In this document: positions 1 to 64,000 of the stretch, one piece after another | Position numbering within the stretch: position 1 is the stretch's first letter | Layout: the number at the start of each line of letters is the position of its first letter | From: Candidatus Cloacimonadota bacterium | Lineage (GTDB): Bacteria; Cloacimonadota; Cloacimonadia; Cloacimonadales; JAIOQZ01 | Length of the DNA stretch: 64,000 nucleotides | NCBI GenBank assembly: GCA_021108395.1 | Contig: JAIOQZ010000026.1 | Location: forward strand, 30,051 to 94,050 | Reading direction: 5' to 3' | Notes under the pieces: model-generated | Database searches by the model: none | Told to the model about the DNA's origin: nothing | The model's input: the letters and a program-made list of their open reading frames with translations, nothing else | Translations under genes and position numbers: made by a program

Positions 1-144
1 GCCGGATACATGCTGCACAACCTCGCCTGGCCGCCGGCGCTCGCTACGATGCTGATAGTCCAGTTGCTGCTCTATGGTGTCGTGAACCTGCTTACGTCCG
101 GGCGTCTGTGGCACGAGATGCGGGCAGTCCTGGCTGTCAGGTAG
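1..144 (+). CDS. 3-prime end of a hydrophobic (membrane) protein gene that starts upstream of the window
   Basis: Frame 1 is open from base 1 to TAG at 142-144 (..ATMLIVQLLLYGVVNLLTSGRLWHEMRAVLAVR*). Composition matches neighbouring genes. No family recognised. Confidence 0.3.
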   Translation, partial: AGYMLHNLAWPPALATMLIVQLLLYGVVNLLTSGRLWHEMRAVLAVR

Positions 145-514
145 TCCAATCGAGGCTGTTCCTGCCGACAGGCGCGTTGTTCTGTTCAACTCCCAATTCC
201 CCCCGAGGCGCAAATCAGGCGCAATAACAGGCATACCCCGATAATTCGAGGGGTGTGTTTGTAGTTTTGTGTTTGCTTTTTCAAAAGCAAATCGATAGAA
301 AATTTGTTCAAACTGAGCGATACAGATGTGTTTCAACACATCAATTCCGAAGTTTGGACAAATTTGCATCGACTTTTGGATAAAACTACTGGGTCGCCTT
401 TTTTACAAAATTTCCGAGGTATGCCTGAATCGAGCGCAATAATACTTGACACAATACGCCAGTGTATATCTTTATTACTTATTGAGAGGAAATATACATG
501 ATAATAATCGAATT

Positions 515-602
515 GCCGAAGTGGCGGAATTGGTAGACGCAGTGGACTCAAAATCCACCGCCGATTTTCGGTGTGCCGGTTCGAGTCCGGCCTTCGGTAC
601 CA
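515..602 (+). tRNA. tRNA-Leu, anticodon CAA, class II (long variable arm), CCA encoded
   Basis: Acceptor GCCGAAG pairs with CTTCGGT. Anticodon stem GTGGA/TCCAC with loop CTCAAAA. Variable arm GCCGATTTTCGGT. T arm GCCGG-TTCGAGT-CCGGC. Ends ACCA. Sits in an AT-rich spacer. Confidence 0.9.
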
Positions 603-720
603 TTTTTTGGAGGGAACAAGCTAATTCTTTGCTACTCACCTGACATTCCCAGTCATTCTCCCGGTAATGTTCCCGTCAAGTTCGCGTTTCGCGTATAAGC
701 ACTAATAGCGGAGGTTTTTT

Positions 721-1422
721 ATGACTCGTTCGACACGACTACTGACATACAGCATTGTACTCGCTGCCATGGTGCTCCCCGCAGCACTGGGTGCCGTTTC
801 CAACACCAGCGTGATTTTCCTGCTCATCGAGCCTGGCTCACGGCCCGGCGGCATGGCCGAGGCTCATGTAGCCCAGGTGGATGACGCATTCGCCGGCTTC
901 TGGAATCCCGGCGCCATGGCATTCAACCGCAAGACACAGGTAGCATGGATGCACACCAATTGGCTCGGCGATGTCGAAGGCCTCGATGACATGTATTATG
1001 AATATCTGGGCTGGAACGAGTACTTCCAGGACATCGGCAACCTCGGCATGCACATCATCTTTTTTACCGCCGGCAAGATGCTTAAAACCGGCGAACAAGG
1101 CGAAGACCTCGGCTCTTTCTCGAGCTACGAACTCGCCGCCGCTGTCAGTTGGGCAGCTCAAGTCCGTGAGAACCTGGGTCTTGGAGTCACCTTCAAATAC
1201 ATCCTTTCCGACCTCGCTCCCAGTGGCACAGGTTCAACTGAAATCGAACAGAAAGGGCGCGGCATGAGCTGGGCGTTCGACTTCGGAGTAAAGAGCCGCG
1301 GCGTCGATTTCGGCCAGATTGCTGTCTCCCCCTACAACGGCTGCCTCGCCGTTTACAACGGCATCGCCTACCTCTCAGGGATGGAGCCAGCCTGCCGGTC
1401 AGTCGCCTCGATTTCGGCCTGA
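721..1422 (+). CDS. PorV/FadL-like outer-membrane beta-barrel protein, N-terminal fragment of a frameshifted gene
   Basis: Signal peptide MTRSTRLLTYSIVLAAMVLPAALG. The motif GSRPGGMAEAHVAQVDDAFAGFWNPGAMAF resembles the conserved N-terminal motif of PorV/PorQ/FadL-type barrels. The frame ends at TGA 1420-1422 while protein-like sequence continues in another frame. Confidence 0.6.
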   Translation: MTRSTRLLTYSIVLAAMVLPAALGAVSNTSVIFLLIEPGSRPGGMAEAHVAQVDDAFAGFWNPGAMAFNRKTQVAWMHTNWLGDVEGLDDMYYEYLGWNEYFQDIGNLGMHIIFFTAGKMLKTGEQGEDLGSFSSYELAAAVSWAAQVRENLGLGVTFKYILSDLAPSGTGSTEIEQKGRGMSWAFDFGVKSRGVDFGQIAVSPYNGCLAVYNGIAYLSGMEPACRSVASISA

Positions 1423-1475
1423 ACATACAGAACATCGGCCCCAACATCACCTACATCAATGAGTCGCAGGCCGAC

Positions 1476-1889
1476 ATGCTGCCGCTCAACTGGCGCATGG
1501 GCTTCTCATATCGCCTGCTGGGGCGGTTCGAGGAAGGCGTGAAGGACTACAGCCGCTTCACCATCAACGCCGACATGAACAAGGTTCTCTACAATGACGA
1601 TTCCGACCCGTTCACCCGCATCTTCACCTCATGGACGGATGACGACCTGGACTACGAGATTGATGAAACCGTCTTCAGCGTCGGTGGCGAGTATGTCTAT
1701 TACGACCTTATCGCCATGCGCGCCGGATATATCTACGATAAAATCGGACATATCAAAGGCCCCTCGTTCGGCGTGGGCATACACTACTCCTTCTCCGAAG
1801 TCGTCAGGCTGAACATCGATCTCGCCATGCAGCAGGCCGGTGAACTGACCGACTATAACAAGACCATCACTATCGGAGCTGAATTCTAA
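1476..1889 (+). CDS. PorV/FadL-like outer-membrane beta-barrel protein, C-terminal fragment of the same frameshifted gene
   Basis: The ORF track starts at ATG 1476, but this frame is open and protein-like from about 1383 (GASLPVSRLDFGLNIQNIGPNITYINESQADMLPLNWRMGFSY). It ends ..TITIGAEF with the C-terminal Phe typical of OM barrels. The stop lies 2 nt before the next gene. Confidence 0.6.
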   Translation: MLPLNWRMGFSYRLLGRFEEGVKDYSRFTINADMNKVLYNDDSDPFTRIFTSWTDDDLDYEIDETVFSVGGEYVYYDLIAMRAGYIYDKIGHIKGPSFGVGIHYSFSEVVRLNIDLAMQQAGELTDYNKTITIGAEF

Positions 1890-1891
1890 GA

Positions 1892-4800
1892 ATGTCACGC
1901 TTGATTCGCTTTGCGTGGCTGGCTGTTTTGCTTGCACTGGTCGGCATATTGTCTGCTGCGCCTTTGCAGGTGCTTGGCAAGCAACCGCCGCGCCAACCGC
2001 GCCGCATCCATCCCATCGAAGCGCTGATGTCTGGAGCGCGACAGGACGTGCCTGCCACCACATCCCGCGACATGACCGCCAACCGCCTGCTGGTGATGTT
2101 AGTCGAGTTTCAGCCGGACGACAATCCTGCCACCACAGGCACCGGCCGCTTTCTGCGACAGGAAGACGCCGCCGACTATCCCATCAGCCTGGGGGCACCC
2201 CCGCACGACAAGGCTTTCTTCGAGCTTCAGTGCGAGGCGATGCGCTATTACTGGCTGGCCGGCAGCATGGGCAACTTCGACCTCGAATATGAAGTCTGGC
2301 CGCAGCAGGGCTACTATGAACTGCCAAACGAAATGGCATATTACACCCCGCCGGGCGCAAGTTCGAGCCTCATGATCGAGCGATTCGAAGCCTACTTCAC
2401 CGACGTATTCACCGCTGCCGACGCCGACCCTGGCCTCACCTTCGGCGACTTCGACCACTACATGGTCATCCATGCCGGCAGCGACTGGCAACACGATGTG
2501 CTGGGCAACACCCCCTCGGACGTGCCCGCATTCTTCATCAGCGTGGGCGACGGCAAGGAAGTCGTGGTCGATGACGGCGCTACTGTTATCAGGCATCTGT
2601 CCAACGTGCCCGAGACCATCTCGCAGGATGAACGCTCGTTTGAAGAAGATGGCCGCACCTACTACGACGGCTACGGCGTTATCAACGCCGTGATGGCCCA
2701 CGAGTTCGGCCACTCCCTCGGCCTGCCAGACCTCTACAGCACCTCGAATTTCCGTCCTGCCGTTGGCTATTGGGACATCATGGACTCTGGTGGGCAGACA
2801 CTGCTCAGTCTGGGCTACGACCTTGACGATGACGGCTTTTTTGAAGTCGCCTACAACATCGAGGGGCCTGTGCCGGCTCTGCCCGGTGCATGGTCACGCC
2901 AATTGCTTTGGGGCGATGCGATGCGCGCCGACGGCCTGCTGCGCGACATCACCAGTCTCGATCTGTCACAGCCAGTGAGCATAGTGGCCGCAGGGGCGGT
3001 CAACAACGGACTGGCCGACAATCAGACTTACGTCGTCAAGATACCGCTGAGCGAGCGCGAATTCGTGCTGATCGAAAACCGGCAGACCGACCACGACGAC
3101 GACGGCCTCACCACCCTGGTGAGCGACAACATCGACAACCCCCGCGTGGTGCTCTATCCCACCGGCTGGAACAACGACATCGCCGACGAGTATGACTATG
3201 CTCTGCCCGGCTGGCCAGGCCCGAACGACCGCTACTATGGCGGCGGACTGATTGCCTGGCACATCAACGAAGCCGTGATTTATGATGAAGGCGGCACCGA
3301 CTCGAACGGCGATTTCGTCTCGAACTTCGACGCCAACACAATCAACACGAACTACTATCGTCGCGGCGTGTCCATAATCGAGGCCGACGGCCTGGCCGAT
3401 CTCGGCAACATCCACTCGATGTACTGGCAAGGCACCGTCTATGAGCCGTTCTTCCCGCTCATGCCCACCCTCGACACCGATGGTTTCTTTGCCGACTGGA
3501 GCGTCGAGCCGTTTGCCGGTGAACTCTCGGCAGACACCAATCCGCCGCTGCAAACCAGCGACGGCCTTCCCAGCCTGTTTGCTTTGTTCGACATCGACAG
3601 CGAGCACTTTCACCGGCCATTCCACGTTCCGCCCCGCGAGCTTACCTTTCGTTGCCGCCTCCAGATGTTTGACGGCAGCCTGGCGCTTCCGCTGCTGAAC
3701 GTGGCCGAAAACGCGCGCCTGGCGTGGAACTCCGAGCCGGCCTTTCTCGCCGCAAACGCGCTCAGCGAGCTTGCCGTGTTCGACGGCACGCAGATGACCA
3801 CCTTTTCCCATCTCACCGATGGCGTGAGCGAAAGCTGGGACAGCCCGATGGGGCCACAGGATATCGGTTTGCAGACACTCTTTCCCGTTAGCGTGGGCGA
3901 CTTCCGCTCCGACGCGCCCGGCGCTGAGTTCCTGCTGGGCAGCGGCTCCGACATGGGCATCGTGCGCAGCCCCAATATTGCCGCCACACATGCGTTCGGC
4001 AGCGCCTCCACCGGCGCACCCATGATTTACATCGACGAAAACGGTGTCACCGTAACCGTCTTCACCGCCGATGACAGTCTCTTCGTGAACACCGGCGGCG
4101 ACTGGGAGGCATGGGCCATCCCCGCCGCGCGCGTCTGCTCAGACCGCCGCTTTCTCTATGCTTTCTCGCAGGGGCGGCTGTGGCTGGCGCTGCCTGGCCA
4201 CCCACTGAACGAATTACCCTATACAGAACTGCCGTTCACCTCGACGCCATACGAGCCTGTTGCCTTCTTCGATGATGCCGACGAATCTCGCGGCGGCGTC
4301 TATCTGCAAAGCCCCGCAGGCGATATCTGGCGCGTGGGCTATGGCAGCGGCAAGGCCGAAGAAATCTTTCGCCTGTCACCATACACAAGTGCGGCGCCCA
4401 CACAGCTCGCTCTGGGCGACTTTGCCGGCAGCGGCGCAGTTAACCTCGTGTTTGGCGCGGCAGATCGCATCTTTGTTCTCAGCAGTCTGGGCCGCCTCGT
4501 GCCTGAATTTCCCGCCACAATCGAGGACAAAGTGCTGCAACCACAGGGCTTCCCGCGACTCGTGGAGATGAATGGCGCCACACTGGCGCTGATGCCGGGT
4601 AAGGACGGCGGCTGGCTGGCTTTCAATGAAACCGGCGATTACCTGCCTGCCTACTCGATGTTCTGGGCACAGGCGGCAGCCGACGACCCGCTCTTCTGGG
4701 AAGAAGAAACAGCGCGGCTCTACTTCGTCAGTCTGGTGCACGAAACAGACGGCGCCCGCCCGATGCTCTCCTGGCTCGACGGCCAGTCAAACAACCCCAT

Positions 4801-5140
4801 CGTGTGGGGCGGCTTCCGTCACGACGGCAGCGGCGGCCTGCACGGCAGAGCATCTGGAGATGCGCCAATTACGCCACCGCTCACGGCTGTAGCCTTTCCC
4901 AACCCCAGCGCCACCGGCGAGGTGCGCGTTCGCGTGGACGGCGCAGATGCCCCCATCGAACTGAAAATCTTTGACATCGCCGGCAACATTGTCTATCATG
5001 TCAAAGACATTGATCCGAGCCGGCCCATCCGCTGGAACACGTCCGGGGTTTCGTCCGGCGCTTACTTCGCCGTTGTTCGCACCAGAGATGTGTGGCAGGC
5101 TGAACGAATTCTGACTTTGCGAATTGGAATTGTGAAATGA
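1892..5140 (+). CDS. Secreted M6-family (immune inhibitor A-like) zinc metalloprotease with a C-terminal T9SS/FlgD-Ig-like sorting domain
   Basis: Signal peptide MSRLIRFAWLAVLLALVGILSAAP. Zinc site AVMAHEFGHSLGLPDLYS (HExxH followed by LGLPDxY, as in M6 peptidases). The last ~80 aa (AFPNPSATGEVRVRV..IELKIFDIAGNIVYHV..SGAYFAVV..LTLRIGIVK) match the T9SS type A C-terminal domain pattern. Confidence 0.8.
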   Translation: MSRLIRFAWLAVLLALVGILSAAPLQVLGKQPPRQPRRIHPIEALMSGARQDVPATTSRDMTANRLLVMLVEFQPDDNPATTGTGRFLRQEDAADYPISLGAPPHDKAFFELQCEAMRYYWLAGSMGNFDLEYEVWPQQGYYELPNEMAYYTPPGASSSLMIERFEAYFTDVFTAADADPGLTFGDFDHYMVIHAGSDWQHDVLGNTPSDVPAFFISVGDGKEVVVDDGATVIRHLSNVPETISQDERSFEEDGRTYYDGYGVINAVMAHEFGHSLGLPDLYSTSNFRPAVGYWDIMDSGGQTLLSLGYDLDDDGFFEVAYNIEGPVPALPGAWSRQLLWGDAMRADGLLRDITSLDLSQPVSIVAAGAVNNGLADNQTYVVKIPLSEREFVLIENRQTDHDDDGLTTLVSDNIDNPRVVLYPTGWNNDIADEYDYALPGWPGPNDRYYGGGLIAWHINEAVIYDEGGTDSNGDFVSNFDANTINTNYYRRGVSIIEADGLADLGNIHSMYWQGTVYEPFFPLMPTLDTDGFFADWSVEPFAGELSADTNPPLQTSDGLPSLFALFDIDSEHFHRPFHVPPRELTFRCRLQMFDGSLALPLLNVAENARLAWNSEPAFLAANALSELAVFDGTQMTTFSHLTDGVSESWDSPMGPQDIGLQTLFPVSVGDFRSDAPGAEFLLGSGSDMGIVRSPNIAATHAFGSASTGAPMIYIDENGVTVTVFTADDSLFVNTGGDWEAWAIPAARVCSDRRFLYAFSQGRLWLALPGHPLNELPYTELPFTSTPYEPVAFFDDADESRGGVYLQSPAGDIWRVGYGSGKAEEIFRLSPYTSAAPTQLALGDFAGSGAVNLVFGAADRIFVLSSLGRLVPEFPATIEDKVLQPQGFPRLVEMNGATLALMPGKDGGWLAFNETGDYLPAYSMFWAQAAADDPLFWEEETARLYFVSLVHETDGARPMLSWLDGQSNNPIVWGGFRHDGSGGLHGRASGDAPITPPLTAVAFPNPSATGEVRVRVDGADAPIELKIFDIAGNIVYHVKDIDPSRPIRWNTSGVSSGAYFAVVRTRDVWQAERILTLRIGIVK

Positions 5141-5157
5141 CATATTGGGAGGATAGT

Positions 5158-6051
5158 ATGCCCCGCAAATGGATGTTCTTTTTACTGCTCTTCGCGCTGA
5201 TGCTGCCGCTGGCGGCACAAGTGGCCGAAGAACCTGCCGACGAGGAATACCCCGAAGACTTCGTCCGCGTCAACTACGAGAAGAAATCGGTGGCCACGGC
5301 CGTTCTGCTGTCAACCTTGTTCCCCGGAGCCGGTCAGTTCTATGCCAACTACCGCTCGGTGACCACCTACATCTTTCCGGTCATCGAAATCGGCCTGTGG
5401 GTAGGCTTCATCACCTTCAACAACAAGGGCAGCGACATGGAAGACGAGTACATGGCCTTTGCCGATGGGAACTACAACCGCGTCAACCAGACCAACGTGC
5501 AGAACAAGATGATCGGCGTTATTCCGGCGCCTGCGCCCGGCGACAACAACCCAGACAACCGCGATGACATCTACGACACCAATCACTTCCGCCTCGACCC
5601 AACCAACACCCAGCACTTCTATGAGGACATCGGCAAGTATGACAAATACATCTTCGGGTGGACTGACTGGTACGAGAAATACGCTTATACGGGTATTGAC
5701 AGCATCGACTGGGTGTGGGATACTTCCGAAGACGATCCCGATCACAAGTGGGTAGGCAACTTCCCCACGCATCCCAACTTTGCAGACCAGGGCGATTATG
5801 ACACGACCAGCGCTCTACGCGGCGAGTATATAAGTATGCGACAGGACGCCGAAGACTTCTATGGAACCGCCGACCTGTTCACCTTCGGCATCGTGTTCAA
5901 CCACATCCTCTCGGCCATCGACGCCGTCCGCGTCACCCGCGCCTACAACATCGACTACATCAGCAAGCGTCCGCCAGTCGAGGTGGATGTGCAAACTTGC
6001 ATGAGAAGCGGCGGGCTCACCCCGATGCTCACGCTCACGCGGCACTTCTAA
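5158..6051 (+). CDS. Membrane protein, DUF5683-like, paralog 1 of 3
   Basis: GGAGG lies 6 nt upstream of ATG 5158 (the ORF track starts at 5137). Signal peptide MPRKWMFFLLLFALMLPLAAQ. Motifs LFPGAGQFYANY and NHILSAIDAVRVTRAYN are shared with the next two genes. C-terminal Phe. Confidence 0.65.
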   Translation: MPRKWMFFLLLFALMLPLAAQVAEEPADEEYPEDFVRVNYEKKSVATAVLLSTLFPGAGQFYANYRSVTTYIFPVIEIGLWVGFITFNNKGSDMEDEYMAFADGNYNRVNQTNVQNKMIGVIPAPAPGDNNPDNRDDIYDTNHFRLDPTNTQHFYEDIGKYDKYIFGWTDWYEKYAYTGIDSIDWVWDTSEDDPDHKWVGNFPTHPNFADQGDYDTTSALRGEYISMRQDAEDFYGTADLFTFGIVFNHILSAIDAVRVTRAYNIDYISKRPPVEVDVQTCMRSGGLTPMLTLTRHF

Positions 6052-6053
6052 GC

Positions 6054-6725
6054 ATGAAGAAACCGCTGCTGCTGTTGCTTGTGCTGTGTCTGGCTGTTCC
6101 AGTTATTGCACAGACGGTATCGGTACGTCGCGCGGTTTTGTTCTCGGCCATGCTCCCCGGAACCGGTGAGTTGTACTCCCACAGCTACAACAAAGGCGCC
6201 ATGTTCCTGGGCGCGGAGATGGCGATTCTTTTCACCTGGTGGCGGCTGCAGCAGGAGCGTCAGTGGAAGATTGACAGTTACCAGGCATTTGCCTCGCAAT
6301 ACGCCGGCGTACCCAAGGGCAGCGACGACAACGTATATCGTCGCCTGCAAAGCTACTATAGCAACGAAGACTACAACGCGGGCATCATTCGCGACGCCCG
6401 CAACTATTTCCTCATCTACAAAAATGACCCTGAGGCATATGAGGAATACGTCAGCGCCAACATCTATTCCGGCGACGATGCCTGGCAATGGCAGACACAC
6501 TCCAAGTGGTATGAATTTCAAACTCTGAGAAACGAGAAGCAGAACCTCGAAATATACGCGAAGTTCGCGCTGGGAGCTGCGCTCATCAACCGCATCGTCA
6601 GCATCATCGACGCCGCCAGAACAGCGCGTGGCTACAACGAGCAGGCCCTGCTGAACGGAACTATCTCCGTGCAGCCGGACTGGCATAAAATGGGGTTCTT
6701 CATCAACTATGAATACAGCTTCTAA
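6054..6725 (+). CDS. Membrane protein, DUF5683-like, paralog 2 of 3
   Basis: Internal ATG 6054 gives signal peptide MKKPLLLLLVLCLAVPVIAQ, 2 nt after the previous stop. Motifs MLPGTGELYSHSY and INRIVSIIDAARTARGYN. Ends ..NYEYSF. Confidence 0.65.
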   Translation: MKKPLLLLLVLCLAVPVIAQTVSVRRAVLFSAMLPGTGELYSHSYNKGAMFLGAEMAILFTWWRLQQERQWKIDSYQAFASQYAGVPKGSDDNVYRRLQSYYSNEDYNAGIIRDARNYFLIYKNDPEAYEEYVSANIYSGDDAWQWQTHSKWYEFQTLRNEKQNLEIYAKFALGAALINRIVSIIDAARTARGYNEQALLNGTISVQPDWHKMGFFINYEYSF

Positions 6726-7368
6726 GACCCTGCTGCTGCTGATTCTGCTGGCTCTCGCCACCACCTGTGGCGCCGCCAACACCCGCCTTGTCCTGTTGCG
6801 CTCGCTCGTTATCCCCGGCTGGGGCGAACTGAGCATGGGAGACCCTTCCGGCTACGTATTCCTCACCACCGAAGTGATGCTGTGGGCAGGCCGCTATTAT
6901 TTCACCAACGAATCCGATATTACGGAAAGCGCCGCGCACGACTTTGCGGTGCAATGGTCTGGTATCCGGCCAGGCAACTACGACGAGGACTACTGGCTCG
7001 ACCTTGTTCGCTATGACAGCTCTGGCTATGACGCCGGCGGCTACAACGAATCTGTGCTGCGCGACGCGCTGTCACGATACCCGGACGACCCTGAAGCTCA
7101 ACAGGCCTACATCGACGAACACGCCTACAGTGACATGTATGCCTGGGACTGGGTTGACCGCGAACATCGTGCTCGTTTCAGTAGTATGCGCAGTGATGCC
7201 AGCCAGTATTCCGACTACGCGAAGACTGTCACGGGCATCATCGTAGCCAACCACCTGTTGAGTGTGCTTAATACCCTTCGCTCCGCCAGATCGCGTCAAC
7301 GACTGGAAGTGGGAGTGCAGATGCAAACAGACGGCACACCCTGCCTGGCAGGAACACTGCACTTTTAA
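6709..7368 (+). CDS. Membrane protein, DUF5683-like, paralog 3 of 3
   Basis: Signal peptide MNTASKTLLLLILLALATTCGA. Motifs VIPGWGELSMGD and ANHLLSVLNTLRSARSRQ. Ends ..AGTLHF. Overlaps the previous gene by 17 nt. Confidence 0.65.
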   Translation: MNTASKTLLLLILLALATTCGAANTRLVLLRSLVIPGWGELSMGDPSGYVFLTTEVMLWAGRYYFTNESDITESAAHDFAVQWSGIRPGNYDEDYWLDLVRYDSSGYDAGGYNESVLRDALSRYPDDPEAQQAYIDEHAYSDMYAWDWVDREHRARFSSMRSDASQYSDYAKTVTGIIVANHLLSVLNTLRSARSRQRLEVGVQMQTDGTPCLAGTLHF

Positions 7369-7689
7369 GATGGGGCAGCGCCCCAACCCCTTTAGAAAGC
7401 TCACTACGCTATAGAAGGCTCACTCCGCTTCGCTACGTGACATAGCTACATGACAAGCTCGCTTTTGGGGAGAAACGGTGTAAACACCGTTTGCTCCTGG
7501 GACGAACAATCGGCTTTGAAGCCGATTTTCGCAAGCGAGGCCAAACAACTTCTAACGGATACTGCGTATCCTTATGCACAATATATACACAATTATTCTT
7601 ATGACACAAGGATGCGTTAGCATCCGCTAAGAATTTTTGATCAAACTTTTTGCAAAAAGTTTGCAGGGTTCAGGGGTGGAACCCCTGTC
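7369..7689. repeat. Mosaic palindromic-unit intergenic repeat, copy A
   Basis: String of hairpin units: 7372-7384 GGGGC-AGC-GCCCC, 7473-7492 AAACGGTGT-AA-ACACCGTTT, 7508-7527 AATCGGCTT-TG-AAGCCGATT, 7557-7571 GGATAC-TGC-GTATCC, 7610-7625 GGATGC-GTTA-GCATCC, 7643-7662 AAACTTTTTGCAAAAAGTTT and 7671-7687 CAGGGG-TGGAA-CCCCTG. Also carries the block AAGGCTCACTCCGCTTCGCTACGTGAC at 7415-7441. About 90% identical to 16537-16825. Confidence 0.9.
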
Positions 7690-8895
7690 TCAGTTTGCGT
7701 TCTTCTTCAGAGAGGCAAGGTTAACCGAGAACGCCATATATATCTGCGCCACCGGCACATCCCCCAGCATATCTGCCATCATCGAGAGGTGAAGGTCTCC
7801 GGCGCGGAAAGCATAGGAAAGGCCGCCGGTGAAGAAAAGCTGGTCGTTTTCGGGGATGACAGCGTAGGCGTGGTTCTCCTCGTCGGTGACGAGCGGCCAG
7901 TAATATGAGTTTTGCGACCCCTCGGCGATGGCGGGCTTGTCCGGAAAGGACAGCTCGCCGGCGAACACCCCCGGTGACTGCATGACACCCACGCGCGCGG
8001 TATATGGCCCCTGTCGTTTCTCGGCGCCGAACTTGAGACGGGTGCGGTCGTCAAAGTCGTCGGACTGCTGACTGCACATTTCGTGCTCGACGTCGGCCGC
8101 CAGCGTTACGCTGCCCAGTGTGCAGGCCGCGCCGGCGGCTATAACCATCGGGATAGTCACATTGTAATCCTCGTCATAATTCATGTCGAACGCGATAGTG
8201 GCAGGCGAAGTGAACGACCCGCCCAACGCCAAAACGCCGTGCTGCCAACGGATTCCGGGCTGCGCTCGTAAGGCGAAATCGGTTCTTTGCTCGCGGCCAA
8301 ACATCCAGTAATTGCGATAATCTTTTTGAATATAGAGATCGGCGAGCAGGTTGAGGCCGAGCGAGAGATCGCCCCAATGACTGCTCCCCGTCACCACAAA
8401 CTGCGAATGGGTGAACGATGGCCTCAGCGTTTGGCAACCGTTATCCTGGGTTTCGCGGGCGAAGCTGTCGAACTTGATGCTCTGCGGTACAGCGAACACG
8501 AGCGCCATATCCAGCCGTGGGTGCACTGGCATCCCGAATCCGACAATGCCGAAGGGGATAGTCGAATTGTACTCCTGCGTTATGTACACGTCCTGCGGGC
8601 GGCTGTTCCTGAATGGCTTGGTGTTCATCTCGTCGATGTTCGGCTTGAGAAAAAGCTCCATGTAGGCGTATGCGCCATCCAGTTGAAGCGAAGCCGGGTT
8701 GATGAGTACGCTGTTGATGCCGCCAGGCAAAGCCACGCCTGTGTGGCCGCGACCAACGGCTTCGGCGTTGAGATAGTTGCGCGAGAACTGGTCGAATATG
8801 CTCTGAATGAACTCGGGGGCGGCGTAGGGGATACCCTCGGCCACGAGCGCAACAGTCATCGTGAGTAGCAGCAAACTGATAATGAAGCGGTACAT
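7690..8895 (-). CDS. FadL/PorV-like outer-membrane beta-barrel protein
   Basis: Signal peptide MYRFIISLLLLTMTVALVAEG. Motif AEAVGRGHTGVALPGGINSVLINPASL resembles the N-terminal motif of the PorV/PorQ/FadL-like family. Alternating beta-strand pattern throughout. Confidence 0.6.
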   Translation of the reverse strand: MYRFIISLLLLTMTVALVAEGIPYAAPEFIQSIFDQFSRNYLNAEAVGRGHTGVALPGGINSVLINPASLQLDGAYAYMELFLKPNIDEMNTKPFRNSRPQDVYITQEYNSTIPFGIVGFGMPVHPRLDMALVFAVPQSIKFDSFARETQDNGCQTLRPSFTHSQFVVTGSSHWGDLSLGLNLLADLYIQKDYRNYWMFGREQRTDFALRAQPGIRWQHGVLALGGSFTSPATIAFDMNYDEDYNVTIPMVIAAGAACTLGSVTLAADVEHEMCSQQSDDFDDRTRLKFGAEKRQGPYTARVGVMQSPGVFAGELSFPDKPAIAEGSQNSYYWPLVTDEENHAYAVIPENDQLFFTGGLSYAFRAGDLHLSMMADMLGDVPVAQIYMAFSVNLASLKKNAN

Positions 8896-8910
8896 AGTAT
8901 TCTCCTTCGC

Positions 8911-10170
8911 TCAGGAACGGAAGATTGTCTGGTTGCGGTCGGGACCGACAGATACGATGCTGACCGGTACGCCGACCAGGCGTTCGATGGCCTGTACATA
9001 TTGCTGCGCGGCTTGCGGCAGATCGTCGAAACGGGTGATGCCGGTGATGTCCTCCTGCCAGCCGGGCATATCCTCGAACACCGGCTCGGCGCGGTTCAGA
9101 GCGCTGGCGCCGGCGGGGAAGCGACCGGTCTGCTCACCGTCGATGCGGTAGGCGGTGCACACCTTGAGCGTATCGAAGCCGCTGAGCACATCGAGCAGGG
9201 TGAACGCTATCTCGTCGAGGCCGTTGATGAGCGCTGTATAGCGAGCGGCCACGGCGTCGAACCAGCCGCAGCGTCGCGGCCTGCCGGAGACAGTGCCATA
9301 TTCGTGGCCACGGTCACGGATGCGCTGGCCGGTCTCGTCGTGCAGCTCGGTAACGAACGGGCCCTCGCCCACGCGGGTGAAGTAGCTCTTATAGACGCCC
9401 ACTATGCGATCGATGCGGCGGGTGGGGAAGCCGCTGCCCGTGGCGATGCCACCCATTGTGGTGTGTGACGAGGTGACAAACGGGTAGGTGCCCAGTCCCA
9501 CATCCAGCAGCGAACCCTGCGCTCCCTCGAACAATATGTTCTTGCCTGCGCTATACATCTCGTGCATCATGTATATGGTGGGCGCAAGGCATGGTTCGAG
9601 CCTGGCTGCCGCCTCGCGCAGCAGCGCGGAGGTCTCTTCCAACTCGATGGGCCGCACTTCGCCATAGTGGTGCCGGTGCAGGTTGGCGATACCGGCTCGC
9701 AACGCCTCCTCGTCGAACAGGTCGCCGAAGAGAAGATTAACCCGCGATGTGCGGTCGGCGTAAGCTGGGCCGATGCCACGTTTGGTGGTTCCGATTTTCA
9801 CGCGGTTGGCGTCGTTTTCGTGGCCGGCGTCGATGGTTTTGTGCAGCGGCAGCACCAGCGGCGCTCGCGGCGAGATGAAAAAACGCCCCTCGAACTGCAA
9901 TCCCTGGTCACGCAGGGTGTTCATTTCCTGGAGCAACTGAAACGGGTCGATGACCATTCCCGCGCCGAGGATGCAGATGACATCGGGATAGAGCAGCCCC
10001 GATGGAACGGTGTTGAAAACGAATTTAGCGCCCTCCAGCCAGATGGTGTGGCCGGCGTTGGCGCCGCCCTGAAAGCGGACGACGGCATGGGCGTCACTGG
10101 CGAGCACATCAGTGATTTTGGCTTTTCCTTCGTCACCCCACATGCAGCCCAGAACAGCGGTTGTACTCAT
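8911..10170 (-). CDS. purA: Adenylosuccinate synthase
   Basis: GDEGKAKITD P-loop and GGANAGHT motifs. The ATG at 10170 is preceded by AGGAG, whereas the ORF track begins at 10194. Confidence 0.92.
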   Translation of the reverse strand: MSTTAVLGCMWGDEGKAKITDVLASDAHAVVRFQGGANAGHTIWLEGAKFVFNTVPSGLLYPDVICILGAGMVIDPFQLLQEMNTLRDQGLQFEGRFFISPRAPLVLPLHKTIDAGHENDANRVKIGTTKRGIGPAYADRTSRVNLLFGDLFDEEALRAGIANLHRHHYGEVRPIELEETSALLREAAARLEPCLAPTIYMMHEMYSAGKNILFEGAQGSLLDVGLGTYPFVTSSHTTMGGIATGSGFPTRRIDRIVGVYKSYFTRVGEGPFVTELHDETGQRIRDRGHEYGTVSGRPRRCGWFDAVAARYTALINGLDEIAFTLLDVLSGFDTLKVCTAYRIDGEQTGRFPAGASALNRAEPVFEDMPGWQEDITGITRFDDLPQAAQQYVQAIERLVGVPVSIVSVGPDRNQTIFRS

Positions 10171-10481
10171 GCGAACTCCTCTTGAGAGCGCCACAGGATG
10201 TCACCTGAACGAGGCGCCGATTTCACTCTCCAGTGAACCTCTCAGCGGTTTTCTGTCAAGCGCCGATATTCATTGAAGCGCCTCGATCAAGACTCACGCC
10301 AGCGATATGAGACTGATTCCAGCCTGGCTAGCCCCACCGTGGTTGGCCTGCGTCAGCGCCGGCGAGCGTTGCTTCTCCTGGCGTCGATTGCAGCACATAC
10401 ATCGGCGGGTCAGCGTTATCGGTAAAATATGGGTTGACGAAAACATCCCACCCACTTTGATGTTCTGAAATAACTTCAACA

Positions 10482-11822
10482 GTGAGCATCGCTATGCAAG
10501 ACGAGACGACAACCAGCCAGGACGAGCAATCCATCGAGGTGGAAGTGAGCAACGACGGCATGAGAGCTTTCATCGTATTGCCCGCTGCCACCGCTTTTCT
10601 CGACGAAAAATCTATCCTGTACGCTATCGAAGAAGCCGGAGTGACAGAGGGCTTCGAGCGCGCCGCAGAACAAGCCGCCGACGAGGAACGCCTTGCAGGC
10701 CGGCCAATGATTGTCGCTTTGGGGCAGCCGGTGAGTGAAGCCGCGGTCGAGTTCTCGCCGCTGTTCGACACCGAGCGCGCCTTCGAGCCGGCCAGCTTTG
10801 ACAACAACCTGCACCTGCTGCAACGATACGCCACCGTCATCGCGGGCGAACCTCTGGCGCATCTGTTCGTTACCCGTCCTCCCAGAACCGGTCGCAACGT
10901 ACGCGGCGAAGAGGTGACGCCCCAGCGCACCGCCGACGAGGCAATCGCAGCCTGCCTGGGCGAAGGGGCCGCCTTTGACGCCGACCGCTCGCAAGCGCTG
11001 GCCACCAGCAACGGCTATCCCTATCTCGACGAAACAGGCCGCGTGTGTGTCAAGTCGGAGTTCGTCATCGAGGGCGACATCGGGCTGGACTGTGAGCACT
11101 TCGGCGTCTTCGGCAACCTCACCGTCAACGGTAACATCCGCGAGAAGCTCATCATCGAAGTGACCGGCAACCTGACCGTCAATGGCGACATCGACGATGT
11201 TACGGTGAAGGTCGATGGCAACGCCGTCATCAACGGCGACATCCTCAACTGCCGCACCGGTGGCGTGCATGTGTCCGGCGACATCAGTTTCACCTCGGCA
11301 GACAACGCCCTGGTGGTTTGCGCCGGGCATATCCGCTTCACCGAACACGCGCAGTTCTGCAAGCTCATCGCGGGGCGGGGCGTATATGGCGACGAACAGA
11401 AGAGTTCGCTCGTGGGCGGCCTTGTGCAGAGCGGCGAGCACGTCGAAGTGGCGGTCATCGGCAACTCCGGCGCCATCGGCACCGAAATCGAAATCACCAT
11501 CAGTCCCTACATCAAAGAAAAGATGCTGGCTCTTACCAAGAAGCTGGCCTCGTTGCGTGAGAAACCCAGCGACAACGCCGCGCTCATCGATATGCTCACA
11601 GAGCAACTTCAAAACTACGAAAACCAGCTCGAAGAGCACATAAACGAAACGCTTCTGGGCAGCGTGACGCTGCCGCGCCATATCATCGTATTCAAGAAAA
11701 TCTTCGGCGGCACCTATCTGCGCATCCTCAAGAAATCGCAGACAGTGGTGGACGAGATGGAAAAGGTCTCGTTCAGCATCGCCGATGGCGAACTCGTCGC
11801 CGACAGTTTCAAAACCGACTGA
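10482..11822 (+). CDS. FapA-family protein (DUF342)
   Basis: N-terminal pattern IEVEVSNDGMRAFIVL. Central left-handed-helix-like repeats NLTVNGNI..VTGNLTVNGDIDDVTVKVDGNAVINGDI. C-terminal coiled coil. GTG start at 10482, or ATG at 10494. Confidence 0.7.
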   Translation: MSIAMQDETTTSQDEQSIEVEVSNDGMRAFIVLPAATAFLDEKSILYAIEEAGVTEGFERAAEQAADEERLAGRPMIVALGQPVSEAAVEFSPLFDTERAFEPASFDNNLHLLQRYATVIAGEPLAHLFVTRPPRTGRNVRGEEVTPQRTADEAIAACLGEGAAFDADRSQALATSNGYPYLDETGRVCVKSEFVIEGDIGLDCEHFGVFGNLTVNGNIREKLIIEVTGNLTVNGDIDDVTVKVDGNAVINGDILNCRTGGVHVSGDISFTSADNALVVCAGHIRFTEHAQFCKLIAGRGVYGDEQKSSLVGGLVQSGEHVEVAVIGNSGAIGTEIEITISPYIKEKMLALTKKLASLREKPSDNAALIDMLTEQLQNYENQLEEHINETLLGSVTLPRHIIVFKKIFGGTYLRILKKSQTVVDEMEKVSFSIADGELVADSFKTD

Positions 11823-11833
11823 AAGGTAACTTC

Positions 11834-12070
11834 ATGCTGTTGACCATACTCCTCGTTCTGTTGTTCGTCTCTGCCTTCATCTCGTGGAAAACCTACCGTC
11901 CCGCAAAAGGCAATACCGTGTTCTACACCTGGATCGTCGTGAGCGTGGTGTTCGCGTTCATGGCCAAGCGTATGCTCGTGCTGCCGCCCTACACCCATAT
12001 CTACCTGGCCGTTTCCATCATTCTGGGCCACTCGCTGGGCGTGTTTTTGCGCACTTGGGATCAGTGGTAG
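11834..12070 (+). CDS. Small membrane protein (2-3 TM), hypothetical
   Basis: 78-aa ORF that is strongly hydrophobic (MLLTILLVLLFVSAFISW..). Tightly spaced between FapA-like and hutH on the same strand. Confidence 0.5.
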   Translation: MLLTILLVLLFVSAFISWKTYRPAKGNTVFYTWIVVSVVFAFMAKRMLVLPPYTHIYLAVSIILGHSLGVFLRTWDQW

Positions 12071-12137
12071 CCATCTTGCCTGTTGACAGCCCTCGCGGCC
12101 TGCGAGAACCTGTCCTCATTACATAATGGGAGCGAGC

Positions 12138-13724
12138 ATGGAGCATGTGATTCTGGATGGAGGTTCACTCACCCTCGAAGCTGTTGGGCATGTGGTGTAT
12201 AACCACATACCGGTCAGTCTTTCCGCGGAAGCCCGCGAGCGGGTGCGGCGCTGCCGTATCGAGGTAGAGAACATCGTCGGCGACGGCCACACGGTCTATG
12301 GCATCAACACAGGATTCGGGGCGCTCAAGAACAAGCGCATCCCACGCGAAAAGCTGCGTCAGTTGCAGCGCAATCTCATCGCCAGCCACTCGACCGGCGT
12401 GGGCGACTACTTCCCCATCGAGGTGGTGCGCGCCACCATGTTACTGCGGGCCAATTCTCTGGCCGGCGGGCATTCTGGCATCCGCCTCGAAACACTCGAA
12501 ACGCTGCTGGCAATGCTCAACAAGGGCGTGCATCCGGCTGTGCCCCAGCAAGGTTCGGTGGGCGCATCGGGCGATCTCGCCCCCATCTCGCACCTCATGC
12601 TGGTGCTCTGCCGCGACCCCGAAGAAGACCGCGATGAAGACTCCGGTCGCGTCATCATCAAGCAGAACCTCGACCGCGACAACCTGCGCCGCGTCACTGT
12701 CAGCGGCAAACAGGCCATGAAAGACGCCGGTGTCGAGCGGGTGACGCTGGACGCAAAGGAAGGCCTGGCTCTGAATAACGGCACCAATGTAATGACCGCC
12801 GTTGCCGTGCTGGCCTGCATCGAAGCGCGCAAGCTGATGGACTGGTCAACGGGGATATTCGGCTGCTCGCTCGAATCCCTGCGCGGGGTGAGCGCTGCTT
12901 ACTTCGCCCGTATCCACGAGCTGCGCCGCCACGATGGCCAGTCGGAAGTGGCCCGGCGGGTGCGCGAAACCACCCAGGGCAGCAAACTGATCGACAGTCG
13001 CCCCGGCGAGGTGCAGGACAGCTACAGCCTTCGCTGTTTCCCGCAGGTGGCGGGCTCGACGCTGGCCACGCTCGACTGGGTCTGTAGCATCGTGAAAAAC
13101 GAGTGCAACGCAGTCACCGACAACCCGCTCATCTTCCCTGACGAAGAGCGCAAATTTTACTCTGGCGGCAACTTTCACGGCGAGCCCATCGCCCTGGCCT
13201 GCGACTTCCTCAAGATCGCCATGGCCGAGCTGGGCAACATCGCCGAGCGCCGTATTTTCAGATTGCTGACAGAACATTGCAACAACGGCCTGCCCAGTGT
13301 GCTCTCACCAAATCCGGGACTGCAAAGCGGCCTGATGCTCATGCAATACACCGCCGCCGCGCTGGTCTCGGAGAACAAAACCCTGGCGCATCCCGCCTCG
13401 GTTGACTCGGTGCCCACAGGCGGCAATATCGAAGACCATGTGTCGATGGGCACCATTGCCGCACGTCACCTGCGACTGGTGATCGAGAACGTCCGGCGCG
13501 TACTCGCCATCGAACTCATCTGCGCCTGCCAGGCCCTCGACCTGCGACTGAAGCTCGATGACGACTTCGCCGGCATGTCCCCCGAAAACGCCTTTGGCGC
13601 AGGCACTCTTCGGCATTACCAGAGCCTGCGCCAGGCAGGCGTGCGCTATTGGGAGCGTGACCGCGTCGCCTACCCGGACATCGAGCGCGCTGTGCAGCTG
13701 CTGGAAAAGGAGCCGGACGCATGA
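12138..13724 (+). CDS. hutH: Histidine ammonia-lyase (aromatic amino acid lyase family, MIO cofactor)
   Basis: GSVGASGDLAPISHL (Ala-Ser-Gly MIO triad), KEGLALNNGT and NPLIF motifs. GGAG lies 5 nt upstream of ATG 12138. Alternative ATG at 12126. Confidence 0.88.
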   Translation: MEHVILDGGSLTLEAVGHVVYNHIPVSLSAEARERVRRCRIEVENIVGDGHTVYGINTGFGALKNKRIPREKLRQLQRNLIASHSTGVGDYFPIEVVRATMLLRANSLAGGHSGIRLETLETLLAMLNKGVHPAVPQQGSVGASGDLAPISHLMLVLCRDPEEDRDEDSGRVIIKQNLDRDNLRRVTVSGKQAMKDAGVERVTLDAKEGLALNNGTNVMTAVAVLACIEARKLMDWSTGIFGCSLESLRGVSAAYFARIHELRRHDGQSEVARRVRETTQGSKLIDSRPGEVQDSYSLRCFPQVAGSTLATLDWVCSIVKNECNAVTDNPLIFPDEERKFYSGGNFHGEPIALACDFLKIAMAELGNIAERRIFRLLTEHCNNGLPSVLSPNPGLQSGLMLMQYTAAALVSENKTLAHPASVDSVPTGGNIEDHVSMGTIAARHLRLVIENVRRVLAIELICACQALDLRLKLDDDFAGMSPENAFGAGTLRHYQSLRQAGVRYWERDRVAYPDIERAVQLLEKEPDA

Positions 13725-15910
13725 GGCGCAAGAGCCTGGCGCTGCTGCTGTTGGCCGCACTGCTGACCGGTGGCTGTTCGTTCGCTTACTACAACACCTA
13801 CTTCAACGCCAAGCATTATTACAAAGAAGCTCAGAAGCTGCCTGTGCGCGATGATGGCCGCCCCGCGGCCTCGGCGGTGCAGAACTATAACAAGGCCATC
13901 CAGAAGTGCGGCATCATCATTACCGAGTACAAGGAAACCAAGTGGATTGACGACGCCCTGTTCCTGCTGGCCAAGTGTCTCTATCACAAGGGCAGCGGCT
14001 ATGTGCAGGCAGCCGAGAAATTCGAGGATCTGCTCGAATATTACCCAGACAGCCCGTTCGTGCCCGAATCGAAGCTATATCTGGCGCGTTGCCGCTGGGG
14101 GCTGGGCAAGCACGAAGACGCCTACCGGCTGCTGCAGGAGTTCCTCATCTCCAGCGACTACCATGAACTCCACGTCCTGGCTCTGCTGCTTCTCGCCAAC
14201 TGGCGCATCGAGGACGAGGATTTTGTGCGTGCCGAGTCGCTACTGAACCAGCTTCTCGAAGATTTCCCCGACTCCGAGGAATTCGAGCAGGCCTACTTTT
14301 TGCTGGCCATCACCTATCAAAATCAGTCCAACTTCGAGCGATCGAACGAGGTGTTCCACCTGCTGCTCGACTCTCCGGTGAGTCGCCGCACCAAGTTGGA
14401 TGCGCGTTATCACATTGCCTGGAACCTGCATGCCACAGGCAGCTACGATGAATCTATGGCCACCTGCGAACGACTGGTGAAGGACGAGTATAAGGAAAGC
14501 CTGCTGCCACGCATTCAGGTTCTCATAGCTCGAAACCATGCAGGGCAGGAAAACCTGGACGACGCTGTCGATATGCTGGAGAAGGTGCTGGCCGACGCGC
14601 CTCGCACATATATCTCCGCCGAAGCCGCCTATTGGCTGGCCGAACTCCACTTCACCGTCGCCCTCGATTATGAACAGGCCATCGAGAACTACAATCGCGT
14701 GAAGCGAGAGAAGGGCGACTCGCCGTTCGTCGAAAACGCGGTCAGTCGCAGCGCCGTCGCCAGCCAGATATTGCAGTTTCAGAACAAAGATCGCGATATT
14801 TCGGCGCAAGACCTTGTTGACGAGCATTTCAAGCTGGCCGAGTATTTCCTCGATGTGCTGGCGATGCCGGATTCGGCGCTGGCAGTATATCACCGCGTTC
14901 AACAGCAGGGAGACCGTGTGCGCGCCCAGGCAGCCCAGCTCGATTCGCTTCTGCAACACAGCATCGCCCTGCCGGATTCTGTCGATTCGCTTGCACAGGT
15001 GCGCGTGGACTCCCTGCGCACAGCCCTGGCCCAGGTGCGCAAAACCTCCATGATGTTTGACACTATGTTCAGTCCGTTCGCACAGTTTTGCGAGCTTTGG
15101 GTGCATGTAACCGAGTTCCAGGATACCGTTTCGGCCCGGCAAATACTCGAAGACATGCAGGCTGCCTCTCCCGAAAACCGCTACACCGTCGGCGCCGAGG
15201 ACTTCCTGGCCGGGCGCGAGGTGCAGTTCGTCACCGTTCACGAACAGCGTGGCATGTCCGCCTATGCCGACGCAATTGCCGGCCTGCCCGATGACCCCGA
15301 TGCGGCGTTGCACCAACTGCGCGCCGTGCTGACCGACTACAATGACGTCATGGGCGCCAGAACGCTGTACGCGCTGGGGTGGGTGAATCTGTACGAAGTG
15401 GGGGACTCCACAGCCGCCGCGCTCTGGTTCGACTCGCTGCTGGCGGTAGCGCCGGAGTCCGAGTATGCCACGCAGGTGCAACGCTATTACATCGAAGGCC
15501 AGTTCGAGCGGCTCGATGGGCTGCCCATGCTGCAAGAGGGTGAAGAATCGCCAGATGCAGACAGCCTGCGCTCTACTGTGTTGCCCACACGTTCCGGCCC
15601 GGAGCCAATCACCCCCCGCGACGCGAAATTCGATGAATTCCCTATGGTTTTCGAGGAATACTATCCGCCAAACCCAACGAACAGGCCGATTTTCGGACAA
15701 GTGGAACTCGATGTTGAGATATTGATAGATGGCAGTATCGGCGCTGTGGAGATTGCTCGAAGCTATGACAGCAGCCCGGGCGGGCTCGACCAGCTTGGTC
15801 TCGAAGGCGTCCGGCGCTGGCGGTTCGGCCCTGCCATGCTCGATGGTAAACCGGTAGCCTGCTGGATCGTCGTCCCCATCAATTACGGCCCGGTTCTGCC
15901 ACCCGAGTGA
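13721..15910 (+). CDS. TPR-repeat lipoprotein with a C-terminal TonB-like domain
   Basis: Lipobox LLTGGCS. N-terminal YYNTYFNAKHYYKEAQK and multiple TPR-like helices. The last ~80 aa (VELDVEILIDGSIGAVEIARS..GLEGVRRWRFGPAMLDGKPVACWIVVPINY) resemble TonB_C. ATGA overlap with the hutH stop. Confidence 0.7.
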   Translation: MRRKSLALLLLAALLTGGCSFAYYNTYFNAKHYYKEAQKLPVRDDGRPAASAVQNYNKAIQKCGIIITEYKETKWIDDALFLLAKCLYHKGSGYVQAAEKFEDLLEYYPDSPFVPESKLYLARCRWGLGKHEDAYRLLQEFLISSDYHELHVLALLLLANWRIEDEDFVRAESLLNQLLEDFPDSEEFEQAYFLLAITYQNQSNFERSNEVFHLLLDSPVSRRTKLDARYHIAWNLHATGSYDESMATCERLVKDEYKESLLPRIQVLIARNHAGQENLDDAVDMLEKVLADAPRTYISAEAAYWLAELHFTVALDYEQAIENYNRVKREKGDSPFVENAVSRSAVASQILQFQNKDRDISAQDLVDEHFKLAEYFLDVLAMPDSALAVYHRVQQQGDRVRAQAAQLDSLLQHSIALPDSVDSLAQVRVDSLRTALAQVRKTSMMFDTMFSPFAQFCELWVHVTEFQDTVSARQILEDMQAASPENRYTVGAEDFLAGREVQFVTVHEQRGMSAYADAIAGLPDDPDAALHQLRAVLTDYNDVMGARTLYALGWVNLYEVGDSTAAALWFDSLLAVAPESEYATQVQRYYIEGQFERLDGLPMLQEGEESPDADSLRSTVLPTRSGPEPITPRDAKFDEFPMVFEEYYPPNPTNRPIFGQVELDVEILIDGSIGAVEIARSYDSSPGGLDQLGLEGVRRWRFGPAMLDGKPVACWIVVPINYGPVLPPE

Positions 15911-16536
15911 TCATGTTCGGCAAGCAGGCAGTGGTGGCCAAGTTCTTCCTGGCACTGCTGCTGCTGCTGTGTGGCCTGCTGGCCGGGCTGCGACAAACGC
16001 TTCTGCTCACCGCCATGTCCGCGCTTTTCCTCTCACCTGCGCCACGCCTGTTACTGCAATGGCTGCGCCTGCTGCTGCGGCTCTGCCTGCCGTTTGCAGT
16101 TTTCTTCCTGCTGGGCATGGTTTCGGGCATTCCGTTCCCCGCCCAGTCGCTGCTGGCTCTGCGTGTCGCGCTGTTCCTGCTGCTGTCGGTCTGGCTGGCG
16201 CAAACCTCGCGCCTCGAACGCCTGGTACGCGAACTGCACCCGTTGCGGCGTATTCCGCTGGTGCATGACGCGCTGTGGTATCTTGTGGGGACGCTGCTGT
16301 GGCTGCCGGTCATCGGGGAGTGTCTGCGCAGGCGGCGCGGGGATGCCCGCTCTGTGCGGGCGCTGCCGAGGCTGCTGGTGGACGCGCTGGGAGAGGCAAT
16401 CGAGCGCATGGATGATATAGAACGACACACCGAAACAGCGCTGGCGCAGAGCGGTGACGCTTCGCGCTTCTCGGCGGCCAACCTGCTGCTGCTGCCGCCC
16501 GCGCTCGCCGCCATCGCCATTCTGCTCTGGCTCTAA
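15907..16536 (+). CDS. Polytopic membrane protein, hypothetical (weak CbiQ/EcfT-like look)
   Basis: GTGA overlap with the upstream stop. Leu-rich TM segments. No diagnostic motif recognised. Confidence 0.45.
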   Translation: MIMFGKQAVVAKFFLALLLLLCGLLAGLRQTLLLTAMSALFLSPAPRLLLQWLRLLLRLCLPFAVFFLLGMVSGIPFPAQSLLALRVALFLLLSVWLAQTSRLERLVRELHPLRRIPLVHDALWYLVGTLLWLPVIGECLRRRRGDARSVRALPRLLVDALGEAIERMDDIERHTETALAQSGDASRFSAANLLLLPPALAAIAILLWL

Positions 16537-16825
16537 GAGCAGGGGCTCTGCCCCTAAACCTTTAGAAAGCTCACTCCGCTATAGAAGGCTCACTCCGCTT
16601 CGCTACGTGACATAGCTACATGACAAGCTCGCCTTTTTGGGAGAAACGGTGTAAACACCGTTTGCTCCTGGGACGAAAATCGGTTTAGAAGCCGATTTTC
16701 GCAGGCGAGACCGAAAACTTCTAACGGATACTGCGTATCCTATGCACAATAGTTATTCTTATAACACAAGGATGCATTAGCATCCGCAAAAGTTGTGGGG
16801 TGTCAGGGGCGGAGCCCCTGCCTCT
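16537..16825. repeat. Mosaic palindromic-unit intergenic repeat, copy B
   Basis: Units at 16541-16555, 16644-16663, 16678-16697, 16726-16740, 16770-16785 and 16804-16820, with the block at 16585-16611. Colinear with copy A, but one arm of the T5GCA5 palindrome is missing. Confidence 0.9.
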
Positions 16826-17950
16826 TCACTCGGCGATGATCTCTACATTGGCGCGAGGAATGAGGACGCAGTTGCCGTCTTCCAGCTCGGCTTCGAGGAT
16901 GCGCACCTTTGTTTCGCTTTCCACTACCTTGGGCTCCTCCGGCATGGCCACTACCTTGCCAATCTTGCCGAAGTTGGGCTGGCGGATAACGCGGATGGTC
17001 TTGCCCACCTCGAGGAAGGGAAGTTCAGCTTCATCGTGGCCATCGCTTGCAGTCGTAACGGCCTTGGGGATAATGATCTCCGGTCGGATAACACCGGCGC
17101 GAATCTGTGTCTTGCCGTGCATCGAGGTACGGTGGCCGTTGTATTTATTCAGCAGGTCGAATGTGTGCTGCGCCATGCGGATGTTGCCAAAGCCCTCGGT
17201 GACGACAAGGGTGATGCCGACGTTTTCGTGACCGGTGATGGCGACGCCAATGTCATAGCCGAGCAGTTTCTTCAAGTCCTGGTCGTTGATGCCGCCGGTG
17301 ATGATGCCTTTTACGCCGACTTCGATCGCCTTCTTGACCGACTCGTAGGGGATAAGCTCGCCGCTGACGATAATCTTGTCTTTGTGCGATTCGTCGATGC
17401 GATCGGGCGTGAGGATTTCTTCGGGGCTGCTGATGAAACAGGCGATTTCGCCGGTGATTTCGTTGCCGATGCCGAAGATACCCTGGATGTACGCCGAGCG
17501 GTTCTCGACCACCACTCCCTCTTCGGGAATCACCTCGACCACGATGCCATCGATGAAGGCGCGCACCTCGATGGGGTTGCGCGGCTCACGCAGCAGCGCC
17601 TGGCCAGTGTGACGGCTTACGCTTTCTATCTCGCCGTCTGTGGGCGACTTGACAGCGGTCTTGAACATGCCCATGAAGCCCTTGGTCTGGGCAAGCACCT
17701 GGCCTTTGGTTATCATGTCGCCTTCCTTGACCATGAGGAAGTTGCCAACCATGTCGGGCGTCACGCCCAGTTTGTTGGCCAGATTCAGCGGCACCACTTT
17801 GCCCGGAAGCATGGTGACGGCAACCACGTCCTCAGCCTTGACGGTGTCTCCCTCGGAGGCTTTCACCTCGCCCTTCAGGGGAAGTATCCGCTGCTGGCGG
17901 ACGATCATGCTATCGGTTACGGCGAGTCCTTGTGAATATGATTTTCCCAT
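16826..17950 (-). CDS. Conserved hypothetical protein with a barrel-sandwich-hybrid-like N-terminal region and a KOW/SH3-like C-terminus
   Basis: True start is ATG 17950 with AGGAGGA 4-5 nt upstream. The 81 codons upstream in the ORF track overlap the preceding gene and look like junk (Arg-rich). KEGDMITKGQVLAQT is lipoyl/biotinyl-fold-like but has no modified Lys motif. Confidence 0.7.
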   Translation of the reverse strand: MGKSYSQGLAVTDSMIVRQQRILPLKGEVKASEGDTVKAEDVVAVTMLPGKVVPLNLANKLGVTPDMVGNFLMVKEGDMITKGQVLAQTKGFMGMFKTAVKSPTDGEIESVSRHTGQALLREPRNPIEVRAFIDGIVVEVIPEEGVVVENRSAYIQGIFGIGNEITGEIACFISSPEEILTPDRIDESHKDKIIVSGELIPYESVKKAIEVGVKGIITGGINDQDLKKLLGYDIGVAITGHENVGITLVVTEGFGNIRMAQHTFDLLNKYNGHRTSMHGKTQIRAGVIRPEIIIPKAVTTASDGHDEAELPFLEVGKTIRVIRQPNFGKIGKVVAMPEEPKVVESETKVRILEAELEDGNCVLIPRANVEIIAE

Positions 17951-17958
17951 GCTTCCTC

Positions 17959-19824
17959 CTACTTCAATATCTCTGCGGGATAGATGTCGAGTTCGCGCAT
18001 CCACTTCTTCAGCAACGGTACGCGTGCGCCTGCTTCCACAGGCAACACGAACGGCCTGCGGCCTCGCGTGTCGAGAACGATGCCAACGACGCCACCATAA
18101 AGCTCGGTTTCGAGTTCCTGGTTCTTGCCCGCGCCCACGTCCAGTCCGCGGCCTGGCTTCAGCAGCGCTTTGGCCTTTGTGTCCACCGGGCATGGAATAA
18201 GCCGAACTTCACCAAAGGGGATTTCCTGTTTCCATTTCTCGCCACCGGGCAGCTCGATTTCGGCGGTGAGGGCGATCTTGTCGGGCTTTATCTTGCCCAC
18301 CGGCGCAACGCAGGTACCCATGTAAATCATGCAGTCCTTGTTGAACACCTCGATGGCCGCCTGCGGACTGATCTCGGCCAGCACGCCCAGGTGCGGCATC
18401 ATGAAGATGCTGTCCACGCCGAGGCGGGTAACGCCCTCTGGCAGGAAAGCGTCGATGAGCATCATTACGGTCTGGCTGCGGCGCGGCGCGTGCGAGGCAA
18501 CACCGCCCGAACCCACCAGCAGGTCGAGTGTGAGCATGTTCACGATGGTCGCGCCCGAAGTTGACTGCTCGAACGCCTCCGAGATCTCGCGACTCTTTTG
18601 CGTACCCTTGAGGGTAACGGCGAACTCTTTGTGCTGCTCGAATGCCAGGCGCAACGCCTCTTTGGCGATGGCCTGTTCGAGCACGAGTTCTTCGAGCTTG
18701 GCGGGGATGGTGGTGGGGCGAATCATCTTGTTTTTGATCATGTTGCGCAGGTCGTTCTCGTCGATGTCGAACGGAACCCAGCGCAGGATGTTGGGCAAGC
18801 CGGTACTGGCCAGCACGTTCGAGATGCTGTAGCTCATGCCGAGGTTGGCGCTCACGGTGCGGTTGAACACGCGATCTTCGGTGAACACCGAGAATACGTC
18901 GGTGGTTGCGCCACCGATGTCAACGCCCAGCACCTCGATATTCTCTTCTTCGTTGAGCTTCTTCATGATGTTGCCCACGGCTGCCGGCGTCGGCATGATG
19001 TCGATATGGGCCAGCTTGCCGTCAATGGGGCCGCGCGTCCAGCTCATGAGCTTGTTGTAACCCGGCGCCTGCTGCATCACATGCTCCATGAAGAGGTCGT
19101 GAATCTTGTCGCGGGCAGGGCCCAGGTTCTCGCGCTCCAGCGTGGGACGAATATTCTCGGTAATAATCAGGTCGGTCTTGTCCTTGAGCGTCTCTTCTAT
19201 AATGTCAACAGCCTTTATGTTGCCGGCATATATGACCGGAAGCCGATAGCTCTGGCCCAGGCGGGGCTTGGGGTCGGCGGCGGCGACAAGCTCGGCCAGC
19301 TCGGCCACGTGCTTGGTGGTGCCGCCATCCACGCCACCGGCCATGAGAATCATGTCGGGGCGAAGCTGCCGGATGCGCTCGATCTTGGTGTGGTTGGGGC
19401 GCTGGTCGTTGCTGGCGATGAGGTCCATAACGATGGCGCCCGCGCCCAGAGCGGCGCGCTCGGCGCTCTCGCCGGTCATCTTGGCGACCACGCCCGTCAC
19501 CATCATCTGCAGTCCGCCACCGGCGCTGGAGGTGGATACATAGGCGTCGGAGCCAACGTCTCCGTTGCGCGGGATGATGATCTCTTCATTCTCGATAAAG
19601 CGGATAGCAGGATTATTATACTTCATCCGCGCCAGTTCTTCGAGCTCCTGCACAGCGTTGATAACGCCTTTTGTCACATCGTTGAGAGGCGCTTCGACTG
19701 TGGTGGGCGCCTCACCGCGAACGGTCTGACGATATTCGCCGTCCACATACTCAATAAGGATGGCCTTGGTGGTGGTGCTGCCGCAGTCCGTTGCGATAAT
19801 TCTTGTCAACTGCTCGTTTGCCAT
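17959..19824 (-). CDS. GlmL/MutL-like ASKHA-superfamily ATPase (glutamate mutase L-like), long form
   Basis: N-terminal phosphate-1 motif IIATDCGSTTTKAILIE and a second actin-fold repeat VLGVDIGGATTDVFSV. ATG 19824 is preceded by GGAGGA. Confidence 0.7.
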   Translation of the reverse strand: MANEQLTRIIATDCGSTTTKAILIEYVDGEYRQTVRGEAPTTVEAPLNDVTKGVINAVQELEELARMKYNNPAIRFIENEEIIIPRNGDVGSDAYVSTSSAGGGLQMMVTGVVAKMTGESAERAALGAGAIVMDLIASNDQRPNHTKIERIRQLRPDMILMAGGVDGGTTKHVAELAELVAAADPKPRLGQSYRLPVIYAGNIKAVDIIEETLKDKTDLIITENIRPTLERENLGPARDKIHDLFMEHVMQQAPGYNKLMSWTRGPIDGKLAHIDIMPTPAAVGNIMKKLNEEENIEVLGVDIGGATTDVFSVFTEDRVFNRTVSANLGMSYSISNVLASTGLPNILRWVPFDIDENDLRNMIKNKMIRPTTIPAKLEELVLEQAIAKEALRLAFEQHKEFAVTLKGTQKSREISEAFEQSTSGATIVNMLTLDLLVGSGGVASHAPRRSQTVMMLIDAFLPEGVTRLGVDSIFMMPHLGVLAEISPQAAIEVFNKDCMIYMGTCVAPVGKIKPDKIALTAEIELPGGEKWKQEIPFGEVRLIPCPVDTKAKALLKPGRGLDVGAGKNQELETELYGGVVGIVLDTRGRRPFVLPVEAGARVPLLKKWMRELDIYPAEILK

Positions 19825-19852
19825 ACGTTCCTCCATCTATATTGTATCTTTC

Positions 19853-20218
19853 TTACTTCTTTCCAAAAAAACGCCCCAGTGAACGTTTGAAGCGATTCAG
19901 GCGACGCTTGCGCAGCATCCGTGCCCGCTGGCGCTCCTCGTGGTGCATCTCATTGTCGAGATGTTCGAGCCGCTTGAGCAGCAACTCGACGTATTCGTCG
20001 CGCTCGATGAGAGCAGCGAACTCCTGATATTCACTGGCGTTGAAAATGAGCTCGGCGAACGGCGCTACGAAGTACAACACCTGGCTTCCCAGAAAGTTCA
20101 GGGGTTTCACCGACTCTATTCCCATGATGGCCGGCACGGCCATGTTCCGTTCTACCAGAAACCTGGCAATCTTCTCAATGCGCTCTATCGCCTTCTGTTC
20201 ATCGATTTCTACTATCAT
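19853..20218 (-). CDS. Small hypothetical protein with a basic C-terminal tail
   Basis: 121-aa ORF whose start lies 1 nt after the comF stop. Central hydrophobic stretch; C-terminal RQRARMLRKRRLNRFKRSLGRFFGKK. Confidence 0.55.
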   Translation of the reverse strand: MIVEIDEQKAIERIEKIARFLVERNMAVPAIMGIESVKPLNFLGSQVLYFVAPFAELIFNASEYQEFAALIERDEYVELLLKRLEHLDNEMHHEERQRARMLRKRRLNRFKRSLGRFFGKK

Positions 20219-20219
20219 T

Positions 20220-20918
20220 TCATGCCCTCGCTATTGTCAAGACAAATACATGTTGCGCAGCGCCATATCCACCCTTTCCATCCATCATCAGAACCGCGGC
20301 TACAGATGACACCGTGGCGCCGGTGGTAAACACATCGTCCACCACAAGTACGGTACGCCCCGAAAGATCGATGGCAGGGTCACGCTCAAAGGCGCCGGCC
20401 ACGTTGGTCTGTCGCTCGGTGCGGTCAAGATGCGTCTGCGATTGCGTGTGCCGGCGGCGGCGCACCAAGCTCGGCGAAAGATTGCTGTTCAGTCCCGCGG
20501 CCAGCTCACGAGCCAGCAGCAGCGCCTGGTTGTAGCCGCGTTCGCGCTTGCGGGTGGAGTGCAACGGCACCGGCACCACATAGTCTGGTGGCGCAAACGG
20601 CTTCACCTCGTGCATATAGCACACTGCCCGTTGCCCCAGAAACCGCGCTACGCGGGTCGCTTCTTCATACTTGAGCTGGTGTATCAGCCGACGGACAGCG
20701 GGCGTGTAGCTGAAAACCGCCGCAGCGGTTGTCCAGTCGGCGCCCTCGCCCCGCAGGTGGTTTTCATTGAACCGCAGCCCGTCGCGGCAAGCGGCGCACA
20801 GCCATTGTTCGCTGCCCATCAGTCTCTGATTGCAACCGGCGCACCAGGCGGGAAACATCGCCTGGAGCAGGCTACGCGAGAAATTTCTCCAGCGATTCAA
20901 AGAGCGCTGCGCCGTCAC
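20220..20918 (-). CDS. comF: ComF-family phosphoribosyltransferase-like protein
   Basis: N-terminal zinc-finger-like [30 protein letters not shown]. PRTase motif [15 protein letters not shown]. Confidence 0.8.
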
Positions 20919-21561
20919 GGCTCACCACCACATCTTCGGCGGCACGCTCGGGGTGCGGCATCATTCCCAGCACGTTGCGGCCTTCATTGACGATTCCGGC
21001 AATATTGTCAAGCGAACCGTTGGGGTTTGCCGCACTGCTCACCTCACCGCCGGCAGAGCAGTAGCGAAACACAACCTGTCCGTTGTCGCGCAGGCGCTGT
21101 AGCCCTTCGGCGTCGATGGTGTAGTTGCCTTCCTTGTGGGCGATGGGAATGTCGAGCACGCTGCCAGTATGGATGCCACCGGTGAACGGAGTCTCGGCAG
21201 TCTCAACCCGCACATGCTGATGCCGGCAGATGAACTGCAGGTCGCGGTTCATCATCAGCGCGCCGGGCAGCAGGCCCGTCTCGGTTAACACCTGAAAGCC
21301 GTTGCACACGCCCAGCACAAGTCCGCCACGTTTGGCGAAGCGCACGATCTCGTTCACAATCGGGCTGAACCGCGCAATAGCGCCGGCGCGAAGGTAATCG
21401 CCATAGGAAAACCCGCCCGGCAGGTACACCACGTCCGGCCGTGACAGCGAGGTGTCCTTGTGCCACACAAACTCGACCTCGTGGCCGCGTATGCTGGGGA
21501 TGTGGAAGCTGTCGCGGTCGCAGTTCGAGCCGGGGAACACGATCACGTTGAAGCGTGCCAT
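20872..21561 (-). CDS. purQ: Phosphoribosylformylglycinamidine synthase, glutaminase subunit
   Basis: [24 protein letters not shown] (catalytic Cys) and MPHPER motifs. Confidence 0.92.
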
Positions 21562-21563
21562 GC

Positions 21564-21806
21564 TCAGTCCTCGAGCTCGATGCGGAATGTCTCGGTGTTG
21601 GGATTGGCCAGCACCTTGTCGGCGGCGCGTTCAAGCTCGACGCGGGCAGCTTCACGGTCGGCGGTGTCCAGCTCGATCTCGATCATCTTGCTCACGCGCA
21701 CCTGGCGCACCGAGTTGTAACCGAGGTTGTTCAGCGTCTGCATGACCACTTTGCCCTGAGGATCGAGGACATCTGGTTTGAGGCTTACGAATACTTTCGC
21801 TTTCAT
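21564..21806 (-). CDS. purS: Phosphoribosylformylglycinamidine synthase subunit PurS
   Basis: 80 aa, [21 protein letters not shown].., immediately upstream of purQ. Confidence 0.88.
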
Positions 21807-22547
21807 TTATCCATCCTTACAGTTGTTATCTTGTTCACCGCCGGCGGGTTTATAGAGATGCAAGCTGCACGCGGCCTGACGCAACACGCCCCAGAGCACA
21901 TACAAGCTCATCACGCCAAAGAAAACATAGTGCGGGAACCAGAACGCCAGGCCCAGCACTGCGAGCGCCAGCGCTCCCAGCGCTCGCGCCTTGAGGCTGT
22001 GCAGTTCACGGCGGTCTATGGGCGGGTACTCGATGCTGCTGATCATCAACAGCGTCATGCAGGCCACAATCACCAGCAACCAGACATCGGCGTTGGGCAG
22101 CAGGCGCGTTTGCAGTTGCAATATCACCAGCGACGCCACCATGCCCGCCGCTGACGGTATGGGCAGGCCCTCGAACGGCTTCTTGCTCTCGAGGTCGTCG
22201 TTCTTGATGTTGAAGCGCGCCAGACGCAGTCCACCGGCGACAACGAACGCGATGGCAACCACCGCTCCCATTACCCCGAACTGATGCAGCCCAACCCGCC
22301 AGGCCAGAAAGCCGGGAACGACGCCGAAAGCCACGAAATCGCTCAGGCTGTCGAACTCGGCGCCAAAGTGCGTGGAAGCGCCCAGCGTCCGCGCGAGCTT
22401 GCCATCTAACCCGTCGCACAGCATAGACAGCACGATGAGCCACGCGGCGACAACGAACATATCCACATGGACAGCCTGCAAGGCCAGCAGGGCCGCCACC
22501 AGGCTGGTCAGCGTGACCAGGTTAGGCGGTATCTGTTTCGCCTTCAT
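21807..22547 (-). CDS. pssA: CDP-diacylglycerol--serine O-phosphatidyltransferase (CDP-alcohol phosphatidyltransferase family)
   Basis: DGLDGKLARTLGASTHFGAEFDSLSDFVAFG matches DG(x2)AR(x8)G(x3)D(x3)D. Multiple TM segments. Confidence 0.85.
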   Translation of the reverse strand: MKAKQIPPNLVTLTSLVAALLALQAVHVDMFVVAAWLIVLSMLCDGLDGKLARTLGASTHFGAEFDSLSDFVAFGVVPGFLAWRVGLHQFGVMGAVVAIAFVVAGGLRLARFNIKNDDLESKKPFEGLPIPSAAGMVASLVILQLQTRLLPNADVWLLVIVACMTLLMISSIEYPPIDRRELHSLKARALGALALAVLGLAFWFPHYVFFGVMSLYVLWGVLRQAACSLHLYKPAGGEQDNNCKDG

Positions 22548-23118
22548 CCTGCTTTCCTATCACTGTTTCGCCTGCCGAAACGGGCTGGCCTGGTACGACG
22601 CTCACTTCCCAGTCCTTCGAGAGCGTGACACGAGCCTCGCCGCCAAAGGGAAACACGCCCATGAGCCTCCCCTGGAGACCGGGGCGATCGTCGAGAAGAT
22701 GAAAGCGGCCGGCGGCAATCTGCCAACTGACGTCGCCGCCGATGCTGCGAACCGTGCGCGTGTCTGCCGGAACTTCGCCGGCCAGTGCGCTACGCACATC
22801 CGCCGGATCGAACATTCGTTTGCGGATGACGATGACCGTCTCGGTGGGGTGCTCGGTAACGGCGGTCACCTTGCCGCACACAGGCGACAATATCGCCCCT
22901 GGTTCATCGGGTGGCGTCAGCCGCCGCAGGCGATAGGCAAAGAACACCACGAAATAGCCCAGCAGAGCCACCACCGACAGCCAGCGCAGCACGGGGGTCT
23001 CCACATAAAAGTTGGCCACGAACGAAACGACTATGAGCGCGATGCTGGGTATCAGCATGCGGTATTTCAGTCGCATGACGTCGATAAAGATGCTCGTGGG
23101 ATTGTATTTCTGTATCAC
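22522..23118 (-). CDS. Phosphatidylserine decarboxylase-like protein (short form) lacking the Gly-Ser self-processing site
   Basis: Two N-terminal TM helices. ILSPVCGKVTAV sits where PSDs have SPaDGkv. GVFPFGGEARVTL sits where PSDs have FGS(T/R)V. GTGA overlap with the purB stop, and the pssA start overlaps its 3-prime end. Confidence 0.55.
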   Translation of the reverse strand: MIQKYNPTSIFIDVMRLKYRMLIPSIALIVVSFVANFYVETPVLRWLSVVALLGYFVVFFAYRLRRLTPPDEPGAILSPVCGKVTAVTEHPTETVIVIRKRMFDPADVRSALAGEVPADTRTVRSIGGDVSWQIAAGRFHLLDDRPGLQGRLMGVFPFGGEARVTLSKDWEVSVVPGQPVSAGETVIGKQDEGETDTA

Positions 23119-24407
23119 AGGCCCACCCGCTGAAAGATGAAATCGACTTGAGCGGAGTAGCGGTCGTAGCTGAAGATATCGGCCAGCGCTTCATTGCCCA
23201 GCAGGGCCATAATCTCGGTGTCTGCCTCGATGAGCGTTCGTAGCGGCGTGCCTTGCTCCCAGCACTTCATGGCGTTACGCTGCACCATGCTGTAGGCCGT
23301 CTCGCGGGTAACGCCGCGTTCGGCCAGCGCCAGCAGCAGCGCCTGAGAAAACACCAAGCCGTTGGTCAGTTCGAGATTGTGCATCATACGTTCGGGATAC
23401 ACCTCGAGCCGCTCGACAAGGTCTATGGTCTTGGACAGCATGTAGTCAAGCAATATGGTCGAGTCGGGCAGAATGACACGCTCGACGGACGAGTGGCTGA
23501 TGTCGCGTTCGTGCCACAGGGCGATGTTTTCGAAAGCGGTGTGGGCATTGCTGCGAATAACCCGTGACAGGCCGCAGATGCGTTCGCTGATAATGGGGTT
23601 CTTTTTGTGTGGCATGGCCGAGCTGCCCTTTTGCCCGGGCGCAAAGCCCTCGGCGGCTTCGAGCACCTCGGTGCGTTGCAGGTGGCGCACCTCGAGGGCA
23701 ATCTTTTCGAGCGTTCCGGCGATGATGGCCAGCGTCGAACAGAACTCGGCGTGGCGGTCGCGCTGAATGACCTGCGTGGCGATGTTGACCGCTTTCAGTT
23801 CGAGGTACTCGCAGGCGATTGTCTCAACCTCTGGCGAGATGTGCGCGTAGTTGCCCACGGCGCCGGATATCTGGCCAACGGAGACGGTCTCGATGGCGCG
23901 CTCGAGTCGCTTGATGTCCCGCTGGATTTCGTCGAACCACAGGGCAAACTTGAGACCGAATATGGTCGGCTCGGCGTGGATACCGTGCGAGCGGCCCACG
24001 CACAGCAGGTCGCGGTGCTTTCTGGCACGCTGGCGCAAGGCCTCGGCCAGGCTTGCCAGTCCAGCCAGCAGCAGCTCCCCCGCCTGACGCAACTGTATGG
24101 CGATGGCCGTGTCCAGCACGTCCGACGAGGTCATGCCATAGTGAACCCAGCGAGATGCCGGGCCAACATGCTCGGCGACGCTGGTGAGAAAGGCGATGAC
24201 GTCGTGGTGCGTCTCGGCTTCGATTTCGGCAATGCGCCCGACGTCGAAGTCGGCTTTGTCTAGAATGACGATGAGATCGTCATCGGGAATCATGTCGAGA
24301 CGGTTCATGGCGCGGCAGGCGGCCAGCTCGACCTTGAGCCAGCAGCGGTACTTGTTCTCCAGTTCCCAGATGCCGCCCATCTCTGGCCGTGTGTAACGTT
24401 CAATCAT
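23115..24407 (-). CDS. purB: Adenylosuccinate lyase
   Basis: MIERYTRPEMGGIW..WLKVELAA N-terminus. GSSAMPHKKNP signature of the fumarase/ASL family. Confidence 0.93.
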   Translation of the reverse strand: MIERYTRPEMGGIWELENKYRCWLKVELAACRAMNRLDMIPDDDLIVILDKADFDVGRIAEIEAETHHDVIAFLTSVAEHVGPASRWVHYGMTSSDVLDTAIAIQLRQAGELLLAGLASLAEALRQRARKHRDLLCVGRSHGIHAEPTIFGLKFALWFDEIQRDIKRLERAIETVSVGQISGAVGNYAHISPEVETIACEYLELKAVNIATQVIQRDRHAEFCSTLAIIAGTLEKIALEVRHLQRTEVLEAAEGFAPGQKGSSAMPHKKNPIISERICGLSRVIRSNAHTAFENIALWHERDISHSSVERVILPDSTILLDYMLSKTIDLVERLEVYPERMMHNLELTNGLVFSQALLLALAERGVTRETAYSMVQRNAMKCWEQGTPLRTLIEADTEIMALLGNEALADIFSYDRYSAQVDFIFQRVGL

Positions 24408-25057
24408 GGCATATTCTCCGGCAGGGGCAACGGCGGAACTCCCACCGGCCCGGGTGTAAATTTATCGACCAGCAGTTTCACGCTCTCGCCTGTCTCTGTG
24501 CGCAGTTCAAGCACGTCCAACTGACCGGCTGTGCTATAGTCGAGGTTGACGAACCCTGCACCGCCAAGCTTCTGCACTCGGCCAATGCGGTACTGGCTGT
24601 CGAATGTGAAAACGAGGCTGTCCATTGTAGCGGTTCGCGTCTGCACTATTTCTCGCAGGTAATCTCGTTGCAGGCGCAGCAGGCCGTCGTCAATCAGCAG
24701 CAGGCGGCGGGTTTGCTCGTCCAGCGGCTGGGCTTCTGTCTGACCCATCATGCTCACCACCAGCAGGCTGTCTATGTAAACGGTGGCGAACACACTGCCC
24801 GAAGCCGCGAACAGGCCGCCCTCGATGATGTCGATGCGGATGGCGCTTCCGTTCTTGCGCAGCACCGCTTCTTTGTGCAAGGCCAATCCCTGCGCCTCGA
24901 TTGTCACCACGCCATCGATGCGGAACGAGCGCCACATTTCGAGATGCTCGCGCACCTGGCGTTGGGCGTCGCGGTCGGGGAACAACCCCGCGCAACCGGC
25001 GAGAAGCAGCGCGAGAGTGAAAGCGAAAATGGCGTGGGTGGCGCGGCGACTACTCAT
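24404..25057 (-). CDS. Lipoprotein, LolB/DUF4292-like, tandem paralog 2
   Basis: Internal ATG 25057 gives MSSRRATHAIFAFTLALLLAGCAG (lipobox LAGC). Colinear with the upstream paralog. Confidence 0.6.
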   Translation of the reverse strand: MSSRRATHAIFAFTLALLLAGCAGLFPDRDAQRQVREHLEMWRSFRIDGVVTIEAQGLALHKEAVLRKNGSAIRIDIIEGGLFAASGSVFATVYIDSLLVVSMMGQTEAQPLDEQTRRLLLIDDGLLRLQRDYLREIVQTRTATMDSLVFTFDSQYRIGRVQKLGGAGFVNLDYSTAGQLDVLELRTETGESVKLLVDKFTPGPVGVPPLPLPENMP

Positions 25058-25691
25058 GGCCTGCTCCTTCGGCAATAGGCGGAACGACCGTCGGGCCAGG
25101 TTCAAAAGTGCGAATCTCCAGCGCCAATTGGTCGCCTTCCGAGGACTTCATATCCAGCAATTTCGGTCGCCCCGTCGAGGCGTACTGCACGAACAAAGAG
25201 ATCTCGTCCTCGTACACGATGCTGATGATGCGGTATTCGTCATCAAAGGTGACCAACGCTCCGTCGTTGAGCGTCACCTGCCGTTGACGGACGATGTCGC
25301 CAATGTACTCCTTCGCGAAGCGATCGAGCAACTCATCGGGCAGTGTCCACCCCTTTACATCATCGGTAAGCGGTTCAACCTCGATTTCGTCCATGAAACT
25401 GTTCACGACAGTTGAATCGACGTATATCGAAGCGAAGGGAGCGCCCCTGGAATCCAACATGCCATAATCGAACATGTCGATGCGCATGCGCCCGGAAGAC
25501 TTACGGATGATGAACTCGCCTGGCAATTCATCCTCGCCGGATGAGATACGGCAAACCCCAGTGGCCTGGAAGGCGCGCCACATGTCAAGATGCTCGCGCA
25601 CCTGGCGTTGGGCGTCGCGGTTTGCGGACAACCCCGCGCAACCGGTCATGGCTACGGTCAATAATACCAGTAAGGCAATGTTAAATCGCAT
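25050..25691 (-). CDS. Lipoprotein, LolB/DUF4292-like, tandem paralog 1
   Basis: Internal ATG 25691 gives MRFNIALLVLLTVAMTGCAG (lipobox MTGC). Shares GCAGL..RDAQRQVREHL.MWR with the downstream paralog. Confidence 0.6.
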   Translation of the reverse strand: MRFNIALLVLLTVAMTGCAGLSANRDAQRQVREHLDMWRAFQATGVCRISSGEDELPGEFIIRKSSGRMRIDMFDYGMLDSRGAPFASIYVDSTVVNSFMDEIEVEPLTDDVKGWTLPDELLDRFAKEYIGDIVRQRQVTLNDGALVTFDDEYRIISIVYEDEISLFVQYASTGRPKLLDMKSSEGDQLALEIRTFEPGPTVVPPIAEGAGHE

Positions 25692-26664
25692 CGGAAGTCT
25701 CCCGCGCACGAAATCGCAGCCACAGACCCACAACGCCGGCTATTATCATGGCGCTCGACAGAAGCTGTCCCATCGTTAACGGCCCCAGCACAAATCCGAG
25801 GTGGGCGTCGGGCTGGCGGACGAATTCGATGAGAAAACGGAAAAGGCCATAAAAACCCACAAACGTCCAGAAAGCTATACCATCACGATAAACATAGCGC
25901 AAGATGACAAACATGATTACGGCCATCAGGATGCCCTCGGAGAAGGCCTCGTAGAGTTGCGACGGGTGGCGCGGCAGATTGATGAGCGTGGCGTATTGGC
26001 CTGCATTGTCCCAGCCGCGATGCAGCAGATTACTCAGGGTGTCACCGGCGGCAGTCGTGACTGTGCCGGCCGTCTGGTTCACGCTCCAGCCGAGTTCGCC
26101 CAGTACGCGCTGGGTTTGCTCGCCCTGCAGCGGCACGCCCTGAGCATCGGGAAATATCATCCCCAGGCGAGAGGCGGTGACGCGACCATACAGTTCGCCG
26201 TTGATGAAATTGCCCAGCCGCCCCAGCGCCAGGCCAATGGCGGCCCAGGGCAATACGGGGTCGGCCAGGCGAAAGAAACTGATCTTGTGCTTGCGGGCAA
26301 ACCATATGCCCAGCAGAACAGCCATTAGCGCCCCGCCATGAAAACTCATGCCCATGATGCCGGTGAAGGTGAAGCCGTTGTCGAAGTTGAACGGCAGAAT
26401 GATTCTCAGGGGATGGTGCAGGTAATAGCCGAGATCGTAGAAGAGAACGTAACCCAGGCGGCCACCCACAATCACGCCCACCATGAGCAGAAACACCAGG
26501 CTCTCATAGGCTTCTTTGCTCAGTTTGAGGCCACGCTGCTTCTGGGTGCGGCGAATGAAGATGTAGCCCAGCACGAAGCTGAACACATAGGCCAGAGCGT
26601 ACCAACGAATCTGAAACGCCCCGATCTCCACGACGGTTGGACCGATGTCTGGGAATGGGAGCAT
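25681..26664 (-). CDS. lgt: Prolipoprotein diacylglyceryl transferase
   Basis: MLPFPDIGPTVVEIGAFQIRWYALAYV, GRLGNFINGELYG and RHPSQLYE motifs. Start at ATG 26664; the ORF track's 31 upstream codons overlap etfB. Has an insertion between MIFPD and RHPSQLYE. Confidence 0.88.
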   Translation of the reverse strand: MLPFPDIGPTVVEIGAFQIRWYALAYVFSFVLGYIFIRRTQKQRGLKLSKEAYESLVFLLMVGVIVGGRLGYVLFYDLGYYLHHPLRIILPFNFDNGFTFTGIMGMSFHGGALMAVLLGIWFARKHKISFFRLADPVLPWAAIGLALGRLGNFINGELYGRVTASRLGMIFPDAQGVPLQGEQTQRVLGELGWSVNQTAGTVTTAAGDTLSNLLHRGWDNAGQYATLINLPRHPSQLYEAFSEGILMAVIMFVILRYVYRDGIAFWTFVGFYGLFRFLIEFVRQPDAHLGFVLGPLTMGQLLSSAMIIAGVVGLWLRFRARETSDAI

Positions 26665-26671
26665 GGTGGCC

Positions 26672-27454
26672 TTAGAGGCTGAATTCCTTGAGTTTCTTGA
26701 ATACGATGTCGGCGGCTTCTTCCGGCTCCACATCGTGCTTTTCGCCCTGCTTTTCATGGTGTGGCGAGAATATCTTTATGACCTGCGTTGGCGACCCGTT
26801 GAGCCCGATGTCCTGCTCGTCCAGGCCGAGATCGTCGGCTGTAAATTTGATGAGCTCCGCCTTGCGGGCGTTGCGCTTGCCGCGCAGCGAGGGCAGACGC
26901 GGCTCGTTGATCTCCTTGACAACGGTGAGCACGGCAGGCAGTTCGAGTTCGAGGCGGTCGTAGCCGGTCTCCATAAGACGCTGCACGGTCACCTTATGCT
27001 CGCCAATCTCTTCGATTTTGCGAACGAAACAGCACTGCGGCAAGTCGAGGTGTGCGGCCACGCCGGGGCCCACCTGCGCCGTGTCGCCGTCAATGGCCTG
27101 CTGGCCCATGAACACCAGGTCGTAGTCGCCAATCTTTTCGAGAGCGGCGGCCAGTGTGAGGCTGGTGGCCCAGGTATCGGCGCCGGCGAACTTGCGGTCG
27201 GTGATGAGAATGATTTCGTCAACACCGATGGCCACGGCGTCTCGCAGAGCGCTCTCGACTTGCGGCGGCCCCATGCTGATGGCTGTCACCTTGCCGCCGT
27301 GTGCGTCTTTCAGGCGGATGGCCTCTTCGATGGCGTACATGTCGAAGGGGTTGATGATGCTGTCCACCCCTTCACGGATGAGCGTGTTGGTGACGGGGTC
27401 GATCTTGATGTCGGTGGTGTCGGGCACCTGCTTGATGGCTATGACGATGTGCAT
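26672..27454 (-). CDS. etfB: Electron transfer flavoprotein, beta subunit
   Basis: MHIVIAIKQVPDTTDIKIDPVTNTLIREG..INPFDMYAIEEA. 260 aa. No etfA follows. Confidence 0.9.
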   Translation of the reverse strand: MHIVIAIKQVPDTTDIKIDPVTNTLIREGVDSIINPFDMYAIEEAIRLKDAHGGKVTAISMGPPQVESALRDAVAIGVDEIILITDRKFAGADTWATSLTLAAALEKIGDYDLVFMGQQAIDGDTAQVGPGVAAHLDLPQCCFVRKIEEIGEHKVTVQRLMETGYDRLELELPAVLTVVKEINEPRLPSLRGKRNARKAELIKFTADDLGLDEQDIGLNGSPTQVIKIFSPHHEKQGEKHDVEPEEAADIVFKKLKEFSL

Positions 27455-27457
27455 GGC

Positions 27458-28564
27458 TCAGCCTCCGTAATACTCGCGGATGGTGGCGATGATGTAGTCG
27501 AGCTGCTCACGGGTAAGCTCGCCAAAGACAGGAATCGAGAGTACGCGCTCCGCGGCGCGCTCACTGTGCGGGAAGTCGCCTTTGTTGCAGCCCAGATAGG
27601 CGAAGCATTCCTGCATGTGCAGCGGCAGCGGGTAATAGATGGCGCAGCCAACTCCCTTTGCCCGCAGATGTTCCATCAGCCCGTCGCGGTCTTCGCAGTC
27701 TAACGTGAACTGGTTGTAGATGGTCAAGGCTTCGTCGCGAATGACCGGCAGCTTAATCTGCGGCACGTCGGCGAGATGTTCGCGGTAATAGTCGGCGTTG
27801 GCGCGGCGGCCCTCGGACCAGCCTTGCAGGTGCGGCAGTTTCACGCTCAACACGGCGGCTTGAATCGTATCGAGGCGGCTGTTGAGGCCAACCCACTTGT
27901 GATAATATTTGGGGGTCTCGCCATGAACGCGAAGCTGGCGCAACCGTGCGGCGAGATCGTCATCGTTTGTGAGGCACATGCCTGCGTCGCCCATGGCGCC
28001 GAGGTTCTTGCTGGGGAAAAAGCTGAGTGTGCCGATGTCGCCGATGGCGCCTGCCGAGCGGCCGTTCCACTTCGCGCCGATGCCCTGAGCGTTGTCCTCG
28101 ATGACGGCAATGCCATGACGCCGTGCGATGGCCATGATGCTGTCCATGTCGGTCGGCTGGCCAAACAGATGCACCGGCATGATGGCGCGGGTTCTGGGGG
28201 TGATGGCAGCCTCGACACATGCAGGGTCAAGGTTGTAGGTGTCGGGTTCGATGTCGGCAAACACAGTTGTGGCGCCCACGCGGTGTATCGCTCCCGCAGT
28301 GGCGAAAAACGTGAACGGCGTGGTGATGACTTCGTCGCCCTGGCCAATGCCGAGAGCCATCAGCGCCAGCACAATGGCGTCTGAGCCGGAAGCGCAGCCG
28401 ATGGCGTGTTTCACATCGAGCGCCCGCTCGACCTGCTCCTCGAAAATGCGCACCTGCGGGCCCAGAATGTAGCCATGAGTGGCCATCACGGCCTCTAATG
28501 CCGCGAGAATGTCAGCCTTCAGGGGCTTGTACTGGGCAGGCAAATCGAGAATCGGAATCCTCAT
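27458..28564 (-). CDS. DegT/DnrJ/EryC1/StrS-family PLP-dependent sugar aminotransferase
   Basis: IPILDLPAQY..ILGPQVRIFEE N-terminus. SFFPSKNLGAMGDAG (PLP lysine). Confidence 0.88.
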   Translation of the reverse strand: MRIPILDLPAQYKPLKADILAALEAVMATHGYILGPQVRIFEEQVERALDVKHAIGCASGSDAIVLALMALGIGQGDEVITTPFTFFATAGAIHRVGATTVFADIEPDTYNLDPACVEAAITPRTRAIMPVHLFGQPTDMDSIMAIARRHGIAVIEDNAQGIGAKWNGRSAGAIGDIGTLSFFPSKNLGAMGDAGMCLTNDDDLAARLRQLRVHGETPKYYHKWVGLNSRLDTIQAAVLSVKLPHLQGWSEGRRANADYYREHLADVPQIKLPVIRDEALTIYNQFTLDCEDRDGLMEHLRAKGVGCAIYYPLPLHMQECFAYLGCNKGDFPHSERAAERVLSIPVFGELTREQLDYIIATIREYYGG

Positions 28565-28572
28565 TCTATCTC

Positions 28573-29661
28573 CTACTTATTGAGCTCTGTTTCGATGATG
28601 ATGGTGGTGTAAACGATGGAGGCGAGTACGCTGAATACGCTCACGTAGCGCGATATTTTCCACATGAGGTGTTCGGGGACGTATATGGTGTCCCCGGGGC
28701 GCAGGGTGTAGCGGCCAAACTCGCGCCGCTCGCCCCCGCTGGTGATGACATACACCTCGCGGCGACTGGCCGAGTTGTTGATTCCGCCGGCCTGACCCAG
28801 ATAATAGTCGAGATCGCTGCCGGCGTTGTATGGGTAGCGGCCTGCGTAGATTACGTTGCCGGTGACATAGACGAACCCCTGCCGCATGGCCACGAACACG
28901 CTGTCGCCCGCCATGATTTGATAGTCGGCGTCAGCGGACTCGAATACGCCGTCGCGCACCACGTTAGCTTCGTCATATTCGGCCCAGGGGGTCTTGTCGG
29001 ACAGGCTTCCAATCACCTGGCGCAACGGTATCGATTCACCAGGAGCCAGCTCGATGTATTCGACCATGTTCAGGGTGTCGTTGTTGACGAAGACACGGGC
29101 GGCGTTCTCGGCGAAAACAGCTTGGAGAAGGTCGTCATGCTGCACCACCGGGTTTTGCGTCAGATCACCTTCGGCGAGATATTTGCGCAGGTCATACACC
29201 ACCACCTTGCTCTGCCGGATCAACCGCACCTTGCGGCTGGCCCCCGGCAACAGCCCCTCGGCAAGCTGAAGCGCCTGGTAGAGCGTAATCATCTCCTCGG
29301 TGACGTACTCCCCAGGCTTCACTACTGCGCCCGTGACGTGGATGTGCGTCGGGGCGATTGTGAGTAGCTCGGCGGTGATGATGCTGTTGGGCAGATGTCT
29401 GCTCACGGCCTGGGTGATCCGTTCACGCCCTTGCCGCAGAGTCAGTCCGGCCACCTTCACCGGGCCGTCGAATGGATATATGCTGACACTGCCTTCCGGC
29501 AGCACGGGCGACTCGATATTCAAGGTGTCGGCGCTGATGATCTGGAGAAGGAACACGTCGCCGGCCTTGAGGATATATTCGTCTTCGTTGACGGCGAAAG
29601 CGCCAAAGAGAGCCGTTGCGGTAATCAGCAGCAGCGTAACGACAGTGAATCTACTTCTCAT
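28573..29661 (-). CDS. Polysaccharide export protein (Wza-like, Poly_export plus SLBB domains)
   Basis: Signal peptide. YILKAGDVFLLQI and YTLRPGDTIYVPE motifs. C-terminal TM helix. Confidence 0.75.
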   Translation of the reverse strand: MRSRFTVVTLLLITATALFGAFAVNEDEYILKAGDVFLLQIISADTLNIESPVLPEGSVSIYPFDGPVKVAGLTLRQGRERITQAVSRHLPNSIITAELLTIAPTHIHVTGAVVKPGEYVTEEMITLYQALQLAEGLLPGASRKVRLIRQSKVVVYDLRKYLAEGDLTQNPVVQHDDLLQAVFAENAARVFVNNDTLNMVEYIELAPGESIPLRQVIGSLSDKTPWAEYDEANVVRDGVFESADADYQIMAGDSVFVAMRQGFVYVTGNVIYAGRYPYNAGSDLDYYLGQAGGINNSASRREVYVITSGGERREFGRYTLRPGDTIYVPEHLMWKISRYVSVFSVLASIVYTTIIIETELNK

Positions 29662-30610
29662 AGTACTGGATTACCCTTTGCAGAATCATATCGAGGTTAT
29701 ATTGCGGCTTGTATTCGATGAACGATTTGATCTTCGAGATGTCGGGCACCCGCCGGATCATGTCCTCGAAGCCGGCCTCGTAAGCGTCTTCATACTTGAC
29801 ATACTCGATCTTCGAGCGGCTGCCGGTCATCTTCTTCACCTTCTTCGCCAGATCCTCGATGGTGATTTCCTTGTCGCTGCCGATGTTGAAGATTCCGCCC
29901 TCGGCCTTCTTGGTAGCCATCAGCTTCACCAGTCCGCCAACAACGTCGGCCACGTCGGTGAAGCAACGGCTTTGCTTGCCGTCGCCGTATATCGTGAGCG
30001 GATGGTTCAGCAGGGCGTTGTGCACGAACTTGGGGATAACCATTCCGTACATCCCAGTCTGCCTGGGCCCCACCGTGTTGAAGCAGCGCACGATGACCAC
30101 GGGCAGCTTCTTCTCGCGCCAGTAGGCCAGGGCGAGAAATTCATCGACGGCTTTGGCGGCGCTGTAGCTCCAGCGAGAGATGTGCGTCGAGCCGAGTATG
30201 CGGTCGTCTTCTTCGCTGAAGGGTACCTTATCGCTCTTGCCGTAAATCTCCGAAGTGGAGGTGAGCAACACCTTCTTCTTGTATTTGTTGGCAAATTCAA
30301 ACACGTTCTCGGTGCCTCTGACATTGGTTTGCAGAGACAGCAGCGGGTTGTCGATGATGTATTCCACGCCCACGGCCGCTGCGAGGTGGTAAATCTGATC
30401 GCAGGGCTCGATGAGCTCCTCGAGCTTGGCGCGATTGAGAATCGTGTCGATGTGATAGCTGAAGCGGTCGTTCTTGGCAAGGTGGGAAATATTGCCGTAC
30501 TTGCCTGTGGACAGGTTGTCGATGATGACAACCTCGTGCCCCTGCTCGAGCAGGAAATCTGAAAGGTGCGAGCCGATGAATCCGGCTCCGCCCGTGATGA
30601 GAATCTTCAT
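29651..30610 (-). CDS. NAD-dependent epimerase/dehydratase (UDP-glucuronate decarboxylase-like extended SDR)
   Basis: MKILITGGAGFIGSHL Rossmann motif. YSAAK catalytic YxxxK. Confidence 0.88.
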   Translation of the reverse strand: MKILITGGAGFIGSHLSDFLLEQGHEVVIIDNLSTGKYGNISHLAKNDRFSYHIDTILNRAKLEELIEPCDQIYHLAAAVGVEYIIDNPLLSLQTNVRGTENVFEFANKYKKKVLLTSTSEIYGKSDKVPFSEEDDRILGSTHISRWSYSAAKAVDEFLALAYWREKKLPVVIVRCFNTVGPRQTGMYGMVIPKFVHNALLNHPLTIYGDGKQSRCFTDVADVVGGLVKLMATKKAEGGIFNIGSDKEITIEDLAKKVKKMTGSRSKIEYVKYEDAYEAGFEDMIRRVPDISKIKSFIEYKPQYNLDMILQRVIQYYEK

Positions 30611-30811
30611 TGCGTCTCCTCGGCGCTGGCGCTGTGTGTCCTGGCGCCGATGTATTATTAACGCCTTGCGCTACGATGGAAAAGGCTTGTACCCAAATGG
30701 CGAATCCTCTCCCTCGCAACACTGGCTGATAGCTCGTCAATCTGGCGTTCGGTCACGTCAATCTGTGAGCGAGCGCCTTTTTGTCAACCCTCTTGGCTGT
30801 GGCTCTGGCGG

Positions 30812-31465
30812 TTAGCGCAGGTTGTAGCTGAACTCGACGCCAACACGCATGCCCAGGCCGCTCATATCGATCTCGTCCCAGGTGACGCCGAAGTCGGTTG
30901 TCTCGATGTCGTTCTTCATCTTGGCGCCGTGATAGAACGCCTCGGCAAACACATGAGACTTTCTGCCAATTTGATAGCTTGCGCCGGCGGAGATGTTCCA
31001 GGCGAAGCCGCTGTAGAACGTCACTTCGTCAAAAACGGGAATATCCTCGTTATCATCGTTTGTGAAGGCAGCACGGAAAACGTCTTCCCACAGCAGGCCC
31101 CAGCCGATGCCGGCGCTGAGGTAGGGGTTCACCTTCGAGCGAACGGGCAGATGAACGTAGAGGTTTGTGAGCAGCGGGATGTAGGTGGTTTTTATATCGG
31201 CGGTCTTCTGCATGCCCGACACATCCAGTCCGCCGGAAGTCGTGCCTGACGAAAATTTGCGAGACTCGGTGTAGCCTTTGTAGTAGAAATCGAACGACAT
31301 GTCGATGCCCACGGCCTCGTCGATGCGTTTGCCATAGGTAAACCCGCCGATGATGCTGGTTTCGGCGCCATCGGGAGCGAAAAACCCGAAGCGTATCTTC
31401 GACTCGACGGCAGAGAGACCCACCAGCAGCATGCACATGAATGAGATAATCAGAATGCGTTTCAT
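30812..31465 (-). CDS. Small outer-membrane beta-barrel protein (OmpW/OmpA-barrel-like)
   Basis: Signal peptide MKRILIISFMCMLLVGLSAVES. Alternating aromatic/Gly strand pattern; 217 aa. Confidence 0.65.
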   Translation of the reverse strand: MKRILIISFMCMLLVGLSAVESKIRFGFFAPDGAETSIIGGFTYGKRIDEAVGIDMSFDFYYKGYTESRKFSSGTTSGGLDVSGMQKTADIKTTYIPLLTNLYVHLPVRSKVNPYLSAGIGWGLLWEDVFRAAFTNDDNEDIPVFDEVTFYSGFAWNISAGASYQIGRKSHVFAEAFYHGAKMKNDIETTDFGVTWDEIDMSGLGMRVGVEFSYNLR

Positions 31466-31527
31466 AGTATGTCCTTTTAGTTATGCGCCCGCTAGGCGCA
31501 AAATGCCCAGCGGGTTCAGTTAGTTGC

Positions 31528-32445
31528 TCAGTTGACCTTGAAGGTCGTGTCGCCCTCTGTGAAGAACCCGACAATCTGCGTGGCGGCAGCCTTGCCGGAG
31601 TTTACGTTGGCTTCCTTTGTCTGTGCGCCCATCTTCTTGGGGGTGAAATAGACATTGGCAGGGAACCTCTCGACCAGCTCGGCGGAGATGCCCGATGAGA
31701 TGTCGGATGCGAACTTGAAGTCGGGGCGTTCGGCCAGCATCATCTTGATGCCTTCCTCGCACACCACCTCGGCACGGGCGCTGTTGAGCAGCGTGGCGCC
31801 GGGCTTCATGGTTCTCAGCAGCCTGTAGTTGATGAGGCGGCGCGTGGAATCGACCAACGGCAGGTGCAGCGAGACGTAGTCGCACATCTCATACATGGCT
31901 TCGTAGTTGTCCAGCGACGTAACGCCGTCCTTCTCGATGTCTTCGGCGGATATGAACGGGTCGGCGGCGAACACTTCCATGCCAAATCCCTGGGCAATGC
32001 GGGCGAGGTTGCGCGGCACGTTGCCATAGGCGTGCAGTCCCAGCTTTTTGCCCTTCAGCTCGGTGCCGGGCTTGCCGTTGAACTTGCCTCGCGCCATATA
32101 CACCATCATGCCGATGACCAGTTCGGCCACGGCGTTGGCGTTCTGACCGGGGGTGTTCTCGACAACGATGCCGTGACTGGTGGCGTCGGCAAGGTTGATG
32201 TTGTCGTAGCCGGCGCCGGCGCGAACCACAATCTTGAGATTCGGCGCGGCAGACATCACCCCGCCATCGATTTTATCGGAACGCACGATGAGCGCGTCAA
32301 CGTCGGCAACGGCGGCCAGCAAATCATCGCGGGACGGATATTTTTCGAGCAAACGAAGCTCATATCCCGCTTCGGTGAATACCTCACGAATCGAATCGAC
32401 AGCCGCAGGAGCGAACGGCTTCTCGGTAGCGACTAAAATCTTCAT
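31528..32445 (-). CDS. D-isomer-specific 2-hydroxyacid dehydrogenase (phosphoglycerate dehydrogenase-like, no ACT domain)
   Basis: MKILVATEKPF.., NAD-binding GLHAYGNVPRNLA, and the typical RxxxE..H catalytic region. Confidence 0.8.
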   Translation of the reverse strand: MKILVATEKPFAPAAVDSIREVFTEAGYELRLLEKYPSRDDLLAAVADVDALIVRSDKIDGGVMSAAPNLKIVVRAGAGYDNINLADATSHGIVVENTPGQNANAVAELVIGMMVYMARGKFNGKPGTELKGKKLGLHAYGNVPRNLARIAQGFGMEVFAADPFISAEDIEKDGVTSLDNYEAMYEMCDYVSLHLPLVDSTRRLINYRLLRTMKPGATLLNSARAEVVCEEGIKMMLAERPDFKFASDISSGISAELVERFPANVYFTPKKMGAQTKEANVNSGKAAATQIVGFFTEGDTTFKVN

Positions 32446-32495
32446 TATTCCTCCTATGATTAGTTTGTCTTAAATTAAGCCAGTCGGTTTTTCCG

Positions 32496-33275
32496 TCAAG
32501 ACTTATCTGCATCCAGCCAGGCGGCTGCAAGCTGCGGCAGAACCACTCCTGCACGTCCCTGAATGAACGTATCAAAGCAGGCGATGTTGTCGGGCGGTTC
32601 GAGGTTCACGCCGATGGCGCTGGCGCCGTTGCGCCGAGCCATCTGAACGAACTGCGCCGCCGGATAGACAACCCCGCTGGTGCCTGCCACCAGAAACAGC
32701 GTCGTTCGGCGTAGGGCGACTTCAATCTCGTCGAGATAATGCGGCATTTCGCCGAACCAGACGATGTCGGGCCGCAACAAGCCGCCGCACGCCGGACAAG
32801 CGGGTAACGCAGGCGTCAGGTCAACGTTTCGCATCGAGTAATGTGTGTCACAGCGGGTGCAGCGACAACGATGCAGGCTACCGTGCATATCGAGCACGCC
32901 TGCGCTGCCGGCGCACTGGTGCAGACCGTCCACGTTTTGCGTGATGAGAACGAAGCGGCCGGCAAGCGCCGCTCCCATCGCCGCCAGAGCCTCGTGAGCG
33001 GGGTTTGGCCTGGCACGGGAAGCATTCTCCCAGCGCGCTTTGTAGAATCGCCAGACCAGTTCAGGGTCACGGGCGAAGGCCGGCGGGGAGGCTACCTCTT
33101 CGAGACGATGCGACTCCCAGAGGCCACCGGCGTCACGAAAGGTGCGGATGCCGCTCTCTGCGCTCACGCCCGCGCCAGTGAGCACGGTGAGAAAATCAGT
33201 CAGAGTCGGTGCCGGCGGCAGGTTCAGAACGCCCTCCATAACCGTAGAGAAATGCGCGGATATGCTTGTCGTCAC
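32496..33275 (-). CDS. cobB: NAD-dependent protein deacylase, Sir2 family
   Basis: GAGVSAESGIRTFRDAGGLWE. Zinc ribbon CRCTRC..CPACGG. The start is uncertain: 33275 or ATG 33239, and both overlap the upstream ABC gene. Confidence 0.85.
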   Translation of the reverse strand: MTTSISAHFSTVMEGVLNLPPAPTLTDFLTVLTGAGVSAESGIRTFRDAGGLWESHRLEEVASPPAFARDPELVWRFYKARWENASRARPNPAHEALAAMGAALAGRFVLITQNVDGLHQCAGSAGVLDMHGSLHRCRCTRCDTHYSMRNVDLTPALPACPACGGLLRPDIVWFGEMPHYLDEIEVALRRTTLFLVAGTSGVVYPAAQFVQMARRNGASAIGVNLEPPDNIACFDTFIQGRAGVVLPQLAAAWLDADKS

Positions 33276-33957
33276 TCCTGGTAAATTCCTGATAATCGCC
33301 CTCGAACCATTTGACTTCTTCGCCGATCATAACGACCCGCTCCGCCAGCCGGTCGATGCATTCGAGGTCGTGGGTGACGACGATGGTGGTCACCTCGAGC
33401 GAGTCGCGCAGCTTCTGGATGAGGCGCACAATCTCCTCGGCGATGACCGGGTCGAGGCCGGTGGTGGGCTCGTCGTAGATGATGTAGCGAGGTTCGAGAA
33501 TGATGGCGCGAGCCAGACCCACACGCTTGCGCATTCCACCAGACAACGCCGAGGGCATGGCCTCTTCCACGTTGTGCAGCCCCACCAGCGCCAGCTTCTC
33601 GCGCACCTGGCGGCGAATCTCTTGGGGTTCGAGCCGAGTGTGCTCTACCAGCGGCAGCGCCACGTTTTGATAGACGTTCATCGAGTCGAGCAGGGCTGCC
33701 CCCTGAAACAGCATCGACAGCTTGCGGCGCGTCTGTCGCAGATGCAAAGCGTTGTGCGTGTCGATGCGCTCACCGTCAATCCACACCTCGCCGCTGACAG
33801 GGCGAATCAGCCCCTCGATGGTTCGCATGAGCACGCTTTTGCCGCTGCCGGAGGCGCCCACCACCAGCGTGGTGCGGCCTTCGGGAAAGGTGCAACTGAT
33901 GTTCCGCAGCACGGGCTTGCCGTCAAATCCTACGGTCACATCGACCAGTTCTATCAT
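33196..33957 (-). CDS. ABC transporter ATP-binding protein (MlaF/Ttg2A-like), no permease adjacent
   Basis: Walker A GASGSGKS, signature LSGGMRKR, Walker B IIYDEPT. Confidence 0.85.
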   Translation of the reverse strand: MIELVDVTVGFDGKPVLRNISCTFPEGRTTLVVGASGSGKSVLMRTIEGLIRPVSGEVWIDGERIDTHNALHLRQTRRKLSMLFQGAALLDSMNVYQNVALPLVEHTRLEPQEIRRQVREKLALVGLHNVEEAMPSALSGGMRKRVGLARAIILEPRYIIYDEPTTGLDPVIAEEIVRLIQKLRDSLEVTTIVVTHDLECIDRLAERVVMIGEEVKWFEGDYQEFTRSDDKHIRAFLYGYGGRSEPAAGTDSD

Positions 33958-35339
33958 GTCGCCTCCGAGATAGGTGTTTTGCTGATTACATCTGAGTCAT
34001 GCCTCCTGCGTGACACAAGTTCGAGCCCACCAAGCCGCTCGCTGACGGGAATGCCTGCCAGCTCGGCGTCGCCGTGACCGGCATACACCCGCACCCAGTG
34101 ATCCGAGAGGCCTGTGCTCCAGCCCTGTTTTTCGCTCTCGGCTACAGCCCAAAGGGGTATGCGGTGGTGCAGCAAACGCTGCCGATACGCGGCTGACAAT
34201 TCTGCCGACAACGCCGCCAGCGTTCGGCTTCGCTCGCGCACAACGCTGCCGTGCACCTGGTCGCTCATGGTGGCGGCGCGTGTGCCAGGGCGGCGTGAGT
34301 AGGCGAACACATGCAGATAGGCAGGGGCGAGGGCGCGCAGGAAGGCCAGCGTCTCCTCGAAACGGGCGTCCGTCTCGCCGGGCAGCCCCACGATAACGTC
34401 AAAGCCCAGCGCGGTGTGCGCCTGCCGCTGCCGCACGGCCTCGATGTTGCGGCGGAACAGCGCTGTGTCATACCGTCGCCCCATGGACGACAGCAGAGCG
34501 TCGCTGCCGGACTGTAGCGGGATGTGCAGGTGGTGCGCCAAAGCTTCACAGTCGAAAAGTTCATCGATGAAACCCGGTGTGAGGAATTGCGGTTCGAGCG
34601 AACTCAGCCGCACCCGCTTGATGCCATCCACCGCCGCAAGCTGGTGTACCAGGCCCGGCAAACTCTGGCCATCCGACCACTCCCTGCCCCACGTCCCCAG
34701 ATTAATGCCGCCCAGAACAACCTCGCGGTAACCCGACGCGGCGAGTCGCTCCACCTGGTCAAGAACAGCGGCCAGTGGCCGACTGCGGGCAGGGCCACGC
34801 GCCAGGGGCACGGCGCAGTAGGCGCAGGCAAAGTCGCAGCCATCCTGCACCTTGAGAAACCCGCGAGAACGGCCTGGCAGCTTGTCGGCGCTTATTTCGT
34901 CAAATACGCTTGCCTCGGATATGTCGGCGCAAACCAGGCGGTGGCCGCTCTCCAGCAAACTAAAGAGGCGTGTTTTCTCGCGATTACCGCAAATAAGCTC
35001 CAGATGCCCCAGCCTGGCAATCTGTTCTGGAAAACGCTGCGCCAGACAGCCGGTGGCCACCACGCGCACATCGGGACGTTGTTCTTTCTGTCTCAGCCCT
35101 CGCCGGATGGCGGCGCGGCTTTTGGCGTCGGCGTGGCTGGTGACAGTGCAGGTGTTGACCACATAGACATCTGCTTCGTCGGTAAAGGGAACGATGCGCC
35201 AGTCAAGCGAGCTGAACTGATGCGCCATGCAAGCAGTTTCATACTGGTTCACCTTGCAGCCGAAAGTGGCGAACGCCACGCGGAGCGAATCGTGGGGCGT
35301 TGGAGTGTCTCGAAGCCACGATGTGGGTGTCGGGGACAT
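33954..35339 (-). CDS. mtaB: Radical-SAM tRNA methylthiotransferase, MtaB-like
   Basis: FATFGCKVNQYE N-terminal MTTase motif. Radical SAM CDFACAYC. Real start is ATG 35339, 1 nt after the upstream stop. The 200 upstream codons of the ORF track run antisense through the next gene. Confidence 0.85.
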   Translation of the reverse strand: MSPTPTSWLRDTPTPHDSLRVAFATFGCKVNQYETACMAHQFSSLDWRIVPFTDEADVYVVNTCTVTSHADAKSRAAIRRGLRQKEQRPDVRVVATGCLAQRFPEQIARLGHLELICGNREKTRLFSLLESGHRLVCADISEASVFDEISADKLPGRSRGFLKVQDGCDFACAYCAVPLARGPARSRPLAAVLDQVERLAASGYREVVLGGINLGTWGREWSDGQSLPGLVHQLAAVDGIKRVRLSSLEPQFLTPGFIDELFDCEALAHHLHIPLQSGSDALLSSMGRRYDTALFRRNIEAVRQRQAHTALGFDVIVGLPGETDARFEETLAFLRALAPAYLHVFAYSRRPGTRAATMSDQVHGSVVRERSRTLAALSAELSAAYRQRLLHHRIPLWAVAESEKQGWSTGLSDHWVRVYAGHGDAELAGIPVSERLGGLELVSRRRHDSDVISKTPISEAT

Positions 35340-35340
35340 G

Positions 35341-36621
35341 TTAATTCTGTTGAGCCACGAGCACGGCCACACTGTGACGGTGCGGCTCGGGGTCATCGTC
35401 ATCTGTGTGGATATGGGTGTAGCCCTCTTCGTAGTGAAGGATTTGCCAGTTGGCGTAGAGTTCGCGCAGCTGCCCTGGCGCGAACAGTCCGGTGGCGCCG
35501 GATGTCGGTGTCTCGCTGGTGAACGCCGTGAGAATGTGAATGCCTCTGGGCTGCGTATAGCTGTGCATCCGTTGCAGCAGTTCCTCGTTTTCATCGGGGG
35601 TGTGGCGATGAAATATGTTGGTGGCGATGATGATGTCGAAGCGGTCATCGAAGGTGTATTCGTAGGCGTCGATATTCTGGAAATGCACCCGCAGGTTTTC
35701 GCGACGGGCTTCTTCGACCCAGCGCTCGCCTGTTTCTTTATCAGTGTCCAAACCGGTGACAACAAAGCCCTGACGCGCCAGAAACAGCGCCGAGCGGTCG
35801 TTGTGCAGGCTGAGTTCGAGAACCTTGCCATACTTCTTGTGCTTGAGCACATGATAAAGCTGGCGATTCTGCCGCCCCAGAGCCAGCCGCAGATAGATGA
35901 TGTTGTCGGTGATGATCTCTGCGTCGCCCAGCGGGCCATGCCCAGGCACGATTGTATCCAGCGGCAGGTCCTTCAGCCGCTGCAACTGGCCTATCCACAT
36001 CTTCCAGCCGCCGGGACGGCTGTATTGGGTATCTGGCGGGCGACCAGAGTATATGGCGTCGGAGCCGAACAGCACGCGGGATTCTGGATGATAGACGCAG
36101 AGCTGTCCCATCACATGGCCGGGAACGTGCAGCAGGTGAATCTCCTCTTCATCCACGATCATTACCTCGTCCTGCGCGATGCTGGTTCGGGGCGGGGTAA
36201 GGCGCACTTCGCCCAGAACCTCGGCTGCTTTCAGCGGGTCATGGAAGTAGCGCTCGATGATGAAGTCGCGGTATTTGTCGCCCTCGTGGTGAAACAGCTT
36301 CGAGGTTTCACGGTGAGCGATGACATGCGCCCCGTGCTGGACAAAGTATCCCATGCCGAACGAATGGTCGGGGTGGTGGTGCGTGAGAACGAGGTAAATC
36401 TCTTTTTCGCCGTGAACACGGCTTTGCGCTTCTCGCCACAGGGCTTTTGCCGAGTAAGACGACATGCCGGCGTCGATAAAGATGATGGAGCCGGACGTGA
36501 TGATGAATCCGGCGTTGACGCCCTCGTCGTGGTCGTGATTGTACAGCCCGGTCATGCTGAAAACGCCGGGCGCAAGCTCCTTCACTTCAGGCACAAGCTG
36601 CTCCTGCATGGTTTTTCTCAT
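35341..36621 (-). CDS. Fusion protein: N-terminal MBL-fold metallo-hydrolase plus C-terminal TehB-like SAM-dependent methyltransferase
   Basis: VLTHHHPDH metal motif in the first half. VLELSLHNDRSALFLARQGFVVTGLDTD (SAM-binding motif I-like) and DIIIATNIFH in the second half. Confidence 0.7.
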   Translation of the reverse strand: MRKTMQEQLVPEVKELAPGVFSMTGLYNHDHDEGVNAGFIITSGSIIFIDAGMSSYSAKALWREAQSRVHGEKEIYLVLTHHHPDHSFGMGYFVQHGAHVIAHRETSKLFHHEGDKYRDFIIERYFHDPLKAAEVLGEVRLTPPRTSIAQDEVMIVDEEEIHLLHVPGHVMGQLCVYHPESRVLFGSDAIYSGRPPDTQYSRPGGWKMWIGQLQRLKDLPLDTIVPGHGPLGDAEIITDNIIYLRLALGRQNRQLYHVLKHKKYGKVLELSLHNDRSALFLARQGFVVTGLDTDKETGERWVEEARRENLRVHFQNIDAYEYTFDDRFDIIIATNIFHRHTPDENEELLQRMHSYTQPRGIHILTAFTSETPTSGATGLFAPGQLRELYANWQILHYEEGYTHIHTDDDDPEPHRHSVAVLVAQQN

Positions 36622-36660
36622 ACACAGCGAGCGAGCGGAAACGTCAAGATTTTTCTCTGC

Positions 36661-37797
36661 TCAGAACGCCTCGGCGCTGGTGATGGTGAATCCCGATTCA
36701 TCGGCGGAAAACCCGACATCGAGCCGCAGGGTGAGACGCTCGCTGGGAACAAGCATGAAGCGCAGGCCGCCACCGACTGAATATCTCATGCCGCGCAAAG
36801 CGAACTGGTCGATTTCGTTGGCCACGCGGCCTGTCTCGGCAAAGACGGCAAACCCCATCCGCGACAGTATCTTGCCGCTGAATGGATATGTGCGCAGTTC
36901 CACGCGCCCCAGCGCCATGTGCCGTCCCAGATAGCGCAGTGTAGAGATGCCGCGCATCTCGCAGCCAGGGCTCGCCATCTCGAGAAAGGGCGGCTCGCCG
37001 TCATTGTACACGCCCAGCGCCTGAAACCCCAGCACGCTATGCTCCCCCAGCCGATAGAAACGAAAGGCGTCAAGCTTGTACTTCGTCCAGGCAAAGTCGC
37101 TACCCAGCGCCTCGTTATAGACATGACACTGTATCTCTATCTTGCCGCCGCGATGCGGATTCATCTCATTGTCGCGATCATCGAAAACTGCGCTAAGTCC
37201 CAGCCCGAGTATCCTTGCGCCACTCGCGCCGGGTATCTCGCCGTTCAGCAGCGCTCCGTCCGTTTCCCGCTCGTGCAGACTCCACTGCCGCCAGCGACTC
37301 AGCATTTCCACGCCCCAGTAACGGCCAAACCGACGCAGCAGATTCAGCTCGATGACGGTGGTTTCCGTTGTAAATCGTTCTTCGTCATCGAGGCTGGTAT
37401 CGTTGCCCAGGCCGAAGAACGAGTCTGGCCAGTAAACATACTTGAACTCGCCTGACAGCATCCAGCGTGCCTCGAAGAGCTGCACCGAGGGGCGCAAGGA
37501 GCTGGCGAACTGCTTATGAGAGGTGTAGATGGCGCTCAGGAACACGCTGTTGGACGGATAGTGCTCAGTCCGGCCAGGCGGACGATGCAGAAATATCGCC
37601 ATTGCGCCACCGCCAAAGCCCATTTCATCGGAGTAGAACATGGCCGGATAGATGGTCAGACTGCGGGTTGTGTCGGGCTCCACCTCACGCGGTGGAATCG
37701 CCCCCAAAACAACCGGCAGCAAGAACAGGATTATCAACAGCTTTTTCAAATACGCCCCCCTGTCGTGTAGTGAAGTCCAAGCCGAAACGCGGGACAC
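36661..37797 (-). CDS. Omp85/BamA-family outer-membrane barrel (no obvious POTRA domains)
   Basis: DDRDNEMNPHRGG motif. Ends ..ITSAEAF. The start may instead be a TTG near 37750, which gives LKKLLIILFLLPVVLGA. Confidence 0.7.
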   Translation of the reverse strand: MSRVSAWTSLHDRGAYLKKLLIILFLLPVVLGAIPPREVEPDTTRSLTIYPAMFYSDEMGFGGGAMAIFLHRPPGRTEHYPSNSVFLSAIYTSHKQFASSLRPSVQLFEARWMLSGEFKYVYWPDSFFGLGNDTSLDDEERFTTETTVIELNLLRRFGRYWGVEMLSRWRQWSLHERETDGALLNGEIPGASGARILGLGLSAVFDDRDNEMNPHRGGKIEIQCHVYNEALGSDFAWTKYKLDAFRFYRLGEHSVLGFQALGVYNDGEPPFLEMASPGCEMRGISTLRYLGRHMALGRVELRTYPFSGKILSRMGFAVFAETGRVANEIDQFALRGMRYSVGGGLRFMLVPSERLTLRLDVGFSADESGFTITSAEAF

Positions 37798-37818
37798 ACG
37801 GACTCGCCTTCGTTAAAA

Positions 37819-38322
37819 CTAACGGGTCACTGCAATACTGCGGCCCTCAGGAGTGTACAAACTCAGGCCGGCTTGATCGATCTGGGCGACTTTGACTTCT
37901 CTGTCGTTCGTCTGAAGCGACCAGGCCCCGGTTGTCTCGTCGTATGTGAGCACACCCGCTTGATCGCCGTCTAACTGGCGAATGTCAATCTGGTTCCCGT
38001 CGGCAGAAACTCGATATTGGTGGCCATTGTATGAGATTGTGCAGGGTTCACCTTCCAGATCGGCCAGTGACACCGGGTTCTCACCTGTCCAGAACTCGAC
38101 GGCGTTGAGCACGAGCAGATCGGCCATACCACAGAAGCTGTAAACCGGCAAAATGGCAAGCGCCCACATAACTACCGTGTTGACCCACTTGTCTCCCACC
38201 TGACTGTTCCATATGTAAACTTTGCGAGTAAGATTGAACCCCCCGAAGCAACCGAGCATCGAGGTGGCGAATAAGGCGACCGTGAGTAACATCGCAATCC
38301 ATTTGACACAGCTTTTCATCAT
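37819..38322 (-). CDS. DUF3332-like lipoprotein
   Basis: Lipobox SMLGC. GGFNLTRKVYIWNSQVGDKWVN..DLLVLNAVEFWTGENPV matches my memory of the DUF3332 pattern. Confidence 0.6.
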   Translation of the reverse strand: MMKSCVKWIAMLLTVALFATSMLGCFGGFNLTRKVYIWNSQVGDKWVNTVVMWALAILPVYSFCGMADLLVLNAVEFWTGENPVSLADLEGEPCTISYNGHQYRVSADGNQIDIRQLDGDQAGVLTYDETTGAWSLQTNDREVKVAQIDQAGLSLYTPEGRSIAVTR

Positions 38323-38335
38323 TTCTCCTTTTGTG

Positions 38336-39583
38336 TTATATCAATACGTGGCGGTTCATTTCGGGGTGTTCGCTGGCTGCTCCCAGGATGAGATTGAACG
38401 TGTCGATGGCTATCTGCATCTCCTCGTTGGTGGGCACCACCAGAATGCTGATGCGCGAGTAGTCTTTGGAGATGACGCCCTCCTGAGCGCTGTTCTGAAC
38501 GTTTTTGTGATAGTCTATGACGATACCGAGGTTCTCGAGGCGATTGCAGATGCGACGGCGCATGATGATTCCATATTGGCCGATACCGCCGGTGAAGATG
38601 AGAATATCGACCTTGACCAGGATGGCGGAATAGGCGCCGATGTATTTTCGGATGCGATAGGCATATGCGTCCAGAGCCTCAATGGCGACGCGATTGCCCT
38701 TCTCGGCTTCGCTTTCCAGGTCTCGCAGATCGTTTGAGATGCCGGACAGGCCCAGCAAGCCGCTCTTTTTGTTGAGGATGCGATAGAGGTCTTTCTCGGT
38801 GTAGCCGCGTTCGAGCAGATAGAAGATAATCGAGGGGTCGATGTCGCCGCAGCGTGTGCCCATCATCACGCCTTCCAGCGGCGTGAAGCCCATCGAGGTG
38901 TCAACCGAGACGCCGTTTTCGATGGCCGTGACCGAGGCGCCGTTGCCCAGGTGACAACTGATGACGTTGGTGTTTTCCGGCGAGCGCTTCATCAGCGTCA
39001 TGGCGCGGGCGGCTACATAGCGATGGCTGGTTCCGTGAAACCCATAGCGCCGGATGCGGTGTTTTTCGTACATCTCGCGTGGCAGACCATACAGATATGC
39101 CGATGCAGGCATGGCCTGGTGAAAGGCGGTGTCGAACACGGCTGTCTGAGGAACGCCGGGCAGCAGCTTCTGAGCCTCGCGGATGCCGGTGAGATTGGCC
39201 GGATTGTGCAGCGGCGCCAGCTCGATATTCTCCTCGATGGCGGCGATGACATCGTCGTCGATGATGACCGAAGAGGCATACTTCTCGCCGCCGTGAACCA
39301 CCCGGTGCCCCACCGCGGCAATCTGAGACAGATCGTCGATCATGCCCTTCTCGGGGTCGAGCAGCGCCTTGCTCATCTGCGCCATGGCGGCTGCATGGTC
39401 GGGAATGGGCAGCTCGTAGTGTAGCGCCCCGTCCTTCGAGCGTTGATTGATGATTCCCTGCTCCTCGCCAATGCGCTCGACAATGCCCTTGCCCAGGCTT
39501 TCCTGGCCGGGCATTCGGTACACCTCGTACTTCAGCGACGACGAACCGCAGTTGATTATCAGGATGTTCTGGCTGGCTGGCAT
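38336..39583 (-). CDS. ackA: Acetate kinase
   Basis: ILIINCGSSSLKYEVY, HRVVHGG and RYGFHGTSH motifs. Confidence 0.93.
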   Translation of the reverse strand: MPASQNILIINCGSSSLKYEVYRMPGQESLGKGIVERIGEEQGIINQRSKDGALHYELPIPDHAAAMAQMSKALLDPEKGMIDDLSQIAAVGHRVVHGGEKYASSVIIDDDVIAAIEENIELAPLHNPANLTGIREAQKLLPGVPQTAVFDTAFHQAMPASAYLYGLPREMYEKHRIRRYGFHGTSHRYVAARAMTLMKRSPENTNVISCHLGNGASVTAIENGVSVDTSMGFTPLEGVMMGTRCGDIDPSIIFYLLERGYTEKDLYRILNKKSGLLGLSGISNDLRDLESEAEKGNRVAIEALDAYAYRIRKYIGAYSAILVKVDILIFTGGIGQYGIIMRRRICNRLENLGIVIDYHKNVQNSAQEGVISKDYSRISILVVPTNEEMQIAIDTFNLILGAASEHPEMNRHVLI

Positions 39584-39954
39584 TGTTGTCTCCCTTTATT
39601 TCTGTCATCAGGATTTACAGGATTGAAGATATTTACAGGATGGGACAGTTGTCCAAAACTGTCGAGTCTTATCTGTAATCCTGTTAATTTCCCTAATCCT
39701 CTTTTAGGCTGGCTGATTACAGCCACTTAATCCCGATTCAGACAATAATAACAGATTAATTCGGCTGAGGCGCCGCGTCAACGAAAAACGCCATGCTGTG
39801 GCGTTTCTGCAACAATTCTTTGACATTCCGCAACAGGTATGCATGTTTTCGGTTCAGCAAAATAACTACAAATGACTGAAAGGCTTTGCAATGCCGGTGT
39901 GCGCCGCGATTGGCCTGCAAACTGCACCTGTCAACCTTCTGGAGGACTGCTGCC

Positions 39955-42900
39955 ATGAAGACAAAAAACAATGCGACTGGTTTTCGCCCGCGCAAGACGA
40001 CACACGTTCAACGATTGCTTCTGCTCCTGCTGCTCACCACCTGCATGATGGGCGCCACCGAGCACCAACTGTGGCAGCAGGTGAAACAGCTTGAAACTCA
40101 GGACCTGCCCCGCCGGGCCGACGAGGCCGTGCAGACCATTCTCGAAGAGGCCCACGCTGCCGGTGACACCGTCCAATATATTCAGGCGGTCATCTACCGC
40201 GTGAAATACCTGCGGGTATTGCGCGAGGACGGCTACGTGCCTGTTGATTCGTTGCTGAAGGCCGAGATTGCACGTAGCGATGGCGTTGCCCGGGCGTTGC
40301 TGTGGTCGATGCGCGGCGAGCAACTCGCGCAGATGCCTGTAGGCTATGGTGGCCGCTATCACTGGGGAACGCCTGCGCGTACGCGGGGGCCTGTTGACCC
40401 CAACGATTTGCGCACATGGGACAATGCCACCCGTTCAGCAGAGATTATGCGCTGTTACGAGCGGTCGCTCGTGCAACCAGAGTTGTTGCTGGTAACACCA
40501 CTCACCGACTTCAGATCGCTAATGAAACTCGGAGGTGGTGATTCTACACCTCTCAATACAACCATGCTCCATCTGCTGGCCCATCGCGCCCTGGATTATT
40601 ACCAGTCATACAGTCCCCCACCGGCAATGCATGACATCGTGCCGCTGGACGAGTCGTGGCTGTGCTCTGCGCATGAGCTGCAACAGCGTAGCGTCCCGCC
40701 GGGCGATTCGCTGTCGGCAAATGCCCGTGCGCTACGGCTCTACCAACAGTTGCAGCGCAGTGTGGCTCCCCAAAAAACCGAAGCCGGCGTGCTCTACACC
40801 CTCGACCGTCTCGAATGGGTCTATGGATCGTTGCCCCAATCCTATATCACTTATGACAATATGCTCGATACTATGATGCGTCGCTGGCGAGACAACCAGG
40901 TGTACTCCGATATCTGTTATAAACGGGCCGAGTTGTGGAGTGAATTCGGCAGAACATATAACCGAACTGGTGAAGGCAACGCAGACGCCCGTCAAAAAGC
41001 AGTGCGCTACGCCACGATGGGGATGGAAGCCTATCCCGACTCGCATGGCGGCAAAAATTGCAAAGGCATTTACAAAACACACCTGTCTCCGGAAGCTGCT
41101 GTGTTTATACTTCCTGTTTATCCGCCGGCCCAAGACTTTCCCGTTCGCATCGACTACACCAACACCGACTCCCTCACTCTCGACCTGTATCGTGTCGACT
41201 ACTCTGTTGCTACATCCAGGCTGCATAGCTACACAGAGCTGATAACCCTCATGGATTCAGTTGACGTGTTTCGCTCGTATGCGGTTAATTTGCCTGCATC
41301 TACCGACTATAACGAGCATAGCTCGGAGTTTATCATTGAAGGGCTGGAGACAGGTGCATATCTGTGCAATATCAGAGCGGCTACGGGTCCATTTAGCAAG
41401 CCAATGCTGTTTCAGGTTACTTCACTGGATTTGTTGATCATGGGTAGCCGCGATACATTAGATTTTCATGTTGTGGATAGGGTAAGCGGCCAACCAGTAC
41501 CCGGAGCCGGCATTGTGCTGACGAGACGAGTCAACCGTGAGTGGATCAACAGTGCAACACTTGTTACCGACGAATCCGGATTTGCTCCATACACAGATTT
41601 CCCTCGCACAACTCTCATCATCTCAGTCCAGACAAGCGATGATTGTTTCATATCAAGACTACCTCTAAGCTTCTGGAGCGCAAGGCGCCGCCATGACCAT
41701 CTTGTCCGTACATTTCTGACCGACAGGGCGATATATCGTCCCGGTCAGACCGTACACTTCACAGAAATAATATGGAACCATAGCGGCTTCCTCAACTTCA
41801 CCCCCGACAGACATCGACGCCAATTTGTGCTATCTGGCCCCAAACACAGCTCCGAGAGCAGCCTCGTCCTGAGACCCGACGAATTTGGCGCTTGTTCCGG
41901 CTCATTCACACTGCCCAGAGGTGGAGCCACAGGGCGGTATTGTATATCATTAGTCTATTACAAAACCCACTGCATCCTGGTCGAGGAATACAAACGCCCG
42001 ACCTTTTCGCTCGAGCTGAACCAGCCGCAGGGTAGCTTTGCGTTGGGTGACAGCCTCACCATACGCGGCAGGGCCACGGCCTACGCGGGCTATGATCTTT
42101 CATCGGCCAGTGTACGCTGGAGCGTGGCGACTACGGCGAACATAAACCGTCAACCCAGGTATCAAGTTCCCGGCTCGATCATCGCCAGTGGCGAGACCAG
42201 CATTGCCAGCGACGGCAGCTTTGAATTCGATTTCCCGCTTCAAATTCTGAGCCATACAGATGATGCACGTCAGATATTCGAGGTTAATGTCGAGATAACG
42301 GACGCAGGTTGCGAAACCCGCGATGCAAACCTTTCATTCACAGCCTCGACCCAGGCAATTCACATCGAAGCCGATTCTCAGGAACGCCTCGAATGTTCGG
42401 AAGTCGCCACTATCGGCGTGCAAGTGCAAAACGCTGCCGGCCAGCCGATAGATGCTGTGGTGCAGATGCAGGTCGAGCGGCTGGTGTCTCCCGACAGGCT
42501 GTTGCGTGTGGCGAAGTGGGAATCGAGTGACGTGCCGCTATACGACCGCGAGGAATGGGTGCGCCGTCTGCCGCATCAGCCCTGGAGCGATGAACTCGAT
42601 CAAGATACTTGGGCTGTAGCCGAGACTATGCTGAAAACCACCATAAGCACGGCAACTGAGACAGGCTATGAGCTGAAGAACTGCCGGGGTTGGACTCAGG
42701 GAGCATATCGTCTCATCTTCACCGCCACCGACGCTCAGGGTCATCAGACTACTTTGGTGCGACATATCACCCTCTACGATCGTGAAGCCAGGCAGCCGCC
42801 ATTGCCGCAGTATCTCTGGTTTGTCGCTCCGAACAGCGTGGAAAGCGGTGAAATTGCCGAAATACTTATCGGCTCGGCGGCGCCTGATGTGTGGGCTATC

Positions 42901-45900
42901 GTCGAGATTCAACGGAGTGGCAAGCTGGAGCGGCAGTACATGCGGCTCAACAACTCACAGCAGCGTATCTCGATACCCATAATCGACAGCGACATTGGCG
43001 GCATCTTTGTGAGTGTGGCCTTTGTAAAAGACAATCGGCAGTACATCGAGCAGAAAACAATTCAGGTGCCTGCACGACAGATGCAGCTCGATGTGCATCT
43101 GACAACACTTCGCGACACCCTGCGCCCAGGCGCAGAAGAAACCTGGACGCTACAAGTGAATGACTACTTCGGTGAGCCAGTGACCAACGCTCAGATTGCC
43201 GCAACGCTGTATGACGCTTCGCTCGACGCATTTAAGAATCTTCAGTGGCAACCACGCTTTCTCGACAGGTTCAGACGGCAACTGATATACATACGTTCTG
43301 CTAATAACCCTGAGCCTCAGCGGCAACAGCTCTCAAGACGCTATGTTGCACATTACCAGTCATATAAAAGACGCACACTGAATTGGCAACTCGGTCGCAG
43401 GATGTACTCGCCCTACCAGAGAGGGGGCATTTCCATTTATGGTTTTTCAGATGGTACTGAAGTGAAAGGCTTTGAGACGAACGACATCGCCGTTGAAACT
43501 CAAGTTGCCAGTTATGCCGCCAGGGCACCCGCTGGCAGTACGCCCCCTGTTGATGACAAACCGGAAGCTCCCCGCACCAAGCTGGCCGAAACCGCGTTTT
43601 TCTATCCAAACCTGCGCACGGACGAGAACGGCGAGGCAGTTTTCAGCTTCACCGTACCCGATGCGCTCACCCGCTGGAAATGCCTCGCCTTCGCATACAC
43701 ACGGGACGCCGCGCAGGGCAACCTCACACGGAAGTTCGTCACCCAGAAGCAACTGATGGCGCAGCCCAATCCACCGCGCTTTCTGCGCGCCAGCGACGTG
43801 ACAGGTCTGCCGCTGCGCATTCAGAACGTCACCGGCGAGGCCATCGCCGGCACGGCGCGACTCGAGATTCTCGACGCCTTCACCATGCGTCCGCTGGGCG
43901 AGGCCTTTGGCCTGAACGAGCCGGAGCGTCCGTTTGCCGCCGCAGCACTGGGCGGAACCTCTGTGCGCTGGGACGTGACGGTACCACAGGGCGTGCAGGC
44001 GGTGGTACTCCGGTTCCGCGCCACCGGCGACAACCACACCGACGCCGTCGAGCTGACGCTGCCTGTGCTGCCCGGGCGCATGCTGGTGACCGAGACCCTG
44101 CCCATGCCTGTGCGCGGCAACCAGAGCCGCAGCTTCACCTTCGACCGCCTGCGCGACAGCACATCCCCTACGCTGACGCATCAGGCGCTCACTCTCGAAT
44201 TCACCTCGAACCCGGCCTGGCTGGCCGTGCTGGCACTCCCCTACCTGATGGAATCGCAGCATCCCAGCTCCGATGCCGTGTTCAGCCGCCTCTATGCCAA
44301 CACGCTGGCCGCACACATCGTCACCCCCGACATCGAGTGCACATTCGCGCTCTGGCGCGAGCTGAACGATGGCCCGGCGTTGCTGTCGCCGCTGGAGAGA
44401 AACCATGACCTCAAGCAGGCGCTGCTCGAAGAGACGCCCTGGGTGCGTCAGGCAATGACGGAAAGCCAACAGCGGCGTGACATCGCCCTGTTGTTCGACG
44501 CCAACCGCCTGCGCAACGAAAGCGCCACTGCCTTGCGAAAGCTGCGCCAGATGCAGTCTGGCGGCGGCTGGCCGTGGTTCCCCGAAATGCGCCCCAGCGA
44601 ATGGATCACGCGGCGCATCGTCACCGGCCTGGGCAAGCTGAACGCTGTAGGGGCACTCAGCGAGGCGCAATCCACCGAGGTGGCACGCATGGCAGTGCCC
44701 GCCATTGTCTGGCTCGACAGCCGCGCTGCCGAGCGCTACCGGCATATCCTCGACAACAGCATCTCGCCCGACTCGATGCATATCGGCTCGAGCGAAGCGC
44801 ACTGGCTGCTGGCACGCAGTTACTGGCCGCAGATGACTGTGCGTGACGACGCTGCCGAAGCTCTCGATTACTGGATGTCCCAGGCGCGCAAGTACTGGAC
44901 GCGGCAGCCCATAGCCACCAAAGCGATGATTGCTCTGGCGCTGCACCGCACTGGCGATGCCACCACGCCCGGACGCATACTGGCCAGCCTGCGCGACTAC
45001 GCAATCCGCGACGAGGAAACCGGCTGGCACTGGAAGCTGCCGCAGAGCTGGTGGTGGTATGACCGCCCAATCGAAACGCAGGCGCTGTTGGCGCAGGCTT
45101 TCTTTGAGATCGAGGGCGACACGCAATCCGCCGACGAGATTCGCCTGTGGCTGCTCAAGCAAAAGCAAACCAGCAATTGGGAAACCAACACCGCCACCGC
45201 CGACGCCTGCTGGGCGCTGCTTACTCAGGGCGCCGACTGGCTGGCAGGCAATCAGGCTGTCAGCATCGAGGTGGGTGGCGAAATGGTGCAGGCGGGTATG
45301 GACGACACAGCGCAAGCGGAGGCGGGCACCGGCTGGTTCCGGCATTCATGGCAGGCAACAGAGGTGGCGCCAGAACTCGCAGAGGTAGAGGTCGCCAACC
45401 CCAACCCCGGCCCGGCCTGGGGCGCGCTATACTGGCAATACTTCGAGAACCTCGACCGCATCGAAGCATCTGCGGAAATGCCACTGCAACTGCGTCGCGA
45501 GCTGCTGCGCGAGCAGATGACCGACCAGGGCGCCGAGCTGGTGCGCATCTCCGACGGCGATCCGTTGCGCGTGGGCGACAAACTCGTCGTTCGGCTCACC
45601 ATCGAGACTGACCGCGCTATGGAATATGTGCACATAAAGGATATGCGCGCCGCCGGCGCCGAACCGCTGGACGTGCTTTCGGGCTGTGAGTGGCGCGACG
45701 GGCTGTGCTATTATCGCTCGACGCGTGACACCGCCACGTACTTCTTCATCGAGCGGCTGCCACGCGGACTGTATGTGTTTGAATACCGACTGTGGGCCGC
45801 CCAGCCGGGTGTTTACAAGGCCGGCATCGGCACGGCGCAGTGCATGTATGCGCCGGAGTTCTCGGCGCACACGCAGGGGGAAACGCTGGAGGTAAGTGAA

Positions 45901-45903
45901 TGA
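39955..45903 (+). CDS. Bacterial alpha-2-macroglobulin family protein, thioester-less
   Basis: ATG 39955 with GGAGGA 8 nt upstream (the ORF track starts at 39886). ETAFFYPNLRTDENGEAVFSFTVPDALTRWKCLAFAY is the conserved A2M motif. The expected thioester position reads LPYLMESQHPSS (no CxEQ). Confidence 0.8.
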   Translation: MKTKNNATGFRPRKTTHVQRLLLLLLLTTCMMGATEHQLWQQVKQLETQDLPRRADEAVQTILEEAHAAGDTVQYIQAVIYRVKYLRVLREDGYVPVDSLLKAEIARSDGVARALLWSMRGEQLAQMPVGYGGRYHWGTPARTRGPVDPNDLRTWDNATRSAEIMRCYERSLVQPELLLVTPLTDFRSLMKLGGGDSTPLNTTMLHLLAHRALDYYQSYSPPPAMHDIVPLDESWLCSAHELQQRSVPPGDSLSANARALRLYQQLQRSVAPQKTEAGVLYTLDRLEWVYGSLPQSYITYDNMLDTMMRRWRDNQVYSDICYKRAELWSEFGRTYNRTGEGNADARQKAVRYATMGMEAYPDSHGGKNCKGIYKTHLSPEAAVFILPVYPPAQDFPVRIDYTNTDSLTLDLYRVDYSVATSRLHSYTELITLMDSVDVFRSYAVNLPASTDYNEHSSEFIIEGLETGAYLCNIRAATGPFSKPMLFQVTSLDLLIMGSRDTLDFHVVDRVSGQPVPGAGIVLTRRVNREWINSATLVTDESGFAPYTDFPRTTLIISVQTSDDCFISRLPLSFWSARRRHDHLVRTFLTDRAIYRPGQTVHFTEIIWNHSGFLNFTPDRHRRQFVLSGPKHSSESSLVLRPDEFGACSGSFTLPRGGATGRYCISLVYYKTHCILVEEYKRPTFSLELNQPQGSFALGDSLTIRGRATAYAGYDLSSASVRWSVATTANINRQPRYQVPGSIIASGETSIASDGSFEFDFPLQILSHTDDARQIFEVNVEITDAGCETRDANLSFTASTQAIHIEADSQERLECSEVATIGVQVQNAAGQPIDAVVQMQVERLVSPDRLLRVAKWESSDVPLYDREEWVRRLPHQPWSDELDQDTWAVAETMLKTTISTATETGYELKNCRGWTQGAYRLIFTATDAQGHQTTLVRHITLYDREARQPPLPQYLWFVAPNSVESGEIAEILIGSAAPDVWAIVEIQRSGKLERQYMRLNNSQQRISIPIIDSDIGGIFVSVAFVKDNRQYIEQKTIQVPARQMQLDVHLTTLRDTLRPGAEETWTLQVNDYFGEPVTNAQIAATLYDASLDAFKNLQWQPRFLDRFRRQLIYIRSANNPEPQRQQLSRRYVAHYQSYKRRTLNWQLGRRMYSPYQRGGISIYGFSDGTEVKGFETNDIAVETQVASYAARAPAGSTPPVDDKPEAPRTKLAETAFFYPNLRTDENGEAVFSFTVPDALTRWKCLAFAYTRDAAQGNLTRKFVTQKQLMAQPNPPRFLRASDVTGLPLRIQNVTGEAIAGTARLEILDAFTMRPLGEAFGLNEPERPFAAAALGGTSVRWDVTVPQGVQAVVLRFRATGDNHTDAVELTLPVLPGRMLVTETLPMPVRGNQSRSFTFDRLRDSTSPTLTHQALTLEFTSNPAWLAVLALPYLMESQHPSSDAVFSRLYANTLAAHIVTPDIECTFALWRELNDGPALLSPLERNHDLKQALLEETPWVRQAMTESQQRRDIALLFDANRLRNESATALRKLRQMQSGGGWPWFPEMRPSEWITRRIVTGLGKLNAVGALSEAQSTEVARMAVPAIVWLDSRAAERYRHILDNSISPDSMHIGSSEAHWLLARSYWPQMTVRDDAAEALDYWMSQARKYWTRQPIATKAMIALALHRTGDATTPGRILASLRDYAIRDEETGWHWKLPQSWWWYDRPIETQALLAQAFFEIEGDTQSADEIRLWLLKQKQTSNWETNTATADACWALLTQGADWLAGNQAVSIEVGGEMVQAGMDDTAQAEAGTGWFRHSWQATEVAPELAEVEVANPNPGPAWGALYWQYFENLDRIEASAEMPLQLRRELLREQMTDQGAELVRISDGDPLRVGDKLVVRLTIETDRAMEYVHIKDMRAAGAEPLDVLSGCEWRDGLCYYRSTRDTATYFFIERLPRGLYVFEYRLWAAQPGVYKAGIGTAQCMYAPEFSAHTQGETLEVSE

Positions 45904-46104
45904 CAAGCTCGCTTTTGAAAAAAGCGAGACCAAAAACTTCTCTAAAAGGGTCACTCCGCTTCGCTACATGACTGGAACCTTCGTTTCCTATGTACAAAAG
46001 AATCATTTTGTGCACAGGATGCGTTAGCATCCGCTAAATGTTTTTGAACCAAACTTTTTACAAAAAGTTTGGCGGGGTGTCAGGGGCAGAGCCCCTGTCT
46101 CTTA
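45901..46104. repeat. Mosaic palindromic-unit intergenic repeat, copy C (overlaps the stop codons of both convergent genes)
   Basis: Units at 45908-45928 CTCGCTTTT-GAA-AAAAGCGAG, 45974-45988, 46017-46032 GGATGC-GTTA-GCATCC, 46051-46070 AAACTTTTTACAAAAAGTTT and 46081-46097 CAGGGG-CAGAG-CCCCTG. Block at 45945-45972. Confidence 0.85.
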
Positions 46105-49100
46105 ACAAGCTCAACAACTTCTCGACCTGATAGCCACTGTGTTGCATAGCCTTCCACAGGCTTTGCAGCCACTCACCCAGGCGAGACACAGCCTCGTCTT
46201 CCTCGGACTGACCCTCGCAGCCGGCGGCGCAGCGCAACAGCAGCACAGCCGTCACCCAGCCCAACATCTGCTCGAACCGCTCCTGGTTGAACCACAGCAC
46301 ATCGCGCCAGCGATTCACTTGCAGCCACTGCCGCACATCCTCGTCGGCCAGCATATGCTGCACGAAACGAAGCGGCGTTTCCCAGTCGCTGTCGCTTTTC
46401 ATAGCCTGCTGGTGCTCGGTGAGGCTGGCGATAAGCTCGACGGCGCTTTCGGCGCGTTCGTCCAGCAGGTGACGATATTGCTCACGCATCGGTTGCAGCA
46501 GTAACCACTGGTCGATGTAGCTACGACTGCGCTCGGCAGCCCATTTGTCACCCTCGACCTCGCCCAGCCGATGCACCAGCGCCCAGCCAACCAACACCAG
46601 GCGGTCGAAGCTCTGCTCGAAGTTGCACTTGACCGGAGCATACTCATGCAGTGATGAATAGATGGAACTGATTCTTTTGCGCGAGGCCAGCAACTGTAGC
46701 TCGCGGTGAACACGCGACCATACTTTCTCGGCGTTTTCGGAGTGGCCTGTCATCTCGACCAGTCGAGCCAGCAGGGAACTGTACATCGGCGCCAGGCTTT
46801 CCAGCAACTCTGGCATGGCGCTCTCTCCGGCTGCGGCCAGTTCTTGCAGGCGCGTGGCCTCGAACACGGCCCCAAACGCCTCCTGCAACGGCTGCAGGAA
46901 GGTCTCCTTCATCGCCATGCGCATGTCGGGCACGCCGCGACCGGTCAGATAGCGTTCGAGGTGCGCCCAGCGTTGGGCGCTGTCGTCGGCCACTTCCTCG
47001 AATTCGATGAAAACGTGATACTTGAACGCCCCCAGCTCGACGAACAGTCCCTCATGATGCAGGCTGTCGGCGCGGCGGATGTACTGTAGGCCGACCACAT
47101 GATCGCGGAAGATGACGAAGCGGTCGTCGCCGCGCCGCAGGCCCAGGCCTTCGCCGACACTGCCGGGGTTGAACCCGTCGCCGCGTCGGGCGGTGGTGTT
47201 TTTCACCCAGCCGGCGGCCTCGTCGAAACGGTTGTTGTATATCACCAGCGCCCGTTCGTCGCCACAGCGGTTGGTGTGGGCAAAGACGTTCTGGTTCACC
47301 TGGCCGTGTGCATCGATAAAGTCGTAGAGGGCGAAGTTCTTCACCTCGGCAAAGACGTGCCGCAGCTTCATCAAGGGGAATATCTCACGCTCGTGGCGAC
47401 GCACCAGCCACTGGTCGGGCTGCTCGTCCCACATAGCGCGGCTGTACTCCATGCCATAGCGCTCTTTCAGGCCTTCGATCTGCCCGTGGCCAAACATGGG
47501 CAGACCAGGCAGCGTCACCATGAGGGTGCACACGCCGAAGTATTTGTCGTCCTGCCCGAACTGCGCGATGGCCGTTTCCTCGTCAGGGTTGTTCATGAAG
47601 TTCACCAGCCGCTTCAGAATCTCGGGGTTGAATTCGAGCACGTTGCGAATGGTCTGGCGATATTTCTCGTTCTCCTCGCTCTTCAGCATGTTCATGAAGG
47701 CGCTGTTATAGACGCGGTGCATGCCCAACGTGCGCACAAAGTAGCCCTCCATCAGCCAGAAGGCCTCGGCCAGCAGCAGCGTGTCGGGGGCCACTTCGGC
47801 AACCTTGTCCACCACCTGTCGCCAGAATTCCTCCGGCATGGCGGCGTCGAACTGCTCGCGGCTGAGGCCGCATTCGGCGCGACTGGGAATGTCGCCGCCA
47901 GAGCCTGGTTCGGGAAACCACAACCGCTGAAAGTGTTTCTTTGTGAGCGTCATGGCGGCGTCGAAGCGGATGATGGGGAACTGCTGCGCAATGGCGACAA
48001 TCCTGTCGAGCACCGCCTGGCGCACTTCCGGCAGCAGATAGTTGAGCTGCGCCGTGTCGTTCCAGGGCATATTGGTGCCGTCGTTGCCGTGATAGATGTA
48101 GCGTTCGCCGTGGTCGTCGGCGCGCTTGAACGTCACTGCGGCGTCGGTGCGGTCGTAATAGTGATCCTCGACCCACAGACCCACGCCGGGCTGCTCGCTG
48201 AGATTGGCGCTGTTGTAGGTGTAGGCGGGAAACGGCGGCTGCGACGACTGCACGAACCACTCAGGATGCTCGATTACCCAGCGCGAATCGATGCCCATGT
48301 GATTTGGCACCATGTCACTGCCCATGCGGATGCCACGTTGCCAGGCGCGATGCCTGAGATCGGCGAGGGCAGCTTCGCCGCCCAGGTCTTCGGCGATGGT
48401 GTAGTCGTGCAGGGAATATGCGCTGGCAATGGCGTCGTCACGGCCAAGCATCTGTTTGAGGCGGCGCGAGGCGAGGCTGCGCTCCCATACCCCGATGAGC
48501 CACAGGCCGGTGAATCCCCAGTCGCGCAGGCGGTCGAGCTCCTCGTCGGGAATCTGGTCGAGGCGCGTGATGGTGCGCTGATAGCGGCGCGAAAGCTGGT
48601 CGAGCCACACATAAGTGCTCTTGGCGATGAGCAGCAGACGCGGCATCCAGTCGCGGTCGGGACTGAACCGCTCCGGCTCGTCTTCGGCATGGCGGCGGGC
48701 AAACTGAAGCACCTGGCTCTCGCCCTTGCCATCGAAGTGTACCTTGTCCTCTTCCGCGATGAAATCCATGCCGCGCAGCAAGACATAGAACCACTCTTCC
48801 AGCAGGCTGCCCCAGCGACGGCGAATGTAGTCGAGCTGGCCGGGGATGGAGTGCGGCTCGGCCTCGGCAGGCTCACGCAGCATTTGCACCAGCGGCTTGT
48901 TGTCGGGGCCGAACCCCGGCTGTGCGGCAAAGAAGTCGTCGATAGCGCTCATGGCCGTGACAAAAGCAGGCTGCCGACGCACCGCGTCGCTGCGGAACAT
49001 ATCGTCGAACCCGGCGAAAGCCTCGTTGCTGTCGGTGAGCCAAAAGCGCAACAGTTCCCGTACGATCAGGCTCTGGCGGTCATCGCCGCCAGCTTCGAGC

Positions 49101-49504
49101 CACGCGGCGGGGGTTTGCTCTCCAGAGTCAACCTCCTGTGGCGGAAACTCGCCGATGTAGGTTTCGAGCAGGTCGCGCAGCGTGTCTTCGCCCAGCGCTT
49201 CGCGCAGGTTGTCGCGACAGGCGGCCAGCGTATCGCCATCGTGACGCTCGGCATACAGGTCCATCACGAGAAAAAGGATGCGGTCGATGAGACCGGCGCC
49301 ATGCAGATGCCCGGCGCGGACGGCGCGCTCTGGATACAGGCTCACCTGCCGCTGAATGTTTATCTGCCGCGCAAAGAGTCGGGCAATCTGAAAGTGCTCG
49401 AATACCGCTTTGCCCTGCGATGACAGCATGTCCTGGCGCAGGCGGTAGCGACGACGGGCGGCTTGCGTGACGTGTAATCCGGGATAGCGTTTTGCTTCGG
49501 GCAA
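46058..49504 (-). CDS. Large GH13 (alpha-amylase family) glycoside hydrolase/transferase
   Basis: Region I SDMVPNH, region II IIRFDAAMTL, region III LLLAEAFW, region IV-like NFMNNPDE. 1148 aa. The last 15 codons lie inside repeat copy C. Confidence 0.8.
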   Translation of the reverse strand: MPEAKRYPGLHVTQAARRRYRLRQDMLSSQGKAVFEHFQIARLFARQINIQRQVSLYPERAVRAGHLHGAGLIDRILFLVMDLYAERHDGDTLAACRDNLREALGEDTLRDLLETYIGEFPPQEVDSGEQTPAAWLEAGGDDRQSLIVRELLRFWLTDSNEAFAGFDDMFRSDAVRRQPAFVTAMSAIDDFFAAQPGFGPDNKPLVQMLREPAEAEPHSIPGQLDYIRRRWGSLLEEWFYVLLRGMDFIAEEDKVHFDGKGESQVLQFARRHAEDEPERFSPDRDWMPRLLLIAKSTYVWLDQLSRRYQRTITRLDQIPDEELDRLRDWGFTGLWLIGVWERSLASRRLKQMLGRDDAIASAYSLHDYTIAEDLGGEAALADLRHRAWQRGIRMGSDMVPNHMGIDSRWVIEHPEWFVQSSQPPFPAYTYNSANLSEQPGVGLWVEDHYYDRTDAAVTFKRADDHGERYIYHGNDGTNMPWNDTAQLNYLLPEVRQAVLDRIVAIAQQFPIIRFDAAMTLTKKHFQRLWFPEPGSGGDIPSRAECGLSREQFDAAMPEEFWRQVVDKVAEVAPDTLLLAEAFWLMEGYFVRTLGMHRVYNSAFMNMLKSEENEKYRQTIRNVLEFNPEILKRLVNFMNNPDEETAIAQFGQDDKYFGVCTLMVTLPGLPMFGHGQIEGLKERYGMEYSRAMWDEQPDQWLVRRHEREIFPLMKLRHVFAEVKNFALYDFIDAHGQVNQNVFAHTNRCGDERALVIYNNRFDEAAGWVKNTTARRGDGFNPGSVGEGLGLRRGDDRFVIFRDHVVGLQYIRRADSLHHEGLFVELGAFKYHVFIEFEEVADDSAQRWAHLERYLTGRGVPDMRMAMKETFLQPLQEAFGAVFEATRLQELAAAGESAMPELLESLAPMYSSLLARLVEMTGHSENAEKVWSRVHRELQLLASRKRISSIYSSLHEYAPVKCNFEQSFDRLVLVGWALVHRLGEVEGDKWAAERSRSYIDQWLLLQPMREQYRHLLDERAESAVELIASLTEHQQAMKSDSDWETPLRFVQHMLADEDVRQWLQVNRWRDVLWFNQERFEQMLGWVTAVLLLRCAAGCEGQSEEDEAVSRLGEWLQSLWKAMQHSGYQVEKLLSLLRDRGSAPDTPPNFL

Positions 49505-49540
49505 GAGTGTCTCCTTTTATCGAATATCGCGGTACTGATT

Positions 49541-50074
49541 CTATCGGTTTACTCGCCGATGGGCCGCCAGAGCACGGATGCGCTCGATGAATCGCTCGCG
49601 TCGAGCGGGGTCGGCCAGACATTCCTCGTTCTCGATGGGCAAGTCGGGGAAGCGCGCCAGCGCCGCTGCGGCAAACAAACCCGACGTGCGCCCCACGACT
49701 GCCGCTGAATCGCTGGAATCTGCATAGAGCTTCACATCGCCGAGGCCACAACTGGGCGAACGGCTCTTGAGGATGAAGCCGTCCACCTCGCCCAAGGCCG
49801 CCAGAGTGCGGGCGGCGTAGTCGCGCATGGTCATCGAAAGATCGGCGCCGGTTTCGCTCTGTAGCAGGCGCTCGCCGTCGTCGAGACGCACAATATTTAT
49901 GGGCAGGCGCGGCACGCCCAGTCCGATGTCCATCTCGGGGCACAGCGGGTGGAAGTCAACCAGGCCACGCAGCAGGTCGATGGCTGGACAGGCGATGCTC
50001 TGGCCATCCCAGCGGCAGGCCTCGAATCCGAGGCAGCGGCTTACGACTATGCGCGGTCGGGCAAGGTGACTCAC
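49541..50074 (-). CDS. DUF523 (TudS/YbbK-like) protein
   Basis: IVVSRCLGFEACRWDGQS.. and KSRSPSCGL motifs. GTG 50074 forms a GTGA overlap with the upstream stop; the ORF track's longer N-terminus overlaps the upstream gene. Confidence 0.65.
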   Translation of the reverse strand: MSHLARPRIVVSRCLGFEACRWDGQSIACPAIDLLRGLVDFHPLCPEMDIGLGVPRLPINIVRLDDGERLLQSETGADLSMTMRDYAARTLAALGEVDGFILKSRSPSCGLGDVKLYADSSDSAAVVGRTSGLFAAAALARFPDLPIENEECLADPARRERFIERIRALAAHRRVNR

Positions 50075-50868
50075 TCGGTGGTTCCGGTCGGGTCTGGATT
50101 GAGCAGATCGTTGGCCTTCACTGCACGATAGGGCGGAGCGGACTTCAAAGTTGTGGAGATGGCCTGCACAGGACAGAAGTTGATGCACCGCACGCATATC
50201 TCGCAATGATCCTGCATCTCTGGGAACTCATACATGCGGATGTTGTCGGTAGGACAAAGCTTGTAGCACAGGCCACAGCGAATACAGCGCGAGGTATCGA
50301 TGGTGAGGGCGAGCTTGCGGCGCATGGACTGCCAGGGTTTCTCGCTGCGGGACACTCTGTTCATCAAATTCGGCAAAACTGGCACTTCCCGCCACTTCGC
50401 AAGGCCATAGTGAAGATCATGAGCGAAGATACGCGCCTTTTTGAGTCCCTTCGCGATTCGTTTCCGCTTCTTTTCCTCGTCCTTCATCACCTTCATGAAG
50501 TTTGCCGGCATGACGATCTCGCATGCGCCCATAGGCGTATATCCCTTCGACTTCAGCAGTTTGCGCATTGGGCCGACGAGGCCGCCGGAATACCCGGCAA
50601 GCGTGTCGAGCATGAAAGCGCCTGTGCCCTGCACCTGCGGCAATGCCTCGACAAAGCGCCACACAAAGGGATAGGTGGACTGCACAGCCACCGGAAAGGC
50701 GAGGCCCAGCGTGCGCGTGGGGTCGATAGCGGCCGGGTCGGCCTTCTCCAACCTCAACAGGCGGATGTCGATGCCCTGCTGGCAAAAATATCTGGCTACT
50801 TCGCACGCCGCCAACAGCGTGTTGCCAGTACCGCTGAACACATACAGGTCGATGGGGTTCTCGTGCAT
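50071..50868 (-). CDS. Flavodoxin-like plus 2x[4Fe-4S] ferredoxin-domain protein (EFR1-type)
   Basis: LYVFSGTGNTLLAA flavodoxin-like N-terminus. CIRCGLCYKLCP and CEICVRCINFCP clusters. ATG 50868 is preceded by GGGAGG. Confidence 0.75.
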   Translation of the reverse strand: MHENPIDLYVFSGTGNTLLAACEVARYFCQQGIDIRLLRLEKADPAAIDPTRTLGLAFPVAVQSTYPFVWRFVEALPQVQGTGAFMLDTLAGYSGGLVGPMRKLLKSKGYTPMGACEIVMPANFMKVMKDEEKKRKRIAKGLKKARIFAHDLHYGLAKWREVPVLPNLMNRVSRSEKPWQSMRRKLALTIDTSRCIRCGLCYKLCPTDNIRMYEFPEMQDHCEICVRCINFCPVQAISTTLKSAPPYRAVKANDLLNPDPTGTTE

Positions 50869-50910
50869 TGTGCCTCCCGCGAGATTTACGCGCAATTTAC
50901 TCTGTTATCA

Positions 50911-50952
50911 CAGTAGTGAACGCATGGTTGTTTTGTCAAAGGAAAAGCGTTC
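50911..50952 (-). promoter_or_regulatory. Conserved 42-nt promoter/operator-like box, copy 1
   Basis: The minus strand reads GAACGCTTTTCCTTTGACAAAACAACCATGCGTTCACTACTG. It contains TTGACA, then 18 nt, then TACTGT, and a GAACGC..GCGTTC inverted repeat. Its 3-prime end is 42 nt upstream of the ATG. Identical to 53809-53850. Confidence 0.5.
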
Positions 50953-50991
50953 AGGCAGATTTGAAGACTGTATCGGGAACAAATGAGACGT

Positions 50992-53766
50992 CTATTTCAA
51001 TAATGTCAGCTTACCCGAAAACTCTTTTCTACCTGTCGAGATGCGGTAGAGATACACTCCAGAGGCTACAGCAACGCCATCCGAGTTCTTGCCATTCCAG
51101 TGAATCTGGTGTGAACCCGACGAATACAAACGCTGGGTGAGGGTGTTCACCTTTCTACCGCGCACATCGAATATGTCAATCGAGACAAGCGCTTCAGATG
51201 GTAAGTTGAGCCGGAATGTCACCTCGGGGTTGAATGGATTCGGGTAAACCGAGTATTCAAAAGGCAATTCAGGAATGGTGACGTCATCAATTGGAACGTA
51301 TTCCTGGATTGACCCGTGACAGGCGTAAAGACTGCCAAAACCGCTGAACGCCGTTTCGGGGATGAAAATGGCGACGAGCACAGAATCACTGTCATTAAAA
51401 CTTACACTCACAGAACTTCTGGCAAAGACATTAGGGGGAATCACGATTCCCGTGTTCCATTGGTACACTTGGGTAAACTCGCCATTATCGAGTCGTGACA
51501 CATCCATCTGTCCATCTTCGTGATGCTCTGTAAGACTGATATTCCCTTCAGTATCCTGTCCCAGACTGGCGGACAGGACTCCGCTTTCGTGAACAACAGA
51601 AACATCGCCTGCATCGATGCACAGGATTCTATCTGACTCCGGTGCGAAATCATCTCCCGCCATTTGCAGATACAACACGTCAGCGACTATCAGCTTCTTG
51701 AGACGTGAATCAGGCTCGTATGGCATATCGAGTAGAGTGTTGGTCTGTGAGGTTTCCAATACGCTCAGTATGCGGTAGTGGGGCAGCACGTCTTCGCCAT
51801 TGCCCATGTCGGCGTATATGACATAGAAGGCTTCTTCTGTACTGGCGATAACATAATCCGTTATCGGGTAATCCGACTCGATTTCTGAATGAAGCGTCCA
51901 CTCACTCGATCCGGCAGAACGGGTATAGACGCTCAGGGCAGGCTCGTCCTCAGTCAGCTCAAAACAGGCGATGGGGAATCCCGGCGGCGAGATGTAATCC
52001 AGTCTCGAATCCCAGATACGTTCCGCGTCATAGCCAATCCCGCCACCGCTTGCACCTGGTACATTAAAACCGTATTCCGGTGTAGGCCCATACATGTAAT
52101 TCTCCAGATCCCAATATCCCGTATCGAGTGGGCTGGAACCGGCGCGATGGGTAAACCCTCTGCGGTATGTTGCTTCTCCACCAAAGTGGTATTTCGTACC
52201 TCTCTCCTTGTAAGGTGTCCATTCCGGCCAGAGCGGGTTATGCCACGGGTAATCCGGGCCTGCGCTATCGCCGAGCGGGTTATAGCTATACCCGCCGCCG
52301 CCCCTGGCCGGCCAGGGCCAATATGGCGGATTGGCTGGTGGATAATTACATAGGTGCAAATCGATATGAGTATAGTATGTGCTGTCCATCACAACATTCG
52401 GGGTTGACTGATGCGGGTGCTGATACTGAAAAGTGAACAGTCCATCATCATGGTAATTGTCATTCTCAATTCCCTTGATTGCACACAGCGAACCATAGAT
52501 ATATACATCGGGGCAGTTGTAGTGATGTCGCAACGAATCACGCGGATCCCACAGCCCGTATTGAATATATATCTTTTTGTCGGAGTATAGCCCGAGTAGG
52601 TCGATATGATTCATCGGAGAGCCATCACTGCCATCGGGGTTGTCGCCAACCGCAGTGTTCACATAGGTCAAGTCGTCCACGATATAGATGTCCTCTGTGC
52701 ATAGCCAGGTCTGCATGCCCGTGATTTCGCCCTTTATCCACAGCTCATCATATACCGCGACAATTGATCCACTGGGCACTGTTCCCGATGTGCCGGCAGT
52801 CCACACGGTGTCACTCAGGACAATGCTGTTTACGCCAATTGAATCTCCTATTGGACCAAAGGGGGGATATATGTCGTAAACAGTGAACTGAGTGGCCACA
52901 GAGTCCGGTACGATGTCGCCATACATTACATCATAACTATTGCCCATGAGCTTGACATAGATGATTTCGTGAAGTTCAGAAGGAGAATCGCCAAACGGCG
53001 TGATGATGTTTTCCATGCTGGGCTCGAAGATATCTAACACTCGAGTTTCTTCGGCATAGCCACCCAAAAACACCCATTCCGGATTGGGGGTTCCGTTTGC
53101 ATACCGGAATTGACCAGAGGCGCTGACAAACCTGTGAAACATCGGCCAGCCGGTATAATTTTTCAGCCATATGTCGTCATTGGTATGTATTGGGCCCCAA
53201 AGTTCAGAACCAGCATAATAACAAATACCACCATTTTCAGATTGTGTGTAATTAAAGAATCCACTGAATCTGCTCAGGTTATCCCAGTAGCCAAATGGTT
53301 CTACCATTAAATCAGCCTCGTTATCTCGAACAAAGGCTCGGGGGATGTTTGCATAGCCTTCCACAGTGAAAACCTCAAATGCGCTGCCGCCGAAAGGCAT
53401 CTCTGCCCTGTAACACTGCCCTGCCACAATCCCATGTGAAAAATAGATAGCAACATCGCCTGCGTCGTTCACATCTATTACCGGGCCGCTGAATTCATCA
53501 TAGACGACAGGGCCATACACGTCTGTGTAAGTGAAAGTCTCGCCCATATCTTCGGAACGGGCGAATACTATGTATTTATCCCAATTACCCCGATCCTCGA
53601 TGTAGGTGGCCATCACCTGCTCGCCGGAGACATAAAAGGCGTCCTGCCCCGCAAATTTGACCGGATAGTCCCCCGCGACTTGATATGCCGAGGAAACCTG
53701 CGCAAAGATATTTATGCTCAGTAACATTGCAGTAACAACGAACAGCGCCTTTACTTTCGTTCCCAT
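50992..53766 (-). CDS. Large secreted hypothetical protein with a C-terminal T9SS/FlgD-Ig-like sorting domain
   Basis: ATG 53766 (GGGAGG upstream) gives signal peptide MGTKVKALFVVTAMLLSINIFAQ. The C-terminus YPNPFNPEVTFRLNL..VSIDIFDVRGRKV..SGVYLYRI..GKLTLLK fits the sorting-domain pattern. AT-richer than its neighbours. Confidence 0.75.
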   Translation of the reverse strand: MGTKVKALFVVTAMLLSINIFAQVSSAYQVAGDYPVKFAGQDAFYVSGEQVMATYIEDRGNWDKYIVFARSEDMGETFTYTDVYGPVVYDEFSGPVIDVNDAGDVAIYFSHGIVAGQCYRAEMPFGGSAFEVFTVEGYANIPRAFVRDNEADLMVEPFGYWDNLSRFSGFFNYTQSENGGICYYAGSELWGPIHTNDDIWLKNYTGWPMFHRFVSASGQFRYANGTPNPEWVFLGGYAEETRVLDIFEPSMENIITPFGDSPSELHEIIYVKLMGNSYDVMYGDIVPDSVATQFTVYDIYPPFGPIGDSIGVNSIVLSDTVWTAGTSGTVPSGSIVAVYDELWIKGEITGMQTWLCTEDIYIVDDLTYVNTAVGDNPDGSDGSPMNHIDLLGLYSDKKIYIQYGLWDPRDSLRHHYNCPDVYIYGSLCAIKGIENDNYHDDGLFTFQYQHPHQSTPNVVMDSTYYTHIDLHLCNYPPANPPYWPWPARGGGGYSYNPLGDSAGPDYPWHNPLWPEWTPYKERGTKYHFGGEATYRRGFTHRAGSSPLDTGYWDLENYMYGPTPEYGFNVPGASGGGIGYDAERIWDSRLDYISPPGFPIACFELTEDEPALSVYTRSAGSSEWTLHSEIESDYPITDYVIASTEEAFYVIYADMGNGEDVLPHYRILSVLETSQTNTLLDMPYEPDSRLKKLIVADVLYLQMAGDDFAPESDRILCIDAGDVSVVHESGVLSASLGQDTEGNISLTEHHEDGQMDVSRLDNGEFTQVYQWNTGIVIPPNVFARSSVSVSFNDSDSVLVAIFIPETAFSGFGSLYACHGSIQEYVPIDDVTIPELPFEYSVYPNPFNPEVTFRLNLPSEALVSIDIFDVRGRKVNTLTQRLYSSGSHQIHWNGKNSDGVAVASGVYLYRISTGRKEFSGKLTLLK

Positions 53767-53808
53767 AGTGCCTCCCGCGAAATCTACATGCACTTTCCTT
53801 TCCAATCG

Positions 53809-53850
53809 CAGTAGTGAACGCATGGTTGTTTTGTCAAAGGAAAAGCGTTC
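53809..53850 (-). promoter_or_regulatory. Conserved 42-nt promoter/operator-like box, copy 2
   Basis: 42/42 identical to 50911-50952. Same 42-nt distance to its ATG, and the same TCGCGGGAGGCAC ribosome-binding block. Confidence 0.5.
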
Positions 53851-53998
53851 TTGTTGCATTCGATGCACAATTCTGGTGCGCAATGACTGGCGTACATTGA
53901 CTGACCCGCATGGAATACCGCAATAAAATCCTTGACACATCCCCCTTGCCAGCGAGTAGGTTGCTGGATTTTTCAAAAACTAAACGACGGAGGCTTCG

Positions 53999-54421
53999 AT
54001 GAAAGTTCTCATTCGCCGGGAAGACCGTTGTACCGGATGCGGCGCCTGTGAAAAGGTTTGCTCGCTGACATGGTTTAAGGAAGAGAATCCTGCCAAGTCA
54101 CGCATCCGCGTAAGCGGCAATGAATCCGGTTATTCTCTCAATGCCTGTACCCAATGCGGCGACTGCATGCTCATTTGTCCGGTAGAGGCGCTCACCCGCG
54201 ACAAATCGGGCATTGTGCGTCTCAATCTGAAAGCATGCGTGGGCTGCCTCAACTGTGTGGGCTTCTGCCCCAGTCTGTCGATGTTCGTCGCGCCGGGTGA
54301 AGACAAACCCTTCAAGTGTATCGCTTGCGGTATCTGCGTGAAAGCTTGCCCCACCGACGCACTGTCCATCGAAGAAGTCGATGAGCCTGTCGAGCGCGTT
54401 TTCTACAGGAGGCACCTGTGA
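53999..54421 (+). CDS. Poly-[4Fe-4S] ferredoxin, AOR electron-transfer partner
   Basis: Four Cys clusters (CTGCGACEKVC, CTQCGDCMLICP, CVGCLNCVGFCP, CIACGICVKACP). Overlaps the aor start by 4 nt. Confidence 0.85.
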   Translation: MKVLIRREDRCTGCGACEKVCSLTWFKEENPAKSRIRVSGNESGYSLNACTQCGDCMLICPVEALTRDKSGIVRLNLKACVGCLNCVGFCPSLSMFVAPGEDKPFKCIACGICVKACPTDALSIEEVDEPVERVFYRRHL

Positions 54422-56592
54422 TTAGAACAAAAGTTGCATACGACCTGCAAGCCATCAAGGCCAAGCACGAACTGCTGGCCGAATACAAGTACGATATAAA
54501 GCCCATCGACCGCGGCTACAACAACCGCACATTGCACATCGACGTGGGCAGCCGCGCTATCACCGAGAAACCGGTGAGCGGCGAGATGAAGCGTCTGTTC
54601 ACCGGCGGCAAGGGCTTTGGCATGCGCCTGTTGTGGGATGCCACGCGCCCCCAGACCAAGTGGAACGACCCCGAAAACGAGATTGTCTTCGCCTTCGGCC
54701 CCATCTGCGGCATCACGCAGTATGCAGGCACCGGCAAGACACTCGTCGTCACCATCTCCCCCGCCACCGACATCCCCATCGACAGCAACGTGGGCGGCTA
54801 CTTCGGCCCATACTTCAAGTTCGCCGGATTCGACGCCCTCGAGCTTCAGGGTATCTCCGACCGCGAAGTCATCATCTATTTCGACGGCGACAAAGGCGTC
54901 ATCAAGATATTCTCGGCGCCGGACGAAGAGATAAACTCCCACCTTCTGGCCGAGCAGCTCATCGAGATGTACGCCAAAGACGAGCAGGAGAAGAAGAGCT
55001 TCTGCACCGTCTCCGCCGGCGAAGGCTCCGACCACGCCTACATGGGCTGCCTGAACTTCTCGTTCTATGATCGCCGTCGTCAGTTGGCCCGTCTCAAGCA
55101 GGCCGGTCGTGGTGGCATCGGCAGCGTGTTCCGCAAGAAGAAGATCAAGGCGATGGTCATCAAGTACACCGGCACAACGCCCAACAACAACAACGTGGCC
55201 GACATCGAGACCATCAAAGCCGTTGGCGCCAAGTACCACCGCGAGATGTATGAAAACGACGACGCCCAGTGCGATATGCGCCACACCGGTACCCCACACC
55301 TCATGGAGATCATGTGCGACTACGACCTGCTGCCCACCAAGAACTTCCAGTTCGGCGGCGACGCCGAGCAGATCGGCAAGGTTGATTCGCATATCTGGCG
55401 CGAGATGTTCACCCAGGGCATTCCAGACGGCTGCTGGTACGGCTGCTCGATGGCCTGTGCCAAGGTCATCGACAACTACATGCTCCGCACCGGCCCCTAC
55501 AAGGGTCATGTGGTGAGCGTGGACGGGCCGGAATATGAAACCGCCGGCGCTTCCACCAACATGAACATCTACGATCCGCACTTCATGGCCGAGATGAACT
55601 TCTATTGCGATACCTACGGCGTCGATACCATTTCCTTCGGCACCACCATGGCTTTCGTGATGGAATGCTACGAAGCTGGAATCTTGAATCTGGAGATTAC
55701 CGGCGGCTACGACCTCTCGTTCGGTCGCGGCGAGGAGAGCATGGAGATGCTGCACCAGATCGCCCGCGGCGAAGGCTTCGGCAACCTGGTGGGCAAGGGC
55801 ATCCGCTGGCTGAAGAAATACTTCGTCGAGCACTACGGCGCAGACCCCCAGTTCCTCGAAGACATCGGCATGGAAGGCAAGGGTCTGGAGTGCTCGCAGT
55901 ATGTGAGCAAGGAGTCGCTGGCCCAGCAGGGCGGCTACTTCATCGCCAACAAAGGCCCGCAGCACGATGAAGCCTGGCTCATCTTCATGGATATGGTCAA
56001 CAAGCAGATTCCCACGTTCGAGGACAAGGCGAACGCGCTCTATTACTTCCCGCTGTGGCGTACTTGGTTTGGCCTGCAAGGGCTGTGCAAGCTGCCCTGG
56101 AACGACGTCGAGCCGACCAACAACGCCGAGACCGACGAACCGGCGAAGGTGCCGGAGCATGTCGAGAACTACCGGCAGCTCTACAACGCCGTCACCGGAC
56201 AGAACATCAGCGCCGACGACATCATCAGCCAGTCGGAGCGCGTGTTCAACTTCCAGCGTATCTTCGCCATCCGTCGCGGCTACGGTACCCGCGAACACGA
56301 CCGCTGCCCCTATCGCGGCATGGGCCCTGTCACCGAGACGGAATACCTGTCCCGCGCCGAGCGCTACGACAAACAACTGGTCGAGATACTCGGGGTCAAC
56401 CCTGAGGGCAAGTCCACCGCCGAGAAGATGAAACTACTGCGCGACTATCGCGAAGGCCAGTATCAGAAGCTGCTGGACGCGGTTTACGCACGTCGTGGCT
56501 GGAGCCGCAACGCCGTGCCCACTGTCGAGCATCTCAAGTCCATCGGCATGGACCTCCCGGAGCTGCTCGAAGTGGTGAAGGCAAACCTGTAA
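54418..56592 (+). CDS. aor: Aldehyde:ferredoxin oxidoreductase family (tungstopterin) enzyme, long form
   Basis: N-terminal GYNNRTLHIDVG....TGGKGFGMRLLWD and GPEYET motifs typical of AOR. 724 aa. Confidence 0.88.
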   Translation: MIRTKVAYDLQAIKAKHELLAEYKYDIKPIDRGYNNRTLHIDVGSRAITEKPVSGEMKRLFTGGKGFGMRLLWDATRPQTKWNDPENEIVFAFGPICGITQYAGTGKTLVVTISPATDIPIDSNVGGYFGPYFKFAGFDALELQGISDREVIIYFDGDKGVIKIFSAPDEEINSHLLAEQLIEMYAKDEQEKKSFCTVSAGEGSDHAYMGCLNFSFYDRRRQLARLKQAGRGGIGSVFRKKKIKAMVIKYTGTTPNNNNVADIETIKAVGAKYHREMYENDDAQCDMRHTGTPHLMEIMCDYDLLPTKNFQFGGDAEQIGKVDSHIWREMFTQGIPDGCWYGCSMACAKVIDNYMLRTGPYKGHVVSVDGPEYETAGASTNMNIYDPHFMAEMNFYCDTYGVDTISFGTTMAFVMECYEAGILNLEITGGYDLSFGRGEESMEMLHQIARGEGFGNLVGKGIRWLKKYFVEHYGADPQFLEDIGMEGKGLECSQYVSKESLAQQGGYFIANKGPQHDEAWLIFMDMVNKQIPTFEDKANALYYFPLWRTWFGLQGLCKLPWNDVEPTNNAETDEPAKVPEHVENYRQLYNAVTGQNISADDIISQSERVFNFQRIFAIRRGYGTREHDRCPYRGMGPVTETEYLSRAERYDKQLVEILGVNPEGKSTAEKMKLLRDYREGQYQKLLDAVYARRGWSRNAVPTVEHLKSIGMDLPELLEVVKANL

Positions 56593-56617
56593 CGCTACCG
56601 GATAACACAATAACAAT

Positions 56618-56645
56618 GGGAGGCAGCTCTCTGTCTCCCTTTTTA
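56618..56645 (+). terminator. Rho-independent terminator after aor
   Basis: GGGAGGCAG-CTCT-CTGTCTCCC (9 bp including one G-T pair) followed by TTTTT. Lies 26 nt after the aor stop. Confidence 0.7.
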
Positions 56646-56646
56646 T

Positions 56647-56887
56647 ATCTTTGTGGGGTAAACCTTTTGCGGGTATCAGACACCAGGAAGCCAGCCCATA
56701 CCCCCCTGTCAAGGGGGGAAGACCCGTATTCGGGTCAGGGGGGTATGTCCCGTCCTGAAATCGTAATCGGAAAATTCAAAAAAAGAAAAGACAATCCCCC
56801 CCTGCTTCGCTTCGCAAAGCGTCCCCCCTTGACAGGGGGGTGCATGAAAAATGAAGACCCGGTAATCCGTGATAAACCTTTAGTCTT
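56647..56887. repeat. Structured C6/G6-tract spacer with an exact 18-nt inverted repeat
   Basis: CCCCCCTGTCAAGGGGGG at 56701-56718 and its exact reverse complement CCCCCCTTGACAGGGGGG at 56823-56840. Extra G6 at 56738-56743 and C7 at 56796-56802. Hairpin GACCCG-TATT-CGGGTC at 56721-56736. Confidence 0.8.
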
Positions 56888-57520
56888 ATGAAGCTAACCG
56901 AAAAGGCTTTCTTCGCGCATCATGACAGGGATGTGCTGGCTGCGCTTCGCCAGGCGACGGTGGGCGTCGCCGGCGCTGGCGGACTGGGATCAACCGTAGC
57001 TCTCAGCCTGGCCAGGGCGGGAGTGGGGCGGCTCATCATCGTCGATTTCGACACTGTCGAGCCGTCTAACCTCAACCGGCAGCAGTACACCACAGACCAG
57101 GTGGGTCGGCCCAAAGCGCTCGCCCTGCGCGACAACCTCATGGCCGCCCAGCCGTTCTCGCGTTACGATGCCGGCGTCGAGCGCATCACGCCCAACAACA
57201 TCGAGCGCTGCTTCGGCGACGCCGACCTGCTCATCGAGGCGTTCGACCGCGCCGAGGAGAAGGCCATGCTGATCGAGGCGTGGTGTTCGCTGCATCCCGA
57301 CCTGCCCATCATCGGCGCTTCGGGCATCGCCGGATGGGGCAGCAACGAGTCACTGGCCACCCGTCGCTACGGCAACCTCTGGCTCTGCGGCGACTTTGAA
57401 AGCGAGCTCGAGGAGGGCATCGCGCCAATGGCGCCGCGGGTGGGCATTGTGGCCAACATGCAGGCCAACCTCGCCATCGAACTGTTGGTGACGAGCTATA
57501 GAAACAGGAACAACGCATGA
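56888..57520 (+). CDS. thiF: ThiF/MoeB-family E1-like adenylyltransferase (short ThiF type)
   Basis: VGVAGAGGLGSTVALSLARAGVGRLIIVDFDTVEPSNLNRQ nucleotide-binding motif. 210 aa. Confidence 0.8.
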   Translation: MKLTEKAFFAHHDRDVLAALRQATVGVAGAGGLGSTVALSLARAGVGRLIIVDFDTVEPSNLNRQQYTTDQVGRPKALALRDNLMAAQPFSRYDAGVERITPNNIERCFGDADLLIEAFDRAEEKAMLIEAWCSLHPDLPIIGASGIAGWGSNESLATRRYGNLWLCGDFESELEEGIAPMAPRVGIVANMQANLAIELLVTSYRNRNNA

Positions 57521-57714
57521 TAACTGTGAACACAGAGAGCTTTCCCTGGGAAGAGGGACTGACAATAACCCGGCTTATCAAGCGGAAGCGCTTCACATTC
57601 CGTATGCTCGTCGTGAAAATAGACGGAGCGGTAGTGAAGAAGCCCGCCTGGCCCGAAACGAAGATTCCCGACGGCGCCGATGTGCAGGTGATTCACCTGA
57701 TGAGCGGAGGGTGA
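57517..57714 (+). CDS. thiS: ThiS/MoaD-family sulfur carrier protein
   Basis: 65 aa ending ..VIHLMSGG (C-terminal Gly-Gly). 4-nt overlap with thiF. Confidence 0.8.
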   Translation: MITVNTESFPWEEGLTITRLIKRKRFTFRMLVVKIDGAVVKKPAWPETKIPDGADVQVIHLMSGG

Positions 57715-58010
57715 TTTGTAAAAATCAGCCGAACTGATTCTTTTAGATCAGCGGCGGGTAAGACAGGGGCTTTGCCCCTTTGAAGGCTCACTCCGTTACA
57801 CTACGTGACGTAACCCCATCCACTTTTTGTAAAAAGTGGAAACAAAAACTTTTACGGATACTTCGTATCCTGTGCTCGGAATATTCTTTTGAGACAAAGG
57901 AAACGAAGGTTCCTGTCATGTAGCGAAGTGACTCTTATAGAGAAGCTTTTTGGATTTTACCTTTTTCTCGAAAAAGGTAAACTTGTCTTTGTCAACACAA
58001 GGAATAATAT
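57715..58010. repeat. Mosaic palindromic-unit intergenic repeat, copy D
   Basis: Units at 57723-57739, 57765-57779 AGGGGC-TTT-GCCCCT, 57820-57839 CCACTTTTTGTAAAAAGTGG, 57856-57870 GGATAC-TTC-GTATCC, 57899-57913 GGAAACGAAGGTTCC and 57957-57980 TTACCTTTTT-CTCG-AAAAAGGTAA. Block at 57783-57809, with an inverted copy at 57915-57936. Confidence 0.85.
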
Positions 58011-58021
58011 TTGGAGGACAC

Positions 58022-59452
58022 ATGACATCGGCCCTTGAAAACGCAAAAAAAATGATCGCAGAGCATAGTATCAAAGCGATAGACCTGAAGTATTCCGACT
58101 TGGCGGGCAACTGGTATCACATCACCTTTCCGTCACGCCGGTTGGAAGATGTGATGCAGAATGGCATCTCGTTCGATGGTTCGTCCATCCCCGGCATGCG
58201 CTCGGTGGAGAGCGGCGACATGGTGCTGCTGCCCGACCTCGAAACAGCCATCGTCGATCCGTTCACCCGCTGCTCCACACTGCGGATGCTGTGCTACATC
58301 GCCGACGCCGACACCCGCGTGGGAGTGAAGAAAGACCCGCGCAGCGTGGCCAATCGCGCCCAGGCCTACATGAACTCCACCGGCATCGCCGACCAGTCGC
58401 TGTGGATACCGGAGTTCGAGTTTTATCTGTTCAACGAAGCCAAGATTAGAAACGGCAAGTATGCCGCCGGCTACAGCTTCTCCTCAGCCGAGAACAAGGA
58501 AGACCTGCCCATGGGCTATGAGGACAAGGACGGCACGGCAGTCGCCAATCGCAAGGGCTATCACATCGACGTACCCTTCGACAAGTATGCCGACGTGCGC
58601 CAGGAGATGGTCGAGCTGATCGAGGACATTGGCTGCCGCGTTCGCTATCATCATCACGAGGTGGGCCTCAGCGCGCAGCAGGAGATCGAGACGGAACTGA
58701 CGCCGTTTGACGAGATTATCGACAAGATGATGTACATCAAAGATATCATTCACAACTGCTCGCTGCAACACAACCTCACCGCCACCTTCATGCCCAAGCC
58801 CCTCTATGACGAGCCGGGCAACGGGATGCACTTCCATATCCAGTTGAAAAAGCAGGGACGCAATGTCTTCTTCAAGCAAGGCGGCTACGCCGATCTCTCG
58901 AACGAAGCGCTGTGCTTCATCGGCGGTATCCTCAAGCATGGCCGTTCGCTCACAGCCTTCACCAATCCCAGCACCAACTCATACAAGCGTTTGCTGCCGG
59001 GCTTTGAAGCGCCGGTGCGACTGTTCTTCGGGCTGGCAAACCGCTCGGCTACTATCCGCATTCCCAAGTACGCCACCAGCGAAAGCGCCAAGCGCATCGA
59101 ATTCCGCACTGGCGACGGCACCTGCAACTACTATCTGGCGATGAGCGCGCTGCTCATGGCCGGTCTCGACGGCATCAAGCGCAACATCATGCCCACGCCC
59201 GACAACGGCATGGGGCCGTTCGACGACAACGTGTTCAACTGGTCGGAGGAGAAGAAGGCGCGGCTCGTTTCCATCCCCACTTCGCTCGAAGAAGCCCTGC
59301 AAGCCCTGAAGGACGACCACGACTACCTGCTGGCAGGCGATGTGTTCAACATCGAGCTGATTGAAAGCTGGGTGAGCGAGAAGATGAAAGAGGTGGTCGC
59401 GGTGCGCAACCGTCCGCATCCGTTCGAGATGAACCTGTACTACAACCTGTAA
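58022..59452 (+). CDS. glnA: Glutamine synthetase, type I
   Basis: ATG 58022 with GGAGGA upstream. FDGSSIPG, GNGMHFH and NSYKRLLPGFEAP motifs. Confidence 0.92.
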   Translation: MTSALENAKKMIAEHSIKAIDLKYSDLAGNWYHITFPSRRLEDVMQNGISFDGSSIPGMRSVESGDMVLLPDLETAIVDPFTRCSTLRMLCYIADADTRVGVKKDPRSVANRAQAYMNSTGIADQSLWIPEFEFYLFNEAKIRNGKYAAGYSFSSAENKEDLPMGYEDKDGTAVANRKGYHIDVPFDKYADVRQEMVELIEDIGCRVRYHHHEVGLSAQQEIETELTPFDEIIDKMMYIKDIIHNCSLQHNLTATFMPKPLYDEPGNGMHFHIQLKKQGRNVFFKQGGYADLSNEALCFIGGILKHGRSLTAFTNPSTNSYKRLLPGFEAPVRLFFGLANRSATIRIPKYATSESAKRIEFRTGDGTCNYYLAMSALLMAGLDGIKRNIMPTPDNGMGPFDDNVFNWSEEKKARLVSIPTSLEEALQALKDDHDYLLAGDVFNIELIESWVSEKMKEVVAVRNRPHPFEMNLYYNL

Positions 59453-59650
59453 GCGCTAAGAGATAGGGGCACCGCCCTTTTCAAGGCTCACTCCGCTTCG
59501 CTACGCGACTTGAACCCCGTCCACTTTTTGCAAAAAGTGGAATCAAAAACTCTTAATGGATGCTACGCATCCTGTGTACAAGACAAATCTATATGTATGT
59601 AGGAAACGGCGTTTCCGCAAGAGTTTTTGATCAAATTTTTTACATATGTT
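59453..59650. repeat. Mosaic palindromic-unit intergenic repeat, copy E
   Basis: Colinear with the first ~140 nt of copy D. GC hairpin, block at 59483-59509, 59521-59540 CCACTTTTTGCAAAAAGTGG, 59558-59572 GGATGC-TAC-GCATCC, 59602-59616 GGAAACG-G-CGTTTCC. Confidence 0.85.
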
Positions 59651-59745
59651 TGGCGCGTGAAATGTACTTTTTTCCGAAAAACATTGCGCGTCTGTCCCGT
59701 TTTCATTTTAATGAACTCACAGTATAAAGGGACATAACCGGAGGC

Positions 59746-60894
59746 ATGATGGAATACTTCCTGACCGAAGAACAGAATGAGATTCGTGACATTGCACGCA
59801 AGGTGGCCGAAGAGAAGATAAAACCGTTGCGTCAGCAATATGACCATGAAGGCATCTTCCCCTGGGATGTTGTCAAGGTGATGGCGCAGACCGACCTCTT
59901 CGCCGTGCTCATTCCCGAGGAATACGACGGCATCAGCGGCAAGGTTACCGATCTGGCCATCGTCACCGAGGAGCTGAGCCGCGTCGATGCCGGCATCGCT
60001 CTGGCGTTCGGCGGTACTGGACTGGGGGTCTATCCCATCATCATCTCTGGCAACGAAGAACAGAAACAGAAATACCTGCCGCGTGTGGCTTCCGGCGAAT
60101 CGCTCTGCGCCTTCGCACTCACCGAACCAAACGCCGGTTCCGACGCAGGCGCCATCGAGACGACCGCTGTCCGCGACGGCGACCACTTCATTATCAACGG
60201 CACCAAGCAATGGATAACCAACGGCGGCGAAGCTGATATTTATACCGTGCTCACCATCACCGACAAAAGCAAAGGCGCTCGTGGCGCGTCCATGTTCATT
60301 GTCGAGAAGGGCACGCCTGGCTTCAGTTTTGGCAAGAAAGAAGACAAGATGGGCATCCGCGCCTCTGCCACCCGCGAATTGATATTTGAAGACTGCCACG
60401 TTCCGGCGACCAACCTGCTGGGACGCGAAGGCCACGGCTTCATGGTCTCTATGAAGACATTCGACAAGAGCCGCCCGATGGTGGGTGCACAGGCTGTGGG
60501 CATTGCCCAGGGCGCCTACGAAGAAGCCGTGAAGTTCGCCAAGGTGCGTCATCAGTTTGGCAAGCCGGTCAGCAGCTTCCAGGCTGTACAGTTCATGCTG
60601 GCCGACATGGGCACGCAAATCGAGGCGGCGCGGTGTCTTGTAATGGCCACCAGCCGCATGATCGATGAAGGCGTGAAGCGTTACAGCAAAGAATCTGCCA
60701 TGTGCAAGCTCTTCGCCAGCGATGTGGCCATGAAAGTTACTGTGGACGCCGTGCAGGTTATGGGCGGCGCCGGCTATATGCGCGAATACCCGGTCGAGAA
60801 GATGATGCGCGACGCCAAAATTACCCAGATTTATGAAGGCACCAACCAGATAATGCGCTCAGTTATTGCCTCGAACCTGCTGAAAGAATTTTAG
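59746..60894 (+). CDS. Acyl-CoA dehydrogenase (short-chain/butyryl-CoA dehydrogenase-like)
   Basis: LTEEQNEIRDIARKVAEEKI.. N-terminus, FALTEPNAGSD, and a C-terminal catalytic Glu region (YEGTNQI). The start could be the second ATG at 59749. Confidence 0.9.
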   Translation: MMEYFLTEEQNEIRDIARKVAEEKIKPLRQQYDHEGIFPWDVVKVMAQTDLFAVLIPEEYDGISGKVTDLAIVTEELSRVDAGIALAFGGTGLGVYPIIISGNEEQKQKYLPRVASGESLCAFALTEPNAGSDAGAIETTAVRDGDHFIINGTKQWITNGGEADIYTVLTITDKSKGARGASMFIVEKGTPGFSFGKKEDKMGIRASATRELIFEDCHVPATNLLGREGHGFMVSMKTFDKSRPMVGAQAVGIAQGAYEEAVKFAKVRHQFGKPVSSFQAVQFMLADMGTQIEAARCLVMATSRMIDEGVKRYSKESAMCKLFASDVAMKVTVDAVQVMGGAGYMREYPVEKMMRDAKITQIYEGTNQIMRSVIASNLLKEF

Positions 60895-60923
60895 GGGTGA
60901 GCTACAAAAAAGGACAATCTCCT

Positions 60924-61352
60924 TTATTCTTTCCCAGAAGATTGTGGATATTCAGACACTAATTGCTCACTTTTACAAAAGGGACAAACGGTAAATTCGC
61001 AATGTATCATTTTATCACATGATGAGCAAGTTGTTAGAGGTTGCTCCTCTTGGCAATTCGGGCACACAGTGAACTCAGGATGTATCATTTCTTTGCAGAA
61101 TGGGCACATTCTTAATTGTTGCTTCTCTCTACAGAAAGGGCACACAGTAGCTTCCCGATTGATCATTTTCTTGCAGAATGGACATTGACGTTTTTCACGG
61201 CTATCACCGACTAGAGCAAGAACAACCATGATGATGACACCAAGAGGGCCCAACAATACGCCTACAACGAAGCCAGCACAGCCGAGGCCCTTTGGATTCC
61301 CGATTATACTGCCGATAATACCACAGACAATCCAAATTGCCACGAATTCCAT
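60924..61352 (-). CDS. Membrane protein with three tandem zinc-ribbon repeats
   Basis: Two N-terminal TM helices, then three 26-aa units of the form xCPFCKxMIxxExTVCPxCxxEQ. AGGAGG RBS. AT-rich relative to flanks (about 35% G+C in one sampled 60-nt stretch). Confidence 0.7.
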   Translation of the reverse strand: MEFVAIWIVCGIIGSIIGNPKGLGCAGFVVGVLLGPLGVIIMVVLALVGDSREKRQCPFCKKMINREATVCPFCREKQQLRMCPFCKEMIHPEFTVCPNCQEEQPLTTCSSCDKMIHCEFTVCPFCKSEQLVSEYPQSSGKE

Positions 61353-61414
61353 AGCAGCCTCCTGAACAGAGCTAAGTCACTCACTTTTTGCAAAAAGCGA
61401 GCTTGCCTTCCTCT

Positions 61415-63085
61415 TCATTTATCTTTCGCCACCTTCGCCCAGGTGTCGCGGAGGGTGGCGGTGCGGTTGAACACCGGCGCGTCAGGGCGGCTGTCTTCGT
61501 CGGCGCAGAAGTAGCCCAGCCGCAGGAACTGCACACGGTCGCCTGGTTGCGCCTCGGCCAGTCCAGGTTCGAGCTTGCAGCCGCGTAGCGCTTCGAGCGA
61601 GTCGGGGTTGAGGTCGTCGATGAAGTCGCCGGTGCGTTCGCCGGGGGAGGCCTCGCGGAAGAGGTAATCGTACAGGCGCACCTCGGCGTCGATGGCATGA
61701 GCCACGCTGGCCCAGTGCAGGGTACCCTTCACCTTGCGTCCGTCATCGCTCCAGCCGCCGCGGGTGGAGGGGTCGTAGTCGCAGTGCACCTCGACCACGT
61801 TGCCGTCGGCGTCCTTCACGGCGCGGGTGCAAGTGACGTAGTAGGCATGTTTGAGCCGCACCTCTCTGCCCGGTGTGAGCCGGAACCACTTGCGCGGCGC
61901 GTCCTCTAGGTAGTCGCCCTGCTCGATCCACAGCTCGCGACCAAACGCGAGCTTGCGTTTTCCTGCGCTTTCGTCCTCTGGGTTGTTGTCGGCATCCAGC
62001 CATTCGACCTGATCTTCGGGGTAGTTGTCGATGATGAGCTTGAGTGGCCGCAGCACGGCCATCACGCGGGAGGCGCGACGGTTGAGGTCTTCGCGCAGGC
62101 AGTAAACCAGCAGCGAATAATCGACCACGCTGGCCGCCTTGGCCACGCCGATGCGGTTCATGAACTCGCGGATGGACTCCGGCGTGAAGCCGCGTCTGCG
62201 CAGTCCGCGCAACGTGGGCATACGGGGGTCGCTCCAGCCGTTCACGTGGCCTTCCTCGACCAGCCGCCTGAGGCGACGCTTGCTCATGATTGTATAGCTG
62301 AGATTGAGGCGGGCGAACTCGATCTGCTGCGGGTGGCAGGGCACGTCGAGGTTGTCGAGGAACCAGTTGTACAGCGGACGATGATCCTCGAATTCGAGCG
62401 AGCACAGCGAATGCGTGATGCCCTCGAACGCATCTGAGAGACAGTGAGTGAAGTCGTACATCGGGTAGATGCACCAGGTGTCGCCCGTGCGGTGGTGATG
62501 CTCCCGCTTGATGCGATAGATGACAGGGTCGCGCATGTTGAGGTTGGGTGAGGCCATATCTATTTTGGCGCGCAGGGTACGGCTGCCATCGTCGAACGCG
62601 CCCGCCTTCATACGGCGGAACAGGTCGAGGTTCTTCTCGACGCTACGGTCGCGCCACGGGCTTTGGCGACCAGGCTCGATAATCGTGCCGCGATATTCCT
62701 TCATCTGCTCTGGAGTTAGGTCGCACACGAAAGCATTGCCGGACAGGATCAGCTCCTCGGCTGACTGGCAGAGGCGCTCGAAGTAGTCGCTGGCGTAGTA
62801 CAGCCGGTCTTCCCAGTCGAAGCCGAGCCAGCGGATGTCCTGCTGGATGGCGTCAACGTACTCGACATCCTCTCCGGCGGGGTTGGTGTCGTCAAAACGC
62901 AGGTTGTATTTGCCGCCGGTGTCTTCGGCAATGCCGTAGTTTATGCAGATGGCCTTGGCGTGGCCGATGTGTATGTAGCCGTTTGGCTCCGGCGGAAAGC
63001 GGGTGTGCACGCGACCGTCGTTCTTGCCGGCGGCCAGGTCGGCTTCAACAATCTGGCGAATGAAGTTGGTGGGCGTTTCGCTCAT
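61415..63085 (-). CDS. glnS: Glutamine--tRNA ligase
   Basis: [14 protein letters not shown] (HIGH) and TIMSKRRL (KMSKS) motifs. 556 aa. Confidence 0.93.
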
Positions 63086-63373
63086 GGTTTCGTCCTTAAC
63101 TCAAGAATTACTGCAAAGCCTGTCGAGTGGCGGCATTCCGTCAAGCATTTACCGCTCGGAACATGGCGGGAAAGTGGGTTGTTCGTCGCGGCGGAAGAGG
63201 TTGGCCAGTTGCGGCAACAATTCGGGTTTGTCGTGTTCGACCAATCCGAGCGCGTAAAGCTGTCTTAACTTCCGTCAATCCACGGAGTTGGGACAATGCT
63301 GACGCAGTCAGATTTCAAAAAGGAAAACTTGACGAACTGTGAATTGCCCTGATTCTGTGCGTCAGGAGCATTC

Positions 63374-64000
63374 ATGAAAGCTTGCATTCTGATTATCGAT
63401 AGCGATAAAGGCATCCAGTACAGCTTCACCCAATTTCTTCAGCGAAGCGAGTACCGCGTGGAGTGCGCCGGCAGCCTGTCCGAGGCCGACCACTGGCTGG
63501 GACGAGTCTCGTTCGACGCCATTGTACTCGATCACCTGCTGCCCGACGGCGACGGCATCGGCTACATCCGGCGTCTGCGGCGGGACGGCGCCACTGTCCC
63601 GCTGATATTCATCACGGCAGAGGGCAACACCGGCCTGGCCATCGAAGCGATGCAGTCAGGGGCCGACATCTATCTCGATAAACCGATACGTTTCGGCGAA
63701 CTCGCTATTTTCCTCGAGAAGAGCTTCGAGATTGGCCGCATGCGGAGCAAGCTGCGCAGTGTGCAGCGACAACGGCGCGAGGCCAAGCCATTCTGGGGCG
63801 ACAACCAGTCCATACGTGAGACCAGACGTCTGGCAAAACTGGCCGCCGGTGACGACGTGACCGTGTTGCTGCAAGGCGAAACCGGCACCGGCAAGGGCCT
63901 GCTTGCCCAGTGGCTGCACGACCATAGCACTCGCGCCAGGAACGCCTTCGTCTCGGTCAACTGCGCCGGGCTGAAGGGCGACTTGCTGGCCAGCGAGCTG
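63374..64000 (+). CDS. Sigma-54-dependent response regulator (NtrC family), 5-prime partial, runs off the window
   Basis: Not in the ORF track because it has no stop in the window. ATG 63374 with AGGAG 5 nt upstream. My translation gives MKACILIIDSD..DAIVLDHLLPDGDG (receiver domain), then VLLQGETGTGKGLLAQWLH (AAA+ Walker A). Open through base 64000. Confidence 0.85.
   Translation, partial: MKACILIIDSDKGIQYSFTQFLQRSEYRVECAGSLSEADHWLGRVSFDAIVLDHLLPDGDGIGYIRRLRRDGATVPLIFITAEGNTGLAIEAMQSGADIYLDKPIRFGELAIFLEKSFEIGRMRSKLRSVQRQRREAKPFWGDNQSIRETRRLAKLAAGDDVTVLLQGETGTGKGLLAQWLHDHSTRARNAFVSVNCAGLKGDLLASEL

Follow-up and report, generated by a model that had tools for sequence, protein, structure and literature searches.

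Extragenic palindromic repeats have been well studied in Proteobacteria, and the REP/BIME hairpins of Escherichia coli have been shown to end or protect the transcript lying upstream of them; for the same BIMEs, a protein-binding role (with partners of the nucleoid, IHF or gyrase type) has been proposed. Repeats of the REP/REPIN kind occur in tens to hundreds of copies per genome and have a cognate RAYT gene, usually flanked by the repeats themselves, that encodes a Y1 HUH transposase. The ERIC/IRU elements of enterobacteria and the Correia elements of Neisseria have been reported to influence mRNA stability in neighbouring genes, and the BOX element of Streptococcus pneumoniae (boxA-boxB-boxC) places variable internal modules between constant ends. 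REPs are extragenic palindromes that alternate in orientation, are accompanied by accessory motifs and lie between convergent as well as tandem genes (PMC3733652; PMC3116915), and an unpaired GTAG (or CGTC) tag stands at one end of the palindrome (PMC3733652). A limited literature search found no description of a REP-type repeat in Cloacimonadota. This phylum is uncultured and common in anaerobic digesters, and the window discussed here, i.e. the whole stretch of DNA analysed, comprises 64,000 nucleotides of one of its genomes; with 8-9 kb beyond each end, the region examined amounts to 81 kb and holds five composite loci and one fragment. With a probability that we put at about 55%, these elements form a previously undescribed family of extragenic palindromic repeats, non-coding, similar to REPINs and BIMEs and restricted to their lineage, that were copied among the 3' ends of genes, where they probably act as 3'-end barriers.

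The first-pass annotation of the window had recognised five intergenic regions assembled from short palindromic units, as well as two outlying fragments, and all of the units, regions and fragments are indeed present where it placed them. It had also depicted the units as strung together in different number, order and orientation, which overstates the disorder: there is one ordered and oriented half-module, H, occurring in both orientations, plus inserts. H measures ~95 nt and runs from a stop codon through hairpin hp1, AACCCC, hairpin hp2, a linker and hairpin hp3 to an AT-rich centre. In its consensus, T[AG]A-(A)GAGA leads into hp1, the GC clamp (CAGGGGC-N3-GCCCCTG), which is followed by AACCCC; hp2 is an AT-rich perfect palindrome (N4-5 TTTTT..AAAAA N4-5), and an A-rich linker, WCAAAAAYTCTT, separates it from hp3, a hairpin of the GGATRC type (GGWWNC-N3-4-GNWWCC). 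The half-modules can be aligned over their entire length, and two inverted arms make up an imperfect palindrome of 200-320 nt with the end consensus T[AG]A(A)GAGRCAGGGGC at both sides; single arms are also found alone. Between convergent genes (elements A, B and C) two H arms face each other, so that a sense H lies behind both gene ends, and between tandem genes (D and E) there is one full arm and one inverted arm without the clamp. A block of 25-33 nt and two extra hairpins are secondary inserts in H.

How close does this bring the elements to REPs? The likeness to REP/BIME that had been proposed holds for the architecture, i.e. alternating extragenic palindromes, accessory motifs and placement at gene ends, and fails for the free order of units. 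As in the BIMEs of E. coli and the REPINs of Pseudomonas, inverted doublets are able to fold as one long hairpin; as in REP/REPIN generally, the repeats are placed downstream of genes, exist in many diverged copies with conserved pairing, and are confined in the window to extragenic DNA (12/12 matches of the covariance model described below and all palindromes with arms of at least 9 bp). In contrast to REPs, no GTAG/CGTC tag adjoins hp1, hp2 or hp3, whose flanks read GAGA/AACCCC, RY/AWC and RRC/TGTG, respectively, and the only GTAG sits in the block loop on the opposite strand. The repeat unit is a three-hairpin module of ~95 nt rather than a single palindrome of 20-40 nt, and the arms, unlike REPs, open with a stop-codon triplet. 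The earlier statement that no RAYT/IS200-type or other transposase is present extends to the called genes of the window and of 9 kb beyond either end. The elements resemble ERIC/IRU and Correia sequences in being non-coding imperfect palindromes of 100-300 nt with inverted ends in transcribed intergenic DNA; they differ in lacking both sequence similarity and a TA duplication, in having arms that are strings of separate small hairpins, and in the occurrence of solo arms. They are modular like BOX, with internal modules varying in presence and number, but are unrelated to it in sequence, and BOX modules are direct rather than arranged as two inverted arms. Small hairpin units in the mitochondria of sponges, and the GC clusters or double-hairpin elements in those of fungi, are reported to proliferate in intergenic DNA and to insert into other hairpins (PMC2800124); with these organellar elements the likeness is conceptual only, the sequences being unrelated.

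Element A (7366-7692) lies between the convergent genes 6709-7368 (plus strand) and 7690-8895 (minus strand) and consists of a plus-oriented H with inserts, the AT-rich centre and a minus-oriented H, the two flanking stop codons (TAA, 7366-7368; TGA in minus-strand reading, 7690-7692) being the first triplet of each arm. Its right arm (7598-7687, minus strand; 78.5 bits) is canonical, with hp1 at 7671-7687, AACCCTG, hp2 at 7642-7663, the linker and hp3 at 7610-7625. In the plus-strand left arm, hp1 (7372-7384; GGGGC-AGC-GCCCC, then AACCCC) is followed by an hp2 that has been split open (7458-7539), such that two additional hairpins, one at 7473-7492 and one at 7508-7527, now stand within its stem (CTCGCTT, 7458-7464; AAGCGAG, 7533-7539). 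Element B (16534-16828), between the convergent genes 15913-16536 (plus) and 16826-17950 (minus), has hp1 copies at 16541-16555 and 16805-16819 and possesses the same three-hairpin junction, its closing stem changed on both sides (CTCGCCT/AGGCGAG); in the right arm of B, a 27-nt deletion has removed hp2. A tRNA-like origin of this junction was considered and rejected, as ARAGORN finds only a tRNA-Leu at 515-602. Across 281 aligned bases, A and B show 93% identity, the genes flanking them are unrelated, and the repeat families that the two share stop at the element edges, beside the flanking stop codons.

Element C (45901-46107) separates an alpha-2-macroglobulin gene (plus) from an alpha-amylase-like gene (minus), and the stop codon of the former (TGA, 45901-45903) falls within the element sequence ATGACAAGCTCG. 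Its left arm retains an intact hp2 (45908-45928) without hp1, and its right arm is canonical (hp2 46049-46072, hp1 46081-46097); the amylase-like ORF as called (46058-49504, minus) runs through the right clamp and terminates in hp2. Elements D (57715-58021, thiS/glnA) and E (59453-59748, glnA/acyl-CoA dehydrogenase gene) both lie between plus-strand genes. In D, the full plus-oriented arm carries hp1 (57764-57780), the block, hp2 (57819-57840) and hp3 (57856-57870), and the minus-oriented arm (57887-57988) is clamp-less; in E, a spare TAAGAGA (59457-59463) precedes hp1 (59464-59480), the block, hp2 (59520-59541) and hp3 (59558-59572), with a clamp-less minus-oriented arm at 59590-59660. The left arms of D and E share 80% identity, and E contains 26-nt arms that are 81% complementary and 64 nt apart. 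A solo fragment at 61359-61408 (minus strand; 33.6 bits) holds an hp2 of the CTCGC type (61381-61402) that starts, in sense, 12 nt past the stop codon of a Gln/Glu-tRNA synthetase gene (61415-63085, minus). The other fragment of the first-pass annotation, 272-291 in the gap upstream of the tRNA-Leu gene, does hold a palindrome, TTTGCTTTTTCAAAAGCAAA, but this is an hp2 look-alike only and goes undetected by the model.

The block, described earlier as non-palindromic and present in five copies, reads TWKAAGG-STCACTCCGCTTCGCTACRTGAC in element A (7409-7441, plus strand); its 22-nt core recurs at 16590-16611, 45951-45972, 57788-57809 and 59488-59509, likewise on the plus strand, and to these five must be added a sixth copy, truncated and inverted, in the minus-oriented arm of D (57916-57935). 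Every copy of the block shares its sense with the arm in which it lies, and its position within H is one of three. That all five copies lie on the plus strand could suggest a strand-biased, replichore-oriented motif, but the minus-strand fragment at 61381 contradicts this, as do the inverted arms. Units are nested in units: the hp2 loop contains two hairpins, and the block occupies its three positions inside H.

None of these sequences is expected at such a frequency by chance: the clamp AGGGGC-N3-GCCCCT occurs 5 times (0.21 expected), the block core also 5 times (0.02 expected), and 10/10 perfect palindromes of the window (arms of at least 9 bp, loops of up to 6 nt) lie within the five regions or at 272-291. 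A covariance model of the hp2-linker-hp3 portion (R1) returned, in a scan of the window, 11 half-modules at E < 1e-4 and one more at E = 0.076, including both arms of B (40.7 and 20.3 bits), which had been excluded from model building. All 12 matches fall in the five regions and at 61359-61408 and none in coding DNA, which makes up 93% of the window; counted as 6 loci, all non-coding, they have a chance probability of ~0.07^6. BLAST found no further copies in 17 kb beyond the ends of the window. That the elements might be an assembly artefact or a chimera restricted to one contig, a check posed at the outset, is practically negligible as an explanation, because the ENA assembly ERZ26872896 contains region A and the D-E stretch base for base, and a Logan assembly made independently from run SRR15668623 gives the same 54 bases at the right end of A. 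In addition, the copies are diverged rather than identical, and both another species (L011) and a phage contig (L028; for details, see below) hold homologous modules. The window and the ENA record differ by a 19-nt deletion near position 1385, which marks the two as separate assembly versions. The Logan contig stops inside A; repeats of this kind break short-read assemblies, which bears on the quality of metagenome-assembled genomes.

What has been conserved in the copies is in large part pairing. Paired stem cells amount to 95.3% in the alignment (80% in shuffles), and changes on both sides affect 8/16 pairs and 24 cells, as opposed to 8.2 cells in shuffles, 0/500 of which reach that number; when the 3' partner is shifted by 1-3 columns as a control, at most 58% of the cells pair. 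Whereas hp1 and the linker are conserved in sequence and do not covary, hp2 and hp3 vary in sequence yet stay complementary. The alignment of the copies thereby demonstrates that hairpin base pairing has been preserved through compensatory change. The symmetry of near-perfect palindromes with loops of 0-4 nt could also come from processes at the DNA level, and a wobble-strand test of RNA versus DNA counted 3 G-T and 2 A-C wobbles on the plus strand, i.e. very few cases. With its ordered module and strong covariation, the family can be modelled and scanned for.

The second regularity concerns placement. Within the window, the repeat is carried by 3/4 convergent, 3/14 tandem and 0/3 divergent gaps, and the clamp-bearing arms (7/7) all point away from the stop codon of the gene next to them; arms that face the start of the next gene lack the clamp. 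The orientation goes with the gene rather than with the strand of the chromosome, because the minus-strand fragment at 61381 also obeys the rule. The claim that GC clamps abut stop codons is accurate for A and B (2-5 nt after the stop) and too strict for E (11 nt) and D (49 nt), and in C the right clamp is read through by the ORF. The lack of a clamp in start-facing arms together with the strict sense orientation suggests filtering by a transcript-level effect. Transcription of the arms as 3' untranslated regions or as spacers within operons is what we infer, because they begin at or just after stop codons; by analogy with the REP/BIME hairpins of E. coli, the GC clamp and the hairpins following it may then serve as barriers at which the upstream transcript is terminated or shielded, and paired arms between convergent genes would form a two-way barrier. 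Termination by H stays a proposal, because hp1 precedes AACCCC and not a T run. H resembles intrinsic terminators in that a GC-rich hairpin comes directly after the stop codon and convergent genes have paired hairpins between them, and departs from them in that hp1 is followed by AACCCC (TTTG or TTTTC in D and E). A terminator pattern scan touches the elements twice, at hp3 of the right arm of B (16770-16785, minus strand) and at a stem overlapping the right clamp of A (7673-7691), and neither of these two sites consists of the clamp plus a T run; a classic terminator lies elsewhere in the same genome, at 56618-56639. The hp1 clamp is moreover absent from ~73 kb of other relatives and is therefore not a generic terminator stem of the clade; its absence there and the classic terminator in the same genome led us to reject that reading.

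Comparison of the copies, at the level of sequence, establishes that whole elements and single arms were copied to unrelated gene 3' ends and that the copies later gained small inserts. The case for mobility is made by copy similarity, since no transposase, clear target-site duplication or within-species filled/empty site was seen; copying may be carried out by a transposase encoded elsewhere or by recombination between arms. Selfish DNA or 3'-end signal? The strict anchoring to stop codons opens this question to a test with digester metatranscriptomes. In the former case, the elements would be MITE-like transposons without host function, surviving at 3' ends only because insertion there does no harm, and mobilised by a transposase, encoded at another site, that recognises the end hairpins. 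Terminal inverted repeats are present, as in MITEs, the ends of B (16539-16555 versus 16805-16821, 17 nt) being 94% complementary, and the 93% identity of A and B at unrelated loci, a GC content of 0.40-0.50 (0.58 for the genome), a patchy distribution among relatives, the phage-borne module and the Logan contig that breaks within A all fit such an origin. A DNA transposon, however, requires only its ends, and here compensatory change keeps the internal stems too; the arms are strictly sense to the upstream gene and clamp-less when facing a start, the 81 kb hold no transposase and no autonomous insertion sequence with matching ends, and no direct repeat was seen outside the element ends, T[AG]A being either part of the element or a duplicated target. 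On balance, a purely selfish element appears unlikely.

Two functional alternatives seem more improbable still. The very short loops of the near-perfect palindromes, the AT-rich sequence in the middle of the elements, and the sequence conservation of the linker and hp1 would fit arrays that bind dimeric proteins of the nucleoid, IHF or gyrase type at the DNA level, or cruciform insulators between convergent units. Against this, hp2 and hp3 vary freely in sequence while staying complementary, which marks them as nucleic-acid stems and not as protein recognition sequences, and no protein emerged as a candidate partner. An identity as structured non-coding RNA genes or as cis-regulatory RNAs, e.g. 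multi-hairpin small RNAs with a promoter of their own in the AT-rich centre and clamps as terminators, would accord with covarying stems, the compensated closing stem of the A/B junction, and folding z-scores that range from -4.5 to -7 across the elements. Both strands of element A, however, fold far better than shuffles to an equal degree (z ~ -7), both arm orientations occur within one element, and the modular gain and loss of parts is atypical of a conserved RNA gene; only two weak sigma-70-like matches (9/12), on the minus strand, lie inside elements, promoter-like sites overall barely exceed those in shuffles, and Rfam yields no match even at E up to 10. We thus favour copied DNA whose hairpins are kept by selection, with a role at the RNA or the DNA level. 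Integron attC sites were also rejected, as no RYYYAAC...GTTRRRY cores bound the elements (by eye) and the called genes contain no integrase domain, and a CRISPR identity was considered and dropped.

Among relatives, the repeats coincide with breaks in synteny, which bears on genome rearrangement in the lineage. At the site orthologous to A, one relative (L014) shows no more than a spacer of 52 nt, which contains a classic hairpin and T9 terminator, and in another (L010) the genes that precede B and E have orthologues in a convergent, overlapping arrangement, with no element. H follows glnA in L011, with identical module order and compensated stems, and is not found after glnA in L013 and L030. 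The phage contig L028 carries, between its terminase and portal genes, a module colinear with H over ~95 nt; the hp1 and AACCCCA of this module are identical to those of L011, and the named homologues of the portal protein belong to prophages of Clostridiales. Four further families of viral contigs contain hp1, A(A)ACCCC and a directly adjoining second hairpin. The L028 copy hints at horizontal movement, and one may ask whether H belongs to a larger class of mobile hairpin cassettes, as yet undescribed, that cross phyla with phages among their carriers; the viral copies and the nesting of units noted above point in this direction. We regard such a class as rather doubtful; if real, it would imply an enzyme by which hairpin units at gene ends are copied next to hairpins already there or into them.

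The impression that the units differ from any recognised sequence was borne out in Rfam, the PLSDB plasmids and the INPHARED phages. At gathering thresholds, the tRNA-Leu was the sole Rfam match in the whole window; with the limit relaxed to E = 10, element A, the phage array and three loci with block-like hairpins gave noise only; blastn of element A against the plasmid and phage collections found no match, nor did the phage contigs L028 and L029 match any deposited phage. In a viral scan with GCCCCTGAACCCC-N3-9-TTTTT, two unrelated phage families were retrieved besides L028, with ordinary hairpins. The 22-nt block core has at least 2 matches in GTDB genomes and at least 5 in JGI metagenomes, approximately the number expected by chance, and none of those listed comes from this lineage, the source species not being in the scanned sets. 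Three of these matches (L006-L008) look random, and four others (L003, L004, L005 and L009) hold the core in perfect hairpins.

What fills the five intergenic regions (A, 7366-7692; B, 16534-16828; C, 45901-46107; D, 57715-58021; E, 59453-59748) is a repeated, non-coding module of palindromes in ordered array that has been copied to the 3' ends of unrelated genes. Direct reading of these regions recovered every unit listed by the first-pass annotation, each at its stated position, and a direct-repeat search placed the five in common repeat families. The annotation had, however, described a mosaic of units varying in number, order and orientation; both orientations do occur, but when each piece is oriented away from its nearest stop codon and aligned, a fixed order emerges, that of an underlying half-module of ~95 nt, termed H. 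It opens with T[AG]A-(A)GAGA, followed by a GC clamp (hp1, CAGGGGC-N3-GCCCCTG) and AACCCCRY; next come a second hairpin, hp2, which is a perfect AT-rich palindrome, CCACTTTTT-GY-AAAAAGTGG (variants AAAC/GTTT, GAACC/GGTTC, TTTACC/GGTAAA and CTCGC/GCGAG), a linker, A-WCAAAAAYTCTT-RRC, and a third hairpin, hp3 (GGATGC-N3-4-GCATCC; variants GGATAC/GTATCC, GGTTGC/GCAACC and GGAAAC/GTTTCC), beyond which TGTGYAYAAG leads into an AT-rich centre.

Convergent genes flank A, B and C, as annotated, and each element consists of H(+), centre and H(-), with a sense H behind the stops of both genes. D and E, between tandem plus-strand genes, each carry a full H(+) and then an incomplete H(-), clampless on the side toward the next gene's start. 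Since this sense placement extends to a minus-strand fragment at 61381-61402, an hp2 starting 12 nt past the stop of a minus-strand gene, arm orientation is set by the upstream gene and not by the chromosome strand. The clamps had also been said to abut stop codons. This is true of A and B, where the T[AG]A at the end of the arm doubles as the stop codon of the adjacent gene (both arms of each, hence four of the seven clamp-bearing arms) and where the flanking gene ends match those of orthologues within 0-3 residues, but not of D and E, in which an extra TAAGA(GA) stands behind the genuine stop.

H also accommodates inserts. The block that the annotation described as non-palindromic is a 25-33 nt unit, TWKAAGG-STCACTCCGCTTCGCTACRTGAC, found after hp1 (left arms of D and E), after AACCCC (left arms of A and B) or before hp3 (left arm of C, right arm of D), always in the sense of the carrying arm; a sixth, truncated copy lies at 57916-57935 in the right arm of D. 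In the left arms of A and B the hp2 stem itself is split, CTCGCTT and AAGCGAG standing around ~70 nt with two more hairpins, AAACGGTGT-AA-ACACCGTTT and AATCGGCTT-TG-AAGCCGATT, while the same hp2 is unsplit in the left arm of C (45908-45928). The two nested hairpins are alike and their differences are compensated, and the long-range closing stem is altered on both sides between A and B (CTCGCTT/AAGCGAG versus CTCGCCT/AGGCGAG).

Could the elements be an artefact, for example of chimeric assembly? The odds are very small. A and the stretch from D to E are base-identical in the ENA assembly ERZ26872896. An independent Logan assembly of SRR15668623 reproduces the right end of A without a difference; its contig breaks off 54 nt into the element, as a repeat would lead one to expect. 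The units also exceed chance. The window has five copies of the 22-nt block core where 0.02 would be expected, and five of the clamp AGGGGC-N3-GCCCCT where 0.21 would be; each of its 10 perfect palindromes in which the arms measure 9 bp or more and the loop 6 nt or less falls inside the five regions or a fragment at 272-291. A shares 93% of 281 aligned positions with B (19 substitutions and three larger indels), and the genes flanking A are unrelated to those flanking B. A separate discrepancy does exist at ~1380-1400, where 19 nt of the same contig's ENA record are missing from the window, splitting the PorV gene (395 aa in that record) into two ORFs (721-1422 and 1476-1889); beyond this point, the window and the record are identical over the 25 kb compared (1892-14891 and 52001-64000).

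The stems of the module are maintained through compensatory change. Pairing in hp2 and hp3 was counted over ten half-modules, nine from the window and one from a relative (L011), after the block or nested insert had been removed by hand from three rows before alignment, which leaves the paired columns unaffected. Paired cells amounted to 95.3%, compared with 80.0 ± 1.9% in shuffles, and changes on both sides affected 8 of 16 pairs and 24 cells, as against 8.2 cells in shuffles, none of 500 reaching the observed value; sliding the 3' partner by 1-3 columns never left more than 58% of cells paired. Selection for the stem is therefore clear, whether it acts in RNA or in single-stranded DNA: A folds equally well on its two strands (z = -6.9 and -7.0), and the plus-strand mismatches, 3 G-T versus 2 A-C, are few.

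A covariance model of hp2, linker and hp3 (R1) finds 11 half-modules in the window at E < 1e-4 and one more at E = 0.076, including both arms of B, which were absent from its training set, and none in coding DNA, which makes up 93% of the window; nor did BLAST reveal further copies in the 17 kb past the window ends. The family occupies three of four convergent junctions, three of 14 tandem gaps of at least 25 nt (D, E and the fragment) and none of three divergent gaps. The surroundings are ordinary chromosomal genes on a 239-kb contig, among them purA, histidine ammonia-lyase, a FapA-like gene, type IX secretion substrates, thiF-thiS, acyl-CoA dehydrogenase and Gln/Glu-tRNA synthetase, with glnA between D and E, whose product, glutamine synthetase (GS), is 100% identical to a protein that NCBI assigns to a 'Candidatus Cloacimonetes bacterium' MAG; one ORF outside the public annotation specifies a ferredoxin-like protein.

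Among relatives the family is patchy: it has been gained, lost or moved and is not a conserved feature of the adjoining genes, as follows from the differing state of orthologous sites and from the absence of the clamp motif in ~73 kb of relatives other than L011. In L011 (GS 81% identical) a related H stands immediately behind the glnA stop, CAGGGGCTTTGCCCCTG-AACCCCA-CGAACCTTTTTCGAGAAAAAGGTTCG-ACCCAAAAGCTTTG-GCGGTTGCTTCGCAACC, scoring 68 bits with R1; it is 63% identical to E, its positional counterpart, and up to 69% to other arms, so that E is not closer. No H follows glnA in L013 and L030 (GS 80% identical), and in L014 (ammonia-lyase 70% identical) the position orthologous to A holds a 52-nt spacer, in which GAACCGGCTTCGACCGGTTC is followed by T9. 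In the closest relative, L010 (GS 87% identical), glnA and the orthologue of the gene preceding B are convergent, overlap tail to tail by 6 nt (L010 1800-2440) and have no element at either end; in the window the same two genes lie 41 kb apart (58022-59452 and 15913-16536), each followed by an H arm, and the break in synteny coincides with B and E. Directly past its glnA stop, L030 carries a second 24-nt copy of the gene's last codons and stop (ATGAACCTGTACTACAACCTGTAG, 1801-1832) that is closer to the window's glnA end than to its own, as if it were a residue of recombination at the glnA 3' end. Downstream of H in L011, directly before what appear to be three minus-strand tRNA genes, lies another palindromic element (11600-11960), made of two inverted copies of AGCCC..GGGC-GGCA..ATAGCCTGGGG..CCCCAGGAA and flanked by two direct copies of a terminator-like ACAGGGAGCGC..CTCCCTGTTTT.

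When IMG/VR was scanned with hp1 and its tail, eight contigs from five families matched, all with a second hairpin immediately behind the clamp and A(A)ACCCC. One of them, L028 (IMGVR_UViG_3300029732_000235), is genuine phage sequence: it encodes a terminase large subunit and an SPP1-type portal, and between the two genes (2020-2331) about eight different hairpins with short loops form an array. The array contains a ~95-nt module colinear with H (29.8 bits with R1, E ~4e-4), whose hp1-AACCCCA is identical to that of L011 at 24 of 24 bases. As the named homologues of the portal are Clostridiales MAGs (prophages; 65-71% identity), H may have spread across phyla, a lead only, because it comes from a single contig whose host is inferred. 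The block core TCACTCCGCTWCRCTACGTGAC occurs at chance level among the matches listed from GTDB genomes and JGI metagenomes; four of these lie within perfect hairpins, e.g. CCCGTCAC-loop-GTGACGGG, adjoined by look-alike hairpins with other stems, in unrelated phyla (a delta-proteobacterial MAG, a Saprospiraceae MAG and two JGI contigs; L003 250-520, L004 1760-1880, L005 1740-1860, L009 170-290).

How, then, is the family to be understood? We favour, at a probability of roughly 0.55, a copied REPIN/BIME-like module that also serves as a transcribed 3'-end barrier. Because the arms start at or right behind stop codons, they would be transcribed together with the upstream gene, and the clamp with its following hairpins could then impede read-through or 3'-to-5' decay; that the clamp is missing wherever an arm points toward the start of a following gene is consistent with such a barrier. 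An intrinsic terminator in the usual sense was rejected, hp1 having no T tract; the window does have a classic terminator, at 56618-56639, away from the elements. Copying might depend on a transposase elsewhere in the genome or on recombination between arms, the latter fitting the synteny break at B and E; no transposase or RAYT domain, as the annotation had noted for the window, and no integrase domain occurs in its called genes, or in those of the 8-9 kb past each end.

A purely selfish MITE is a less probable alternative; the family has MITE-like inverted ends, with no visible target duplication. Arrays of DNA-binding sites and RNA genes both seem improbable, and to a similar degree. The architecture resembles that of REP, BIME and REPIN elements, whose defining GTAG or CGTC tag is absent here, as is a RAYT from the called genes of the window and of the 8-9 kb on either side. 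With REP-like architecture, MITE-like ends and no match to any Rfam family or to any sequence in plasmid or phage collections, the family is best classed as a novel member of a known repeat type, and is not a new principle. Even so, it adds a new, well-defined repeat family to a phylum about which little is known; the rules by which its modules are put together are unusually tidy, and there is a hint that phages carry it.

Other repeats and ORFs were met along the window. The 295-nt gap from the aldehyde:ferredoxin oxidoreductase gene to thiF (56593-56887), which holds the classic terminator with its T5, also contains two C6/G6 palindromes that are mutual reverse complements, CCCCCCTGTCAAGGGGGG (56701-56718) and CCCCCCTTGACAGGGGGG (56823-56840), a hairpin family distinct from H and without a match in Rfam. 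An 87-nt direct repeat, 86% identical (50866-50952 and 53764-53850), spans, in each of two minus-strand genes, the start codon together with the leader upstream of it; the genes are a ferredoxin-like 274-aa ORF and that of a ~924-aa protein with FlgD_ig and Por_Secre_tail domains, and the repeat looks like a common promoter or leader. A 78-nt repeat, 90% identical (24922-24999 and 25568-25645), lies within two neighbouring minus-strand genes (217 and 199 aa, without Pfam domain) that appear to be tandem paralogues. Finally, a 142-aa ORF uncalled in the public annotation (60924-61352, minus strand) has a GGAGG ribosome-binding site and about five Cys-X2-Cys repeats of zinc-ribbon-like character.

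Follow-up and report, generated by a model that had tools for sequence, protein, structure and literature searches.

A genome-specific family of mosaic palindromic repeats in a Cloacimonadota bacterium, with hairpins probably kept as RNA structures at the 3' ends of genes

The analysed window is a stretch of 64,000 nt from a MAG of an uncultured Candidatus Cloacimonetes bacterium. Five intergenic mosaics of short palindromes (R1 to R5; 5/5 intergenic) are distributed along it, three between convergent genes, two between genes of the same direction and none between divergent genes. The elements are approximately 170-320 bp long and non-coding, with no ORF called inside. The initial annotation had listed two palindromic unit types, GGATRC..GYATCC hairpins and T5/A5 palindromes with complementary outer arms; all of the coordinates cited for them hold. 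Apart from one solo copy, all hairpins fall within the five mosaics. They are modules of a repeat family specific to the genome of this Cloacimonadota bacterium, whose members are dispersed, intergenic, palindromic and mosaic in build. The coordinates are presented in Table 1.

Table 1 Mosaics, hairpins and other modules of the repeat family (positions refer to the window)
Feature	Position	Strand	Element and remarks
R1	7366..7692		between convergent genes 6709-7368(+) and 7690-8895(-); read directly and from the blastn module map; order t1, A', A, A'', B stem enclosing hairpins C and D, linker, F, AT-rich centre, F, linker, P, t2
R2	16534..16828		between convergent genes 15907-16536(+) and 16826-18193(-); right arm without linker and P
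R3	45900..46105		between convergent A2M-like gene (+) and amylase-like gene (-); overlaps both ORF ends; order B, linker, A, X, centre, F, linker, P, t2
R4	57758..57981		between thiS-like 57518-57715(+) and glnA 58022-59452(+); order t1, A, P, linker, F, centre, X, A(rc), linker, B'
R5	59457..59692		between glnA(+) and acyl-CoA dehydrogenase 59746-60894(+); order t1, A, P, linker, F, centre, X', linker, decayed P', extra hairpin B''
F GGATAC-TGC-GTATCC	7557..7571	+	R1 left arm
F GGATGC-TAAC-GCATCC	7610..7625	-	R1 right arm
F GGATAC-TGC-GTATCC	16726..16740	+	R2 left arm
F GGATGC-TAAT-GCATCC	16770..16785	-	R2 right arm; loop is the sole difference from the R1 copy
X variant GGAACC-TTC-GTTTCC	45974..45988	+	R3; C.T mismatch at stem position 5
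F GGATGC-TAAC-GCATCC	46017..46032	-	R3 right arm
F GGATAC-TTC-GTATCC	57856..57870	+	R4 left arm
X variant GGAACC-TTC-GTTTCC	57899..57913	-	R4 right arm
F GGATGC-TAC-GCATCC	59558..59572	+	R5 left arm
X' variant GGAAAC-GCC-GTTTCC	59602..59616	-	R5 right arm
P CAAAC-T5GCA5-GTTTG	7642..7663	-	R1
P CCAAAC-T5-GT-A5-GTTTGG (arm strand)	46049..46072	-	R3
B, P variant CTCGC-TTTT-GAA-AAAA-GCGAG	45908..45928	+	R3
P TCCAC-T5GTA5-GTGGA	57819..57840	+	R4
B', P variant TTTACC-T5-CGAG-A5-GGTAAA	57956..57981	-	R4
P TCCAC-T5GCA5-GTGGA	59520..59541	+	R5
Decayed P copy CAAACATATGTAAAAAATTTG	59634..59655	-	R5; 0.0 kcal/mol, folding lost
B'' irregular hairpin, T6-CCG-A5 core	59652..59692	+	R5; 3 G-U pairs, + strand only
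Solo P/B copy GCTCGC-T5GCA5-GTGAGT	61379..61402	-	two G-U pairs, sense (-) strand only; 13 nt past the stop of the Gln-tRNA synthetase gene 61415-63085(-)
t TGGGGC-AGC-GCCCCA	7371..7385	+	R1, immediately 3' of stop codon
t variant AGGGGT-TCC-ACCCCT	7672..7686	-	R1; compensated C-G to U-A
t	16541..16555	+	R2
t	16805..16819	-	R2
t	46082..46096	-	R3; within read-through tail of amylase-like ORF
t	57765..57779	+	R4; TTTG next
t	59465..59479	+	R5; one G-U on sense strand, TTTT next
Long-range B stem, CTCGCTT 7458-7464 / AAGCGAG 7533-7539	7458..7539	+	R1; encloses C 7473-7492 and D 7503-7531
Long-range B stem, CTCGCCT 16628-16634 / AGGCGAG 16703-16709	16628..16709	+	R2
Module A GCTCACTCCGCTTCGCTACGTGAC	7418..7441	+	also 16588-16611, 45949-45972, 57786-57809 and 59486-59509 (+)
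Module A, partial inverted copy	~57908-57930

In all five cases, direct reading, blastn and a covariance model revealed the same layout: two arms in inverted orientation flank an AT-rich centre that is itself palindromic. Each arm runs from TAAGAGAC (TAAGAG(A/G)Y) through a GC-rich t hairpin (consensus AGGGGC-NNN-GCCCCT), an optional module A and ACCCC to the P hairpin, in which an outer stem of 4-6 bp, free in sequence, encloses T5-NN-A5; a linker approximating GATCAAAAACTCTTAGC then leads to the F hairpin (GGA-NNC loop GNN-TCC). Exactly 10 arms were recovered by the oriented covariance model, each on one strand only, and an arm that lies behind a gene has the sense orientation relative to that gene. 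The units with GGATAC and those with GGATGC often occur as partners, one in each arm of the same element.

The motif GGATRC-N2-6-GYATCC was found seven times in the window against 0.12 expected, a count reached by 0/100 shuffles, and all eight perfect GGA-NNN-loop-NNN-TCC hairpins (1.2 in shuffles) lie in mosaics, with TARC/TTRC as the 5' and TGTGYAC as the 3' flank of F. When F and its variants X were compared over the 10 arms, 96.7% of the cells were paired, and two of the six base pairs showed two-sided change (UA:7/AU:3; AU:4/GC:4/other:2); the observed pairing or covariation score was reached by 0/500 shuffles, and slid controls were 26-53% paired. The loops, earlier described as varying freely, are constrained: in 9/10 copies, read in arm orientation, they open with T and close with C.

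The P hairpins and their variants B gave a similar picture. ACTTTTTNNAAAAAGT (T5-NN-A5 palindromes) has five matches in the window versus 0.02 expected, and five T5-N0-4-A5 sites in the window possess at least four complementary outer pairs, whereas none of the 32 sites of this type in other loci (1.48 Mb) does. The pairing test of the outer stems was scripted, as MAFFT failed to put the P variants in structural register; 35/35 cells were paired over four unrelated stem sequences, a result reached by 39/20,000 shuffles. P is flanked by ACCCCN and the linker, B' shares homologous flanks (GACAAG.. and ..CCAAAAA) with B, and the homology of the decayed P copy was detected by blastn (7629-7651 vs 59619-59641). 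The co-variation reported for both named unit types is thus borne out, although the GC centre is not uniform (AC at 46051-46070 and GT at 57820-57839), a variability that the initial annotation had itself allowed for elsewhere. Further variants extend the series, namely GGAAAC..GTTTCC, GGAACC..GTTTCC with a mismatch, and the outer stems CTCGC/GCGAG and TTACC/GGTAA. The outer stems of P differ at nearly every position, a pattern closer to replacement or copying from a template than to compensatory substitutions acquired one step at a time.

Could the resemblance be due to chance, between short palindromes and low-complexity A/T tracts that are unrelated to one another, as had been considered from the outset? 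The units measure a mere 15-22 nt and include A/T runs; however, their counts are far above those of shuffles, none of the comparable sites in the other DNA has such pairing, and flanks and order are conserved across the units, so this explanation is refuted and retains virtually no probability. The shuffle tests themselves overstate significance because the copies are related by descent and independent events are few: the sample comprises 10 arms in 76 kb (window plus contig extensions), and since the copies are paralogous repeats, it holds only about 2-3 independent compensatory events in F/X, three in P/B, two in t and one in the long-range B stem.

The preserved pairing had been taken as a sign of selection on an RNA hairpin, a cruciform or a dimeric-protein binding site. 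The first part of this claim stands: the pairing is preserved. Selection, however, is not the sole route to it, as template switching can produce the same result, and the dimeric-protein site is the worst fit of the three, given that the outer stems of P are free yet complementary and mixed half-sites are rare. If dimeric proteins used the palindromes as operator-like sites, or if these served as cruciform or nucleoid-protein sites, contact would be made at the GGA..TCC and TTTTTGCAAAAA cores, and these cores are indeed invariant (GGA/TCC; T5/A5 with GC, GT or AC centres); the AT-rich palindrome centres would favour cruciform extrusion, and E. coli BIMEs bind gyrase and IHF (PMC3733652, PMC8266576). 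A protein site does not, however, require outer stems that are free in sequence and always complementary, the F half-sites are matched in 8/10 copies, the sites lie behind genes rather than in divergent promoter regions, and no regulator gene linked to the palindromes was found within the window. We therefore regard such sites as a very improbable explanation.

Pairing has also been kept in stems that the initial annotation missed. The t stems, which begin 3-6 nt past stop codons, contain two double changes and one G-U pair, and the long-range stem of R1 (CTCGCTT/AAGCGAG) is matched in R2 by CTCGCCT/AGGCGAG, a compensated T-A to C-G change. Pairing has thus survived double changes in F/X, P/B, t and the long-range stem, four stem types in all. 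R1 as a whole has a folding z of -6.9 on both strands.

Compensatory-looking changes of this kind need not pass through two steps. During replication, template switching in palindromes can fix both sides in one event and thereby create and repair perfect stems (PMC8794818). With this documented mechanism (quasipalindrome correction) and gene conversion, palindromes would stay perfect and acquire "compensatory" changes in a single step, so that no structural selection would be needed; the prevalence of perfect Watson-Crick palindromes with loops of 2-4 nt, the wholesale rather than single-step differences between P outer stems, and the mosaic shuffling, which means active recombination among copies, all agree with it. 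Nevertheless, the compensated B stem pairs over a 68-nt insert with two other hairpins, and G-U pairs have gone uncorrected, as have one C.T mismatch and one decayed copy. In addition, the restriction to positions behind genes and the sense-oriented arms suggest functional constraint, and template switching accounts for the repair of pairs but not for the persistence of dozens of hairpin modules. As a full explanation, we consider it rather unlikely.

The mosaics have evidently been copied and rearranged. R1 and R2 are 91% identical over ~240 nt in unrelated gene contexts and are therefore copied repeats; apart from the long-range stem, their differences are located in loops or spacers or yield a G-U pair, as in hairpin D of the R2 left arm (one G-U pair, + strand). 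According to blastn, the part of R4 at 57819-57981 is the reverse complement of R3, and R4 and R5 have 78 nt in common at 86% identity; modules are shuffled among the copies, and elements occur in both orientations (R3 vs R4). F variants differ between the two arms of one element (GGATAC vs GGATGC; GGATGC vs GGAAAC), and each arm is nearer to arms of other elements than to its own partner (blastn and F alignment). The arms of one element are not co-conserved, and therefore it is the local hairpins that are kept rather than one long hairpin; the elements can be folded either way, the long hairpins being merely alternative minimum-free-energy structures. Contigs assembled from short reads end inside modules, so the repeats explain the assembly breaks. 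The possibility of an assembly artefact was rejected, since a second assembly carries the same sequence up to the contig ends.

This mobility brings up another candidate explanation, in which the hairpins are recognised as ssDNA or terminal inverted repeats by a copying transposase (REP/REPIN-RAYT-like, or in the case of MITEs that of an unseen IS) and the stems serve propagation and not the host. Inverted arms with a spacer resemble BIME/REPIN and MITE layouts, blocks are 86-97% identical in unrelated contexts, elements are found in both orientations, and they overlap ORF ends. TA precedes the arm at 4/4 left ends and follows it at 1/3 right ends, which is compatible with a TA target, although this TA is part of the stop codon. 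Module A has GTAG on its opposite strand, beside a weak, poorly conserved stem, and its 22-mer anchor also occurs in the intergenic DNA of another organism. On the other hand, F and P lack a conserved adjacent GTAG or CGTC, no clear or consistent target-site duplication was found at the mosaic ends, and the 76 kb of the window and extensions contain no transposase or RAYT gene. Moreover, the lack of co-conservation between arms means that a REPIN-type long hairpin is not what is kept, and the near-identical R1/R2 block leaves out the outer t and P, which is more like recombination or conversion than whole-unit transposition. This explanation is possible but, on balance, doubtful. A bolder variant, which we put forward as a speculation of low probability, would treat the arm (stop codon, t, ACCCC, P, linker, F) as a self-contained copy-and-paste "3'-end cassette" that this candidate-phylum bacterium installs behind genes, including replacement of the stop codon, and that an enzyme reading hairpin shape mobilises; module A could then be the hairpin by which an ssDNA transposase, moving horizontally between organisms, recognises its targets. 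Reading of shape instead of sequence would explain the free but complementary outer stems of P, and the opposite-strand GTAG together with the occurrence in an unrelated organism's intergenic DNA makes module A a possible candidate for such a hairpin.

The searches for relatives of these repeats were largely negative. The 22-mer anchor of module A had no match in the genome-contig database and four in metagenome contigs, two of which are probably due to chance and two of which come from the intergenic DNA of the other organism; the viral-contig matches were ascribed to chance. The nearest species representatives, identified by a purA scan, are just 59% identical, and the units are absent from them; one relative possesses a plain terminator at the orthologous site and no element. 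No further copy was present in the contig extensions of 3.3 kb and 9 kb, no such elements in 1.48 Mb of other genomes, and no similar DNA in plasmids and phages. A concatenated six-frame peptide query for spurious ORFs called in other copies returned no match, and a paralogue search with a lineage-specific protein recovered no other contig of the MAG. In Rfam, the mosaics had no match at E up to 5, and tRNA-Leu alone passed the gathering threshold. Several candidate identities for the modules were rejected: a Bacteroidetes-type -33/-7 promoter (TTTG..TAnnTTTG) in linker plus P has too short a spacing, and the tRNA promoter in the window is of the TTGACA type; DnaA box, IHF, FNR/CRP, CodY, NtcA and TnrA motifs show partial resemblance that is unconserved across copies, and integron attC sites would come with a cassette array and integrase, which are absent.

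What, then, is the position of the arms relative to genes? The distribution of the mosaics between convergent and same-direction genes is the one reported for REPs (PMC3733652). Two ORF ends in the window run into the repeat or are set by it, and therefore gene-end calls beside mosaics need checking. Folding of both strands, which the initial annotation had proposed as a check, placed the G-U pairs of the 4-5 asymmetric sites on the sense strand, namely in the solo P copy (2 G-U; -10.3 vs -5.4 kcal/mol, sense strand vs other), t1 of R5 (-9.7 vs -5.6 kcal/mol, sense strand vs other), B'' (-12.7 vs -7.3 kcal/mol, + strand vs other) and hairpin D of the R2 left arm. In REP/BIME stems, G-T pairs have been read as a sign of an RNA role (PMC3733652, PMC8266576). 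Weighing against such a reading, most stems are perfect Watson-Crick palindromes and thus mute on RNA versus DNA, the asymmetry concerns only these 4-5 sites, and strand-biased C-to-T mutation could be an alternative source of it. Nor are the hairpins classical intrinsic terminators. As already stated for the T5/A5 palindromes, their A/T runs lie inside the stems; P and F have A/T runs inside the stem or no U tract after it, and the GC-rich t is followed by T3-4 in only 2/7 copies, with no U tracts at the right-arm t hairpins. A pure 3'-UTR function fails to account for the right arms of R4 and R5, which have antisense orientation and are located upstream of the next gene.

Taken together, the positions and strand signs favour a genome-specific mosaic repeat family behind genes whose stems are kept as RNA hairpins at mRNA 3' ends, an explanation to which we give about an even chance; for the hairpins as such, retention as RNA 3'-end structures is probable. 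The arms would be transcribed as 3' tails of the preceding genes, and the stems would be kept for their action as RNA hairpins at mRNA 3' ends, with likely roles in termination or attenuation, in blocking 3' exonucleases or in stalling ribosomes near the stop codon. Proposals for REP/BIME and ERIC-type repeats name the same roles. The family may have spread and been homogenised via recombination, gene conversion or an as yet unseen transposase. Some 10 arms are too small a sample to separate the dimeric-protein, ssDNA/transposase, template-switch and RNA alternatives; at the same time, the family is a natural series of stem variants which, with the full genome, could serve for testing RNA selection against transposase recognition and template switching. 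To our knowledge, palindromic repeats of this interspersed kind have been studied in depth in Proteobacteria, and few descriptions exist from candidate phyla.

How do these repeats compare with known systems? A REP is a palindrome of 20-50 nt that forms a stem-loop with unpaired GTAG or CGTC at one end, occurs in high copy number and is associated with a RAYT gene flanked by REPs. All three hairpins of the arm, F (15-16 nt), P (20-26 nt) and t (15-17 nt), can be folded, although F is below the usual REP range and neither F nor P is flanked by conserved GTAG or CGTC. Cloacimonadota are not among the phyla described for REPs. As in REP/BIME, short intergenic palindromes lie just behind coding regions, mostly of convergent or same-direction genes, inverse unit pairs with variable linkers and extra motifs form a mosaic, and units adjoin or overlap ORF ends (PMC3733652, PMC8266576). 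In contrast to REP/BIME, the units are shorter (15-22 nt), each arm holds several unrelated types, and in the P unit a free outer stem surrounds an A/T core that is conserved. Unlike in REPINs, the two sides of the doublet do not co-vary, local hairpins are kept rather than a long doublet hairpin, and the 76 kb give no sign of a single-copy RAYT. The comparison with MITEs (ERIC/IRU, Correia/NEMIS, RUP and BOX modular repeats) revealed arms that act as long terminal inverted repeats, non-coding composite palindromes of 150-320 bp next to genes, possible TA at the ends and a modular composition like that of BOX A/B/C. MITE-type elements are reportedly co-transcribed with neighbouring genes, affecting their mRNA (PMC3733652). 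The present family appears to depart from MITEs in that the mosaic ends read here show no consistent target-site duplication and no parent insertion sequence is known, and its module order is far more variable between copies than is typical of them. Thus, as a biological kind the repeats are ordinary: the family is new, but its kind is the familiar REP/BIME- or MITE-like one, and a new type of element is not indicated.

All hairpin units described in the initial annotation, whose sequences were located in the window at the cited positions, fall in five intergenic regions, R1 to R5, plus one solo copy (see the table). Reading and blastn searches on both strands revealed that R1-R5 are mosaics of common modules, and we regard it as nearly certain that the element is a dispersed mosaic repeat. 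Each mosaic comprises two inverted arms separated by an AT-rich centre of ~30 nt, which extends the palindrome. Within an arm, the modules follow the order TAAGAG(A/G)Y, a GC-rich t hairpin (AGGGGC-NNN-GCCCCT), an optional module A (GCTCACTCCGCTTCGCTACGTGAC), ACCCC, a P hairpin (outer stem of 4-6 bp, T5-NN-A5, outer stem), a linker near GATCAAAAACTCTTAGC and an F hairpin. The F position can carry the X variant (GGAACC..GTTTCC or GGAAAC..GTTTCC), and the P position the variants B (CTCGC..GCGAG) or B' (TTTACC..GGTAAA), both with homologous flanks. Two additional hairpins, C and D, interrupt the B stem of R1 and R2. The GGATAC and GGATGC units that had been set against each other as compensatory variants often form the two arms, left and right, of a single element, and the AAAC and CCAC palindromes are one module in opposite arm orientations.

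Coordinates of the mosaics and of other repeats in the window
Feature	Position	Remark
R1	7366-7692	
R2	16534-16828	
R3	45900-46105	
R4	57758-57981	
R5	59457-59692	
Solo copy	61379-61402	
P copy	59634-59655	right half lost
Block bracketed by R1 and R2	7366-16828	9 kb
Direct arm-segment repeats bracketing glnA	57761-57871 and 59461-59573	t1, A, P, linker, F
87-nt repeat	50866-50952 and 53764-53850	86% identity
78-nt repeat	24922-24999 and 25568-25645	90% identity
Inverted G6/C6 hairpin pair	56701-56718 and 56823-56840	CCCCCCTGTCAAGGGGGG and CCCCCCTTGACAGGGGGG

The hairpin observation as a whole was confirmed. GGATRC-N2-6-GYATCC occurs seven times in the window versus 0.12 expected and ACTTTTTNNAAAAAGT five times versus 0.02, while a general scan for perfect GGA-NNN-loop-NNN-TCC hairpins detected eight, all within the mosaics (shuffles, 1.2). 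A covariance model of the linker and F matched exactly 10 arms, each on a single strand, with no other match in the window and none in relatives. Two details were corrected: the T5GCA5 label fails for two copies, which have an AC or GT centre, and the loops are free only in part, since nine of the ten copies, once oriented by their flanks, share a T..C loop.

The mosaics are copied repeats. R1 and R2, located 9 kb apart between different gene pairs, are 91% identical over ~240 nt; most of R4 is the reverse complement of R3 (a 31-nt block at 97%, blastn); and R4 and R5, on either side of glnA, have 78 nt in common at 86% (blastn). The module order differs between copies, with A at different insertion places and C and D within the B stem; thus, the family evolves by module recombination. 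Short-read contigs (SRR15668623) break within module A, B' (~57961) and P (~59540) (L002 6856-6924 and the ends of L101), as expected of multi-copy sequences, and the repeats fragment assemblies of the source organism. R1 and R2 may mark a rearrangement. In a Cloacimonadia relative (L089 10001-12302), a histidine ammonia-lyase gene directly follows the orthologue of the gene at 6709-7368; in the source genome, four genes (hypothetical, purA, FapA-like and a 78-aa ORF) lie between the two.

Is the pairing itself maintained? Across the 10 arms, 96.7% of the F/X cells are paired, with U-A in seven and A-U in three at stem position 4, and A-U in four, G-C in four and no pairing in two at position 5; none of 500 shuffles reached the observed values, and slid controls gave 26-53%. 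Counter-examples are a C.T mismatch in the X hairpin, shared by two copies and counted as one event, and a P copy whose right half is lost (59634-59655). The t hairpin contributes two double changes and one G-U pair, although its statistics alone are weak. The long-range B stem, which spans a 68-nt insert, reads CTCGCTT/AAGCGAG in R1 and CTCGCCT/AGGCGAG in R2; relative to R1, D in R2 gains a G-U pair, F is altered in the loop only and C is identical. The four P/B outer stems (TCCAC, CAAAC, CTCGC and TTACC) are unrelated, yet all are fully complementary (35 of 35 cells paired, reached by 39 of 20,000 shuffles). Binding by a dimeric protein is the poorest fit, since the outer stems of P vary freely in sequence yet always remain complementary. 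A stem can also be repaired on both sides at once by template switching inside palindromes (PMC8794818), which may contribute, above all to the wholesale differences between P outer stems. As the copies are paralogues, we put the total number of independent compensations at about eight or nine, a consistent signal in a sample that is not large. The initial interpretation is partly supported: the structure is maintained, but the stems belong to dispersed mosaic repeats, the independent events are few, and a mutational alternative exists.

Perfect palindromes, which make up most of the stems, do not discriminate between RNA, DNA and mutation. When both strands were folded, the check initially proposed for RNA, every asymmetric stem folded better on the sense strand of the gene it follows, among them the solo P behind the Gln-tRNA synthetase gene, with two G-U pairs (-10.3 versus -5.4 kcal/mol), R5 t1 (-9.7 versus -5.6), B'' (-12.7 versus -7.3) and hairpin D in the left arm of R2. 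The mosaics avoid divergent intergenic regions, and every arm directly after a gene has the sense orientation. The t hairpin is confined to mosaic borders, beginning 3-6 nt past a stop codon; in four of seven arms, the gene actually stops at the arm motif's TAA/TGA. REPs have been argued to be RNA elements from such a distribution and G-T pairs (PMC3733652), which the mosaics match. The best explanation, to which we give roughly even odds, is a repeat family whose arm hairpins would be kept mainly for a predicted RNA role at mRNA 3' ends. The antisense right arms of R4 and R5, kept upstream of the next gene and one of them the decayed copy, speak against a pure 3'-UTR role. The F variants differ between the two arms of one element, and the arms are not co-conserved; therefore, the conserved feature is the local hairpins, not a REPIN-type long hairpin, although long folds compete in minimum-free-energy predictions.

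Gene-end annotation beside the mosaics is doubtful, since in R3 an A2M-like gene ends, at its TGA, within the repeat ATGACAAGCTCGC (45900-45903) and an amylase-like ORF (46058..49504, minus strand) runs through t into the P palindrome, with the tail LLRDRGSAPDTPPNFL before its stop; an arm-motif TAA at this end (46058-46105) is out of frame by one base.

The window belongs to a 239-kb contig of a MAG deposited in NCBI/ENA as 'Candidatus Cloacimonetes bacterium' (locus tags K8R90_). The surrounding genes are housekeeping genes, and no transposase was found across the window and 12 kb of extension. The window has a G+C content of ~58% and encodes PorV and T9SS-tail proteins; its adenylosuccinate synthase is just 59% identical to the nearest species representatives. 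The 87-nt repeat spans the 5' ends of two neighbouring minus-strand genes, one encoding a T9SS-tail protein, together with their upstream regions; G+C there is lower (0.49-0.53). The 78-nt repeat lies within two adjacent minus-strand ORFs without a Pfam match, tandem paralogues with only three relatives in the protein collection. The G6/C6 pair brackets ~100 nt upstream of a thiF-like gene at 56888 and had no Rfam match.

The elements are lineage-restricted. In another organism, an ordinary bidirectional terminator lies downstream of the orthologue (58% identity), and the orthologous site of a more distant relative lacks an intergenic element. T5..A5 sites with complementary outer stems number zero in 1.48 Mb of other loci versus five in the window, and searches of Rfam, plasmids and phages gave no matches. 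The module A 22-mer (TCACTCCGCTTCGCTACGTGAC; 7418-7441 and copies) was also found between genes in an unrelated organism of low GC (metagenome Ga0265296, L003 1778-1799 and L006 179-200), adjoining look-alike units (GCGCACTCCGCTGCGCTTCGTGCG; GACACTCCG...CTTCGTGTC). On its opposite strand, module A reads GTCAC-GTAG-CGAAGCGGAGTGA, with GTAG adjoining a weak palindrome.

In a check for target-site duplication, TA was present at four of four left and one of three right element ends. Unlike tagged REPs, the mosaics have no GTAG/CGTC tag adjoining F or P, and unlike REPINs, they show no co-variation of a long doublet hairpin; we do not file them as RAYT-associated REPs. The mosaics most closely resemble REP/BIME mosaics, REPINs and hairpin-forming MITEs (PMC8266576, PMC3116915, PMC3733652), with which they share short palindromes, inverse pairs with linkers, compensated stems, a place behind genes and overlap with ORF ends. 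Based on these shared and missing features, we class the mosaics as untagged REP/BIME- or MITE-like repeats that form a new family.
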